Shown here: positions 1 to 64,000 of the stretch, piece after piece | How positions within the stretch are numbered: the first letter of the stretch is position 1 | How the letters are laid out: every line of letters begins with the position of its first letter | Source: Piromyces finnis finn | Taxonomy: Eukaryota > Fungi > Neocallimastigomycota | Assembly (NCBI GenBank): GCA_002104945.1 | Contig: MCFH01000048.1 | Location: forward strand, 124,001-188,000 | Direction of reading: 5' to 3' | Length of the DNA stretch: 64,000 nt | Program-made: the position numbers and the translations under genes | The notes under the pieces: model-generated | Seen by the model: only the letters and a program-made list of their open reading frames with translations | The model's database searches: none | Told to the model about the DNA's origin: nothing

Positions 1-526
1 AATTACTAGCATCAGTTTCTACAATAAATTGTTTATTACTATCCGCATGTTTCAGAATAGGAGCTGACGTGAACAAAGTTTTTAATAAAATAAAAGCGTC
101 CTGATCTTCTTTCCCCCAGTTAAAAGCAACATTTTTTCTAGTGAGTTTGTGAAGAGGGTTTGCAATTTTAGCAAAGTCTTTAATAAAAATTCTGTAGTAG
201 TTGCATAGACCGATAAAAGACTGAACCTCTTTAACATTCTTGGGAACCGGCCAATCGAGAATTGCTTTAACTTTATTCTCATCCATTTGCAACCCATCTT
301 TTGAAATGACATAACCAAGAAAAGTGGTTTTCTTAACATCAAACTCACATTTTTCTAATTTAACATAAAGATTATTTTCAAGTAGTTTCTTAAGTACCTT
401 TTTAACATGCTCATGATGTTCTTCGATATTATTAGAATAAATAAGGATATCATCAATATATGAGATAACAAAATCATCTAAATAATCACTAAGAACATCG
501 TTAATAAAGTGTTGAAAGGTTGCAGG
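1..526 (-). pseudogene. pol: RT/RNase H segment of A1 pol (downstream of the B insertion)
   Basis: Reverse complement matches the A2 RT/RNase H sequence (about 32171-32340 joined to 33107-33464). Joins ...NAPA|TFQHF across the GCAGG TSD. Confidence 0.93.
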
Positions 527-933
527 TGTAACGAATCATAGAAATTAGTAACCTGTCTTAGTGGTTAGTAACTAAGACCTTGGTTTGAACTACTCGAGTT
601 CGAAACCTCATTAATATCTTTTTTTAATTATTAAAATATTTTATAACGAAATTTTACCAAAGAAGATAATTTCTGATTGGCTTAAAAAATTAAGTTGTAA
701 AATTTTTATAAATTTACTTTTAAAAACTTTTATATAAATACGAGTGAAATTTCTCAAAAAATTATTTTGAATTCGAGTTTTTATTAACAAAAAATTTTAT
801 AATAAAAATAAAATTATTAAACACTAACCTGTTATAATTTTGTTAAGTGTTCAATAATAAAATTTTTATTTGCTTTTATTATTTTCCTTTTTATATATTT
901 GTGTTTTTATTTATTGAACATTAGTTCTTTACA
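527..933 (+). repeat. 5' LTR of B (407 bp)
   Basis: TGTAACG...TTTACA. No difference from 6182-6588 seen by eye. Confidence 0.97.
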
Positions 934-1683
934 ATAAAAACTCCTAAAATATATAATAACACCTTAGTGTTTAAAAAAGGAAGAATTTTTAATTTATTAA
1001 AAAATTAAGTAAGTCAGTGAAGCTTATTTTAACAATAAGGGTACTGAAAACAAAAGTAAAACCCACAGTTATTATAAGGGGAGCGCCAGGACGCTTAATT
1101 TAATAATAAAGAAAAAATTCATTTTCTAATAAAACGTTTTCTACTTTTAATAAATAAAATTAAATTTTATTTATTATTCTTTGAAAAATATAATAAAATA
1201 ACAAAGAAGTTAGGATTCAATAACTCCCTTAGCGTGGATAGTTGGACACCTATACGTAATACTTTGTTGTTTAGATATTATTAATAATCGGGGAATTAAA
1301 CCTATTTTTTTCTTTCCGCTTAATTAAGTAAGTGACAATAAAGAAACTAATACCGTTAATTCCTTTTATTGAAAATTTTCATTTCCAATATTAACAATTG
1401 ATAATATCTACGTTATCAACAAAGAGCTACAAGGGACCTAGTATTGAATACTAATAAAATTAAATATTTGATGGTCCAATACTATTTAATTTGACTCTTT
1501 GTCTATATTTAAAATATTTTAATCAATAAATAATAATAAAGATTTAATTTTTTTTCTCTTTCTTAATTTCTTCAAACATAACTTTATCTTAATTTACATA
1601 ATTATTATTTTCAAATAATTATATTTTTTTAATTTTAATGGAAGGACAAATATCTCAAAGGTTTCTTAGCCAAAATAGAACTT

Positions 1684-4600
1684 GTGTTTCTCCTTTATCC
1701 CGAAAGATATCAAGATGAAGAGAGCAAGGTTATCTACCTGATTTCTCGCCTTTATGGAAATGCATTAAATTGGGCCGCTACGCTTATTGACAACCATGAT
1801 CCATGTCTGACCAACTACCAAGCATTCAAGGAAAGACTAAAGGCATTCTATGGGAACAATGATGCAGTCTACGTAGCCAATCAAATGCTACGTACTCTCA
1901 AGCAACATCGTTTGGGCGGCATCAGAGGATACATCCTTGAATTTAACAAATACTCTGATGAATCTAACTGGAATGAAGAGGCTAAGATGGATGCTTTTAT
2001 CGCTGGGCTCAACCAAGAAGTTGCAATGAAGATATTAGAGATGTTCCCAGGACCAAGAGATTTGTTTTCCCTCCAAACTATTGCAGCTAGAATAGACTCC
2101 AGACTTGCTACCAGGGGATTATTTTTTGACAAAAATACTAAGGGACCAAGTTCTAATTCCAGCAATGGCTCCAGAAAGGCTTCCACAAATCTAAAAGAAC
2201 ATCCCAAGAAGAAAAGATACTTTGGTCCGTTATCCAAGGAAGAAAAAGAAAGAAGAAGTAAGGAAAACTTATGTGTCTATTGTGGATCTCCAGGACACCA
2301 ACTGAAAGATTGTCATAAGAGAAGAAATAAAAACTCAGCATTCGAATCTTTAGTTTCTCTACAAAATAATTCTACCAATTCCAAGAAAAATCAACAAGAT
2401 AGGGTAACCTCAAATTTTAAATTATCGTTTGAACTAGACACAAAAATTCTTATAGACTCCGGTTCTACACTTAATCTAATAGATGTCGACTATTGCAACG
2501 ATCACAATATTCCCTACCACTATGAAGAAGATTTACCCAACGTATTCGGTATTGGTGGTAGCCAAAAACTGTTCGGAGTTACTCCACCTCTTAATCTTCG
2601 CTACATGGATCACCTATGCCGTACTGTCTTTTACGTTACTGATCTACCTGTATATCCTTGTATTCTAGGTCTACGTTGGCTTAAGGAACATAATCCAAGT
2701 ATTGACTTTGAAAATAATAAATTATCCTTTGGTTCTTCATATTGCTTGGATCATTGTATGACTCTCCCTTCGAATGTTCCCGAATTCCATCAGGAAACTT
2801 CTGTTTTTTCTACTGATTGCAATAACTCTTCTTCCGTTTCTTTGCCTATTTTTATTGACAAACCTAAATCTTCTTTTTCAAATTCTAAGTTATCTCATTC
2901 TCGTAATCCCAAAGAAAATCGTTCTAAATCTGTCTTAATTAACAATGAATCTTTTAACGATCCTTTATCACAAGAGACTTGTACTGTCATGGCTTCTAAT
3001 ATATCTCTTTCTAAAGTTGATTCTTGTTCACCAAAAAACTCTTTTAAAGACTCAAATCCTACTACTAAACTTCCGAAGGAATTAGAATCATATATGGACG
3101 TCTTTAGCGAATCTTCTGCTGATCGATTACCACCCCATCGTCCTTATGATTGCCAAATAAACCTAATCGAAAATGCCAAGCTATTTTATGGACCAATCTA
3201 CCCACTAACAGACGAAGAAACAAGAGTTTTGAAGGATTATATCGATGATAACCTCAAAAAGGGTTTCATTAGGAAATCCAAATCTCCTGCTGGTGCGCCT
3301 GTACTTTTCGTTCCTAAAAAGAATGGTGAACTCCGTCTTTGTCAAGATTATAGGGAACTCAACAAAATTACCATTAGAGATTCCTATCCTCTACCTCTGA
3401 TTCAAGATATGTTAGAGCATCTTGGTAAAGCGAAAATCTTCTCAAAACTGGATTTACGATCAGCATATAACTTGGTCCGAATCAAAAAGGGTGATGAATA
3501 TAAAACAGCTTTCACCTGCAAATTCGGCCACTTTGAATACCTGGTAATGCCATTCGGACTGAAAAACGCCCCGGCTGTTTTTCAGCATTTTATCAATGAT
3601 GTTCTGGAAAATATTCTAGGGATTTTTGTTTATTCATATATTGACGATTTAATTATTTTTTCTGAAAACCATAAATCCCACATTAAGCACGTTATCGAAG
3701 TCCTGGATCGCTTAAGAAATGCTGGTCTTTATGCTAAGCTTGAAAAGTGTGAATTCTTTGTTTCCTCTATTGATTTCCTTGGTCATCGGATATCCTCTGA
3801 AGGTATACATATGGACCCCAATAAAGTTTCTGCTATTATTAATTGGCCAGTTCCGTCCAGTGTCAAGGAAGTTCAATCTTTTATTGGCCTAGCCAACTAC
3901 TATCGTCGGTTTATTCCTAATTTTGCCAAAGTTGCACAACCCCTTCACAGACTACTTCGTAAAAACGTTAAATTTGATTTTTCCTCTGAAGCTCTTGATG
4001 CATTTAATACCATTAAATCATTAATTTCATCTGCTCCCATCCTGTCTCACCCAAATCGTGATCTTCCCTTTATTGTTGAAACCGACTCTAGCAACTTTGC
4101 TATAGGAGCAGTTCTGTCTCAAAAATCTCCTGATGATAAAATGATCCATCCTGTCGCTTTCTATTCAAGATCTCTTACTTCCGCTGAAAGAAACTATCCT
4201 ATATACGATAAAGAACTTTTAGCTATTGTTAATGCTCTTGAAACTTGGCGACATTTTCTCAAAGGTGCTTTAACCCCGTTTACTATTTATTCAGATCATC
4301 GAAACTTACTATATCAAAAGAAACCGGAAAAAATGTCACAACGTCTTGTTCGTTGGGCCCTTTTCCTTTCCGAATTTAACTTTAAAATTCTCTACCGCTC
4401 TGGTTCATCAAATGGTAAACCTGATGCGCTTTCACGAAGACCTGATTATATGGATTCCTCTCTTCCTTCTGATGCTCCTTTTTCGGTTTTACGCCCTGAG
4501 AATTTCTGCGCTTTGATTTGTTCCATTTCTTCTCTTAATGATAAAATATTATCTGAATATGTGAACGACTCTTTTTACATTGACATTTGCAATTTTCTTG

Positions 4601-5955
4601 AAAATAAGAATCTCCCAGCTCCACATCCACAAAGTAATAAATTCTCCCTTAGTAATAGTTTTCTTCTTTTTGATAATAGAATATATGTCCCTTTAAAATG
4701 CCGTCCTTCCGTTTTGAAACTCTGTCATGATTCCCCCTCTGCCGGTCATTTTGGTATCCGCAAAACTATTTCTTTGATCTCTCGTGACTTTTGGTGGCCA
4801 TCCATTTCTATTGATGTTAAGAATTATATCCGATCTTGCGAGATTTGTTGCCGCTCCAAGCCTTCTCGTCATAAACCATATGGTTTACTTCAACCCCTTG
4901 AGATTAGTGACCATCCTTGGGCTTCTATTTCTATGGATTTCATTACTGACCTCCCTCCTTCGGATGGTTTTAACACTATTCTTGTTGTAGTTGACCGCCT
5001 TACTAAAATGTGCCACCTCATTCCCTTTAAAGGTATTCCTTCTGCTTCTGATACTGCTTTTGCTTTTTTGAATTATATTTTCAAAATTCACGGTCTCCCC
5101 TCTGAAATTATTTCCGATAGAGGCGCGCAATTCACTTCGAAATTTTGGAAATCTATTTGCCAATCTTTGGACGTCAATGTTAAATATTCTTCACCATATC
5201 ATCATCAATCCAATGGCCAAACGGAGAGGGTAAACTCCGTTGTTGAACAATATTTAAGATGCTTTTCTAATTATAAAGGAACAAATTGGATCAACTTTCT
5301 TCCATTGGCAGAATTCAGTTACAATAATGCTGTTCAAGACTCAACAAAATTCTCACCATTCTTCCTAAATTATGGTTATCATCCAAAATACTCTCCGGTA
5401 ATTCCTGACCAAACGAATGTTCCAAGAGCTGAAGAATTTACAAGAGACTTTGAAGACCTAATGGAGAAACTAAAAGAAAACTTAAAGAAAGCCATCCAAG
5501 TTCAAAAGAAATACGCCGACAAGTATAGACAAGAACCTCCGACATTCAAGACTGGTGACAAAGTATGGTTGGATAGCTCCTTGATAATTCATAAAGGAAA
5601 TAAAAAATTTAATCCTAGGAAACTTGGCCCGTTTAGGATAATTAGTAAAATCTCTAATCTCACTTATAAATTAGAATTACCAAAATCGCTGAAGATTTAC
5701 CCAATTGTTCATGTTTCAAACCTAGAACCGTATTATGAAGATAGTTTTGGAAGAATCAAAGATCCACCTCCACCTATAATAGTAAATGAAGAAGAAGAAT
5801 ACGAAGTAGAAGAAATACTTGATAAAAGGAAGCATTATGGGAAGATTCAATATCTAATAAAATGGAAAGGTTATCCGCTTTCAGAAGCATCTTGGGAACC
5901 TGAAAGTAATTTAAACTGCGATGAACTAATTAAAAACTTTAATAATTCACATTAG
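1684..5955 (+). CDS. gag-pol: Gag-Pol polyprotein of B (gag with CCHC, PR, RT, RNase H, IN, chromodomain); start codon unresolved
   Basis: CVYCGSPGHQLKDC knuckle, LIDSGS protease, YIDD RT, VETDSS RNase H, HHCC + ISMDF integrase, and C-terminal EYEVEEIL..YLIKWKGY..SWEPESNL chromodomain. Confidence 0.95.
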   Translation: MFLLYPERYQDEESKVIYLISRLYGNALNWAATLIDNHDPCLTNYQAFKERLKAFYGNNDAVYVANQMLRTLKQHRLGGIRGYILEFNKYSDESNWNEEAKMDAFIAGLNQEVAMKILEMFPGPRDLFSLQTIAARIDSRLATRGLFFDKNTKGPSSNSSNGSRKASTNLKEHPKKKRYFGPLSKEEKERRSKENLCVYCGSPGHQLKDCHKRRNKNSAFESLVSLQNNSTNSKKNQQDRVTSNFKLSFELDTKILIDSGSTLNLIDVDYCNDHNIPYHYEEDLPNVFGIGGSQKLFGVTPPLNLRYMDHLCRTVFYVTDLPVYPCILGLRWLKEHNPSIDFENNKLSFGSSYCLDHCMTLPSNVPEFHQETSVFSTDCNNSSSVSLPIFIDKPKSSFSNSKLSHSRNPKENRSKSVLINNESFNDPLSQETCTVMASNISLSKVDSCSPKNSFKDSNPTTKLPKELESYMDVFSESSADRLPPHRPYDCQINLIENAKLFYGPIYPLTDEETRVLKDYIDDNLKKGFIRKSKSPAGAPVLFVPKKNGELRLCQDYRELNKITIRDSYPLPLIQDMLEHLGKAKIFSKLDLRSAYNLVRIKKGDEYKTAFTCKFGHFEYLVMPFGLKNAPAVFQHFINDVLENILGIFVYSYIDDLIIFSENHKSHIKHVIEVLDRLRNAGLYAKLEKCEFFVSSIDFLGHRISSEGIHMDPNKVSAIINWPVPSSVKEVQSFIGLANYYRRFIPNFAKVAQPLHRLLRKNVKFDFSSEALDAFNTIKSLISSAPILSHPNRDLPFIVETDSSNFAIGAVLSQKSPDDKMIHPVAFYSRSLTSAERNYPIYDKELLAIVNALETWRHFLKGALTPFTIYSDHRNLLYQKKPEKMSQRLVRWALFLSEFNFKILYRSGSSNGKPDALSRRPDYMDSSLPSDAPFSVLRPENFCALICSISSLNDKILSEYVNDSFYIDICNFLENKNLPAPHPQSNKFSLSNSFLLFDNRIYVPLKCRPSVLKLCHDSPSAGHFGIRKTISLISRDFWWPSISIDVKNYIRSCEICCRSKPSRHKPYGLLQPLEISDHPWASISMDFITDLPPSDGFNTILVVVDRLTKMCHLIPFKGIPSASDTAFAFLNYIFKIHGLPSEIISDRGAQFTSKFWKSICQSLDVNVKYSSPYHHQSNGQTERVNSVVEQYLRCFSNYKGTNWINFLPLAEFSYNNAVQDSTKFSPFFLNYGYHPKYSPVIPDQTNVPRAEEFTRDFEDLMEKLKENLKKAIQVQKKYADKYRQEPPTFKTGDKVWLDSSLIIHKGNKKFNPRKLGPFRIISKISNLTYKLELPKSLKIYPIVHVSNLEPYYEDSFGRIKDPPPPIIVNEEEEYEVEEILDKRKHYGKIQYLIKWKGYPLSEASWEPESNLNCDELIKNFNNSH

Positions 5956-6181
5956 TAATAGTTATTAATTTAAAAAAAAAAAAAATTAGTAATTGATAAG
6001 AGAAAAAGAGAATAGAAAATAGAAAATGAAAAAATATATTTATAATTTAATATTCATGTAATTTAAAAAAAAAAAAAAAATTTTTCAAAATGTATTCACT
6101 CGTTTCAATTATTTCTTTTATAATAAATTAACAAATAAATTTAGTTGATTCGTCTGGTATCCGAATCCTGGAGGAGGACCA

Positions 6182-6588
6182 TGTAACGAATCATAGAAAT
6201 TAGTAACCTGTCTTAGTGGTTAGTAACTAAGACCTTGGTTTGAACTACTCGAGTTCGAAACCTCATTAATATCTTTTTTTAATTATTAAAATATTTTATA
6301 ACGAAATTTTACCAAAGAAGATAATTTCTGATTGGCTTAAAAAATTAAGTTGTAAAATTTTTATAAATTTACTTTTAAAAACTTTTATATAAATACGAGT
6401 GAAATTTCTCAAAAAATTATTTTGAATTCGAGTTTTTATTAACAAAAAATTTTATAATAAAAATAAAATTATTAAACACTAACCTGTTATAATTTTGTTA
6501 AGTGTTCAATAATAAAATTTTTATTTGCTTTTATTATTTTCCTTTTTATATATTTGTGTTTTTATTTATTGAACATTAGTTCTTTACA
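6182..6588 (+). repeat. 3' LTR of B (407 bp)
   Basis: Direct repeat of 527-933, preceded by a PPT and followed by the TSD. Confidence 0.97.
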
Positions 6589-6593
6589 GCAGG

Positions 6594-8651
6594 TGCATTC
6601 TTTAATCCAAAAGGCATAACCAGATATTCAAAATGACCATACCTAGTACGAAAAGCCGTTTTGTATTCATCACCTTCTTTAATACGAACAAGATTATAAG
6701 CGGATTTAAGGTCTAGTTTGGTAAAAATCTTAGCATTTTTTACCCTATCCAAAAGGTCACTTATTAAAGGTAAGGGATATGAATTACGAATTGTAATATC
6801 ATTCAACCTTCTATAATCAATACAAAGTCTTAAGGAACCGTCCTTCTTTTTAACAAACAAAATTGGGGCACCAGCAGGAGACGATGATTTCCTAATAAAA
6901 CCTTTATTTAAATTTTCATCTATATATTTTTTAAGTTCCTCTCTTTCAACTTCAGTTAATGGATACAAGGGTCCATAAAATAAAGTTGAATCATCCTTAA
7001 GTTTGATTTCACAATCATAAGGTCTATGAGGAGGTAACACTTCACAATTTTTTTCGTTAAACACTTCACTAAATTCTAAATATTGGGTTGGTACGGCGAC
7101 CAATTTATCTTTATTAATATTCTTTTCATTATTATTATTATTACTACATGATTCATTATCATTATTACATGTTTCATTAATTTTCGTTACAATACATTTA
7201 ACTTTTTTATTAAAACTAATATATTCATCATCGCTGTCATCTTCATCATTAATGGTTCTAACAAGGCGGCCTTTGACATATTCTTTTTCTTCATGGTTTG
7301 GGACGGAGGGATCTACTTTCGGTTTTTTGGTTAAGCTTCGGTCGAGAACATCATGATCTAATTGATCATTCTTGGACTTCTTTCTTGGTTTTCTTTTTCT
7401 TTTACCTTTGTTACAGTGTCTGGCACAATAACCAGAACTAAAAGCGATTTTCTTAGAGTCATAGAAAGCATTTGGATTATGCTTCTTTATCCACGGCAAA
7501 CCAAGAATAACATCAACACCAGGGACTTGTAATCCATAAAGTTGAATTACTTCGAAGTGATTTTTGCATCGGAGCATACACTTCTCGGTCCTTTCCCATA
7601 CACTTACAACTCCATCACTAACACCTGATACACGGAATGGTTCTACCTTTTCCAACTTAATACCAAGGTCTTCAGCAAGACTTGGATTAATGAAATTCAA
7701 TTCAGAACCGGAATCAATTAAAACCTTAATTTTAACTTCTGAAACTTCATTGGTACTCAAGTAAAAATCCACAAGGTTTAAATCACTTTTCACTCCCTTG
7801 ACTCCAACTTTGTAAATTTTTGGATTAACAATTTTTGGAGTCCTTTCTTTAACAATTCTTAACACTTTTCTGGGCTTTACTCTATTAGGACAATTAAATT
7901 TTAAATGTCCTGGCTGTTTACAAAGAAAACATAGTCCTTTTTTCTTTTCTTCTTCAAAGTTGTCTATGTTTTCATTGTAATTTTTACTTGATCCTTGGAT
8001 ATTCACATACCTTCTACGCTTGTTTTCTCTACTAATTCTAAATACATCCACATCCATAGGATCATCAGCCCTTCTTCCATTAAAATAAAATTCACTAAGC
8101 GAATTCCTTTTCATCATATCTTCAACTAAAATAGTTGAAGAAATCAATTGTTCAATTGAAGTTGGGTTTGATTCAATGAAAGCCAACTTCTCCCTAAGTG
8201 GTGGTAGTAAACCTTTCAGAAACATGTAGATTTTTGCACTATCATTAAAGCTTGAATTTTGGCTAATATGTTGAAACTCGGTAATGTAATCTAATACCTG
8301 ACCAAGTTTCCTTTGGCGAATATTATCTAATTTACCGTTAGCTACAACGGTATCGTATCTATAACTGCCAAAGTTAGCCTTCAACCTATCTACAAATTCA
8401 TCATAATGATTTAAAACCCCACTATTATTCTTCATCAACACTGAAGCCCATTCCAACGGTTTACCAGAGAAGTATGATATAACAAAGTCGACCTTGACTC
8501 GATCTGTATTATACAGTGCCGGTCGAGTACGAAATACCAACTCAACTCTGGTTAAAAATCCATCCAATTCTCTTTGTTTACCAGAAAATACCGGCGGAGC
8601 ATTAATAATGTTCCCCGAGTTCACAGAAACACCTACAGTTCCATCACCCAT
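6594..8651 (-). pseudogene. gag-pol: gag-PR-RT(N) part of A1 polyprotein, interrupted by B
   Basis: First in-frame ATG at 8651 (MGDG...). [14 protein letters not shown] knuckle, LIDSGS protease, RT N-terminal motifs up to [10 protein letters not shown]. Confidence 0.93.
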
Positions 8652-8924
8652 CTCCAAATTCAAACTTTCAAACTCACTAATTAAGTCCTCCAACGTTAAA
8701 TATAAAACAAAATATAAAAAATGTTTTCTTACTACTGTTTCAAGTAAGTAATTTTTTTTTTTTTTTTTTTTAAAAGAAAAAACTATTTCTACAAAAACGA
8801 TGTTAGTTAATACAAAAGTTATTCAAACTCGATCTGTTATACAGTGTCGAACAAGTTTTGTATTATATAATAATAACATTAATCAGAGTAGTTTTGTTTT
8901 TTTTTTTTTTTAATTTCTTCTGCT

Positions 8925-9060
8925 AAGGTAGCAACAAAGTTTCTTCAATAATCTCTTGAACCAAGGTAGCAACAAAGTTTCTTCAATAATCTCTTGAACC
9001 AAGGTAGCAACAAAATTTCTTCAATAATCTCTTGAACCAAGGTAGCAACAAAGTTTCTTC
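8925..9060. repeat. 38-bp tandem repeat x3.6 in the 5' leader of A1
   Basis: Unit AAGGTAGCAACAAAGTTTCTTCAATAATCTCTTGAACC starting at 8925, 8963, 9001 and 9039 (partial). Confidence 0.95.
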
Positions 9061-9109
9061 GGGCGGTAGATATCCTAACGTACTCTTGAAGTAGTTAGGT
9101 AATTGTTAT

Positions 9110-9723
9110 TGTAATGCTGACTCAGAAAGAATAGATTAGGATATCTATTCTATTACAATAACACCAAAAAATTAAATAAAAATAAAATTGTTTTGTTAAA
9201 AATATTTTTTATTATAATAGAAATTTTATTAATAACAATTACATCGATGAAATGATGAAAAATATCTTCTATTTATATTTTTCCTAAATACATTTATATT
9301 ATATTTAACTATTTATTTCTTATATATTATTATTTAAAATCTACACTAAAATCTTAATTATTAATAAATATTTAAACTATAACTATTTTTAGTAAAATAC
9401 AATTGGCAATTCAAATTAAGTACTATTCAATTTGAATATGTGCCCATGTATTATTGATATATTAAACATTTAATAATTATATACTAGATGTCTATTTCTA
9501 TTACAAAACAATACTAAAACTAGGGGTTTGAATTGAGAATTTTAATTTATTGTTAAACATTAAGAATAAATTAATAATTTATTTTGTTTTAAACTTTAAT
9601 TATTAATAAATAAATTATGTCCCATTTTCTTTTTCTGTAATATAATTCGTGTAACTTAAACAATAATATTTATGGCTTAAGTTACATTAAAGATATCAAT
9701 CTGTGGCGTTTGATATCTTTACA
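9110..9723 (-). repeat. 5' LTR of A1 (614 bp)
   Basis: Reverse complement of the TGTAAAGATATC...TTACA family-A LTR. Confidence 0.93.
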
Positions 9724-10250
9724 ATTATAAAATAATATAGTTTAATAATTTAAAAATAAGTTTAATTTAGAATATAATATTAGTTCAATTTAATAAAAAT
9801 AAAATTTAATTAAAATATTTACACTTAATTAAATTTTTAATTAATAAATTAATATTATTTATCTAATTTAAATATGATAATAATGATAAATGGTTAAATT
9901 ATTTTAATAATAAAAACATTATATCATTATTCCTGATCAGTATGTAAGAAATATAGAAATAAATTCTATATTTCTTAAGTATTATTAAGTATAAATTTAT
10001 ATTAAATTTATTATTTATTATAATTCTATTTTATAATTAAATTAAACAAACCTTAAAGAATATAGAAATTTACTTAATTCTTTCAATAATGTTCAATTAA
10101 AAAAATATAATAAACAGAAATATCCAGTAAAAGAAATATTTAGATTAATTTTTAATATATACAAATTAAGTCACTAATATTAAATATAAATTAAATAATA
10201 TTTTTTCAAAATTAATTTGGTTTTTTAATTATTTAATTCAACAAGTAATT

Positions 10251-10753
10251 TGTAAAGATATCAAACGCCTCTGTTTGATATCTTTAATGTAACTTAAGCC
10301 ACAAGTATTATTGTTTAAGTTACACAAATTATATTCAGAAAAAGAAAATGAGACATAATTTATTTATTAATAATTAAAGTTTAAAACAAAATAAATTATT
10401 AATTTATTTTTAATGTTTAACAAGTAAATTAATATTCTCAATTTAAATCCCTAGTTTTAGTATTGTTTTTTTTATAGAAATAGATAAATAATAAATGATT
10501 AATATATCAATAATACATGGGCACATATTCAAATTAAATAGTACTTAATTTGAATTGCCAATTGTATTTTACTAAAAATAGTTATAGTTTAAATATTTAT
10601 TAATAATTAAGATTTTAGTGTAGATTTTAAATAATAATATATAATAAATAAATAGTTATAATATAATATAAATGTATTTAGGAAAAATATAAATAGAAGA
10701 TATTTTTCATCATTTTATCGATGTAATTGTTATTATTAAAATTCTATTATAAT
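10251..10753 (+). repeat. Family-A LTR, 3'-truncated by the next LTR
   Basis: Starts TGTAAAGATATCAAACGCCTC and matches 29107 onward up to ...ATTCTATTATAAT. Confidence 0.92.
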
Positions 10754-11178
10754 TGTAAAGAAATGTGTCTTTAACAATAAAACAAATTATAATATTTACT
10801 AAATAATTTAGTAATATTAACACTTTAAAATATTCTGTAAATTATTAATTTATAAAAATATCATTAAAAACACATAGAATTTAACTTAATAAGTTAGTGT
10901 TTAATAATATAATTATTTATTAATAAAATCTCGATTCTTTAAAATATTTGGGAAAATTCACTCGTATTTATACTAAAAATTTTTTAAATTAATTTATAAA
11001 ATTTTTTCAACTTAAAATTCTTAACTAATCAATAATCTTCATATAAAATAAAATTTAAAAATAAAATAAAATTATTATTTTTTTTAAAAATAGTATCTAT
11101 GAGGTCTCGAACTAGTGTCATTCAGACTCAAAGTCTTAGCTACTAACCACTAAGACAATTTAGTTATTTCTAGTATTC
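10754..11178 (-). repeat. Diverged B-related LTR
   Basis: Reverse-complement similarity to the B LTR (GTCTTAG.TACTAACCACTAAGACA, CACTCGTATTTATA, TTAGTGTTTAATAAT). Confidence 0.75.
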
Positions 11179-11532
11179 TGTTAAGGAATGAACATAAATA
11201 GTTGAATTAGCTAGAATTTTAGGAATTAACCTTCAACTATTTATATTCCTTACTAGTGGTTAACTCTATTTTTAAAATATAAAAATTATAATATATAATT
11301 TTTATACATTTTTCTAGTAATTATTCATATTTTTATTATATAGTTATATTATTTGTATATAGTTATTTAAGACCTTTATTATTAGTATTAGTATAATTAC
11401 TTATAATATTTTATACTTATAAATTTTACAAAATTTTATTATTAAAATAGTTATAGGAATTTTATTATTATTTAAGGTTTATTTTATTAATTAACTTTAT
11501 TGTATAATATTTTATAATTTGAAATTATGACA
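11179..11532. repeat. LTR-like repeat M (TG..CA, about 354 bp)
   Basis: TGTTAAGGAATGAAC...AAATTATGACA, with an inverted diverged copy at 38547-38891. No TSD found. Confidence 0.6.
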
Positions 11533-12595
11533 TAGAATTTAATTATAATTTTTACTAAAAGAGGCAACTGTTACACACAAAACAGAAGATACCTCGACAG
11601 AAAAATTATTATTTATGTCTAAAAAAGGGCATAATTAATTGAATAATATAATTTTATTATATGTCATAATTAAATATATAATATATGATATGCAAAAATG
11701 TTACACATATCATAAATTAAAATTTTATTAATTATAAATTAAAAATTTTTCTATTCAAATATTAAGAGATTATTCATAATATATATTAAGGATTTAATTA
11801 ATATATGTTACAGTGAATGATCCATATATTATGAATGAAATCAATTTAAATCCTTAGCTATCCAAAACCATTAAATTTCAAATAATGGATAGTTGGAAAA
11901 AGTACGAGGATTTTTGAGAAAATTTTTAAAAAATTGAAAAATCAAAAATAAATTAAATGAATAAAAATTAAAATTAAATAAATTTTTATTTTTATAACTA
12001 TTCAAGTGTTTTGTGATATCTTATTTGAACCGTAGCAATTCGTTGATATAATTTGTTAAGGAACCAACAAATAATGTTATTCTTGTCATAATTAATGATT
12101 ATGACCTAATCCATTATTGTTCCTAAATGTATGAAAACTTTACAATATTCTTATTTGTAAATTAATGTATACACTTAAATTATATTTAAAATTATTAATA
12201 ATTATTTTTATTGAACTTAAATTTTATTTTATTAAACTTAAAAATTAATTTAGTAATAATAATATATTGAAAATTATAGTTTATTGAACTTTTAGTTTAA
12301 TTTATCAAGTTAATGAATTTTTATTAATTAAAATTATGAATAATATTTCTGTAAAATAGTAAAATTCTTTAGTTAAATATATTTAAAGTAAACTTTTAAT
12401 GTATGTTAATCAATTTAATAATATGTATAAATATTTATTATAATAGTAATGTAATTTCATTATTCATTTAAAAGTAATTTAAATACTAAAATTAATGTAA
12501 GTAATTAAAGACTAATTCTTTTAATTAACACTACTTAATTTTTTACAAAAAGTATAAAAAGGTGTATATTATAAGAATTAGAGAATATACAGATA

Positions 12596-12626
<31 letters not shown>

Positions 12627-12765
12627 TTATAATTTTATATTAATATCTTAATAAAACAATTTTATTAATAAAACAATTTTTCTTATTTCATTTTAATATT
12701 ATTTTTGAGTATTAATAAATTTATTAATATTTTATAAATAAAAGTAAATTCCTCGAACCGTAACA

Positions 12766-13557
12766 AATTTGGTAATAATCTTAATTTTGAATTTTACTTC
12801 AAAAAGTGATTATTATATTATATCTTTTGTTATAACTATATAAGTTATATTGATTAAGATTTAAGATCGTTTTATAAAAATTAATAAAATTGTTTTGTTA
12901 AAACACTAAATTGTTTTATTAGAAACACTTGTTTTTCTAATATTTAAATATTTAAAATTTTATTTATTTAATTTAAAAGTGATTATTAAAATTACAAAAT
13001 ATTAATCTAACTATATAATATTTCTTTATTAATAATAATAATGATTAAAATAAGAATATTTACATGTATTTATATTTTCTTTTAAATTTAAACTATTTAC
13101 ATTAAAACAATAAAATTAATAACTATTTACAATAAAAGTAATTAGAAATAACAATAAAAGAAATAATTAAAAGTTAAAGAATATAAAAAGTTGTTTATTT
13201 TTACAATTAATTAAAGTAATAATTATTTTTAATGTTTTAATAAAGGTGTTTAATTATATTATTTTATAACATGAATTATTATATTTGTTTACTTTTAAAG
13301 TGTAATTTACTAACGAAGTTATTAAATATTTAATTTAACAATTAATTTAACAAGAGTTATATATTTTGATCTCGATTAATTAAAGTTTATTATTTTCTTT
13401 CGATAATCAAAATATATGCAGTGTTTAGGATTAATTTTATTTAAGAATTTTGGTAAAGTACTTAATTAAACTATAACTTGTTTTAAGTTACTTTTAGGGT
13501 TAACTTAAAAATCAGGTATAATAATAATTTTATATTTATTAATTTCATTATTTATCA
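12766..13557. repeat. Solo LTR D1 (left terminus altered)
   Basis: Near-identical to 51201-52024 and 40702-41522. Ends ..TTTATCA. Confidence 0.85.
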
Positions 13558-14011
13558 AAAAAAGTGTAAAAGGTTTTTTTATAATATTAGTTAATAGGTT
13601 ATTAATTAGTTAATTAAGTTAGTTATTACTTCTCTATACGAGTTAATAACTAAATAAAGTTTTATAAAAAATAATAAAAGAAAGAAAATAAATATTATAA
13701 CACTAAAATAAATATAAACACTTATATAAATATTTTATGAAATAACTTTTACTTAAATAATTATATTTTAATTATATCTTTTATTTATTAATTATAATTA
13801 TCTACATTAATTATTATTATAGTTATTAATTTACTTTAATACTAACGCTAAAGTATTTAACGTTAGTTTTGACTATACTATTTAACTATATGAGTTTATT
13901 TTCTTTACCACTTGATTGGGTAAAGCAAATAAACTTCCTATTGAATTAATAACCATTAATATATGGTTATGCATATATTTGGCCAATAAATGGTGACCAG
14001 AATATATGGTT

Positions 14012-15044
14012 TGTAAAAGTTTTACTAAACTTATAATTTAATATTAAAATATTAAATTAAATAAAAGGTTAAAAGATAACTAGGTTAGAAAAAAAATGTT
14101 TTATTAAAATAATCTTAATTGACTTATAAATGAATAATTATATTATGTATTATAGTTAAAATAATTCCTTTTTATTTTATTTAAAGAATATATATAATAA
14201 TAAGATTATTTAATAGTAATACTTATTAAGTATTAATAAGATAATAATCTTTACAAAGATTTAATTCATAAAACTATTCTAAACTATTTATACTATTTGT
14301 AATTTTACATTTAATAATAAAATAACTTTTCAATACATGATTATATTCATAATATATTTTATAATACTTAAACTAAACTTAAGACTTATTCCTAATTATT
14401 AAAAAATAACTATTGTTTATAATATTCATAATATTAATTATTTCTTAATTATAATATAATTCATTGAATATAATATTAATAATTATAATCCTCTAGTTCA
14501 AAGATTATAAGATATGTTATTGAAATAATTATTATAAAATAAAGTTAATTAGTTCCGGAAAATAATTTTAATTTAATTAAACAATAATTTTTTATACTTT
14601 GAGTGAATGATTTATGTTTGATATATCAGGGGTGATCATTCTCTGAATAAACAATTAATCATTGCTAACAAAATATCTTTAAATTGGAATATCTCGTGAA
14701 CCAGCAGAGATATTGACCTGATTTTAAGATATGTTGTTTGTCTCGAGCGTGGCTTTCTAACGAACGTAATTATAACCAAAATATTATTATTCAAAAATCG
14801 TCATTCGTTGAGGAGATACGCGTGTTTTTTCTTATTCCATTTTAACGATAAGGGTTAAAGTTATTTATTATAAAAATTATTAAGGGTTAAGGTCATATTT
14901 TAACCTTTTCTAAATTTTTAAATATTTCTTAATAAAATTTTATAATTTATTTGAAAATAAAATATTTGTTGATTTTGAATTTTCATAAGTGATTTCACAA
15001 TTCCAAGTGATCTTGAAATTGTAATTTCACTAGTATTCGTGACA
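14012..15044 (-). repeat. 3' LTR of C
   Basis: Direct repeat of 20650-21680. Confidence 0.95.
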
Positions 15045-15963
15045 TCGCTCCGCCAAAAAAAATCGAATACCAGGCGATTGAAATAATATAAAATAAAGTT
15101 GTATAATAAAGTATAATTGAAATAAATTGAAGTAGTATATATTAAATATAAACCAATATATAGTTGTATGTGTAACATGAAATAAAATGGTAACTAAATA
15201 AAGAATATATTTAATATAATATGTTGAATATATTGCAATATATGAAATAAAATTAAAAAACATTTTCTTGTGTAACATTCAGTCAAATTCATAAAATTTT
15301 TGAAAGAAATGTTGAAATTTAAATTGATCATTGAGTGAAAAAATTGAAATTCGTACGAAAAATTAAAATTTGAATAAGAAATATTATTCCTAGGATATTG
15401 AAACACTTTTTATTTTTGAAAAATGTTAACATTTGCTAAAATAATTGAAATTTCAAAAATTGATCAAATAAACTTTAATTAATATGATTTTGAAAAAAAA
15501 AATTTTTTGAAATTTTTGAAAAATTTTTAATAATAAAAAATTTTTTCATTAAATACAAAAAAAATTTTGAACTAAACTTTTGAAAAAATGTCACTGAAAG
15601 AATATTGATTTTAATGATCGATCGAGATAGTGACAATATTGAAATTGATACTATTGAATAGAGAATAAAATAAGCATTAACAACATATAAATATTTGTAA
15701 TTGTACTGCTAAAATAAATTGAAAATTATTCTCTTTAAATATTTAATTTTCATTATAAAAATTTTGTGTTTTAAATTAAATAAATTGATAAAATTGTTGG
15801 ATCAAAAATTATTGAATTGAAATTTAACATTCATAGAAAAAATTTTTGAAATTTGTGTTGAAATGTATTAGATGAGTAATACAAATTATAATAAAACATA
15901 ATGTTAGTGAAAGATATTAACAAATTTTTAAAAAATAAAATTGTTGAAATGCAATTTAAAGAA

Positions 15964-18900
15964 TTAGATTTTGTGTTTTCTAATACTTTTATTGAATTGA
16001 ATTAATAATTCTTGATATCTTGGGTCACTTTCTATTACTGTAGCAGGAACCCAGTGCCAACTTAGGCGGTGATTATAACGAATTTTATATTCGTAGCGTT
16101 TTTCTTTATAATTTGTCCTAAAGTCACCAATTTCTATAATTTCTGCATTAGTTTCTTTATATTTAAATCTATTTTTAAATTTATCTGGCGTAGATACATA
16201 AGGTTCAAGTTCCGATATGTGAAATACAGGGTGGTGTTTTGGAAAAGGTGATTTTGAAATATCTATTTTATAATTACCATTGTTTAAAACTTCTAAAACC
16301 TTGTAAGGACCATACTTACGAGGCGCTAGTTTGGCATTTTCAGTAGTAGCAAAAGCAGGAGGTGCATGAATCCAAACTTTTTGTCCTTCATTCAATTCAG
16401 GAGCAATAATTCTTTTCTTATCGGCAGCTCTTTTGTATAAATCTTGAGATCTAAGCAAAACATCTTTAACTAAAAGGAAATTTTTACTAACATCTTTAAT
16501 GTATTTAAAGTTTGAATCAGAACCTTGAAACAAAAAGACATCATCCATAGGTGGGTGGAATCCATAATTAATGAAAAATGGAGTTTGTTTTGTCGATTCA
16601 TGAACTGTATTATTATAAACAAATTCAGCTAGATGTAACCATTCAATCCAGTCATCGTGGAAAAATGTTCTTGAATAGCAACGTAAATATTGTTCAATGA
16701 AAGAGTTACAACGTTCTACTTGACCAACGGTCTCATGGTGATCTGTGGTAGCTATTTTTGGCTTAACACGCAATTTTTCCATAATTTCTATCCATAAAGC
16801 ACTAGTAAATTGTGTTCCTCTGTCCGTATAAATATCTGTAGGTAGTCCATGGAGTTTAAAAATATTTTTTAGGAAAGCTTTGGCAGTTTCTTCAGCTGTA
16901 GGTATTTCTTTGAACGGAATAAGGTGAATCATTTTTGAAAAGCGATCTACAACAACCATTATAACGGAAAACTTTTTTGATTCAGGGAGACCACAAAGAA
17001 AATCGATTTCAATAGATTTCCAAGGGCGATCAGGAATTTCTAAAGGTCTTAAAAGATCATATCTTTTATGTCTATTAACTTTATTTCTGGAACATTGTTC
17101 GCAAGAATTGACAAAATTTACGATATCTTGATGCATTTTGGGCCACCAAAAATTACGGTTAATTAGTTCTTCAGTTCTTCGAATACCTAAATGTCCAGCA
17201 GTAGCGTTATCATGGTACCTGGTTAAAATATCTACATGAAGTTTTTCTGGTACATAAATTAAATTATTATATAAAATTAAATTATTTTTTATTTTAAATT
17301 TTTCCATTTTTCTGAAAGGTCTGTAAAAGTAACCTTGATTAGCATTATTAGGACTAAAGTAAAGATAAATATTATTCGCATTTTCATCATCCTTATAATT
17401 TTCTATTATTTGATCAATGAGAGAACCAACAATACCAACAAAACATGGAGTATCGGGAACGTTTTTATAATCTAATATATGTTCTGGTTTAGGTTCAACA
17501 TTATTTTTCTCGTAATCAGGTCTTCTTGACAAACTATCAGGTTTACCATTTTTTCTTCCTTGGCGGTATATTAATTGAAAATTATATTCTTGGAAAAATA
17601 AATGCCAACGATGTTGACGTTGGTTTCCGACTTTACCACCTAAGGTGTATAGAAGGTTTTTATGGTCAGTAAAAACGGTTACTTGGTATTTAGCACCTAG
17701 TAATAAATGTCTCCAGGTAGAAAATGCACATTTTATAGCTAAAAGTTCCTTTTCAGTAATTGAATAATTTAATTCAGCATTGTTTAAACATCTTGAATAA
17801 TATGCTACAGGATGTAATTTGTTATCTTCATCCTTTTGAGAAAGTATACAACCAATGGCAAAATTACTAGCATCGCATTCGACAATAAATGGTTTGGTTG
17901 GATCTGGATGTAATAAAATAGGTGAAGAGATTAGTCTCTTTTTTAATTCTAAAAATGAGTTATTACATTTATCATTCCAATTAAAACTAGTATTTTTCTT
18001 TGTTAAATTGTGAAGCGGTTTAGCAATAGTAGCAAAATCTTTTATAAATCTTCTATAATAGTTGCATAATCCAACAAAGCGTTGAACATCTTTTACACAA
18101 TTAGGTGTAGGCCATTCTTGGACAGATTTAATTTTCTTTGGATCAGTAGATATACCATTGCCTGATATAACGTGTCCTAAAAATTCAACTTCTGGCTTGT
18201 GAAATTCACATTTCTTTAATTTAGCAAATAAATTATTTTTGAGCAGTGTTTGGAGAACAGTACGAACATGTTGTATATGTTCATCTAATGTTTCCGAGTA
18301 AATCAGAATATCATCTAAATATAAAATAACAAATTTTTCTAAATAAGGGCGTAATACTGAATTAATAAATGATTGAAATGTAGCAGGGGCATTTCTTAAA
18401 CCAAAAGGCATTACTAAATATTCATAGTGACCATATTTAGTTCTAAAAGCTGTCTTATATTCGTCTCCTTCACGAATACGCACTAAATTGTAAGCAGAAC
18501 GAAGATCTAATTTTGAAAAAAATTTAGCACCTTTCACTCTTTCGATAATGTCAGTAATTAGAGGAAGTGGGTAAGAATTGCGAATTGTAACTGCATTTAA
18601 TTTTTTGTAATCAATACAAAGACGTAACGATCCATCCTTCTTTTTCTGAAATAAAACAGGATAACCAGCCGGAGATTCAGATGGTCTAATGAATCCTTTC
18701 TTGAGATTTTCATCTATGTATTCTTTAAGAACTTGGGATTCATCTTCAGATAGAGGATATATAGGACCATAATGTAAAGAAGCATCTTTTTGTAAAACGA
18801 TTTTACAATCCGTTAGCCTATGTGGTGGTAGTTTATCAGCCTTAACCTTGCTGAAAACTTCCGCTAAATCACGATATGGTTCTGGTACTTCTTCTAATTT

Positions 18901-19671
18901 GAAGTCTTCTTCATTATCATCTTCATCATCAGTATTATAATCTTTTTCACTATTAGCTAAAAATGAGTGAATAAGGTAATTATAGCTGAAATTTTGATAT
19001 TTTGGTTTAGAGTAATTTTTCAAATTATTAAAAGATGTATTGGAAGTTAATTTATTATGATTAATGGTTTTAATTTTTAAATTTTTGGATTTATTCAATC
19101 GGTTTTTATTAATTTTATATATAATTTTATTAGAATTTAATTTTTTAAAATTGTTAAAATTTAAACTTGAATATACAAAATTTTTATTATAATTAAAATG
19201 TAGTTGATATTTGTGTAAAAATTTATTGCCTAATAACAAATCTGTTGGAAGATTTTTAATAATTAGAAATTTTTCTTTAAAAGTAATTAAAAATTTTGAA
19301 TGATTAATATAGATAGTAGTCTTAAAATATAAGAAGGTGTATGTATCAATAAATATTGAACCACTAATTCCATTTATTTCAATTGAGTGTAATAATTTGT
19401 GTGGTTTTAGTTTTAATTTATTGACCAAGTTGATTGAAATAAAGTTGCAATATGAGCCACTATCTAAAATTAAATTGTATTGATTTTTATTAATTGAATT
19501 TTTTAAATCATAAAGTTTGTTTAATTTAATTGGGATAAAAAATTTTAAGTTGAAAAATGTTGTAGGCAATTTTTTATTTATTTTAGAGTCATATGTAGGA
19601 AAGTTGTAATGTATTATTTTTGTATTATGAACTCTCTTAGACTCTCTTGAGAGTTCATTTCTTAGTTTTTT
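15964..19671 (-). CDS. pol: Pol of C (PR, RT, RNase H, IN, degenerate chromodomain-like tail), entered by -1 frameshift
   Basis: ORF 15964-19569 stays open back to the slippery site at 19665-19671. Motifs ILDSGS, YLDD, VECDAS, HHCC, IEIDF and terminal YEYKIRY..W.WVP. Confidence 0.93.
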   Translation of the reverse strand, partial: KKLRNELSRESKRVHNTKIIHYNFPTYDSKINKKLPTTFFNLKFFIPIKLNKLYDLKNSINKNQYNLILDSGSYCNFISINLVNKLKLKPHKLLHSIEINGISGSIFIDTYTFLYFKTTIYINHSKFLITFKEKFLIIKNLPTDLLLGNKFLHKYQLHFNYNKNFVYSSLNFNNFKKLNSNKIIYKINKNRLNKSKNLKIKTINHNKLTSNTSFNNLKNYSKPKYQNFSYNYLIHSFLANSEKDYNTDDEDDNEEDFKLEEVPEPYRDLAEVFSKVKADKLPPHRLTDCKIVLQKDASLHYGPIYPLSEDESQVLKEYIDENLKKGFIRPSESPAGYPVLFQKKKDGSLRLCIDYKKLNAVTIRNSYPLPLITDIIERVKGAKFFSKLDLRSAYNLVRIREGDEYKTAFRTKYGHYEYLVMPFGLRNAPATFQSFINSVLRPYLEKFVILYLDDILIYSETLDEHIQHVRTVLQTLLKNNLFAKLKKCEFHKPEVEFLGHVISGNGISTDPKKIKSVQEWPTPNCVKDVQRFVGLCNYYRRFIKDFATIAKPLHNLTKKNTSFNWNDKCNNSFLELKKRLISSPILLHPDPTKPFIVECDASNFAIGCILSQKDEDNKLHPVAYYSRCLNNAELNYSITEKELLAIKCAFSTWRHLLLGAKYQVTVFTDHKNLLYTLGGKVGNQRQHRWHLFFQEYNFQLIYRQGRKNGKPDSLSRRPDYEKNNVEPKPEHILDYKNVPDTPCFVGIVGSLIDQIIENYKDDENANNIYLYFSPNNANQGYFYRPFRKMEKFKIKNNLILYNNLIYVPEKLHVDILTRYHDNATAGHLGIRRTEELINRNFWWPKMHQDIVNFVNSCEQCSRNKVNRHKRYDLLRPLEIPDRPWKSIEIDFLCGLPESKKFSVIMVVVDRFSKMIHLIPFKEIPTAEETAKAFLKNIFKLHGLPTDIYTDRGTQFTSALWIEIMEKLRVKPKIATTDHHETVGQVERCNSFIEQYLRCYSRTFFHDDWIEWLHLAEFVYNNTVHESTKQTPFFINYGFHPPMDDVFLFQGSDSNFKYIKDVSKNFLLVKDVLLRSQDLYKRAADKKRIIAPELNEGQKVWIHAPPAFATTENAKLAPRKYGPYKVLEVLNNGNYKIDISKSPFPKHHPVFHISELEPYVSTPDKFKNRFKYKETNAEIIEIGDFRTNYKEKRYEYKIRYNHRLSWHWVPATVIESDPRYQELLIQFNKSIRKHKI

Positions 19672-20465
19672 GAGTTCATTTTTTGAACTTTATTGACATA
19701 ATTATTATTATTGTTTGAATTTTGATAATGGGTTTTATTCTTATTGAATTTCCTATTGTTTCTCTTATTGTAATGTTGATTTTTATTATTATTATTATTG
19801 ATATTTAATTTATTATTAGTAGCAAGAGAATTTTCAAAAATTATACACTTTGTAACCATTTCACTTAAAGTGTTAGGTAAAATATCAGCTTTCTTAATTT
19901 CATTCTTATATTTTGGATGTAAACCATTTAAAAATATTAGTGAAAGACTAATGTCATCTATCTCTAAACAACGACTTAAATCTCTAAATTTGTTAATATA
20001 ATCGTTCACTTTTCCATAAGCTTGTCTTAATTCTATTAATTGAATCATGGCTAATTTGGTACTGGTAACATTTGAAAAAGCTTTGTTTAATTCACTTAAT
20101 AGTTCGTTCATAGTCATAGGAGTAATACCATCTTTATATTTAATATGATACCAAGTTCTGGCAGAATCACGTAATCTAACAACAACAAAGTTAATTTTTA
20201 CTTCTTCAGATAGTTGATTGTTAGGTGGAGTTTTAAAGGTAGCTTGGCAGAGTTCGCAGAATAACTCAGTCTGAGTAGTATCACCAGTAAAGAATCCTGG
20301 ATCTGGTACTTGTTTGATAGGATAGGTTCTATTACGCATTATAACATCATGATCTTCATCATAATCAGTAGAAGATTCCTCGGTTTCAGTATAATTAGCA
20401 CGACTCTTAAGTTCCTTTAACATAGCATCCATACGTTCTAACAAGGAGGTGGTATTTTTATCCAA
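19662..20465 (-). CDS. gag: Gag of C (no CCHC knuckle visible)
   Basis: 267 aa. PDPGFFTG..LRDSARTWY retrotransposon-gag pattern. Lies between the PBS and pol. Confidence 0.88.
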   Translation of the reverse strand: MDKNTTSLLERMDAMLKELKSRANYTETEESSTDYDEDHDVIMRNRTYPIKQVPDPGFFTGDTTQTELFCELCQATFKTPPNNQLSEEVKINFVVVRLRDSARTWYHIKYKDGITPMTMNELLSELNKAFSNVTSTKLAMIQLIELRQAYGKVNDYINKFRDLSRCLEIDDISLSLIFLNGLHPKYKNEIKKADILPNTLSEMVTKCIIFENSLATNNKLNINNNNNKNQHYNKRNNRKFNKNKTHYQNSNNNNNYVNKVQKMNSKN

Positions 20466-20649
20466 TTGTTGAGTGATATACTTGTCTAATTCACCACAAA
20501 GATTTTTCTTAAATTCTTCTAAATCTTGAGGCTTTAGGAATTGTTGAACTGGTTTAGGTGTTGGTTGAGTCTTTTTTTTTTTTTTTTTTAAATTTTTAAA
20601 TTAAGTTTTTTCCTAAGGTAGTTATGGTAAAAAACGCGGTAAAGATTAT

Positions 20650-21680
20650 TGTAAAAGTTTTACTAAACTTATAATTTAATATTAAAATATTAAATTAAAT
20701 AAAAGGTTAAAAGATAACTAGGTTAGAAAAAAAATGTTTTATTAAAATAATCTTAATTGACTTATAAATGAATAATTATATTATGTATTATAGTTAAAAT
20801 AATTCCTTTTTATTTTATTTAAAGAATATATATAATAATAAGATTATTTAATAGTAATACTTATTAAGTATTAATAAGATAATAATCTTTACAAAGATTT
20901 AATTCATAAAACTATTCTAAACTATTTATACTATTTGTAATTTTACATTTAATACTAAAATAACTTTTTAGTACATGATTATATTCATAATATATTTTAT
21001 AATACTAAGGCTAAACTTAAGACTTACTACTAATTATTAAAAATAACTATTGTTTATATATTTATAATATTAATTATTTCTTAATTATAATATAATTCAT
21101 TGAATATAATATTAATAATTATAATCTTTTAATTCAAAGATTATAAGATATGTTATTGAAATAATTATTATAAAATAAAGTTAATTAGTTCCGGAAAATA
21201 ATTTTAATTTAATTAAACAATAATTTTTTATACTTTGAGTGAATGATTTATGTTTGATATATCAGGGGTGATCATTCTCTGAATAAACAATTAATCATTG
21301 CTAACAAAATATCTTTAAATTGGAATATCTCGTGAACCAGCAGAGATATTGACCTGATTTTAAGATATGTTGTTTGTCTCGAGCGTGGCTTTCTAACGAA
21401 CTTAATTATAACCAAAATATTTTTATTCAAAAATCGTCATTCGTTGAGGAGATACGCGTGTTTTTTCTTATTCCATTTTAACGATAAGGGTTAAAGTTAT
21501 TTATTATAAAAATTATTAAGGGTTAAGGTCATATTTTAACCTTTTCTAAATTTTTAAATATTTCTTAATAAAATTTTATAATTTATTTGAAAATAAAATA
21601 TTTGTTGATTTTGAATTTTCATAAGTGATTTCACAATTCCAAGTGATCTTGAAATTGTAATTTCACTAGTATTCGTGACA
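20650..21680 (-). repeat. 5' LTR of C
   Basis: Minus strand begins TGTCACGAATAC and ends ..TTTTACA, followed by a self-complementary PBS. Confidence 0.95.
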
Positions 21681-21747
21681 TGGTTTCAATTGAAATATTT
21701 GTGGGCAAACTTATGGCCACAAATATTTCTTACAAAAAGTAGGAGTA

Positions 21748-21829
21748 GTCACTTTGGCGGAGTGGTTAACGCGGTGGCCTGCTAAGCCATTTCCCTTTGG
21801 GAGCGCAGGTTCGAGTCCTGCAGGTGACG
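21748..21829 (+). tRNA. tRNA-Ser(GCT)
   Basis: Acceptor GTCACTT/AGGTGAC, anticodon arm GTGGC-CTGCTAA-GCCAT, long variable arm, GGTTCGAGTCC B box. Confidence 0.95.
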
Positions 21830-21838
21830 AAATTATAT

Positions 21839-21911
21839 GCGAAGTTGGCGCAGTCGGCAGCGCGTAAGTCTCATAATCTTAAGGTCGTGAGTTCGAACCT
21901 CACACTTCGCA
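21839..21911 (+). tRNA. tRNA-Met(CAT), elongator type
   Basis: Acceptor GCGAAGT/ACTTCGC, loop CTCATAA. G1:C72 and a GTTC T-loop argue against an initiator. Confidence 0.95.
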
Positions 21912-22402
21912 TATTATTTTAAATATAGAAAAAATTTTTATTTATAATCATTGTATAAATGTTAAATAATAAAACAATATATATATATATATATTTGTAT
22001 ATAATAATTTTTTTCAAGAAATAGACTAATAAAAATTTTTACTTATTTTATTTGGTTATTTATAATTTATTTATTAATAAATATTATTACAAATCTATAC
22101 TAATATTACTTATGTTTTATTAATTATATATAATAATATTTTCTTTTATTTTTTTTACAATACTTTTTATTATATAAAAACTTATTTTTATCTCTTAATT
22201 ATTATTATTTATTATTTAACTAACTATATTAATTATAACTTAAAATTAACTTATTTCTTAATAATATAAGTCTTCTTATTTTGTACTAAAAATTATTTTT
22301 ATAATTTAAAGATAAATTTATAAAATATTTAACTTTATATAAATTATATTTTTAAAATAAACTATATAAAATTATTTAATAATTATTTTTATAATAAAAT
22401 TT

Positions 22403-23100
22403 TGTGAAAATATTAACTGAATTTAAAATAAAATCAGATAATATCTATATCAACTAAAACATAATAATTATAATTAAATAATTTTAATAATTATTTTAAA
22501 ACACCTTTAAAAGACTCATTTTGATATTTGATTTAGTAAAAGGGTTATAACTTCAAAAACTTTATGTCAATAAACTATAACCCTTAATAGAAAATAAACA
22601 AACACAAAATAGGGTGTAATTCGCTAAAATAAAAACCAGATTTAATAGAAAGTTTAGGGGAAAAGCTACATTTTGGTACAATCGCAATCCTTCTAACTGG
22701 TCATTTAAGGAAAAGATGATCATTTAAAGTTTTCAATAGGTAAATTAAAATCAATATGATATATCAAATATGGATCATAAATATTTCTTATGACTTTATA
22801 AAAATTAAAAATATATCAACAAGAACTCTAGTTACATTAAATTAATGGAAATGACTGTTACTAAAAATATAACTAAACCATTTAGGTGTAACAGTTATCA
22901 TACATAAATGAAATAATATTAATTATTATAAACTAGGTTAACAGCAAGTTTTATTATTAAAAAATAATTTTTAAAATAATAATCATTTAATTGTAACAAA
23001 TATGTTATTATCAATTAATAATTAATTGAATTTATAATTATTAATTGTAATCAAATGTATAAATGATTAATCATATATTTATTTTACTGTATGCCATGAC
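22403..23100. repeat. Family-I LTR fragment, inverted relative to 61360-62334
   Basis: Reverse complement of about 61730-62334 (CCATTTAGGTGTAACAGTT, CACCTTTAAAAG, GGGTTATAAC). Confidence 0.8.
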
Positions 23101-24160
23101 GAATTATTAATTTTAATATTAGTAATAATCTTTACAAATAATTAAATTTGTATAATATTCTAAACTATTTATACTATTTGTAAAAATTATATTTAATAAT
23201 AAAATAGCTTTTCAATACATGATTATATTTATAATTCATAATACTAATACTTAAACTTAAGCTTTATTCGTAATTATTAAAAATAACTTTTATGTTATTA
23301 ATAATATTAATTATTATATAATTCATTGAATATAATTATTATAGTTATAAATCTTTTAATTCAAAGATTATAATTTATCTTATTGAAATAATTGTTATAA
23401 AATAAAGTTATTATCTTCCGGAGGATTATTTTAATTTAATTTAATTTAATTAATTGAAAGAGATAATTTAATTTTACAGAATGATTTATAATTAATAAAT
23501 GCATTATTCTCTGAATTCTCATTAATCATTTGTACGTAAATATCTTTAAATCTTAATATCTCGTAAACCACAAGAGATATTATACCTGTATTAACATATG
23601 TTGTAGTTCTCGAGCGTGGCTTTCTAACGAACATAGCTTTATCGGAAAATACATTCATTCAAAAAACGCCATTCGTTGTTGGTTACAATTATTTTTCGTT
23701 ATTAAATTATGATCTTAAGGGTTAAAGGTGCTTATAATATTTTCTGAAAGGGTTAAGGTCATGTTGCTTGAATTTTTAATATTCTTAATAATATTCAATA
23801 TTGTTGTGAACATTTATGGACACATAATTTTATTTATTTATATCATATATTTATTACACACGTGACTATTTTATAAAAACATAAACATGTATTAAAAGTG
23901 TTGTAAACGTAATGTCTACGTGTTGTAGAGAAAGTTATTTTTTATTTATTTTATTTTATTTTCTATGGTCACATGACCTTACATCTCATTATATAACTGT
24001 AATATTTACAATGTAACTTTTTCTCTTTGTTAACCTTATTAATAAAATTATTTATTAATTAAATTTATTTCACAGATTAAGAGTCTCAAACTCTAATCAA
24101 TAATAAAATTTCTTAAGAAAAATTTAAAGCAAAAATTTTTGTGTGTTTAAAAATTTTAGT

Positions 24161-27100
24161 ATGTCCCAGCAATTAATTTTAGCCAATAATCAACGTCTTC
24201 ATGGAAAATCCAACTTTGACACTTGGAGTCTTTTAATCAAGTCAGCTGCTTCTAGACAGGGTCTAACTAGCTATCTTGATTATGACATTGTTGGAACCAT
24301 CAAAGACGACAGCTTTAAGATAGACTTTAATCTTAAAGATGTTTACACTATGGCTATTGTAAAAATTATTGCTAACTACCGTACTAATAACTTACTCGCG
24401 TCCGTTTACAAAACCTTCACTAAAGCTATGGGGGAGGACGCAAACCCAAGCAGCAACATTAATAACATTAATGTTGTAGCCGCCAATAAATTGGCAAACT
24501 CGCCAATTTATAAGGCCGAGATAGTATCAGCAGCTGAAAGTCTTAATGCTGATGCACACCTTATGATCATTCAAAATGTGGATGAGAAGATCCTCAGAGA
24601 GATTGGTCATAATACTAGCTGTTACCAAGTATTCAAGAAGTTGAATACAAAATACGGTAACGCTAATGCAGACATCGAATACTGGCTAAAAAAGTTAAGA
24701 AAATTACATACTGAAGATGTAAGCAAAGTCAGTAAAACCATTGATAATGTCAGGGAAATCTTCCTTGAGATGTCTGAACAAAGAATGTCCTTAAGTGAAA
24801 GGGAAAAACTAAAATATATGTACAATTCCCTTCCAAGAAGTGTCAAGAACCAAGTAAGTGTAACCTTAGATGAAACTTATGATCAGCTCTATGAGAAGGT
24901 CAAAAGTTACATCAACGCCAAATCCTACTTCGAAGATTGGACCAACAACGACCAAGATGAAGATGACGAAGTTGATGATCCAATGGATGTTGATTTTGTT
25001 AGTAGAGAAAACAAATCAACAAAGAATAAAAGCTACGGTAATAGAAGAAATATAAACAGAAGCCACCGTACCTACTGCCATATCTGCTGTGAACATGGAC
25101 ACTCTACCGAAATGTGTGAATACAACCAAAAGGCCAAAATGGAAAGGGACCAAAGAAAAAACAACAACAGGGCCTTTAACCAAAGTAAACAAAAGAGAAA
25201 TTCACAACAAGGGAGGCAAGTTCACAAGAAAAAACAACAAAAGAAATTCGAACAAGAAGTAGATTTCGTCGAAGACTATGACGATAATGAAAATTATGGA
25301 ATTAACGTAGAATTCGAAGATATCAGACCTCTGACAGAAAGAAATATCTACCTAATTGAAAAGGATGAAGTTACAGAGGAAGACACTCCTAACACAAAGG
25401 ATATAGATTATGTGTATGGAGAAAATAAATACGACGAATGGTTCTATGATACTGGTGCCGCCGAACATATCGTTAATAATAAGGACATTCTAGAGAACTT
25501 CACAGAAGAGCACATTCAACTTAGATGTGCAAATGGAACTACCTGTGAATTTAGTGGTTATGGTTCATATGAGTTTAAGGTAAAAGACAAAACTTACAAG
25601 TTAGAAAAAGTTTTGTACTCAGACAAAGTTAGCAAGAATTTAATTAGTGGTGTAGGACTTGCTAAAGTTGGTTTAAGAAGCATTATAGATATTACTGATG
25701 ATGGAAAAGTCAGGCTTATTTTCAAGGACTCTGAAAATAAAAATATAATGCAAACGTATTCAAATGAATTAAATCAATTTAAAATTAAGCTCATAAACAT
25801 TAATAAAAAGATAAATGAACCATTTATTGCAAACTTTGAAGATGATTTAGGTATATGGCATAAGAGATTAGGTCATTTCTACCAGAAGGATCTGAAGAAA
25901 TACCTAAAACAACATAAAATTAAAGTAACTCCTTGCCTAGACTGTAAAATATCTAAAATGAAGAAGTCTCCACATAACAAAACCGTACCCAAAGCCGGAA
26001 GAGTTCTAGAGACTATTCACTCCGATATTTCAGGCCCGTTTAATTCATCCGTCAATAATAAGAAGTATTTTATGACTATGCTGGATGAATACTCAAGAAA
26101 ACTCTGGATTTATACTCTCAAGTCAAGGTCTGAGGCACCGGACATTATTATTGAATTCCTAAAGAATGCCAATAATACTTTTGACAAATATAAAGTCAAA
26201 ACATTCAAGACAGATGGTGCAAAAGAGTATAATAGTAGTAAAGTTATAAAATATTGTAAGGAAAACGGTATATCTAAGATAAATTCACCTCCTTACATAC
26301 ATGAATTAAATGGTAAAGCAGAAAGAATAAACCAAACTATTCAAAATTCTGCTAAAACGCTTTTATATTGGGCTAAATTATCTGAAGACTTTTGGAGTTT
26401 TGCTGTTAAATATTCTTGTTATATTTACAACAAAATACCACACCAAGGAAACGATAACTTAATTCCTGATGAAGTGTTTACGAACGAGGAAGCCGATCTA
26501 AAATACCTAAAGGTATTTGGATGCATATGCTACTTTAAGGACTATTCTCTTAAAAAGTCAAAATTTGCGCCTAACTCGAAGGAAGGAATATTTCTTGGGT
26601 TCAGTGAAGCACATCACTCATATATCGTCATGGAGATATGTGGTGATAAACTTAAAATCCACTATTCTAGGGAAATAGAATGCTGTGAAGATAAGCCGGC
26701 ACATTATAATTATAAAAATAAAAATATAAACGATCCGTATTTCTCTTTCAATGATTCATATAATATCAATAATTACGACAGAAAGGACCCCTCAGAATCA
26801 TCAAAGAACAACAACAATACGGATACAAATTCAATCATAAATAAAGAAAATAATAACACAGAAAGGACTACTTCCAAGAAAATGGTGAATATCCACTCCA
26901 ATAATAATGAAGAAGAAGTAGAAGAAGAAATGGTTGAAGAAGGTAATAACAACAATATGGACGAGGACCCAGCTTATGAAAATACCAAATATAAAGACGA
27001 AGAGATAACTACCAAAGAAAAAGAAGAAACTAATATAAGGACTAATATTAATTCCAAAATTGAAGAAAATTCAAAAAACAATTTAAACAGTAATTTAAAA

Positions 27101-29106
27101 AACGACACTCAAACCAATAACAAAAATAATAATTCAAATTCGAAATTTAATAAAAATAAATTTACAAATGACATTTTAAAAGTTTTAGAAGAAATTGCAA
27201 ATGACAATTGCAATTTCGAAAAGAAAAATTACAAAATTTCTAATAATATTGACGAAAATAATAAATACCAATATCCTGTAACTCCTGGTCCTGATTACGT
27301 TTGTTATGGTAATACTCTTGCCGACAAAAACAAAAATGAAATCATTAAAAATCCTGAATATTATAAAAATTCTCCTACTGAATATTCTACCACCGAAAAT
27401 ATTTCCTATACCAAAAATACTGGTGAAAATACTACTGAATATCCTAATACTGATCATAGTGAAAAAAAAATTTTTATTAATAAAAATTTTTCAAAAATTC
27501 AAAATAAAAATGATGACATTCTATTGGATGATAAACCAAATAATCCACGTCATAATTCTAGCAAAAATTCTAACGTTACACAAGATAATTCTATCTACTC
27601 TGATAATATGGATATTAATCATAATAAAAATTTAAATTCAAAAATTTCTGATTCTCCTGATATGACACGTGATTCCCATTATTATATCTCAGATGACAAT
27701 AAATCTATGGATGATCCTGATCCAAACTTGGAAGATGAAAATGATATCATGGATGATATCATGGCCGATAAATCTGATGATTCCTACCATCCTGAAAGAA
27801 AAAGGCCTTGCAGTCCTACCCCTCTGAATAATTCCAGTACTCCTAAGAAGCACAAAAACAAATTTATAGCTACCGTTTTTACTGATGCTCCCACTACGTA
27901 CAAAGAAGCTATGTCTTGTACGAATTCTAAATATTGGAAAGCAGCCATTCAAGATGAATTAAATAATTTATATTCTAACAAAATTATGTCCCTGGTTAAA
28001 AATATCCCAAAAAACAAGAATATTATATCTACCAAATGGGTTTTTGCTGTTAAAAGGGACAGCAATAATAATATAGTACGTTTTAAAGCTAGACTTGTCG
28101 CTAGAGGTTTCCGTCAAAAACAAGGTATTGATTTTGACTTAACCTATTCCCCTACATTAAATATTGACAGTCTAAAATTTATTATTGCTATTGCTGCAAA
28201 ATTTAAGTGGGATATATATCAGCTTGATATAAAAGCTGCCTACCTCAATGCTCCATTGGATACAGACATTTATACCACAATTCCGCTTGGAGATAGCAAC
28301 TTTGGGGGAGGATACTGGAAGCTGAATAAAGCTCTCTATGGTTTAAAACAATCAGGAAGACAATGGAATAAAACAATAGATAAATTCCTGAAAAATAATA
28401 ACTTTAAACCATTAAAATCCGAACCATGTATTTATACGTTAAAAGAAAATAAATACGTAAAATGTATAATTGGTCTATATGTAGACGACATGGTTATAAT
28501 TGGAAAAACAAATACAATAGAGAGAGTAATAAGCAAAATTAAAAGTAGATTTAAAATATCAAATAGCGGCCCTATTAGTTACATTCTAGGAATAAAGATT
28601 GAAAAGAAAGGATCCAAATACATTATTTCCCAAGAGAATTACATTAATAATGTATTACAAAGATTTCATATGGAAAACGTACGTAGAAGAAATACGCCAT
28701 GTACAACAACCGACAAGAACACCTCAAATAATAACCAATTCGATAAAACAAAATATAAAAGTGCAATAGGTGCATTAATATATCTGTCAAAATGTACAAG
28801 ACCGGATATAGCGTTTGCAGTAAACAAAGCTGCAAGAAAATCTGAAAATCCAACAGTATCTGACTGGAATACAATTGTAAATATTTTCAGATACATATCT
28901 ACTACCAAACATTACAAAATCGAATACAGTGGAGAAGGAAAAATACAAGGATACACTGATTCGGACTACGGAGGCGCAGAAGACTTTAAATCTACCTCTG
29001 GAGGGATAATCCTAATGGGAAATAGCCCAATATGCTGGTTATCCAAGAAACAAACTTGTGTGGCAACATCTACCGCTGAGGCTGAGTACATTAGTACGTC
29101 CATAAA
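24161..29106 (+). pseudogene. gag-pol: Copia Gag-PR-IN-RT-RNase H(N) polyprotein, interrupted in RNase H by A2
   Basis: ATG at 24161. CHICCEHGHSTEMC, YDTGAAEH, WHKRLGH, DISGPF, KARLVARGF, YVDD, SKKQ..VATSTAEAEY; Copia order with IN before RT. Confidence 0.95.
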
Positions 29107-30114
29107 TGTAAAGATATCAAACGCCTCTGTTTGATATCTTTAATGTAACTTAAGCCACAAGTATTATTGTTTAAGTTACACAAATTATATTCAGAAAAAG
29201 AAAATGAGACATAATTTATTTATTAATAATTAAAGTTTAAAACAAAATAAATTATTAATTTATTTTTAATGTTTAACAAGTAAATTAATATTCTCAATTT
29301 AAATCCCTAGTTTTAGTATTGTTTTTTTATAGAAATAGATAAATAATAAATGATTAATATATCAATAATACATGGGCACATATTCAAATTAAATGGTACT
29401 TAATTTGAATTGCCAATTGTATTTTACTAAAAATAGTTATAGTTTAAATATTTATTAATAATTAAGATTTTAGTGTAGATTTTAAATAATAATATATAAG
29501 AAATAAATAGTTATAATATAATATAAATGTATTTAGGAAAAATATAAATAGAAGATATTTTTCATCATTTTATCGATGTAATTGTTATTATTAAAATTCT
29601 ATTATAATAAAAGATATTTTTAATAAAACAATTTTTTATTTTTATTTTAAATTTAGTGTTATTGTAATAGAATAGATATCCTAATCTATTCTTTCTGTGT
29701 CGACTTTACAATAACAATTACCCAACGAAGATAGAGAATACGTTAGGGTATCTACCGCCGGGTACAAAAAGCAAGAAAGAACTTTAATTACTGGTTAGAA
29801 TTGGAAACTACCGCCGAATAAAAAGAAAGAAGAAATTTTGACTACTGGTTAGAATTAGAAACTACCACCGAGTGCAAGAAGAAAGAAGAATTAACCAATA
29901 TTAATTAGTAATACAAAACTTGTTCGACACTGCTTTGCAGAACGCGTTTGAATAACTTTTGTATTAGGATAAATTGTAGTAGTGTAATTAAAAAAAAAAA
30001 AAATTTAAGATTACTTACTTGAAATAGTAGTAAGAAACCATTTTAATTTTATATTATATATTATATTTTGAATTGGAGGATTTAATTAGTGAGTTTGAAA
30101 ATTTAAATTTAGAA

Positions 30115-32340
30115 ATGGGTGATAGGAATGTGGGTGTTTCCGGGAACTCGGGGAACATTATTAATGCTCCACCGACATTTTCTGGTAAACAAAGAGAATT
30201 GGATGGATTTTTAACTAGAGTGGAGTTGGTATTTCGTACTCGACCGATACTGTATAATACAGATCGAGTCAAGGTCGACTTCGTTATATCATACTTTTCT
30301 GGTAAACCTTTGGAATGGGCTTCAGTGTTGATGAAGAATAATAGTGGGGTTTTAAACCATTATGATGAATTTGTAGATAGGTTGAAGGCTAATTTTGGCA
30401 GTTATAGATACGATACCGTTGTAGCTAACGGTAAATTAGATAATCTTCGCCAAAGGAAACTTGGTCAGGTATTAGATTACATTACCGAGTTTCAACGTAT
30501 TAGCCAAAATTCAAGCTTTAATGATAGCGCAAAAATCTACATGTTTCTGAAAGGTTTATTACCACCACTTAGGGAGAAGTTGGCTTTCATTGAATCAAAC
30601 CCAACTTCAATTGAACAATTGATTTCTTCAACTATTTTAGTTGAAGATATGATGAAAAGGAATTCGCTTAGTGAATTTTATTTTAATAGTAGAAGGGCTG
30701 ATGATCCTATGGATGTGGATGTATTTAGAATTAGTAGAGAAAACAAGCGTAGAAGGTATGTGAATATCCAAGGATCAAGTAAAAATTACAATGAAAACAT
30801 AGATAACTTTGAAGAAGAAAAGAAAAAAGGGTTATGTTTTCTTTGTAAACAACCGGGACATTTAAAATTTAATTGTCCTAATAGAGTAAAGCCCAGAAAA
30901 GTGTTAAGAATTGTTAAAGAAAGGACTCCAAAAATTGTTAATCCAAAAATTTACAAAGTTGGAGTCAAGGGAGTGAAAAGTGATTTAAACCTTGTGGATT
31001 TTTACTTGAGTACCAATGAAGTTTCGGAAGTTAAAATTAAGGTTTTAATTGATTCCGGTTCTGAATTAAATTTCATTAATCCAAGTCTTGCTGAAGACCT
31101 TGGTATTAATTTGGAAAAAGTAGAACCATTCTGTGTATCTGGTGTTAGTGATGGAGTTGTTAGTGTTTGGGAAAGGACTGAGAAGTGCATGCTCCGTTGC
31201 AAAAATCACTTCGAAGTAATTCAACTTTATGGATTACAAGTCCCCGGTGTTGATGTTATTCTTGGTTTGCCGTGGATAAAGAAGCATAATCCAAATGCTT
31301 TCTACGACTCTAAGAAAATCGCTTTTAGTTCTGGTTATTGTGCCAGACATTGTAATAAAGGCAAAAGAAAGAGAAAACCAAGAAAGAAGTCAAAGAATGA
31401 TCAGTTAGATCATGATGTTCTCGACCGAAGCTTGACCAAAAAGCCGAAAGTAGATCCCTCTGTCCCAAACAATGAAGAAAAAGAATATGTTAAAGGCCGC
31501 CTTGTTAGAACCATCAATGATGAAGATGATAGCGATGATGAATATATTAGTTTTAATAAAAAAGTTAAATGTATTGTAACAAAAATTAATGAAACATGTA
31601 ATAATGATAACGAATCATGTAGTAATAATAATAATAATGGAAAAGATATTAATAAAGATAAATTGGTCGCCGTACCAACCCAATATTTAGAATTTAGTGA
31701 AGTGTTTAATGAAAAAAATTGTGAAGTGTTACCTCCTCATAGACCTTATGATTGTGAAATCAAACTTAAAGATGATTCGACTTTATTTTATGGACCTTTG
31801 TATCCATTAACTGAAGTTGAAAGAGAGGAACTTAAAAAATATATTGATGATAATTTAAATAAAGGTTTTATTAGGAAATCATCGTCTCCTGCTGGTGCCC
31901 CAATTTTATTTGTTAAAAAGAAGGATGGCTCCCTAAGACTTTGTATCGATTATAGAAAGTTGAATGATATTACCATTCGTAATTCATATCCTTTACCTTT
32001 AATTAGTGACCTTTTGGATAGGGTGAAAAATGCTAAGATTTTTACTAAATTAGACCTTAAATCCGCTTATAATCTTGTTCGTATTAAAGAAGGTGACGAA
32101 TACAAAACGGCTTTTCGTACTAGATATGGACATTTTGAATATCTGATTATGCCTTTTGGATTAAAGAATGCACCTGCAACTTTTCAACACTTCATTAACG
32201 ATGTCCTTAGTGACTATTTAGACGATTTTGTTATCTCATATATTGACGATATTCTTATTTATTCTAATAATATCGAAGAACATCATGAGCATGTTAAAAA
32301 GGTACTTAAGAAACTACTTGAAAATAATCTTTATGTTAAA
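30115..32340 (+). pseudogene. gag-pol: A2 gag-PR-RT(N)
   Basis: ATG at 30115, CCHC, DSGS, YIDD. Ends ..LYVK at the insertion. Confidence 0.93.
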
Positions 32341-33101
32341 TGTAAAGATATAATATATATCTTTAGATTATTTAATAATTAATTATTAATTATTAAATAA
32401 TAAATTAATATTTAGTAAAACTGATTATAAAATTTTTGAGTAGATTTTATGGAATAATTTAATAATAAATTATTTTATAATAATTCCGTTAAATTTAAAT
32501 TAAGATAAATATTTAAGTTTAAGGAATAAAAGAATTTTAATTAAATTTAAATATTTTTTAAATACTTTTTATTTAATTTTAGAATAGATTATACTTTTTT
32601 ATTTAAATTTAGAATAGTTTAATAATTTTAACTTAGTTTTAAAAATAGATTTATTTATATTTCAATAGGAAATATATTAAGAATAGTATTGATAATATTA
32701 AATTAATTTATAGAAAATACATGGGCTTTATTCAATTTTGAGTTTACTCAAATTGAATTAAAAGTATAATGAATTAGTTTAGTTTAGTTCTGTTATTTTA
32801 TTATTTAATTAAATTAGTTTTGTTTATTTTATATTAAATATATGTTTATTTAAATAGAATAATATATTAGAATATAATTATGAAAAAATATAAATACATG
32901 TAATTTTTATTTGTTAAATCGATGTAATTGTTATTTTCAATTTTTTAATTATTAACTATTATATAGTTAATAATCTTTTTAAGAGTTTTAAATAAAATGA
33001 TTTTTAAAATAAAAATTTAATGTTTTATTTTTTTATTTTTGTGTTAATAAAAATTGTTTTGTTTTAAGTATGAAATCTGTTTTAAATTTTATACTTTTAC
33101 A
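32341..33101 (+). repeat. Solo LTR N (761 bp, distantly A-related) inside A2 RT
   Basis: TGTAAAGATAT..TTTTACA with TSD TTAAA (32336-32340, 33102-33106). Removing it restores YVK|LEKCEF in frame. Confidence 0.93.
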
Positions 33102-33106
33102 TTAAA

Positions 33107-35431
33107 TTAGAAAAATGTGAGTTTGATGTTGAGAAAACCACTTTTCTTGGTTATGTCATTTCAAAGGATGGATTGCAAATGGATGAAAATAAAGTTAAAG
33201 CAATTCTCGATTGGCCGGTTCCCAAGAATGTTAAAGAGGTTCAGTCTTTTATTGGTTTATGCAACTATTACAGAATTTTTATTAAAGACTTTGCTAAAAT
33301 TGCAAACCCTCTTCACAAACTCACTAGAAAAAATGTTGCTTTTAACTGGGTGAAAGAAGATCAGGACGCTTTTATTTTATTAAAATCTCTGTTCACGTCA
33401 GCTCCTATTCTGAAACATGCGGATAGTAATAAACAATTTATTGTAGAAACTGATGCTAGTAATTATGCTGTCGGTGCTATTCTCTCTCAAGAATTTGATG
33501 GCAAATTACATCCTATTGCATTTCTTTCTAAAAGTTTGACGAGTTGTCAAAGAAACTATCCTATATATGACAAGGAACTTTTAGCTATTGTAGTTGCTCT
33601 TGAAGAATGGCGTCATTATTTAGAAGGTGCATGCCATCCGTTCATAATTTATACTGATCACAAGAATTTAACATTTCCTAGAAAACCTGAAATGTTATCT
33701 CAGAGACAAATTAGATGGAATTTGTTCTTATCCAGATTTGATTTTAAACTCATTTATAGAGCTGGAAAGAAATCCGGTAAGCCTGATATCCTGTCTCGTA
33801 GAAGTGACCATGTAGAGAATAATATTAATTCTGATGTTTCTTGTCTTACTATTTCGTTTCATCATAGCGATAACAAACCGTTAATTGATTCTATTTTATT
33901 AGAACTTAAAAATGACGATTTGTATAATTCTATTGTCCAATTTAAAATGAATGGTTCTGCATGTAATGCACCTATTAAAAATATTGATAAAGTTATTATT
34001 GATAACGAAGGATTTTTGTTATATAATAATCTTATTTATGTTCCTAAATCTCTTAGGACAAGAGTTTTGGAACTTCATCATGATTCTGTTGCTGCTGGTC
34101 ATTTCGGTATTAAGAAAACCACTGAACTGATTTCCAGAAACTTTTGGTGGCCAAGGTTTCATTCAGACGTTAAATCTTTTATCAAATCTTGCGTGACTTG
34201 TTGCAAATCCAAAGTCCCCAGACATAAGCCTTATGGATTGTTATCCCCTTTGGACACTCCCAGTAGGCCCTGGTCTGATATTTCTATTGATTTTATTGTT
34301 GATCTTCCTAAGTCCAGAGATATGACAACTCTCATGGTTGTTGTCGATAGATTTACTAAATTTGCTCACGCCATTCCTTTACGTTGTCTTCCTACTGCTT
34401 CGATTGCTTCTGATGCTTTTATTGCTAATGTCTTCCGTTTGCATGGTCTTCCTGATTCCATCATTTCTGATAGAGGCTCGCAATTTACTTCTGACTTTTG
34501 GTCAAGACTTTGTGACCTTCTTAATATCAATCATTCATTATCAACTGCCAACCATCCGCAGACAGATGGTCAAACGGAGAGGGTGAACGGCATATTAGAA
34601 CAATATTTCCGTTGTTTTATAAATAAAAAGCAGAATAACTGGGTTGATCTTATCCCATTTGCTGAATTTGCATATAATAATACTTTACAACAATCTATAA
34701 ATCAATCCCCATTCTTTGCTAATTATGGTTTTCATCCAAAGTTCAGCTTAGAAATTCCAGCTAATGATAGACCTAGTAGAGCTGAACAAAGAGTAATTGA
34801 TATGAATGAAAACTTTAAATTATTAAAAGAAAACTTAGAAAAAGCAAAAGAAACATATAAGAAATATGCCGATATGAAGAGAATGATTCCCCCGGAGTTC
34901 GAAGTGGGAAAGAAGGTATGGTTATTGAAAGATTCTCCTGGAACTAACCTAAAGAGAAAATTAGCACCTCAAATGCTTGGCCCATTTGAGATAATTGAAA
35001 AAGTTAGTTCTCTTGCTTTCAAATTGAAACTTCCAAAGACAATGAGATGTCATCCAGTCTTTCATGTTTCATTGTTAGAACCATACTTTGAAAACAAGTT
35101 TAACGACAGGTCTAATCGTAGGAAGAGGAACATTCACCTTAACACAGATTTAATTGAAAAAATTCCAGAGAAAATTGAAAAGATGAAATCTGTTAATGGT
35201 GAAACATTTTATAAGTTATCATGGAAAGGATTTGACAAATCCACTTGGATTTCTGAAGATCAGATTCCAGATAAACAATTAATACAAGAGTTTGAAAGAA
35301 ACTCTAAAAAGTCAAAATATAAGTCGAACGACTCCTCCATGAAAATTAGAAAGAATAAAGTTGGTAATCTAATCAAGCACAGATACCAACCATTTGTAAT
35401 TGAAATTCCTTCGAGAAAAGATTCCTTATAA
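33107..35431 (+). pseudogene. pol: A2 RT(C)-RNase H-IN-degenerate chromodomain
   Basis: LEKCEF, VETDAS, HHCC, ISIDF, GPF and YKLSWKGF..TWISE tail. Confidence 0.93.
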
Positions 35432-36076
35432 ATTAATCTCGCAGGAGCTCGACTTAGAGAGAGAGATTGTAAAGATATCAAACGCCTCTGTTTGATATCT
35501 TTAATGTAACTTAAGCCACAAGTATTATTGTTTAAGTTACACAAATTATATTCAGAAAAAGAAAATGAGACATAATTTATTTATTAATAATTAAAGTTTA
35601 AAACAAAATAAATTATTAATTTATTTTTAATGTTTAACAAGTAAATTAATATTCTCAATTTAAATCCCTAGTTTTAGTATTGTTTTTTTATAGAAATAGA
35701 TAAATAATAAATGATTAATATATCAATAATACATGGGCACATATTCAAATTAAATGGTACTTAATTTGAATTGCCAATTGTATTTTACTAAAAATAGTTA
35801 TAGTTTAAATATTTATTAATAATTAAGATTTTAGTGTAGATTTTAAATAATAATATATAAGAAATAAATAGTTATAATATAATATAAATGTATTTAGGAA
35901 AAATATAAATAGAAGATATTTTTCATCATTTTATCGATGTAATTGTTATTATTAAAATTCTATTATAATAAAAGATATTTTTAATAAAACAATTTTTTAT
36001 TTTTATTTTAAATTTAGTGTTATTGTAATAGAATAGATATCCTAATCTATTCTTTCTGTGTCGACTTTACAATAAA

Positions 36077-36374
36077 TACGAAGAAAATCTTATGGATCAA
36101 AAACATGGTGGACGAAATTTTTAATTACAACAAAAATATAACTTTATTCACCGACAACAAAGCAAGCAAGAAAATAATAGAAAACGGTGAAATAAACACA
36201 AAGTTAAAACACATAAATATACACTACCACTTCATTATTGACAACATAGAAAAGAACAATATAAAAATCGAATATGTAAATACTAAAGAAATGTTAGCTG
36301 ACCCTCTAACTAAAGATCTACCTGGTCCAAGAATGTTTGATTATACAAATAAGATATTCTTAAAGAAAATCTAA
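36077..36374 (+). pseudogene. pol: C-terminal RNase H part of the Copia polyprotein
   Basis: TDNKAS..KHINIHYHFI..MLADPLTK, continuous with STSIN across the ATAAA TSD. Confidence 0.92.
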
Positions 36375-37951
36375 TTTGAGGGGGAGTGTGAACATTTATG
36401 GACACATAATTTTATTTATTTATATCATATATTTATTACACACGTGACTATTTTATAAAAACATAAACATGTATTAAAAGTGTTGTAAACGTAATGTCTA
36501 CGTGTTGTAGAGAAAGTTATTTTTTATTTATTTTATTTTATTTTCTATGGTCACATGACCTTGCATCTCATTATATAACTGTAATATTTACAATGTAACT
36601 TTTTCTCTTTGTTAACCTTATTAATAAAATTATTTATTAATTAAATTTATTTCACAATTGTTTTTTATATATATATATATATTTTTAAAATTTAATAATT
36701 AATTTTTTGATATTTAAAAGTAATTACACAATTTCAAGTGATCTTGAAATTGCAGATTCCACTAGTATTCGTGACAAATTTTCTACTAATACCAAATTTA
36801 TAATATATTTATATTTATTATTTATCAAAATTGTAAGAAATAATAATTATTTAATACATAATTAATATTTCTTAGTTAAAATTAATAATCAATAACTATT
36901 AATTTATATTATTGATATTAATTTATTTAAAAATTATTTCAACATAAATTCATTTTTTAATTGTTTATTTTCACATAATTTTAATATCTTAAAGTACTTT
37001 TAATCTTAATCATTTAATTAAATTATTAAATTAATATTTTATTTAATATTTTTATTAAATATATTTATTCCTTTAGTTAGTTTATTTAATTAATTGCTTT
37101 TATTTAACTTTATATTTTTATTAAATATATTTATTCATTTAGGTAGTTTATTTAATTAATTACTTTTATTTAACTTTATATTTTTATTAAATATATTTAT
37201 TTATTTATTTAATTATTGTTTAGGAATTGATATTTTAAGGTTTTTTTCCAATTCCTAAAATAATTGGTTTTACTTAAAATATACGATGATCAATATGTAT
37301 AGAATGTTGATCGAACTTTGTTTAGGTTTTTCTTCTAATCTTTTCCTAAACAAAAAATTATTTTGTTAAGATTAGATAAAATTTTAATTTAAACTTTAAA
37401 TTTATTAAATAATATAAATAAGACTCTTGATTCTCTTTTAAGAAATCAAGAGTTATTATTATAAAAAACAAATTATAATAATAATGTCTTTTTAATTTTA
37501 TTTTACTTAACTTAGTTATAATAAAACATATTGCTTAAAATATATTAAAGTGTAAAACTATTTTAGGTCTACTCTTATAATAAACTCGAAATCAAAGATA
37601 AGTATTAATATTTATTTATTTTTTCTTTTATTCTCAATTTATTGATATTAAGATATCAATAAAGTTGTTAATAATTCTATTATATAATAGTTTATAACGG
37701 AATTATTACAAAAATGCTCTGTTATGTGAAAATAAAATACATTCCAAAATATTGTTTTATGTATTTTTTTATGTATTTGTATTTTATAAAATTATAAATT
37801 AATATTGTACCACATTTTTTTATTCTTTCGTTATTTAAAAAGATTTAAGAAATTTACAATATTTATATTATAAAAATAAATATAAATAAATAAAAGAGTA
37901 TTAAACTCAAATAATTTATAAATTAAGTATAAAGTAAATTTATTGCTGACA

Positions 37952-38545
37952 TGTCTCAATAACATATATAAAAATTTAAAAAATTTGGACACATGGAAAA
38001 AATTTATTTAGGTTAGTTTCTTTCCTATTAAATATAATTCCTTTTGGAAGAAGATTGAATGCTTCCTTATATTGTTGTAGTTCAGTTGGTAATTTCTCGA
38101 TTTCGGAAATAATAAATTTCTCTAAACCCTTTTATAATATGTTTTAAATGAAATTTCTAATCCTTTGAGATTATTAAATTTTTTAAATTATTAAAATTTT
38201 ATTAACTATTTACAATAATTATATTAATTATTAATTTATAAAAATTAAATATTTTATAATTAAACAATAATTAATTAAAATATAAAAATGTAATAATTAA
38301 AATTGTTCATGTATAAAAGGAACAAAAATTGACAAAAATTACGAAGCTTTAGCGATAGTAATTTTTTTAACTTAAAGTTAATGAAATTTATAAACTCCTA
38401 TAAAACCTTAAAAATTTTAATTATTTTTTTTTTATATAAATATTATTAGCTTTACACCTTCAATAGGAAAGCGTATTATATTAGTTAGTTAATATAACTA
38501 GTGTGCTTACCACACTTTTCTTTAATAAAAATTCACTTTTTGATA
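37952..38545. repeat. Family-H LTR (diverged)
   Basis: TGTCTCAATAACATATAT... and ..GTGTGCTTACCACACTTTTC.. shared with 60814-62386. Confidence 0.75.
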
Positions 38546-38546
38546 G

Positions 38547-38891
38547 TATCATAATTTTAAACTATAAAATATTATACAATAAAGTTAATTAATAAAATAA
38601 ACCTTAAATAATAATAAAATACTAATAACTATTTTAATAATAAAGTTTGGTAAAATTTATAAAATATTATAAGTAATTATATTAATACTAATAATAAAAG
38701 TTATAAATAACTATATACAAATGATATAATTATATAATAAAAAAATGAATAGTCAATAAAAAAAGTATAAAAATTATAATATATAATTTTTACATTTTAA
38801 AAATAGAGATAAACAATAATAAGGAATATAAATAGTTGAAGGTTAAATTCTAGAACTCTAGCTAATTCACTATTTTGTTCATTCCTTAACA
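38547..38891. repeat. Repeat M, inverted copy
   Basis: Reverse complement of 11179-11532. Confidence 0.65.
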
Positions 38892-40265
38892 ATAGATAAT
38901 ACTAGTTAAATATTATCTTAATTTTATAAATGAATATAGAAAGTGATAATATCTGTATCTAAATTTTAATAAATAGATTTTTATACTTGTTCATTTGCAA
39001 GTCTTTATTAGTTTAAAATATAAAATTATTTTATTTAATTATAAAATTTTAATATATAATAACTCTTGTATTATTAAATATATATAAATTATTATTATTC
39101 AATACATCTCGTATGTATATAACTATAATTGCAAATATTATTTTATATAAATTATATATCTAATTTTACTGGATTATTAGAAACAACTTTTAAAAAGAAC
39201 ATTTTCTATTACTATTTATACAAAATTATTATTTTAAAGTATAACTATAAACAAATATAAACTATTTAATTTAAAGAGAATTAAACAATTAAATAAACAA
39301 AAAGTTTACATTTATAATTTTTAATTTAATAATTTTATACATTTTAAATATTTTAATTTTTATCTGTGTTTTAATTATTATTATTATTATTATCTATTTA
39401 TTATATAATAAATTCTGAATAAAAACGGCTTAATAGAGATAATAATAAAATAAATTATTAAATAAAATAAAACGACTTAATCCAAAAAACGTATTAAAAT
39501 AATAAAATAATAATAATAAATAAAAATGAATAAATAAACTAAAAATAAAATGGTATACATCAAATTATTAATTCTAGTGTTTTATCCAAGTGTTCCTTAG
39601 AAATTATTTTAAATTTATATATTTATATATATAAATTAATAAATAAATAATTGAGTAGCTATTACTAAAAGTAATAAACTTAAAACCTGGAAATAATAAC
39701 AACAATTTTAAAGATAAAATACAAAACTCTTTTATGTTTCTGTATAAAATGAGTGTTTATAATAATTGATACTTTTAATATTTTAATTTTATTTTAATTT
39801 CATTTTAATTTTAAAATTTAATTATTTTATTCAAGGTATTATACATTTAATGATAGTCAATGATAATTTATAGTAATTTTCCTAAATTTAAACATTTTGA
39901 AGTAATAAGAAAATCAAATAAGTAATATTCTATAATATTTTATAATACTAAAACATAATTTTAATTTATTCTTTTAATTTTAATAAATAATAACAATAGT
40001 AATAATAATATTTAATAGTTAAAAATAATAATACATGTAATAAATGAAAATGTATAAAAGGAAGATAAAATTCTTCTTCATAAAAATCAGAAAATAAATA
40101 GAGAATAAAAAGACAATAAATAAATAATAAAATATAATAAGGAGATAGTTTAAATATAATAAAAGAGTTTATTTTCGAGTTTTAAATGATTTATTTGTTA
40201 ATTATAAAACGTATTTTATTTTAAATTTATTGTTTCATCTAAATCCTAGAATTTATTTAATCATG
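38892..40265. repeat. Chimeric fragments of G LTR (about 38892-39405) and F LTR (about 39405-40265), both inverted
   Basis: Similarity to 49096-49872 and to the reverse complement of 52528-53635. Boundaries approximate. Confidence 0.7.
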
Positions 40266-40298
40266 AGATTTAATTAATTAATTAATTATTTATTTATT

Positions 40299-40329
<31 letters not shown>

Positions 40330-40333
<4 letters not shown>

Positions 40334-40696
40334 CACATTATTATATAAACAAAAGAATCATTTTATTATTATTAAATATTTATCTTTATTTATTATAATA
40401 TATTATACCTAGTATTTGTACATATTTAAATAATTATCTTTCTTATACAAATATACCATTTATTTACTTATTAATATTACTAAATTATTACTAAAATTCC
40501 TACCACTTATTTTATTATATTTTATAAATCAAGAACCTTTTTTTTAAAATTATTTAATTCTCAATTATATTTATTAGTTTATATTAATTAAATTTAACAT
40601 TAATTGAATTATTATTAATCAATCATCATTTTAACCCTTACGTAAATTGACCTGAAGTTTATGCTAAAAGTAGTATTTTCTGTTTGTCACGTATCA
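40330..40696. repeat. LTR end K (..TTTATGCTAA..ACGTATCA), related to L
   Basis: Terminus ACGTATCA followed by AACAA and D1. Terminal 50 bp resemble 63755-63804. Left boundary is a guess. Confidence 0.5.
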
Positions 40697-40701
40697 AACA
40701 A

Positions 40702-40967
40702 TGATAAAATTTGAAAATCTTAATTTTGAATTTTACTTCAAAAAGTGATTATTATATTATATCTTTAGTTATAACTGTATAAGTTATATTATTTAAGACT
40801 TAAAATTGTTTTTATAAAAATTAATAAAATTGTTTTATTAAAACACTAAATTGTTTTATTAGAAACACTCGTTTTTTTAATATTTAATTATTTAAAAGTT
40901 TATTTATTTAATTATAAAAGTGATTATTAAAATCATAAAAATATTAACTAAACTATAGAATATTTCT

Positions 40968-41001
<34 letters not shown>

Positions 41002-41522
41002 TTAAAATAAGAATATTTACATGTATTTATATTTTCTTTTAAATTTAAACTATTTACATTAAAATAATAAAATTAATAACTATTTAAAATAAAAGTAATA
41101 AAAGTAATTAGAAATAACAATAAAGGAAACAATTAAAAGTTAAAGAATATAAAAAGTTGTTTATTTTACAATTAATTAAAGTAATAATTATTTTTAATGT
41201 TTTAATAAAGGTGTTTAATTATATTATTTTATAACATGAATTATTATATTTGTTTACTTTTAAAGTGTAATTTACTAACGAAGTTATTAAATATTTAATT
41301 TAACAATTAATTTAAAAAGAGTTATATATTTTGATCTCGATTAATTAAAGTTTATTATTTTCTTTCAATAATCAAAATATATGCAGTGTTTAGGATTAAT
41401 TTTATTTAAGAATTTTGGTAAAGTACTTAATTAAACTATAACTTGTTTTAAGTTACTTTTAGGGTTAACTTAAAAATCAGGTTTAATAATAATTTTATAT
41501 TTATTAATTTCATTATTTATCA
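40702..41522. repeat. Solo LTR D1
   Basis: TGATAAAATTTG..TTTATCA, flanked by ACAA-type spacers. Confidence 0.88.
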
Positions 41523-41525
41523 CAA

Positions 41526-41653
41526 TGATAAATAATTAAATTTATAAATTATGAATTTATAATAATAATAATAATAATATTAAAACACAGATAGTTAAAA
41601 ATTAAAATAATTAACTTGTATAAAATTATTAAATTAAAAATTATAAATGTAAA

Positions 41654-41684
<31 letters not shown>

Positions 41685-42096
41685 TAAATTAAATAGCTTA
41701 TATTTGTTTATAATTATACTTTAAAATAATAATTTTGCATAAATAGTGATAGAATCATTTTATTTTAAAATTGTTCCTAATAATCCAGTAAAATTAGATA
41801 ATAATATTAAATTTTATTAAAATAATAGTTGTGATTATATTTACATACATTCAAGATGTATTAAACCATAACATATATATATTTAATAATACAAGAGTTA
41901 TTAAATATTAAAACTTTATAATTAAATAAAATAATTTTATATTTTAAACTAACAAAGACTTGCAAATGAACAAGTATAAAAATCATTCATTCTATTTTTA
42001 TTTTCTTATTTATTTTTATTTATTAAATTTTAGATACAAATATTATCACTTTCTATATTCATTTATAGAATTAAGATAATATTTTTCTTCGTATCA
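41526..42096. repeat. Solo LTR G, copy 1
   Basis: TGATAAATAATT..CTTCGTATCA with TSD ACAA (41522-41525, 42097-42100). Confidence 0.92.
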
Positions 42097-42101
42097 ACAA
42101 A

Positions 42102-42133
42102 TGATAAATAATTAAATTTATAAATTATGAATT

Positions 42134-42173
<40 letters not shown>

Positions 42174-42247
42174 TTAAAACACAGATAGTTAAAAATTAAA
42201 ATAATTAACTTGTATAAAATTATTAAATTAAAAATTATAAATATAAA

Positions 42248-42278
<31 letters not shown>

Positions 42279-42692
42279 TAAATTAAATAGTTTATATTTG
42301 TTTATAATTATACTTTAAAATAATAATTTTGTATAAATAGTGATAGAATTATTTTATTTTAAAAGATGTTCCTAATAATCCAGTAAAATTAGATAATAAT
42401 ATTAAATTTTATTAAAATAATAGTTGTGATTATATTTACATACATTCAAGATGTATTAAACAATAACATATATATATTTAATAATACAAGAGTTATTAAA
42501 TATTAAAACTTTATAATTAAATAAAATAATTTTATATTTTAAACTAACAAAGACTTGCAAATGAACAAGTATAAAAATCATTTATTCTATTTTTATTTTC
42601 TTATTTATTTTTATTTATTAAATTTTAGATACAAATATTATCACTTTCTATATTCATTTATAGAATTAAGATAATATTTTTTCTTCGTATCA
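42102..42692. repeat. Solo LTR G, copy 2
   Basis: Tandem near-copy of 41526-42096 with a longer (AAT)n. TSD reconstructs as CAAA. Confidence 0.92.
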
Positions 42693-43653
42693 CAATGATA
42701 ACGGATTGGTAGTTATATTACAACTTTTTAACTACTTCTTCTGTTATCTTATATTGTTTTATCTCGACAGCTATTGTACGAGCTTTAACAATATCTACTA
42801 GTTTTATTAATTTATTTTAAGTTATTTTATAATTTTAATAGTTTTATTATTTTAATAATATTTATATAGAATAATAACACCAGATTTATTCTATAAAATA
42901 TTATTTATTATTAACACAATAATTACAAATTAGACAAGTTTAATTTCGTTTTTATATTTTCTTTTATTTATTGTTCTTACGCTCTTTTTAACAATAATTT
43001 TTATTATATAAAAACTTATTTTTTTTGTCTTTTAAATATTATTATGTATTCACTAATTAATTATATTAACTATTATTAAAATTTAACTTATTATTAGTAA
43101 TCTAAGTCTTCTCATTTTCTACTAAAAATTATTATTATTCTTTATAATAAAAATTATTTTTATAATTTAACCCAATCAAATATATAAATTTATAAAATAT
43201 TTGATTTTATGTAAATTATATTTTTATAATAAACTATATAAAATTATTTAATAATTATTTTATAATAAAAATTTCTACTAATATCAAATGTATAATATAT
43301 TTATAATTATTATTTATCAAGATTTCCTCCCCTAAGATACGACTTAGTGGTAGCTGATAAAAATATTCATAAATAATAATAAATATATAAGTTTTTGATA
43401 TTTTTATACTAAAGATTTAAAAATTTAAATTTTTTTTTTTTCTATATATATGATAAAAATAATATAAAATAAGGTTTATAAAAAAAATGATGAAAAATTT
43501 GAAAATTTTTATTAATAAAATTTTTTTTTCAAAGAGAAATAAAAAAAATGAAGTGAAATTTTGTTAAATGTCGTAGTGTAAATATTTTTGTGTTTTTATA
43601 TATTTTTGTAATGTAATTGTCGTATTATTTGTATATAAATGTTTAATGTGGTT

Positions 43654-45651
43654 TTATCTTTCTTTAAACTTTGAAAATAGATGAAATTTTGATTTTAATA
43701 TGTCGAAATAATGTCGTTTTAAAATTGAAGTTACTGATTTGATATAATCTTTTAGATTGAAAATAATTGAATTTGAAATACTTTCTTTTACACTTTTTAT
43801 TATACTGAAATATATATTCTTAAACGAATTATTTGATGAATTTTTGATTATATCATTTTGTTTATTTCGCTTTTTTCTTGATTTTAATTTCCTGTTAATA
43901 TTAATATTCAAATGATTATATTTTAGAATTTTACTTTTATTTTTATATATCTTGATTTTGTGGCATTTTTCGTGAATAATTGGCGTTTTTTCTGCTTCAT
44001 CACGGCCGACAAGATTTGACTTATTAATTGAAAATTTAATAAGTGAATCGTTTTTAATTCTTTTTGGAAATTTGCTGAAATTTGAATGAAAAATGTGATA
44101 TTTTGGATAAAAATATTTATTTTTAAATTTGAATAAATGTCGAAATTTAATTGAATATAAAAGTTTGTTTTTATTGTTAAAAGTCGAATTAAAATTTTGA
44201 ATTTTGATATTATTATTAAATGAATTAAATTGAGATTCATTAATATTTGATGGATTGAAACAATGAATCATTGAAATATTTGAAAGATTATTTTTATTTT
44301 GTTTAAAATTTGAGGGACGAGCAACCATAATAGGAGATGAATTAGTTTTCATGTAGAGAGAGTCATCATCAGGATCAATGTATAATCGGTGATTCTTTTG
44401 AGATTGACGACCTAATATAATATCATAACATGAATCTTCATCTTCTAGAATCCAGAATAATGCATAGATTTTTAAATCACCAAATTTAAGAGTTAAATTA
44501 ACAGCTTGATTTGTTGAAATAACTTGTTTGCTAGCTAATTTAAAGAAAGTTCTCTTAAAATGTGTAATATTATGATTTGCTGATATTAAATTAAAGAAGG
44601 ATTTAGTAATAACATTAACATCAGAACCAGTATCTACTAAAACTCGGACAATGTTATTATCAATTGAGCCAATGACAGAAGCAATGTTGATTTTATTAAT
44701 GACATTAATTTCGTTATCTGCTATATTGATAATATCATCATCATTGTCATTATCAGCATCATCATTGTTTTCATTATTTTTATTATTATAATTTTCATTA
44801 ATGATATTAATAAATGAATTAATATCATCATCATTAAGATCCATATTTTGAATGGCGTTTATTTTCCGAACGTCATTTGGATCAAGCTTTAAACCTTTGG
44901 CACAAAGTCTTCTGATGATAGGACTGACTGCAAGCAATTGTGCAAAAGAGATACCAGCATTTGTATTATTAAGGGCATCAAAAATATTATATTCTTTATT
45001 TTTGCCCAACATGACAATAGAACGTAGGAAGTCATAATAGTTGCTTTTGGGAGACTTTTTGCTATCTATAACTTCTTCTAATTCGTCCTGTTTACTTGGT
45101 ATATCTGGACCAATTCTTCTTTTATTTCTGGTTTCTTTATTTTTCATCTTAGCAGAGGAAATATTCTTGCCTGCAATTACCGAGGGGTCTAAGATGTCTA
45201 GGCGGGAAGTAGTGGTATGAAAATTTGAATTTTTCTCATTACGAATTTCTTGCTGTTCTTTCATCTGAGTGGCCTTTGTATGTATTGGTAATGGATTTTC
45301 TCGAAGTTTCTTTTTCTTCGACTGAGTCACGTGATCCTCATCATCACTTTCATCACTTTCTTCAGAACTTTTTCTCTTGAATGCATAAATAAGGTTTTCG
45401 ATGTCCTTATCATCGACTGTATTTGTCACGTGATCACGTGTAACGTAATCCTTATCATCTTCATTGATTGGATCATCCACCAAAGGGTTAGAGAATTTTT
45501 CTTTAGAATTTGGAAATTTTTTTGTTTTATGGAAATCACGTGTATCATCAACATAGATTTGCTCATTAATGTTGTTGATGTTGTGGGTTTGGTTATTATC
45601 AATTTTGGAGTTAGAAGGGGAAGATTGAGAACTTCCCCCATTTAATTTAAA
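43654..45651 (-). CDS. Aspartic protease ORF of E (-1 frame from gag), with no RT/IN motifs
   Basis: VLVDTGSDVNVIT and DIILGR protease motifs. Frame is open up to the slippery heptamer at 45645-45651. No YxDD or integrase motif. Confidence 0.85.
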   Translation of the reverse strand, partial: FKLNGGSSQSSPSNSKIDNNQTHNINNINEQIYVDDTRDFHKTKKFPNSKEKFSNPLVDDPINEDDKDYVTRDHVTNTVDDKDIENLIYAFKRKSSEESDESDDEDHVTQSKKKKLRENPLPIHTKATQMKEQQEIRNEKNSNFHTTTSRLDILDPSVIAGKNISSAKMKNKETRNKRRIGPDIPSKQDELEEVIDSKKSPKSNYYDFLRSIVMLGKNKEYNIFDALNNTNAGISFAQLLAVSPIIRRLCAKGLKLDPNDVRKINAIQNMDLNDDDINSFINIINENYNNKNNENNDDADNDNDDDIINIADNEINVINKINIASVIGSIDNNIVRVLVDTGSDVNVITKSFFNLISANHNITHFKRTFFKLASKQVISTNQAVNLTLKFGDLKIYALFWILEDEDSCYDIILGRQSQKNHRLYIDPDDDSLYMKTNSSPIMVARPSNFKQNKNNLSNISMIHCFNPSNINESQFNSFNNNIKIQNFNSTFNNKNKLLYSIKFRHLFKFKNKYFYPKYHIFHSNFSKFPKRIKNDSLIKFSINKSNLVGRDEAEKTPIIHEKCHKIKIYKNKSKILKYNHLNININRKLKSRKKRNKQNDIIKNSSNNSFKNIYFSIIKSVKESISNSIIFNLKDYIKSVTSILKRHYFDILKSKFHLFSKFKER

Positions 45652-46496
45652 TGGTTTTGGGTTTTGAGGAGGGTAGCTATGATTTTGTTCACATCGGTCA
45701 TTTCGTTTGGGCAGAAGCGGGCATCATGTCCTTTCTGGTTACAACGGTGGCAGATATGAATTTTCATCTGGGCAAGGCTTTTGGTCAAAGCATCCAGATC
45801 TGATTCTTTAGCTTCTTCTTTAGTAGTCTTTTCATTATCAGTACTACTATTATTTTCGTTATTATTATAAGAGGTTTTATCTTCAACTTCTATTTTTCTC
45901 TTATAATAATTATTTTTGTTTTGAGTTCTTTTATTGGGTACATATTCATCATCACTTTCATAAGCAGATAGAAGCTCATCTGCTTTAATAGCAATGACCA
46001 TAGCATCCTTTAAAGTTTTTGGTTGTTTGTTAATAAGAGAATTTAATATAGAAGTTCTCCTATTAAAAGCTTTTGTATAAAGAAAAACAAGTCTTTCTTC
46101 AGAAGGCTTGTCCCTTTCTTTAATTTCTTTCAAAAGGTCGTTAAAAGAACGGTTAAATTCTCTAACAGAGCTTTTGTTTACTTTTATTTTTTCTAACTTA
46201 TTTAGGTTTCTATTAGAGGTTTTATCATCCTCAAATAAGTTAGATATTTTATTGATAAATTCATTATAAGATAGGGATCTATCTTCATAATAAATATCAC
46301 TACAAAGATCCTTTGAGTTACCGGTAGTAGCAAGCAAAGCAATTCTCTTCTTTTCTTTTTCAGAAAGAGCTAAGTCTTCTAAGATATCTTCAAGTTCCAT
46401 TTTCCATCTGAAGAACTTAGTATCTTTCTTGCCAAGAGGGCTTATTTCTTTAGCCATACTAGCGGCTCTTTCAAAATTGTTTTTATTTTCAGTCAT
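45642..46496 (-). CDS. gag: Gag of E with CCHC zinc knuckle
   Basis: 284 aa, CHRCNQKGHDARFC. Starts about 100 nt after the PBS. Confidence 0.9.
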   Translation of the reverse strand: MTENKNNFERAASMAKEISPLGKKDTKFFRWKMELEDILEDLALSEKEKKRIALLATTGNSKDLCSDIYYEDRSLSYNEFINKISNLFEDDKTSNRNLNKLEKIKVNKSSVREFNRSFNDLLKEIKERDKPSEERLVFLYTKAFNRRTSILNSLINKQPKTLKDAMVIAIKADELLSAYESDDEYVPNKRTQNKNNYYKRKIEVEDKTSYNNNENNSSTDNEKTTKEEAKESDLDALTKSLAQMKIHICHRCNQKGHDARFCPNEMTDVNKIIATLLKTQNHLN

Positions 46497-47235
46497 ATTT
46501 AGTAAATAAATAAGATAATTATACTAAATATACTAATTAATAGGAATTATTTAAATTTTCGGCTTTCCCACGGGACGACTGAGGTTCTCCACCACTTGAT
46601 AACGGATTGGTAGTTATATTACAACTTTTTAACTACTTCTTCTGTTATCTTATATTGTTTTATCTCGACAGCTATTGTACGAGCTTTAACAATATCTACT
46701 AGTTTTATTAATTTATTTTAAGTTATTTTATAATTTTAATAGTTTTATTATTTTAATAATATTTATATAGAATAATAACACCAGATTTATTCTATAAAAT
46801 ATTATTTATTATTAACACAATAATTACAAATTAGACAAGTTTAATTTCGTTTTTATATTTTCTTTTATTTATTGTTCTTACGCTCTTTTTAACAATAATT
46901 TTTATTATATAAAAACTTATTTTTTTTGTCTTTTAAATATTATTATGTATTCACTAATTAATTATATTAACTATTATTAAAATTTAACTTATTATTAGTA
47001 ATCTAAGTCTTCTCATTTTCTACTAAAAATTATTATTATTCTTTATAATAAAAATTATTTTTATAATTTAACCCAATCAAATATATAAATTTATAAAATA
47101 TTTGATTTTATGTAAATTATATTTTTATAATAAACTATATAAAATTATTTAATAATTATTTTATAATAAAAATTTCTACTAATATCAAATGTATAATATA
47201 TTTATAATTATTATTTATCAACAAATTTTAAGAAA

Positions 47236-47307
47236 GGAGGGTTGGCGCAACGGTAGCGCGTCCGCCTCCAGAGCGGAAGGTTGGGTGTTCGAATCACTCA
47301 CTCTCCA
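47236..47307 (+). tRNA. tRNA-Trp(CCA)
   Basis: Acceptor GGAGGGT/ACTCTCC, arm CCGC-CTCCAGA-GCGG, GTTCGAATC, followed by a TTTT terminator. Confidence 0.95.
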
Positions 47308-49007
47308 TTTTTAAAGATAATTTTATTTTTATAAATCATTGCATAATTTTTAAATTATTAAAATTGAAAAATAAATATATGTTTTATAAAGTTTATTTAT
47401 TAAAATTAATTTAATAAAGGTAATTACAAAGATTTTAATAATTCATTTACAATTTTTTTATACTAAAATATGCGGCTAATGTTAATTAGTAATACTTTAC
47501 ATTACCAATATTCTAAGAAACATTACATTAGTAATTTACATTATAATTTTATTAGTAATTAAGTTCTTGCTGAATTATATTCTTTCAAAAGCAATATTTA
47601 ATATTTCTATAGTATAATATTAATATTATTTTTTATATAAAATTTTTATAGTTCTATATGTATTTTTATATTTTGATAATTATATTGTATAATTATAATA
47701 CGTTTCCATTTAATTATTCATATATTTAATATTAAATAAATAAATAGAGCAACAATAACAATAATTATTTAATAAACCAAAATAATAGAGCTAAATTAAA
47801 GTAAATTAAATACGTATTTTTGATTCAATTTGAGTAAACCTACTATGGAGTTCATGTATTATTTATATTATTTATACATATATAAATAAAAAATATTAAT
47901 TTTAATTTAATTATGATATATTTTTTATAAAAATATTAAATAAATCCTATTTTTAATACTACATTAAAATCATTAAAGTAATTTAAAATAAATAGAAAGT
48001 AAAAAATAAACTATTTTATAATTATTTTGAATAAGTTTACTTGTTCTATAAATCTAAATATTTATCAAAATTTTATTTAATTTTTGAAGTAATCTTTTAT
48101 AAAAATATGTATTTATTTTTGAAATTAAAATTTATGTATTTTTATAAAGTGATACCTTTTTTTTAGGTATTTTAAAATTTAAATTTAAAAAATTATATGA
48201 AAGAATATAAGGAATTTGTTATTTTAATGTTTAATCAATATTCCTAATACTTTGTAAAAAAGATGAAAAAAATGAATCCGAAAGATAAATAAAAATAGTA
48301 TTTTTAAAATATATCTATCGTAATGTATTATGTTTAGTAAGATAAATATATTTCATGCTATTAATATAGTAATGTAAAGTATATTAATTTAGTAATAAAT
48401 TTCAAATTTATTAATATATAAATCTTTTCAATATATTATTTATTATTGTTTAAAAAGCTTTAATATAAAATATTAATTATTCTTATTATCTTTTAAATTA
48501 AAATCATATTAATACATATGAGCATAAAAAACAAAAATAATTTTTTCTTCCTTTTTATTTTTAAATTATTACAAAACAAAAAAATAAAATTTGTAAAAGA
48601 ATTTTCTCTTTTTCTACTACTATTATAACTATATTTAATTCAAGTCAAAATATGTTTACCCTTTAGTTATTTAATAACTATATAAAAGTATTTTTCTAAT
48701 ATTATATATCAAAGTATAAAATTATTAAAATAAAAACATCAATAATTTAATAATACTTAACTCCTTTTTTTTATATATATTGTTTTAGTTAATATTTTTT
48801 ATCGGAGCAGAAAACATGATTCCACATAATAAATAATCGTATACAGACTTATTTTATTATACTGATATTTATTATTATGATTTTTTTAAACTTTATTTAT
48901 ATATTACTTCATTAGGTAAAAAATAAGTTTTTATTAAATTATATTTATAAAATATATTATAAATAAATAAAACTACTAATAATGAAATTTTTATAAAATA
49001 TTTAAAC

Positions 49008-49081
49008 CACTCACGGCGGGACTCGAACCCGCAATCTTCAGATTAGAAGTCTGACGCCCTATCCAATTAGGCTACGCGAGC
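49008..49081 (-). tRNA. tRNA-Arg(TCT)
   Basis: Minus strand GCTCGCGTAGCC..TCAGA-CTTCTAA-TCTGA..GGTTCGAGTCC..CGTGAGTG. Confidence 0.95.
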
Positions 49082-49095
49082 TTCTACATTCTTTG

Positions 49096-49872
<777 letters not shown>

Positions 49873-49874
49873 TT

Positions 49875-49927
49875 TGTAAGAAATATTTGTGGCCATAAGT
49901 TTGCCCACAAATATTTCAATTGAAACC
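49875..49927. repeat. 53-bp terminal stub of D2 LTR (inverted)
   Basis: Exact reverse complement of the D2 end (21682-21734). Confidence 0.9.
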
Positions 49928-50060
49928 TGTCAAGAATAGAAGACGATTAAAAAATAAATTAAATGTTCAAATAAACAACTTAAAAATCAAATTTATATTT
50001 CAAAAAGTATAAAACACTTTTAAAAATAATTAAAAAGATCACTTGGAAAAATTTAATATT
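49928..50060. repeat. Start of LTR-like repeat J (right end not resolved)
   Basis: TGTCAAGAATAGAAG... has an inverted diverged counterpart at about 54790-54865. Confidence 0.5.
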
Positions 50061-51200
50061 GAAAAGGGTTAAGGATCACAAAAATTTAATTTTCAATAAA
50101 TTAACCCTTGAGAAGAAAATGCACTATACGAAACTAGCGATAACTTCCGAATCTCGCGTCCTATTTTCCTTTTCTAGAGACTTCAAACCAATTTTATTAG
50201 AAAGTACTAGTTGAGATCTATATTCTCACAAATTTTCAGCTAATTTAGACCACTAGTTCTTGAGATATAGCTATTTAAAGAATTAATTAGTTCTAATAAA
50301 TATATAATAATATATATTAAAATGATTAATATTAATTTATATAATTAAAATCATTATTCAAGTCATCCAACTTTCTATAAATATTTCAATTTAAAAATTC
50401 TCCATTATTATTAAATAAGGTTAGATAATAAATATTCTTGATTATAAACCTAATCAATTATAAAAATTAATTAATAATTTTTCAAATAATTTTGATTAAT
50501 AACCTCAATCATAATCAAGCCAAAAAGCCTTTGGATCAAAAATCATTAATTATAATTATTAATTAATTGATCATGAGAATATATAATTAGTATCAGTAAT
50601 TGTTCTCAATTTATAATATTAAATATTTACAATTTAAAATGGTTAAAACAATACTTTTATCTTAAAAGTAATTTAAAAGATTAATCTTAAGATCTATCAT
50701 ATGGATTCATATTATTAATATCAATATCAATTATTAATATTTTAATTTAAAATTATTTTATTCTTATCTTTATTATTAATATCAATATTAATATCAATGT
50801 AATTTTATTATATGTAAGAAAAAAGTATTTAAACAAAGAATTGAAATCAATTTTGAAATTCTTTGTAAGATTATTAATTATTAATTATTAATTATAATAT
50901 AACTTAATAAATATTATCTTAATAAATAAATAATTAATAAACAAATTTCATAATTAAATTATATTAAAATTTTTATTTTAAATATAAAAACCTATTTAAT
51001 TTTTAAATTAGTATTAATTAAATTCTTTAATAAGTTTTGAAGAAAAGATTTAATAATAAATAAATTTAATATTTTATTAGAAAATTAAGTTATATTATAT
51101 GAAACATTCTGACCAAGTTACATACCAATCCTAGCCCACTTTACAAAATTTAAAGGTTAGATTTAAATTAAATATTTTACAATTTCATTATTTAGCAAAA

Positions 51201-51468
51201 TGATATAATTTGGTAATAATCTTAATTTTGAATTTTACTTCAAAAAGTGATTATTATATTATATCTTTTGTTATAACTATATAAGTTATATTGATTAAGA
51301 TTTAAGATCGTTTTTATAAAAATTAATAAAATTGTTTTGTTAAAACACTAAATTGTTTTATTAGAAACACTTGTTTTTCTAATATTTAAATATTTAAAAT
51401 TTTATTTATTTAAGTATAAAAGTGATTATTAAAATTATAAAATATTAACTAAACTATAGAATATTTCT

Positions 51469-51502
<34 letters not shown>

Positions 51503-52024
51503 TTAAAATAAGAATATTTACATGTATTTATATTTTCTTTTAAATTTAAACTATTTACATTAAAATAATAAAATTAATAACTATTTAAAATAAAAGTAAT
51601 AAAAGTAATTAGAAATAACAATAAAAGAAATAATTAAAAGTTAAAGAATATAAAAAGTTGTTTATTTTTACAATTAATTAAAGTAATAATTATTTTTAAT
51701 GTTTTAATAAAGGTGTTTAATTATATTATTTTATAACATGAATTATTATATTTGTTTACTTTTAAAGTGTAATTTACTAACGAAGTTATTAAATATTTAA
51801 TTTAACAATTAATTTAACAAAAGTTATATATTTTGATCTCGATTAATTAAAGTTTATTATTTTCTTTCAATAATCAAAATATATGCAGTGTTTAGGATTA
51901 ATTTTATTTAAGAATTTTGGTAAAGTACTTAATTAAACTATAACTTGTTTTAAGTTACTTTTAGGGTTAACTTAAAAATCAGGTATAATAATAATTTTAT
52001 ATTTATTAATTTCATTATTTATCA
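51201..52024. repeat. Solo LTR D1
   Basis: TGATATAATTTGG..TTTATCA with TSD AAAA. Confidence 0.9.
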
Positions 52025-52031
52025 AAAAAAG

Positions 52032-52526
52032 TGTAAAAGGTTTTTTATAATATTAGTTAATAGGTTATTAATTAGTTAATTAAGTTAGTTATTACTTCTC
52101 TATACGAGTTAATAACTAAATAAAGTTTTATAAAAAATAATAAAAGAAAGAAAATAAATATTATAACACTAAAATAAATATAAACACTTATATAAATATT
52201 TTATGAAATAACTTTTACTTAAATAATTATATTTTAATTATATCTTTTATTTATTAATTATAATTATCTACATTAATTATTATTATAGTTATTAATTTAC
52301 TTTAATACTAATGCTAAAGTATTTAACGTTAGTTTTGACTATACTATTTAACTATATGAGTTTATTTTCTTTACCACTTGATTGGGTAAAGCAAATAAAC
52401 TTCCTATTTAATTAATAACCATTAATATATGGTTATGCATATATTTGGCCAATAAATGGTGACCAGAATATATGGTTTCAATTGAAATATTTGTGGGCAA
52501 ACTTATGGCCACAAATATTTCTTACA
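52032..52526. repeat. Solo LTR D2 (uninterrupted, 495 bp)
   Basis: TGTAAAAGG..CTTACA. Contains the empty site ATATGGTTTCAATTG of element C. Confidence 0.92.
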
Positions 52527-52527
52527 A

Positions 52528-53635
52528 TGATGCGTTGACCGATATATTTTTGAATAATATAATATTTTTAATAAATAATAAATTCTAATATTTATGATGA
52601 AACAATAAATTTAAAATAAAATAAAATATGTTTTATAATTAACAAATAAATCACTCAAAAACTCGAAAATAAACTCTTTTTATTATGTTTAAATTATCTC
52701 TTTATTATATTTATAATTTATTTATTGTCTATTTATTGTCCGCCTTTTTTATAAAGAAGAATTTTATCTTCTTTTTATACATTTTTCATTTATTACATGT
52801 ATTATTATTTTTAACTATTAATTATTATTACTATTGTGATTATTTATTAAAATTAAAGAATAAATTAAAATTATGTCTTAATATTATAAAAATGTTATAG
52901 AATATTACTTATTTGATTTTCTTATTACTTCAAAATGTTTAAAATTAGAAAAACTATTATAAATTATCATTAACTATCATTAAATGTATAATACCTTGAA
53001 TAAAATAATTAAAATTTAAAATTAAAATAATATTAAAATAAAATTAAAATAAAAATTAAAATAAAAATTGAAATAAAATTAATAAAATCAAATATTAAAA
53101 GTATCAATTAATATAAACACATTTTATACAGAAACATAAAAGAGTTCTGTATTTTATCTTTAAAATTGTTATTATTGTTCTATTTCCAGGCTTTAAATTA
53201 ATCACTTTTAGTAATAATTACTCAGTTATTTATTTGTTAATTTATATATATAAGTTTGAAAGAATTTCTAAAGAACACTTGGATAAAACACTAGAATTAA
53301 TAATTTAATGTATATCATTATATTTTTTTTTAGTTTATTTATTCATTTTTATTTACTTATTATTATTTTATTATTTTAATACATTTTTGGATTGAGTCGT
53401 TTTATTTTATTTAATAATTTATTTTATTATTATCTCTATTAAGTCGTTTTTATTCATAATTTATTATTTAATAAAGAGAATATTATTTATTTAAAAGAAA
53501 GGGTTATATTTCCATAAAATTATTATTTATTCATTTTTAAGGGTTATTATCTTTTATTTTTATTATAAGTCGCTATGGGTTAAGTCGTGTTTCTTCGGCT
53601 AGTTTTTATTACGTTTTTATGTGAGTAGCGTATCA
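52528..53635. repeat. Solo LTR F (about 1.1 kb)
   Basis: TGATGCG..GCGTATCA with TSD ACAA (52524-52527, 53636-53639). Confidence 0.9.
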
Positions 53636-53639
53636 ACAA

Positions 53640-54260
53640 TGATAAATAATAATTATAAATATATTATAAATTTGATATTAGTAGAAAATTTTATTATAAA
53701 ATAATTATTAAATAATTTTATATAGTTTATTATAAAAATATAATTTACATAAAATCAAATATTTTATAAATTTATATATTTGATTGGATTAAATTATAAA
53801 AATAATTTTTAATATAAAGAATAATAATAATTTTTAGTAGAAAATAGGAAGACTTAGATTACTAATAATAAGTTAAATTTTAATAATAGTTAATATAATT
53901 AATTAGTGAATACATAATAATATTTAAAAAGACAAAAATAAGTTTTTATATAATAAAAATTATTGTTAAAAAGAGCGTAAGAACAATAAATAAAAGAAAA
54001 TATAAAAACGAAATTAAACTTGTCTAATTTGTAATTATTGTGTTAATAATAAATAATATTTTATAGAATAAATCTGGTGTTATTATTCTATATAAATATT
54101 ATTAAATAATAAAACTATTAAAACTATAAAATAGCTTAAAATAAATTAATAAAACTAGTAGATATTGTTAAAGCTCGTACAATAGCTGTCGAGATAAAAC
54201 AATATAAGATAACAGAAGAAGTAGTTAAAAAGTTGTAATATAACTACCAATCCGTTATCA
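53640..54260 (+). repeat. Solo LTR of family E
   Basis: Reverse complement of 42696-43319 with some mismatches. TSD ACAA (53636-53639, 54261-54264). Confidence 0.93.
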
Positions 54261-54276
54261 ACAAAAAGTAGGAGTA

Positions 54277-54358
54277 GTCACTTTGGCGGAGTGGTTAACG
54301 CGGTGGCCTGCTAAGCCATTTCCCTTTGGGAGCGCAGGTTCGAGTCCTGCAGGTGACG
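54277..54358 (+). tRNA. tRNA-Ser(GCT), second copy
   Basis: Same sequence as 21748-21829. Confidence 0.95.
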
Positions 54359-54367
54359 AAATTATAT

Positions 54368-54440
54368 GCGAAGTTGGCGCAGTCGGCAGCGCGTAAGTCT
54401 CATAATCTTAAGGTCGTGAGTTCGAACCTCACACTTCGCA
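54368..54440 (+). tRNA. tRNA-Met(CAT) elongator, second copy
   Basis: Same sequence as 21839-21911, followed by TTTT. Confidence 0.95.
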
Positions 54441-55109
54441 TTTTGTTAAATTATTAAAATTTTTTTATTTTTGAACTATGCTTATTAACTTAAGAATATA
54501 TATAAATTTAAAAGTAATTTTTGATGCAATCATTTCTTTTCTATTAATATTTAATAATTAGAAAAACTAAATTTTAAAATTTGATATTTTATTGTATATA
54601 TTATTGTTAAATATATAATTATCAAAATTATAAAGGTATATATAATCTGAATATATAACTAAAAATTATTAAAAATTATGAATAATTCAATTTAAAAAAT
54701 AATATATTAATTATGTAATCTAACCTTTCTGTTATTAAAAATTTTTTAAATATAGCTATCTTTATTATTTTTAAAAATATTTTATAATTCCTGAAATTCT
54801 AAATTGATTCTTAAATGTTTATTTGAACATTTAATTTTTTTGTAATTGGCTTCTATTCCTGATATTGTTTGTTAGCAATCAGTTTTTATTATATTTTTAG
54901 GTTGGTAGCATATAAAGATATTAATGTATTAAAGCATAAGTCTGCTTTAAGCTCTCTAATTTTTTCAAAGTAAAAGTCCTAGATCGCCAACAAATACAAT
55001 GAAGTTCATAAAGATTAACTAGAAGGAAAGACGAAGCCAAGTACCATTAACCACTTACGCGTAATCGTATAGCTAGGTCCAAGATTCAACTAAAAGCTTT
55101 TTAACGTTT

Positions 55110-55532
55110 TTAAGTATAAAAATTCTAATCCTTTGAAATTAGTAAATTTTTTAAATTTATTAATTATATTAATTATTAATTTATAAAAATTATATATTTT
55201 TTAATTAAACAATAATTAATTAAAATTAAAAATGTAATAATTAAGATTGTTCAGGTATAAAAGGAACAAAAACCGACAAAAATTACGAAGCTTTAGCGTT
55301 AGTAATTTTTTAACTTAAAGTTAATAAAATTTATAAACTCCTATAAAACCTAAAATTTTAAAAATTTTAATATTTTTAATAAATTAATATATGCTGATAT
55401 TAAGTTATTACTAAAATAAAAATATTATTTAATTAACTTTACGCCTTCAATAGGAAAGCTTATTATATTTGTTAATTAATATAACTAGTGTGCTTACCAC
55501 ACTTTTCTTTAATAAAAAATCGCTTTTTGACA
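55110..55532. repeat. 3' part of a family-H LTR
   Basis: Matches 60900-62386 without insert I. Ends ..TTTTTGACA. Left boundary approximate. Confidence 0.75.
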
Positions 55533-56609
55533 TATGATTCGTTACATGACTCTCCTGTAAACTATTGTATTAATAGAATAATGTATTTAATACGTATTAA
55601 AAATAATGTATAATGTATTGAATTAATGTACCGTAAATTTTTGCAAAATTTATATCACAATACATTAACATAAATCTATGTGAAATCTAAATTTATGATA
55701 AGATAAATGATATATGTTTCTTTTATGTTGTAGTGATTTAATATTAGTTTATTTATAATTTATTATATTAGGTGAAAAATATTTTATTACTATTATTAAC
55801 TTCTCTCTTATTAATAATTTCACTTATAATATTTTCTTATTAAAACTCTTCTCTTTCATTATTAATTATTAAACATGAATATTTTTATATTATAAAATTC
55901 CTATAATATAATTGAATATCAATTATATAATGTAATGCATTCATAATATATGAATAATAATTAAATAGGATATAGTATAATATATTTTACATTTTATATG
56001 AAATATTACTATATAAGGAAAGGTAATGTAATACAAATAAGTATTACAATAAAATTAATACTAATATATAATATTAATATTTAAGAATATAATGAAATAT
56101 GTACATGAATTCTATAACTAATATATAAATAATGTATTATAATATATATCAATTATTATATTATTATTATGGAATATTATATATAAATTTTTAAATATGA
56201 AATTGAATAATTTAAATAATAAAAATTATTTTAAATATGGCTAATATGTAGCTAGACATATTAATTTCATATCAAAAACTTCCCTGCTAGAATTGAGCTA
56301 TAATTATTAATTATTTGCTATAATTAAAATAATTATATGCGAAATAATTTAATAAAATTTATATTGAAATATTTTTATAATTATATATAAAAAAAATTAA
56401 AAATTTTTATAAAAATTTTTATATTTAACTTTTTTTTTTGTTTTGTTTATATATATATATGTATATATCTTTCTATTATTATTAATAATTAATATAATTA
56501 TTAATCTACTAAGCTATCAATCTTCTTCTTACTTATTATTATGATTATATACTTATATAGTTAGTATATATATATTTTAATACATTTATAATTTTATTTC
56601 ATTTTATTT

Positions 56610-57224
56610 CTACTCCCTGAATGGTAATATATTTTTAAAATGGACATTTCTTTCTAAATATTGTCCCGTCAGTTCATCTTGTAATTTAGCTGTGTTCCAA
56701 GATATTTCTCTAATAATAAAAGGACCAATAAAATAGGGTTCTAACTTGTTTCTTTGTTGGTTCCTAATCTTTACCTTATCCCCTATTTTGTAGTTAATTT
56801 TATTGTTCATACTTTGTTGAGCTAATCTTCTACTTTTCCAATAATTTATCGTCCCTAGCATTTTACTGGCAGCTTGTTTTACCCATTTGGCGTGGTCTAT
56901 AAATCTTTCCATTAATAATTCTTCTATTGATTTTCTTCTATACTTAATATTGAATTTCTTATATTAATAATTATAAATATTATTTTAATAAATTTAATAT
57001 TATTATCTAATTTTGACGAATTATTAGGAACAATTTTAAAAAGAACATTTTCTATTACTATTTATACAAAATTATTATTTTAAAGTATAATTATAAACAA
57101 ATATAAATTATTTAATTTAAAAATAAGTAAACAATTAAATAAACAAAAAGTTTACATTTATAATTTTTAATTTAATAATTTTATACAAGTTAATTATTTT
57201 AATTTTTAACTATCTGTGTTTTAA

Positions 57225-57294
<70 letters not shown>

Positions 57295-58437
57295 TTCCAA
57301 ATTATCCAAATTATTAGCATTAAACTTATTAATATTACTATTATTCTCATCTTTATTATTATTGTCATTACCATCAGAAACAGTAGTGTTAACAATTAAG
57401 TTCTCTTTCAAAGTTATTCTGAATAAAGCATCAGCAATTTTATTAGCTTTTCCTGGTTGATAAATAATATTAACTTTTAATTGACTAAATTTATCACACC
57501 AGCGTTGATGTTTTTTTGTATTCGGTTCTCCTTTCTTAATGATGGGAACTAAAGGTTCATGGTCAGTATAAAGAATAGTTTGAAATGGATTCCCTAGAAT
57601 ATATGGTTCAAATTGTAAAAGACAATAATAAGCAGCAGTACCTTCTAATTCAGTAGTGGTATAATTTTCTTCCGATTTCTTAATACTTCTACTAACAAAA
57701 TAAACTGGGTGTTCAATATTGTCATCATATAACTGTAGTAAAACACCACCAATTCCATATCCACAAGCATCAGATCTAATTATAAAAGGAACATCAAATT
57801 TAGGAAAACAAAGAATTGGTGCATTAACTAGGCAATATATCAAATTTCTGAAACTCTGTTCTTGAATTTCTGTCCATTCATATTTAATTTTCTTCTTTAA
57901 TAATTTGCAAAGAGGAGCTGCAATAGCAGAATAATTTTCAATAAAATTTCTGTAATAACTAGTCATACCTAAAAATGAACGTAGTTCAGAGATATCTCGT
58001 GGTGGGTTCATTTCTTTAATAGATGCGACTTTCTTTTCCAAAGGAAGTAAACCATCAACAGTAACCCGATGACCTAAAGCCTCTATTTCAAGTTGACAAA
58101 AAGAACATTTCTCAATATTTAACTTTAATTTGTTATTACGTAAAATAGTAAAAACTTTTCTTAAGTCATTAATATGATCTTCAAAACTGGGAGAATAAAT
58201 GATAATATCATCTAAATATATTTGAACACATTCATTAATTAAATCGAAAAAGATACGATTCATTTCGCGCTGAAAAGTGGCAGGAGCATTAGTTAATCCA
58301 AAAGGCATAACTTTAAAATAATAGTTACCAAATTTCGTGGTAAAAGAAGTTTTATCCATATCTTCTTTGAACATAGGAATTTGATGATATTCACTAAATA
58401 AATCAATTGTTGAAAAGATTTTTGAGTCTTTGAATAT
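56610..58437 (-). pseudogene. pol: Decayed Ty3/Gypsy pol (RT-RNase H 57290-58437; integrase C-terminus 56610-56985; IN core replaced by G-LTR sequence)
   Basis: MPFGLTNAPATFQ, YLDD, IRSDACGYGIG, YTDHEPL and PYFIGPF (GPY/F-like). No chromodomain. Confidence 0.85.
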
Positions 58438-59100
58438 TACTTATTTGATTTTCTTATTACTTCAAAATGTTTAAATTTAGAAAAATTATTATAAATTATC
58501 ATTGACTATCATTAAATGTATAATACCTTGAATAAAATAATTAAAATTTAAAATTAAAATGAAATTAAAATAAAATTAAAATAAAATTAAGACAAAATTA
58601 AAATATTAAAAGTATCAATTATTATAAACACTCATTTTATACAGAAACATAAAAGAGTTCTGTATTTCATCTTTAAGATTGTTATTATTATTCTATTTCC
58701 AGGTTTTAAGTTTATCATTTTTAGTAATAATTACTCAATTATTTATTTATTAATTTATATATATAAATTTAAAAGAGTTTCTAAAGAACACTTGGATAAA
58801 ACACTAGAATTAATAATTTGATGTATACCATTTTATTTTTAGTTTATTTATTCATTTTTATTTATTTATTATTATTTTATTATTATTTTAGTACATTATT
58901 GGATTAAGTCGTTTTATTTATTTAATAATTTATTTTATTATTATCACTATTACGTCGTTTTTACTCAGAATTTATTATATAATAAAGAGAATATTATTTA
59001 TTTAAAAAAAAGGGTTATATTTTCATAAAATTATTATTCATTCATTTTTAAGGGTTATTTTCATTTATTTTAATTATAAGCTACTATGGGTTAAGTCGTG

Positions 59101-60754
59101 TGTAAAAGTTTTACTAAACTTATAATTTAATATTGAAATATTAAATTAAATAAAAAATTAAAGATAACTAGGTTAGAAAAAATGTTTTATTAAAATAATC
59201 TTAATTGTTTTATAAATGAATAATTAAATTATGTATTAGTTAAAATAATTTCTTTTTATTTTATTTAAAGAATATATATAATAATAAGATTATTTAATAG
59301 TAATACTTATTAAGTATTGTAAAGATATCAAACGCCTCTGTTTGATATCTTTAATGTAACTTAAGCCACAAGTATTATTGTTTAAGTTACACAAATTATA
59401 TTCAGAAAAAGAAAATGAGACATAATTTATTTATTAATAATTAAAGTTTAAAACAAAATAAATTATTAATTTATTTTTAATGTTTAACAAATAAATTAAA
59501 TTTCTCAATTTAATTTCTTAGTTTTAGTATTGTTTTTTGATAGAAAAAGATGAATAGTATATAAATAATAAATGATTAATATATAAATAATACATGGGCA
59601 CATATTCAAATTAAATAGTATTTGATTTGAATTGCCTATTTAATTTTACTAAAATAGTTATAGTTTAAATATTTTATTAATAATTAAGATTTTAGTGTAG
59701 GTTTTAAATAATAATATATTTTAAATAAATAGTTATAATATAATATAAATGTATTTAGGAAAAATATAAATAGAAAATATTTTTTATCATTTTATCAATG
59801 TAATTGTTATTAATAAAATTTCTATTATAATAAAAGATATTTTTAATAAAACAATTTTTTATTTTATTTTAAATTTTGTGTTATTGTAATAGAATAGATA
59901 TCCTAATCTATTCTTTCTGTGTCAACATTACAAGTATTAATAAGGTAATAATCTTTACAAGGATTTAATTCATAAAACTATTCTAACTATTTATACTATT
60001 TGTAGTTTTACATTTAATAATAAAATAACTTTTTAATACATGATTATTTTTTATAATATATTTTATAATACTAAGGTTAAACTTAAGACTTATTACTAAT
60101 TATTAAAAATAACTATTGTTTATATATTCATAATATTAATTATTTCTTAATTATTAATTATAATATAATTCATTGAATATAATATTAATAATTATAATCT
60201 TTTAATTCAAAGATTATAAGTTATGTTATTGAAATAATTATTATAAAATAAAGTTAATTAATTCCGGAAAATAATTTTAATTTAATTAAAACAATAATTT
60301 ATATCCTTTTGGGTGAATGATTTATGTTCAATACATCAGAGGTGATCATTCTCTGAATAAACAATTAATCATTACTAACAAAATATCTTTAAATTGGAAT
60401 ATCTCGTGAACCAGCAGAGATAACGACCTGATTTTAAGATATGTTGTTCATCTCAAGCGTGGCTTTCTAACGAACCCACAATCTCCCAACAATAATTTCC
60501 CAAAAATCGCCATTCGTTGAGGAGATACACATGTTTTTCCTTATTTAATTTTGACGATAAGGGTTAAAGTTATTTGTTATAAAAATATTAAGGGTTAAGG
60601 TCATATCTTAACCTTTTCTAAATTTTTTTAAATATTTCTTAATATAATTTTATAATTTATTTGAAAATAAAATATTATTGATTTTGAAATTTTATAAGTA
60701 ATTTCACAATTTCAAGTGATCTTGAAATTGCAGATTCCACTAGTATTCGTGACA
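59101..60754 (-). repeat. Solo C-family LTR (itself split by an A solo LTR)
   Basis: TGTAAAAGTTTT..TTCGTGACA with TSD TCGTG (59096-59100, 60755-60759). Confidence 0.93.
59318..59932 (+). repeat. Solo family-A LTR (615 bp)
   Basis: TGTAAAGATATC..CATTACA with TSD AGTAT (59313-59317, 59933-59937). Confidence 0.94.
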
Positions 60755-60813
60755 TCGTGTTTATTCAGCTAGTTTTTATTATGTTTTTATTGGAGTAGCG
60801 TATCAACAAAAAG

Positions 60814-62386
60814 TGTCACAATAACATATATAAAAATTTAAAAAATTTGGACACATGGAAAAAATTAAAGATTTTTTTAAAATTTGAAAATTTGAAAATT
60901 TGAAAAAATTTCAAAGTATAAAATTTCTAATATTTGAAATTATTAAATTTTTTAAAATTATTAAAATTTTATTATTAAAAATTTTATTTTAAATTTATTA
61001 ACTATTTACAATAATTATATTAATTATTAATTTATAAAAATTAAATATTTTATAATTAGACAATAATTAATTAAAATTAAAAAATGTAATAATTAAAATT
61101 GTTCATGTATAAAAAGAATAAAAATTGACAAAAATTACGAAGCTTTAGCGTTAGTAATTTTTTTAACTTAAAGTTAATAAAATTTATAAACTCCTATAAA
61201 ACCTAAAACTTTAAAAATTTTAATATTTTTAATAATTTAATATATGCTGATATTAAGTTATTGCTAAAATAAAAATATTATTTAATTTTCTTTATATAAC
61301 TATTTTTAGCTTTACGCCTTCAATAGGAAAGCGTATTATATTTGTTAATTAATATAACTTGTTAAGTTTTTGGATTTGGTTATGCGACCAGGTCAGAATG
61401 TTATCAATTATATAGTAAATATGTTTTTTAAGAAATTAAATTTAAATATAAAATAACCCTTTAAACTTCCAAATGAAAAATTAATATTTATTCTTTAGAA
61501 TAACTTTTTTATAAAAATTTATTTATTTATTAATAATAATATAAATGATAATATATTTAATAACTATATAATTAAGATTACAACTATAATCTTTACAAAG
61601 AATTAAAATCAAATTCAATTCATTCTATTTTATATTCTTTGTTCAGATTATTAAATTGATAAAAATAAAGTATTACATGTAATATATTAATAACATAATA
61701 AGATTGTTTGTTTGTTTGTTTGTTTGTTTTGTCATGACATAAAATAAAATAAACATATGATTAATCATTTAAACACTTGATCCATTAACCTATTTTATAA
61801 TAATTAAAATTATTTAATTTATAAATGTTAACTGTTACACCTAAATGGTTTAGTTCTATTTTTAGTAACAGTCACTATCATTAATTAATTTAATATAATT
61901 AAAATTTCTATTGATATCTTTTTAATTTTCGTCAAGTCATAAGAAATGTCTATGATCCATACTTGATATCACATTGATTTTAATTTACTTATTAAAATCT
62001 TCAAATGACCAGTTAGGACCGCGATTGTACCAAAATATAGCTTTTCCTTTAAGCTTTCCAACAAATTTAGTTTCACAGCAGTAGTATTTACAGCCGTAAC
62101 GCTCGTTTTTGGCGAGTTACGCCTTGTTTCGTGTTTGTTTATTTTTGGTTAAGGGTTATAGTGTATTGATATTAAATTTTTTGAAATCATAACCCTTTCA
62201 CTGAATCAAAATTTAAAAGGTGACTTTTAAAGGTGTTTTAAAATAATCATTGAAATTATTTAATTATAATTATTATGTTTAATTAATTATAGATATTATC
62301 TGGATTTGTTTTAAATCCAGTTAATATCTTCACATAACTAGTGTGCTTACCACACTTTTCTTTAATAAAAAATCGCTTTTTTGACA
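60814..62386. repeat. Family-H LTR split by I
   Basis: TGTCACAATAAC..TTTTGACA. Empty site ATAACTAGTGTG at about 55482 and 38495. Confidence 0.85.
61360..62334. repeat. Solo LTR I (975 bp)
   Basis: TGTTAAG..CTTCACA with TSD TAACT (61355-61359, 62335-62339). Confidence 0.9.
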
Positions 62387-62389
62387 AAA

Positions 62390-63252
<863 letters not shown>

Positions 63253-63254
63253 AA

Positions 63255-63804
63255 TGATACAATATTTTCATAAAGTACCACAAAATAATTTATTTATTTT
63301 AGGACAAAGCAAATAGGGAATTATAAAATAATATATTCTAATAAAAGAAGTTAATAATAACAATTTCAATACTTTTAATAAATAAAATAGAAAGAAAGAA
63401 ACATGTAATTTATATAATATTTTTGTTATATCTTCAATCTTTATTTATAATTAATGAATGAAAGGTTTTTACAATTAAAAGAATAAGAATAATTTATATT
63501 TAATAACAAATAATATAACCTAATAGAATTATTTAACTCCTTTAAATAATTCTCTTCCAAAATATTCTTCTTCACTAATTATTCCCTCCTTTTTTTTTTT
63601 CTTTGTTCTTTTTATACTATTTTTATATCATTTTTCCTATAACTCCGCTATATTATTAGAATTATTATTACTATTATTGACTATGTACATTAATGTACAT
63701 TAATAATTTATTCTACAATATTATATTATTACTATTTTCTAACCTAAATTACTTTTTACCTAGAATTTATGCTAATTTCTTATTTTTATAGAGGTAACGT
63801 ATCA
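63255..63804. repeat. LTR L (TGAT..ATCA), possibly the 3' LTR of a minus-strand element that leaves the window
   Basis: TGATACAA..ACGTATCA. Adjacent minus-strand purine run AAGTGAGGGCG resembles a PPT. Confidence 0.55.
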
Positions 63805-64000
63805 AAACGCCCTCACTTAGTCTAGACTTCGTCCCTTGAAGTCTTAAACTTACCGTTTACATTTTAAATAAATTACTAATAGTTGTATTGATATTACCTA
63901 GATTATAATTATTAATTTTTGTTATAAAATAATGTCCTAATAAATGAAAAAAAATTTATATTTTTTTTTTATTTTTATTATTTAAATCTAAAATATTATA

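Follow-up and report, generated by a model that had tools for sequence, protein, structure and literature searches.

Element E, a Ty3/gypsy-type LTR element of Piromyces finnis, is probably an active semi-autonomous retrotransposon, which would produce a Gag-protease-tail protein by -1 frameshifting and would be copied and integrated by a complete 6.6-kb partner element. E is 4525 bp long and occupies positions 42696-47220 on the minus strand of the window, the 64,000-nucleotide stretch of DNA that we analysed.

E has the outer structure of a Ty3/gypsy element and encodes Gag and protease

The two LTRs of E (5′ LTR, 46597-47220; 3′ LTR, 42696-43319; both minus strand) are 624 bp each, have TG..CA ends and are 100% identical to one another. 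The TSD, TTGT (4 bp), is located at 47221-47224 (upstream copy) and 42692-42695, as read on the minus strand. Four further full-length E copies and several solo LTRs also show 4-bp TSDs. The 3′ UTR (43320-43552, minus strand), which E and the partner have in common at 90-92% identity, carries at its end the PPT AGGGGAGGAAA (43323-43333, minus strand) immediately preceding the 3′ LTR. Thus, the identical LTRs, the TSD and the PPT listed in the first-pass annotation of the window are all in place. Its PBS stood only in part. The candidate, TGGTGGAGA (46586-46594, minus strand), begins 2 nt past the 5′ LTR, is identical in the partner, and is a 9-nt complement of the tRNA-Trp(CCA) 3′ end including CCA. 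However, the assignment is weaker than that annotation implied, because the 9-nt match is the best among only 10 tRNAs tried. We found no tRNA that pairs with the PBS over 12 nt or more and has the implied acceptor stem. Self-priming of the Tf1 type was rejected, since the complement of the PBS region is absent from the LTR.

The gag gene (284 aa; 45642-46496, minus strand) matches Ty3_capsid with an E value of 5.8e-11, carries a zinc knuckle of the CX2CX4HX4C pattern, and is intact in 14 of 19 copies. ORF2 lies in the -1 frame and comprises 665 codons from the slippery heptamer (43654-45651, minus strand), with a pre-protease region of about 310 aa, the protease and a C-terminal tail. Its frame is open from 25 codons upstream of the heptamer and ends at 43654. 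The aspartic protease core (44407-44670, minus strand) has the VDTGS and ILGR motifs and matches Pfam gag-asp_proteas and Asp_protease_2 with E values of 2e-4 to 2e-3, which are under the curated cut-offs. A domain search found no RT, RNase H or IN in E, which agrees with the earlier description of an intact CCHC gag and a protease ORF standing without these enzymes. In summary, the TG..CA LTRs, the TSD, the PBS after the 5′ LTR, the PPT before the 3′ LTR, the Ty3-type capsid, the CCHC knuckle and the DTG protease are those of a Ty3/gypsy element, while the PR-RT-RH-IN order of pol is not seen, RT, RH and IN all being missing.

A candidate -1 frameshift cassette is conserved between gag and ORF2

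The 3′ end of gag reads CAT TTA AAT TAA, in which T TTA AAT forms an X XXY YYZ heptamer in the zero-frame phase. This slippery heptamer (U UUA AAU; 45645-45651, minus strand) stands directly 5′ of the gag stop. A hairpin, the putative stimulator, follows 5 nt past the heptamer (45616-45639, minus strand). It has 8 bp and a stability of -13.5 kcal/mol, and is only moderately unusual (z -2.3; 7 of 200 shuffles equally stable). The sequence AUUGA (45599-45603, minus strand) pairs with the loop UCAAU and is a candidate 3′ strand of stem 2 of a pseudoknot. The in-phase heptamer, the hairpin and the -1 frame running into the protease had all been recognised in the first pass.

In four lineages with Gag proteins at only 41-55% identity, no change is seen in the heptamer, the stop codon, the hairpin (core GGGAAG/CUUCCC) or a AAAAUUGA block downstream of them. 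The 12-14 nt between the conserved blocks vary freely among these lineages, and the flanks vary too. Every pair of the proposed RNA structure is invariant in the four lineages, giving no covariation; thus, we treat stem 2 as a prediction. In E and in related families, no stop codon interrupts the downstream -1 ORF within the overlap, and pol of the relatives is a -1 frame that overlaps briefly and lacks a start codon. At the sequence level, the cassette fits a pseudoknot-stimulated -1 frameshift, and it is an inheritance of the whole clade rather than special to E. We infer that -1 frameshifting takes place at the heptamer of E, where it may set the Gag:PR ratio.

E is a dispersed family, often found upstream of tRNA genes

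The genome contains at least 19 full-length E-type copies and about 24 with the same protease-to-tail junction. E is thus not the single-copy internal deletion that the first-pass annotation had set against its own reading. The full-length copies are 97-100% identical, and 28 matches cover the E-specific tail. Both ORFs are intact in 13 of the 19, a 689-aa open frame is present in 19 copies, and about nine copies have identical LTR pairs. LTR copies number at least 40 in the genome. A single nt out of 4525 distinguishes two E copies that nevertheless lie at different tRNA-Trp genes. E copies with more than 99.9% identical internal regions bear LTR variants differing by 5%.

The protease-tail junction is common to every E copy found, so the whole population is without RT and IN. 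No pol-bearing relative closer to E than the 6.6-kb partner was found. Older, decayed E-type tails with 57-73% aa identity are present, which makes the pol-less lineage an old one. Contigs from three runs of the same organism, whose RNA or DNA type is not on record, cover the internal region of E.

A tRNA-Trp(CCA) gene (47236-47307, plus strand) is the target of E and lies 15 nt from its end. Nine of the 19 full copies sit 14-17 nt upstream of tRNA genes, in both orientations, in line with the tRNA targeting that had been proposed; a tenth tRNA-adjacent case is a 5′-truncated copy. Solo LTRs are found 15-18 nt upstream of tRNA genes. Of the two solo LTRs proposed within the window, the one at 53640-54260 was upheld (98% identity; it precedes tRNA-Ser by 16 nt), while that at about 22050 is a partial relative (22061-22422) with 74% identity.

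A complete 6.6-kb element shares its cis sequences with E

The first pass had suggested looking for an element that has pol along with the LTR termini and PBS of E, and the search yielded a complete partner of 6.6 kb. It has about nine copies, three of which hold a pol frame of 1356-1357 aa including protease and RT. Its LTRs are 98-99% identical to those of E and nested among the LTR variants of E, and it has exactly the PBS, PPT and frameshift cassette of E. The protease is followed by RT and RNase H, and the pol order PR-RT-RH-IN is seen only in the partner and in a related family; the partner's integrase and the 3′ part were judged by coordinates and open-frame lengths. A second frameshift between the partner protease and RT was rejected, because the A-run break is confined to copy L030 and three other copies maintain the single long frame.

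Over element positions 1-1100, E matches the partner at 98-100% identity; beyond them, identity falls to 58-96%. The partner protease is just 76-78% identical to that of E. The C-terminal half of gag has diverged deeply, as has the protease (dS 0.5-2.4), so E did not arise recently from the partner. Together with the E copies whose interiors are nearly identical but whose LTR variants differ, this mosaic pattern points, as read from the sequences, to recombination. We call the two elements partners by their shared cis sequences and this pattern, and the 6.6-kb element would be the actual helper of E.

Gag and protease show low dN/dS in the pol-less lineage

We compared E with L025, an old E copy that has the same junction and on which the selection test mainly rests, and obtained dN/dS values of 0.22 for gag, 0.19 for the pre-protease region and 0.08 for the protease (p 6e-4 to 6e-9). 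The E branch alone shows 19 synonymous versus 18 nonsynonymous changes (p 2e-5). Judged by these ratios (0.08-0.22), gag and protease are under purifying selection in the pol-less lineage; the dN/dS check that had been proposed for gag and PR thus gave values well under 1.

The C-terminal tail of ORF2 is an orphan

E-specific DNA (about 43553-44306) occupies the place of pol. Within it lies the tail of ORF2 (217 codons; 43657-44310, minus strand), which is stop-free over its whole length; shuffled sequences had a mean of 15 stops, and 0 of 20000 were stop-free. A HMMER search against 1.84 billion representatives returned only P0004, E's own gene model, which is spliced across two frames. The tail had no Pfam match up to an E value of 10, and nothing usable came from the protein atlas. 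By tblastn, 69 aa of it aligned at 32% with the N-terminal part of the integrase in a related pol (E 0.008); this match was marginal by shuffle test (6/500), and profile comparison gave it no support. A single-sequence AlphaFold model had a mean pLDDT of 38 and showed a C-terminal helix only. Selection on the tail was not significant in the comparison of E with L025 (dN/dS 0.50, p 0.07). We regard it as a speculative and rather doubtful idea that the tail is a working new domain, maybe a much-altered remnant of an integrase N-terminal extension, that could tether the helper's RT/RNase H-integrase or Gag-Pol into E-Gag particles. If true, E would actively capture the enzymes of the helper rather than use them passively.

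Discussion

We propose that E RNA would be translated to Gag and that a -1 frameshift at U UUA AAU on the same RNA would give the Gag-protease-tail fusion. The Gag and protease of E would act in particle formation, with E building its own particles, and the RNAs of E and the partner may be co-packaged. Partner enzymes would then reverse-transcribe and integrate E, and it would be the partner integrase that directs the two elements to sites 14-17 nt upstream of tRNA genes. That the partner may mobilise E in trans is indicated only indirectly, by the mosaic pattern and by the LTR pool that the two have in common.

Could E instead be a recent deletion or replacement derivative, a LARD-like passenger whose idle ORFs are intact through youth while the partner supplies all proteins? 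Most E copies are at least 99% identical internally, so ORF intactness alone proves little, and the tail lacks significant constraint. However, the gag C-terminal half and protease stand at dS 0.5-2.4 from the only complete relative, the comparison with L025 revealed a strong synonymous excess in gag and protease, and the E-type tails that have decayed to 57-73% aa identity also speak against a passenger, a reading that we consider quite unlikely. PEG10, a host gene domesticated from a Ty3/gypsy gag-protease, uses a -1 frameshift, exists in a single copy and has no LTRs. The locus has a similar layout, with gag followed by protease in the -1 frame and with RT and IN absent; the number of copies and their TSDs nevertheless refute a non-mobile host gene of this kind, which has virtually no probability left. 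Unlike PEG10, E is a dispersed, recently mobile family, with about 24 copies, identical LTR pairs, TSDs, solo LTRs and various tRNA genes as neighbours.

The cassette itself could be kept by descent or coding constraint only, with ORF2 made without -1 frameshifting or not made at all. The lack of covariation and a hairpin z of just -2.3 would suit this explanation, as would the coding content of the conserved blocks, which read G-S-S-Q-S-S and K-I in the pol frame. Yet in the four lineages the block codons do not vary at their synonymous positions, although Gag identity is only 41-55% and the 12-14 nt separating the blocks are free to vary. The relatives' pol is a -1 frame that overlaps only briefly and has no start codon, and the E protease is under purifying selection with no other evident route of translation. 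We think it unlikely that the cassette is maintained without frameshifting, and favour E as a semi-autonomous element that uses it.

The first-pass annotation had named TR-GAG elements and PEG10 as the nearest parallels. The closest precedent is instead provided by two gypsy elements from wheat and barley, RLG_Sabrina_SA and RLG_WHAM, which encode Gag-Pro, are classed as semi-autonomous and co-evolve with an autonomous family, RLG_Wilma (PMC9744471). Gag-protease-only semi-autonomous elements are thus already known from wheat, and E adds another. Like them, E forms a population without RT and IN, has intact, selected Gag and protease coding, is matched in cis by an autonomous partner family with which it co-evolves, and has a high copy number relative to that partner. 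Unlike them, E is fungal and small (4.5 kb), has a -1 cassette between gag and protease, inserts at tRNA genes, fuses its protease to an orphan 217-codon tail, and draws on an LTR pool common with the partner, its 5′ 1.1 kb having apparently recombined recently. The TR-GAG elements of plants have a single GAG ORF and no protease (PMC4350172). E is likewise a non-autonomous LTR element keeping a capsid gene and cis signals, but its protease ORF and frameshift site set it apart from a GAG-only, single-ORF element. The barley elements BARE2 and BARE1 are named in PMC9744471. BARE2, a defective element that depends on proteins from a related family, is without functional Gag but keeps pol; E, also defective and presumably dependent on the proteins of a related family, keeps Gag and has lost pol. 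Two autonomous elements, Ty3 (S. cerevisiae) and DGLT-A (Dictyostelium), insert in either orientation at sites that precede the 5′ end of the mature tRNA by about 15 bp (PMC6101501). E shares with them a Ty3/gypsy-type Gag and a narrow insertion window upstream of tRNA genes in both orientations; it differs in lacking RT and IN, and its clade has a -1 cassette in contrast to the +1 frameshift of Ty3 and the single ORF of DGLT-A.

With E, the range of Gag-protease-only semi-autonomous LTR retrotransposons extends from cereals to a fungus that is anaerobic and early-diverging. For Neocallimastigomycota, our analysis further documents insertion at tRNA genes in the manner of Ty3, as well as a -1 frameshift cassette that is conserved; neither feature turned up in our search of the literature. 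The system is compact and readable, with a 4.5-kb parasite of about 24 copies, a 6.6-kb putative helper of about nine copies and a common pool of LTR variants. The pair of E and its partner would make a good model for the question of what a parasitic element needs a capsid and a protease of its own for.

E is a pol-less gag-protease element

The gag-protease LTR element E occupies window positions 42696-47220 on the minus strand from LTR to LTR, exactly the coordinates of the first-pass annotation. Its two 624-bp LTRs are 100% alike, start with TG and end with CA, and the 4-bp target duplication TTGT lies on both sides of the LTR ends. The purine tract AGGGGAGGAAA (PPT) directly adjoins the 3′ LTR. 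The gag gene (46496..45642, minus strand, 284 aa) gives a Ty3_capsid match (E 5.8e-11) and encodes a CCHC knuckle. ORF2, a -1-frame ORF of 665 codons on the same strand, opens 25 codons ahead of the slippery heptamer, contains the protease motifs VDTGS and ILGR, and ends at 43654. A domain search found no RT, RNase H or integrase in E. The identical LTRs, TSD, PPT, CCHC gag and protease ORF, and the lack of RT, RNase H and IN, had all been read correctly from the sequence. The claimed PBS stood only in part: the candidate TGGTGGAGA is present 2 nt past the 5′ LTR (minus strand), but it complements just the final 9 nt (CCA included) of the window tRNA-Trp(CCA), the best among ten tRNAs compared, and a search for a longer tRNA match to this region found none. 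Self-priming of E was rejected, as the LTR has no complement of the PBS region.

Contigs from three same-organism runs, which may be of RNA or of DNA, cover the E internal region. Other retroelements fill the window at 1684-5955 (+), 15964-19569 (-), 24143-29134 (+) and 30073-35431 (+), the kinds being a Ty3/gypsy polyprotein with a chromodomain, another gypsy pol, a copia-type polyprotein and a gypsy element that is split. The genome holds 1499 first-look RT candidates.

E belongs to a young family near tRNA genes

The refuting alternative, that E is a single-copy internal deletion of a full element with the same LTRs, is contradicted by a genome search, in which the 3277-bp internal region gave 19 full-length matches (97-100% identity) plus truncated copies. 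Further copies with the same internal junction, which the first-pass annotation had suggested looking for, thus form a family: both LTRs and the same layout are found in 19/19 full-length copies, and 28 matches of ≥97% identity cover the E-specific 3′ part. Searching at the protein level, we find the whole 689-aa open frame kept in 19 copies; gag is intact in 14/19, and gag and ORF2 together in 13/19. In about nine copies the two LTRs are identical. The window E differs from the copy on contig C187 by 1 nt in 4525, and the two adjoin different tRNA-Trp genes with different flanks, so they are independent, very recent insertions.

Nine of the 19 full copies are inserted 14-17 nt upstream of tRNA genes, and either LTR can face the gene; a 5′-truncated copy makes a tenth tRNA-adjacent case. 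E shares this position with Ty3 and DGLT-A, which insert at the same place relative to tRNA genes (PMC6101501). Our literature search on Ty3-like, tRNA-gene-associated retrotransposons in Neocallimastigomycota listed no paper naming this phylum. Solo LTRs flanked by 4-bp TSDs occur commonly in the genome. One of the two solo LTRs noted earlier in the window is genuine (53640-54260; it is 98% identical and lies 16 nt upstream of a tRNA-Ser gene), while the other, at 22061-22422, is a partial relative of merely 74% identity. A tRNA-Ser(GCT)/tRNA-Met(CAT) pair occurs twice in the window (21748-21912 and 54277-54441), each copy bordered by LTR remnants. Just beyond the 3′ end of E, at 41524-42652, are two tandem LTR-like repeats with a TGATAC start, ~595 bp apart and 98% identical. 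This repeat also borders several E or solo-LTR insertions elsewhere in the genome, so that the elements stack outward from tRNA-Trp.

A complete putative helper shares the ends of E

E internal positions 1-2290 matched 8-10 further loci at just 81-84% identity in the genome search. At one of these, L030, the 5′ LTR is 98% identical to that of E, the PBS is the same, and a typical Ty3/gypsy RT-RNase H immediately follows the protease; a pol-bearing element with the LTR termini and PBS of E, as the first-pass annotation had sought, therefore exists. The L030-type RT segment is present in eight full and three partial copies (98-100% identity), each contiguous with gag-protease matches, and E has in common with it the final 233 bp ahead of the 3′ LTR (90-92% identity). 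Together these define a complete element of ~6.58 kb, the putative helper. L030 (G000:C159) has a frame change at an A-run (1364-1370) between protease and RT, which could be a true inactivating indel or a PacBio assembly error in a homopolymer. We rejected such a break as a helper trait, since L030 alone has it and the copies on C101, C160 and C202 hold protease and RT within one open frame of 1356-1357 aa. A protein-level genome search found no pol-bearing element with a protease nearer to that of E than 76-78% aa identity.

Comparing E with the helper, we find 98-100% identity over element positions 1-1100 (LTR, leader and first ~125 gag codons) and only 58-96% past position 1100, with dS of 0.5-2.4 and dN/dS of 0.05-0.18. 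The internal region hardly varies from one E copy to another (0-2 differences and zero indels in protease plus tail). LTRs of different copies diverge by up to 5-10%, also when the two LTRs of one copy are identical. Helper LTRs nest within the LTR variants of E. Judged by these sequences, E and the helper are mosaics of each other. We infer that E and helper RNAs would have been co-packaged, with template switching between them occurring repeatedly.

Gag, protease and the putative frameshift cassette are retained

The gag end CAT TTA AAT TAA sets a U UUA AAU heptamer in phase, and an 8-bp hairpin (-13.5 kcal/mol, z -2.3) follows 5 nt after it; the heptamer, the hairpin and the -1 frame running into the protease ORF are all in the sequence as first described. 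The cassette of heptamer, gag stop, hairpin and downstream block is identical between E and helper, and the sequence just upstream differs. Three more families were reached via Gag relatives only 41-55% identical, and their pol is likewise in the -1 frame where the sequence extends far enough. Across these lineages AUUUAAAUU, the hairpin GGGAAGUU-UCAAUCUUCCC and, 13-14 nt further on, AAAAUUGA are invariant, while the spacers between the three blocks vary. The cassette is thus an inherited clade feature, retained by E. Pairing of the loop UCAAU with AUUGA would give a candidate H-type pseudoknot; 11/11 of its pairs are invariant, so covariation speaks neither for nor against it. Related complete elements on metagenome contigs from several JGI and ENA assemblies (L061-L071; gag of 283 aa, -1-frame pol of 1341-1352 aa) have the same cassette.

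L025 is an old E copy, now broken, at 93% identity; it has the protease-tail junction of E and is sister to present-day E across positions 1051-2914 with the helper as outgroup. The proposed dN/dS check, done against L025, gave ratios of 0.22 (gag), 0.19 (pre-protease part) and 0.08 (protease), with p values between 6e-4 and 6e-9. Of the changes on the E branch alone, 19 are synonymous and 18 nonsynonymous, against an expected synonymous share of 20% (p 2e-5). These low ratios and the synonymous excess, drawn from the one old copy L025, argue that selection maintained gag and protease in a lineage lacking RT and integrase. An old E-type protease plus tail (G000:C13:911469-914399), stop-ridden, insertion-split and 57-83% identical in amino acids, shows the pol-less lineage to be far older than the young E copies.

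The helper lacks any counterpart of about 755 bp of E (43553-44306). ORF2 crosses 217 codons of this 19% G+C sequence, its tail, stop-free; shuffled tail sequence had a mean of 15 stops, and 0/20000 shuffles were stop-free. Constraint on the tail against L025 was not significant (dN/dS 0.50, p 0.07). Sequence and domain searches found no tail homologues beyond E's own gene model. A weak, marginal similarity of the tail to the N-terminal part of the integrase in a related pol found no support in profile comparison, and single-sequence folding predicted with confidence a C-terminal helix only. The public gene model P0004 (192 aa, 43657-44240, minus strand), which splices a 105-aa gag-frame ORF via a predicted intron to the tail's ORF2 frame, is probably an annotation artefact on the transposon.

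E exemplifies a known kind of element

The observation and interpretation of E in the first-pass annotation hold. TR-GAG elements carry gag only (PMC4350172). E resembles the wheat Gag-Pro-only "semi-autonomous" gypsy elements RLG_Sabrina_SA and RLG_WHAM, which depend on an autonomous family, RLG_Wilma (PMC9744471). The kind is therefore already known, and E is an unusually clear new example of it, in a fungus.
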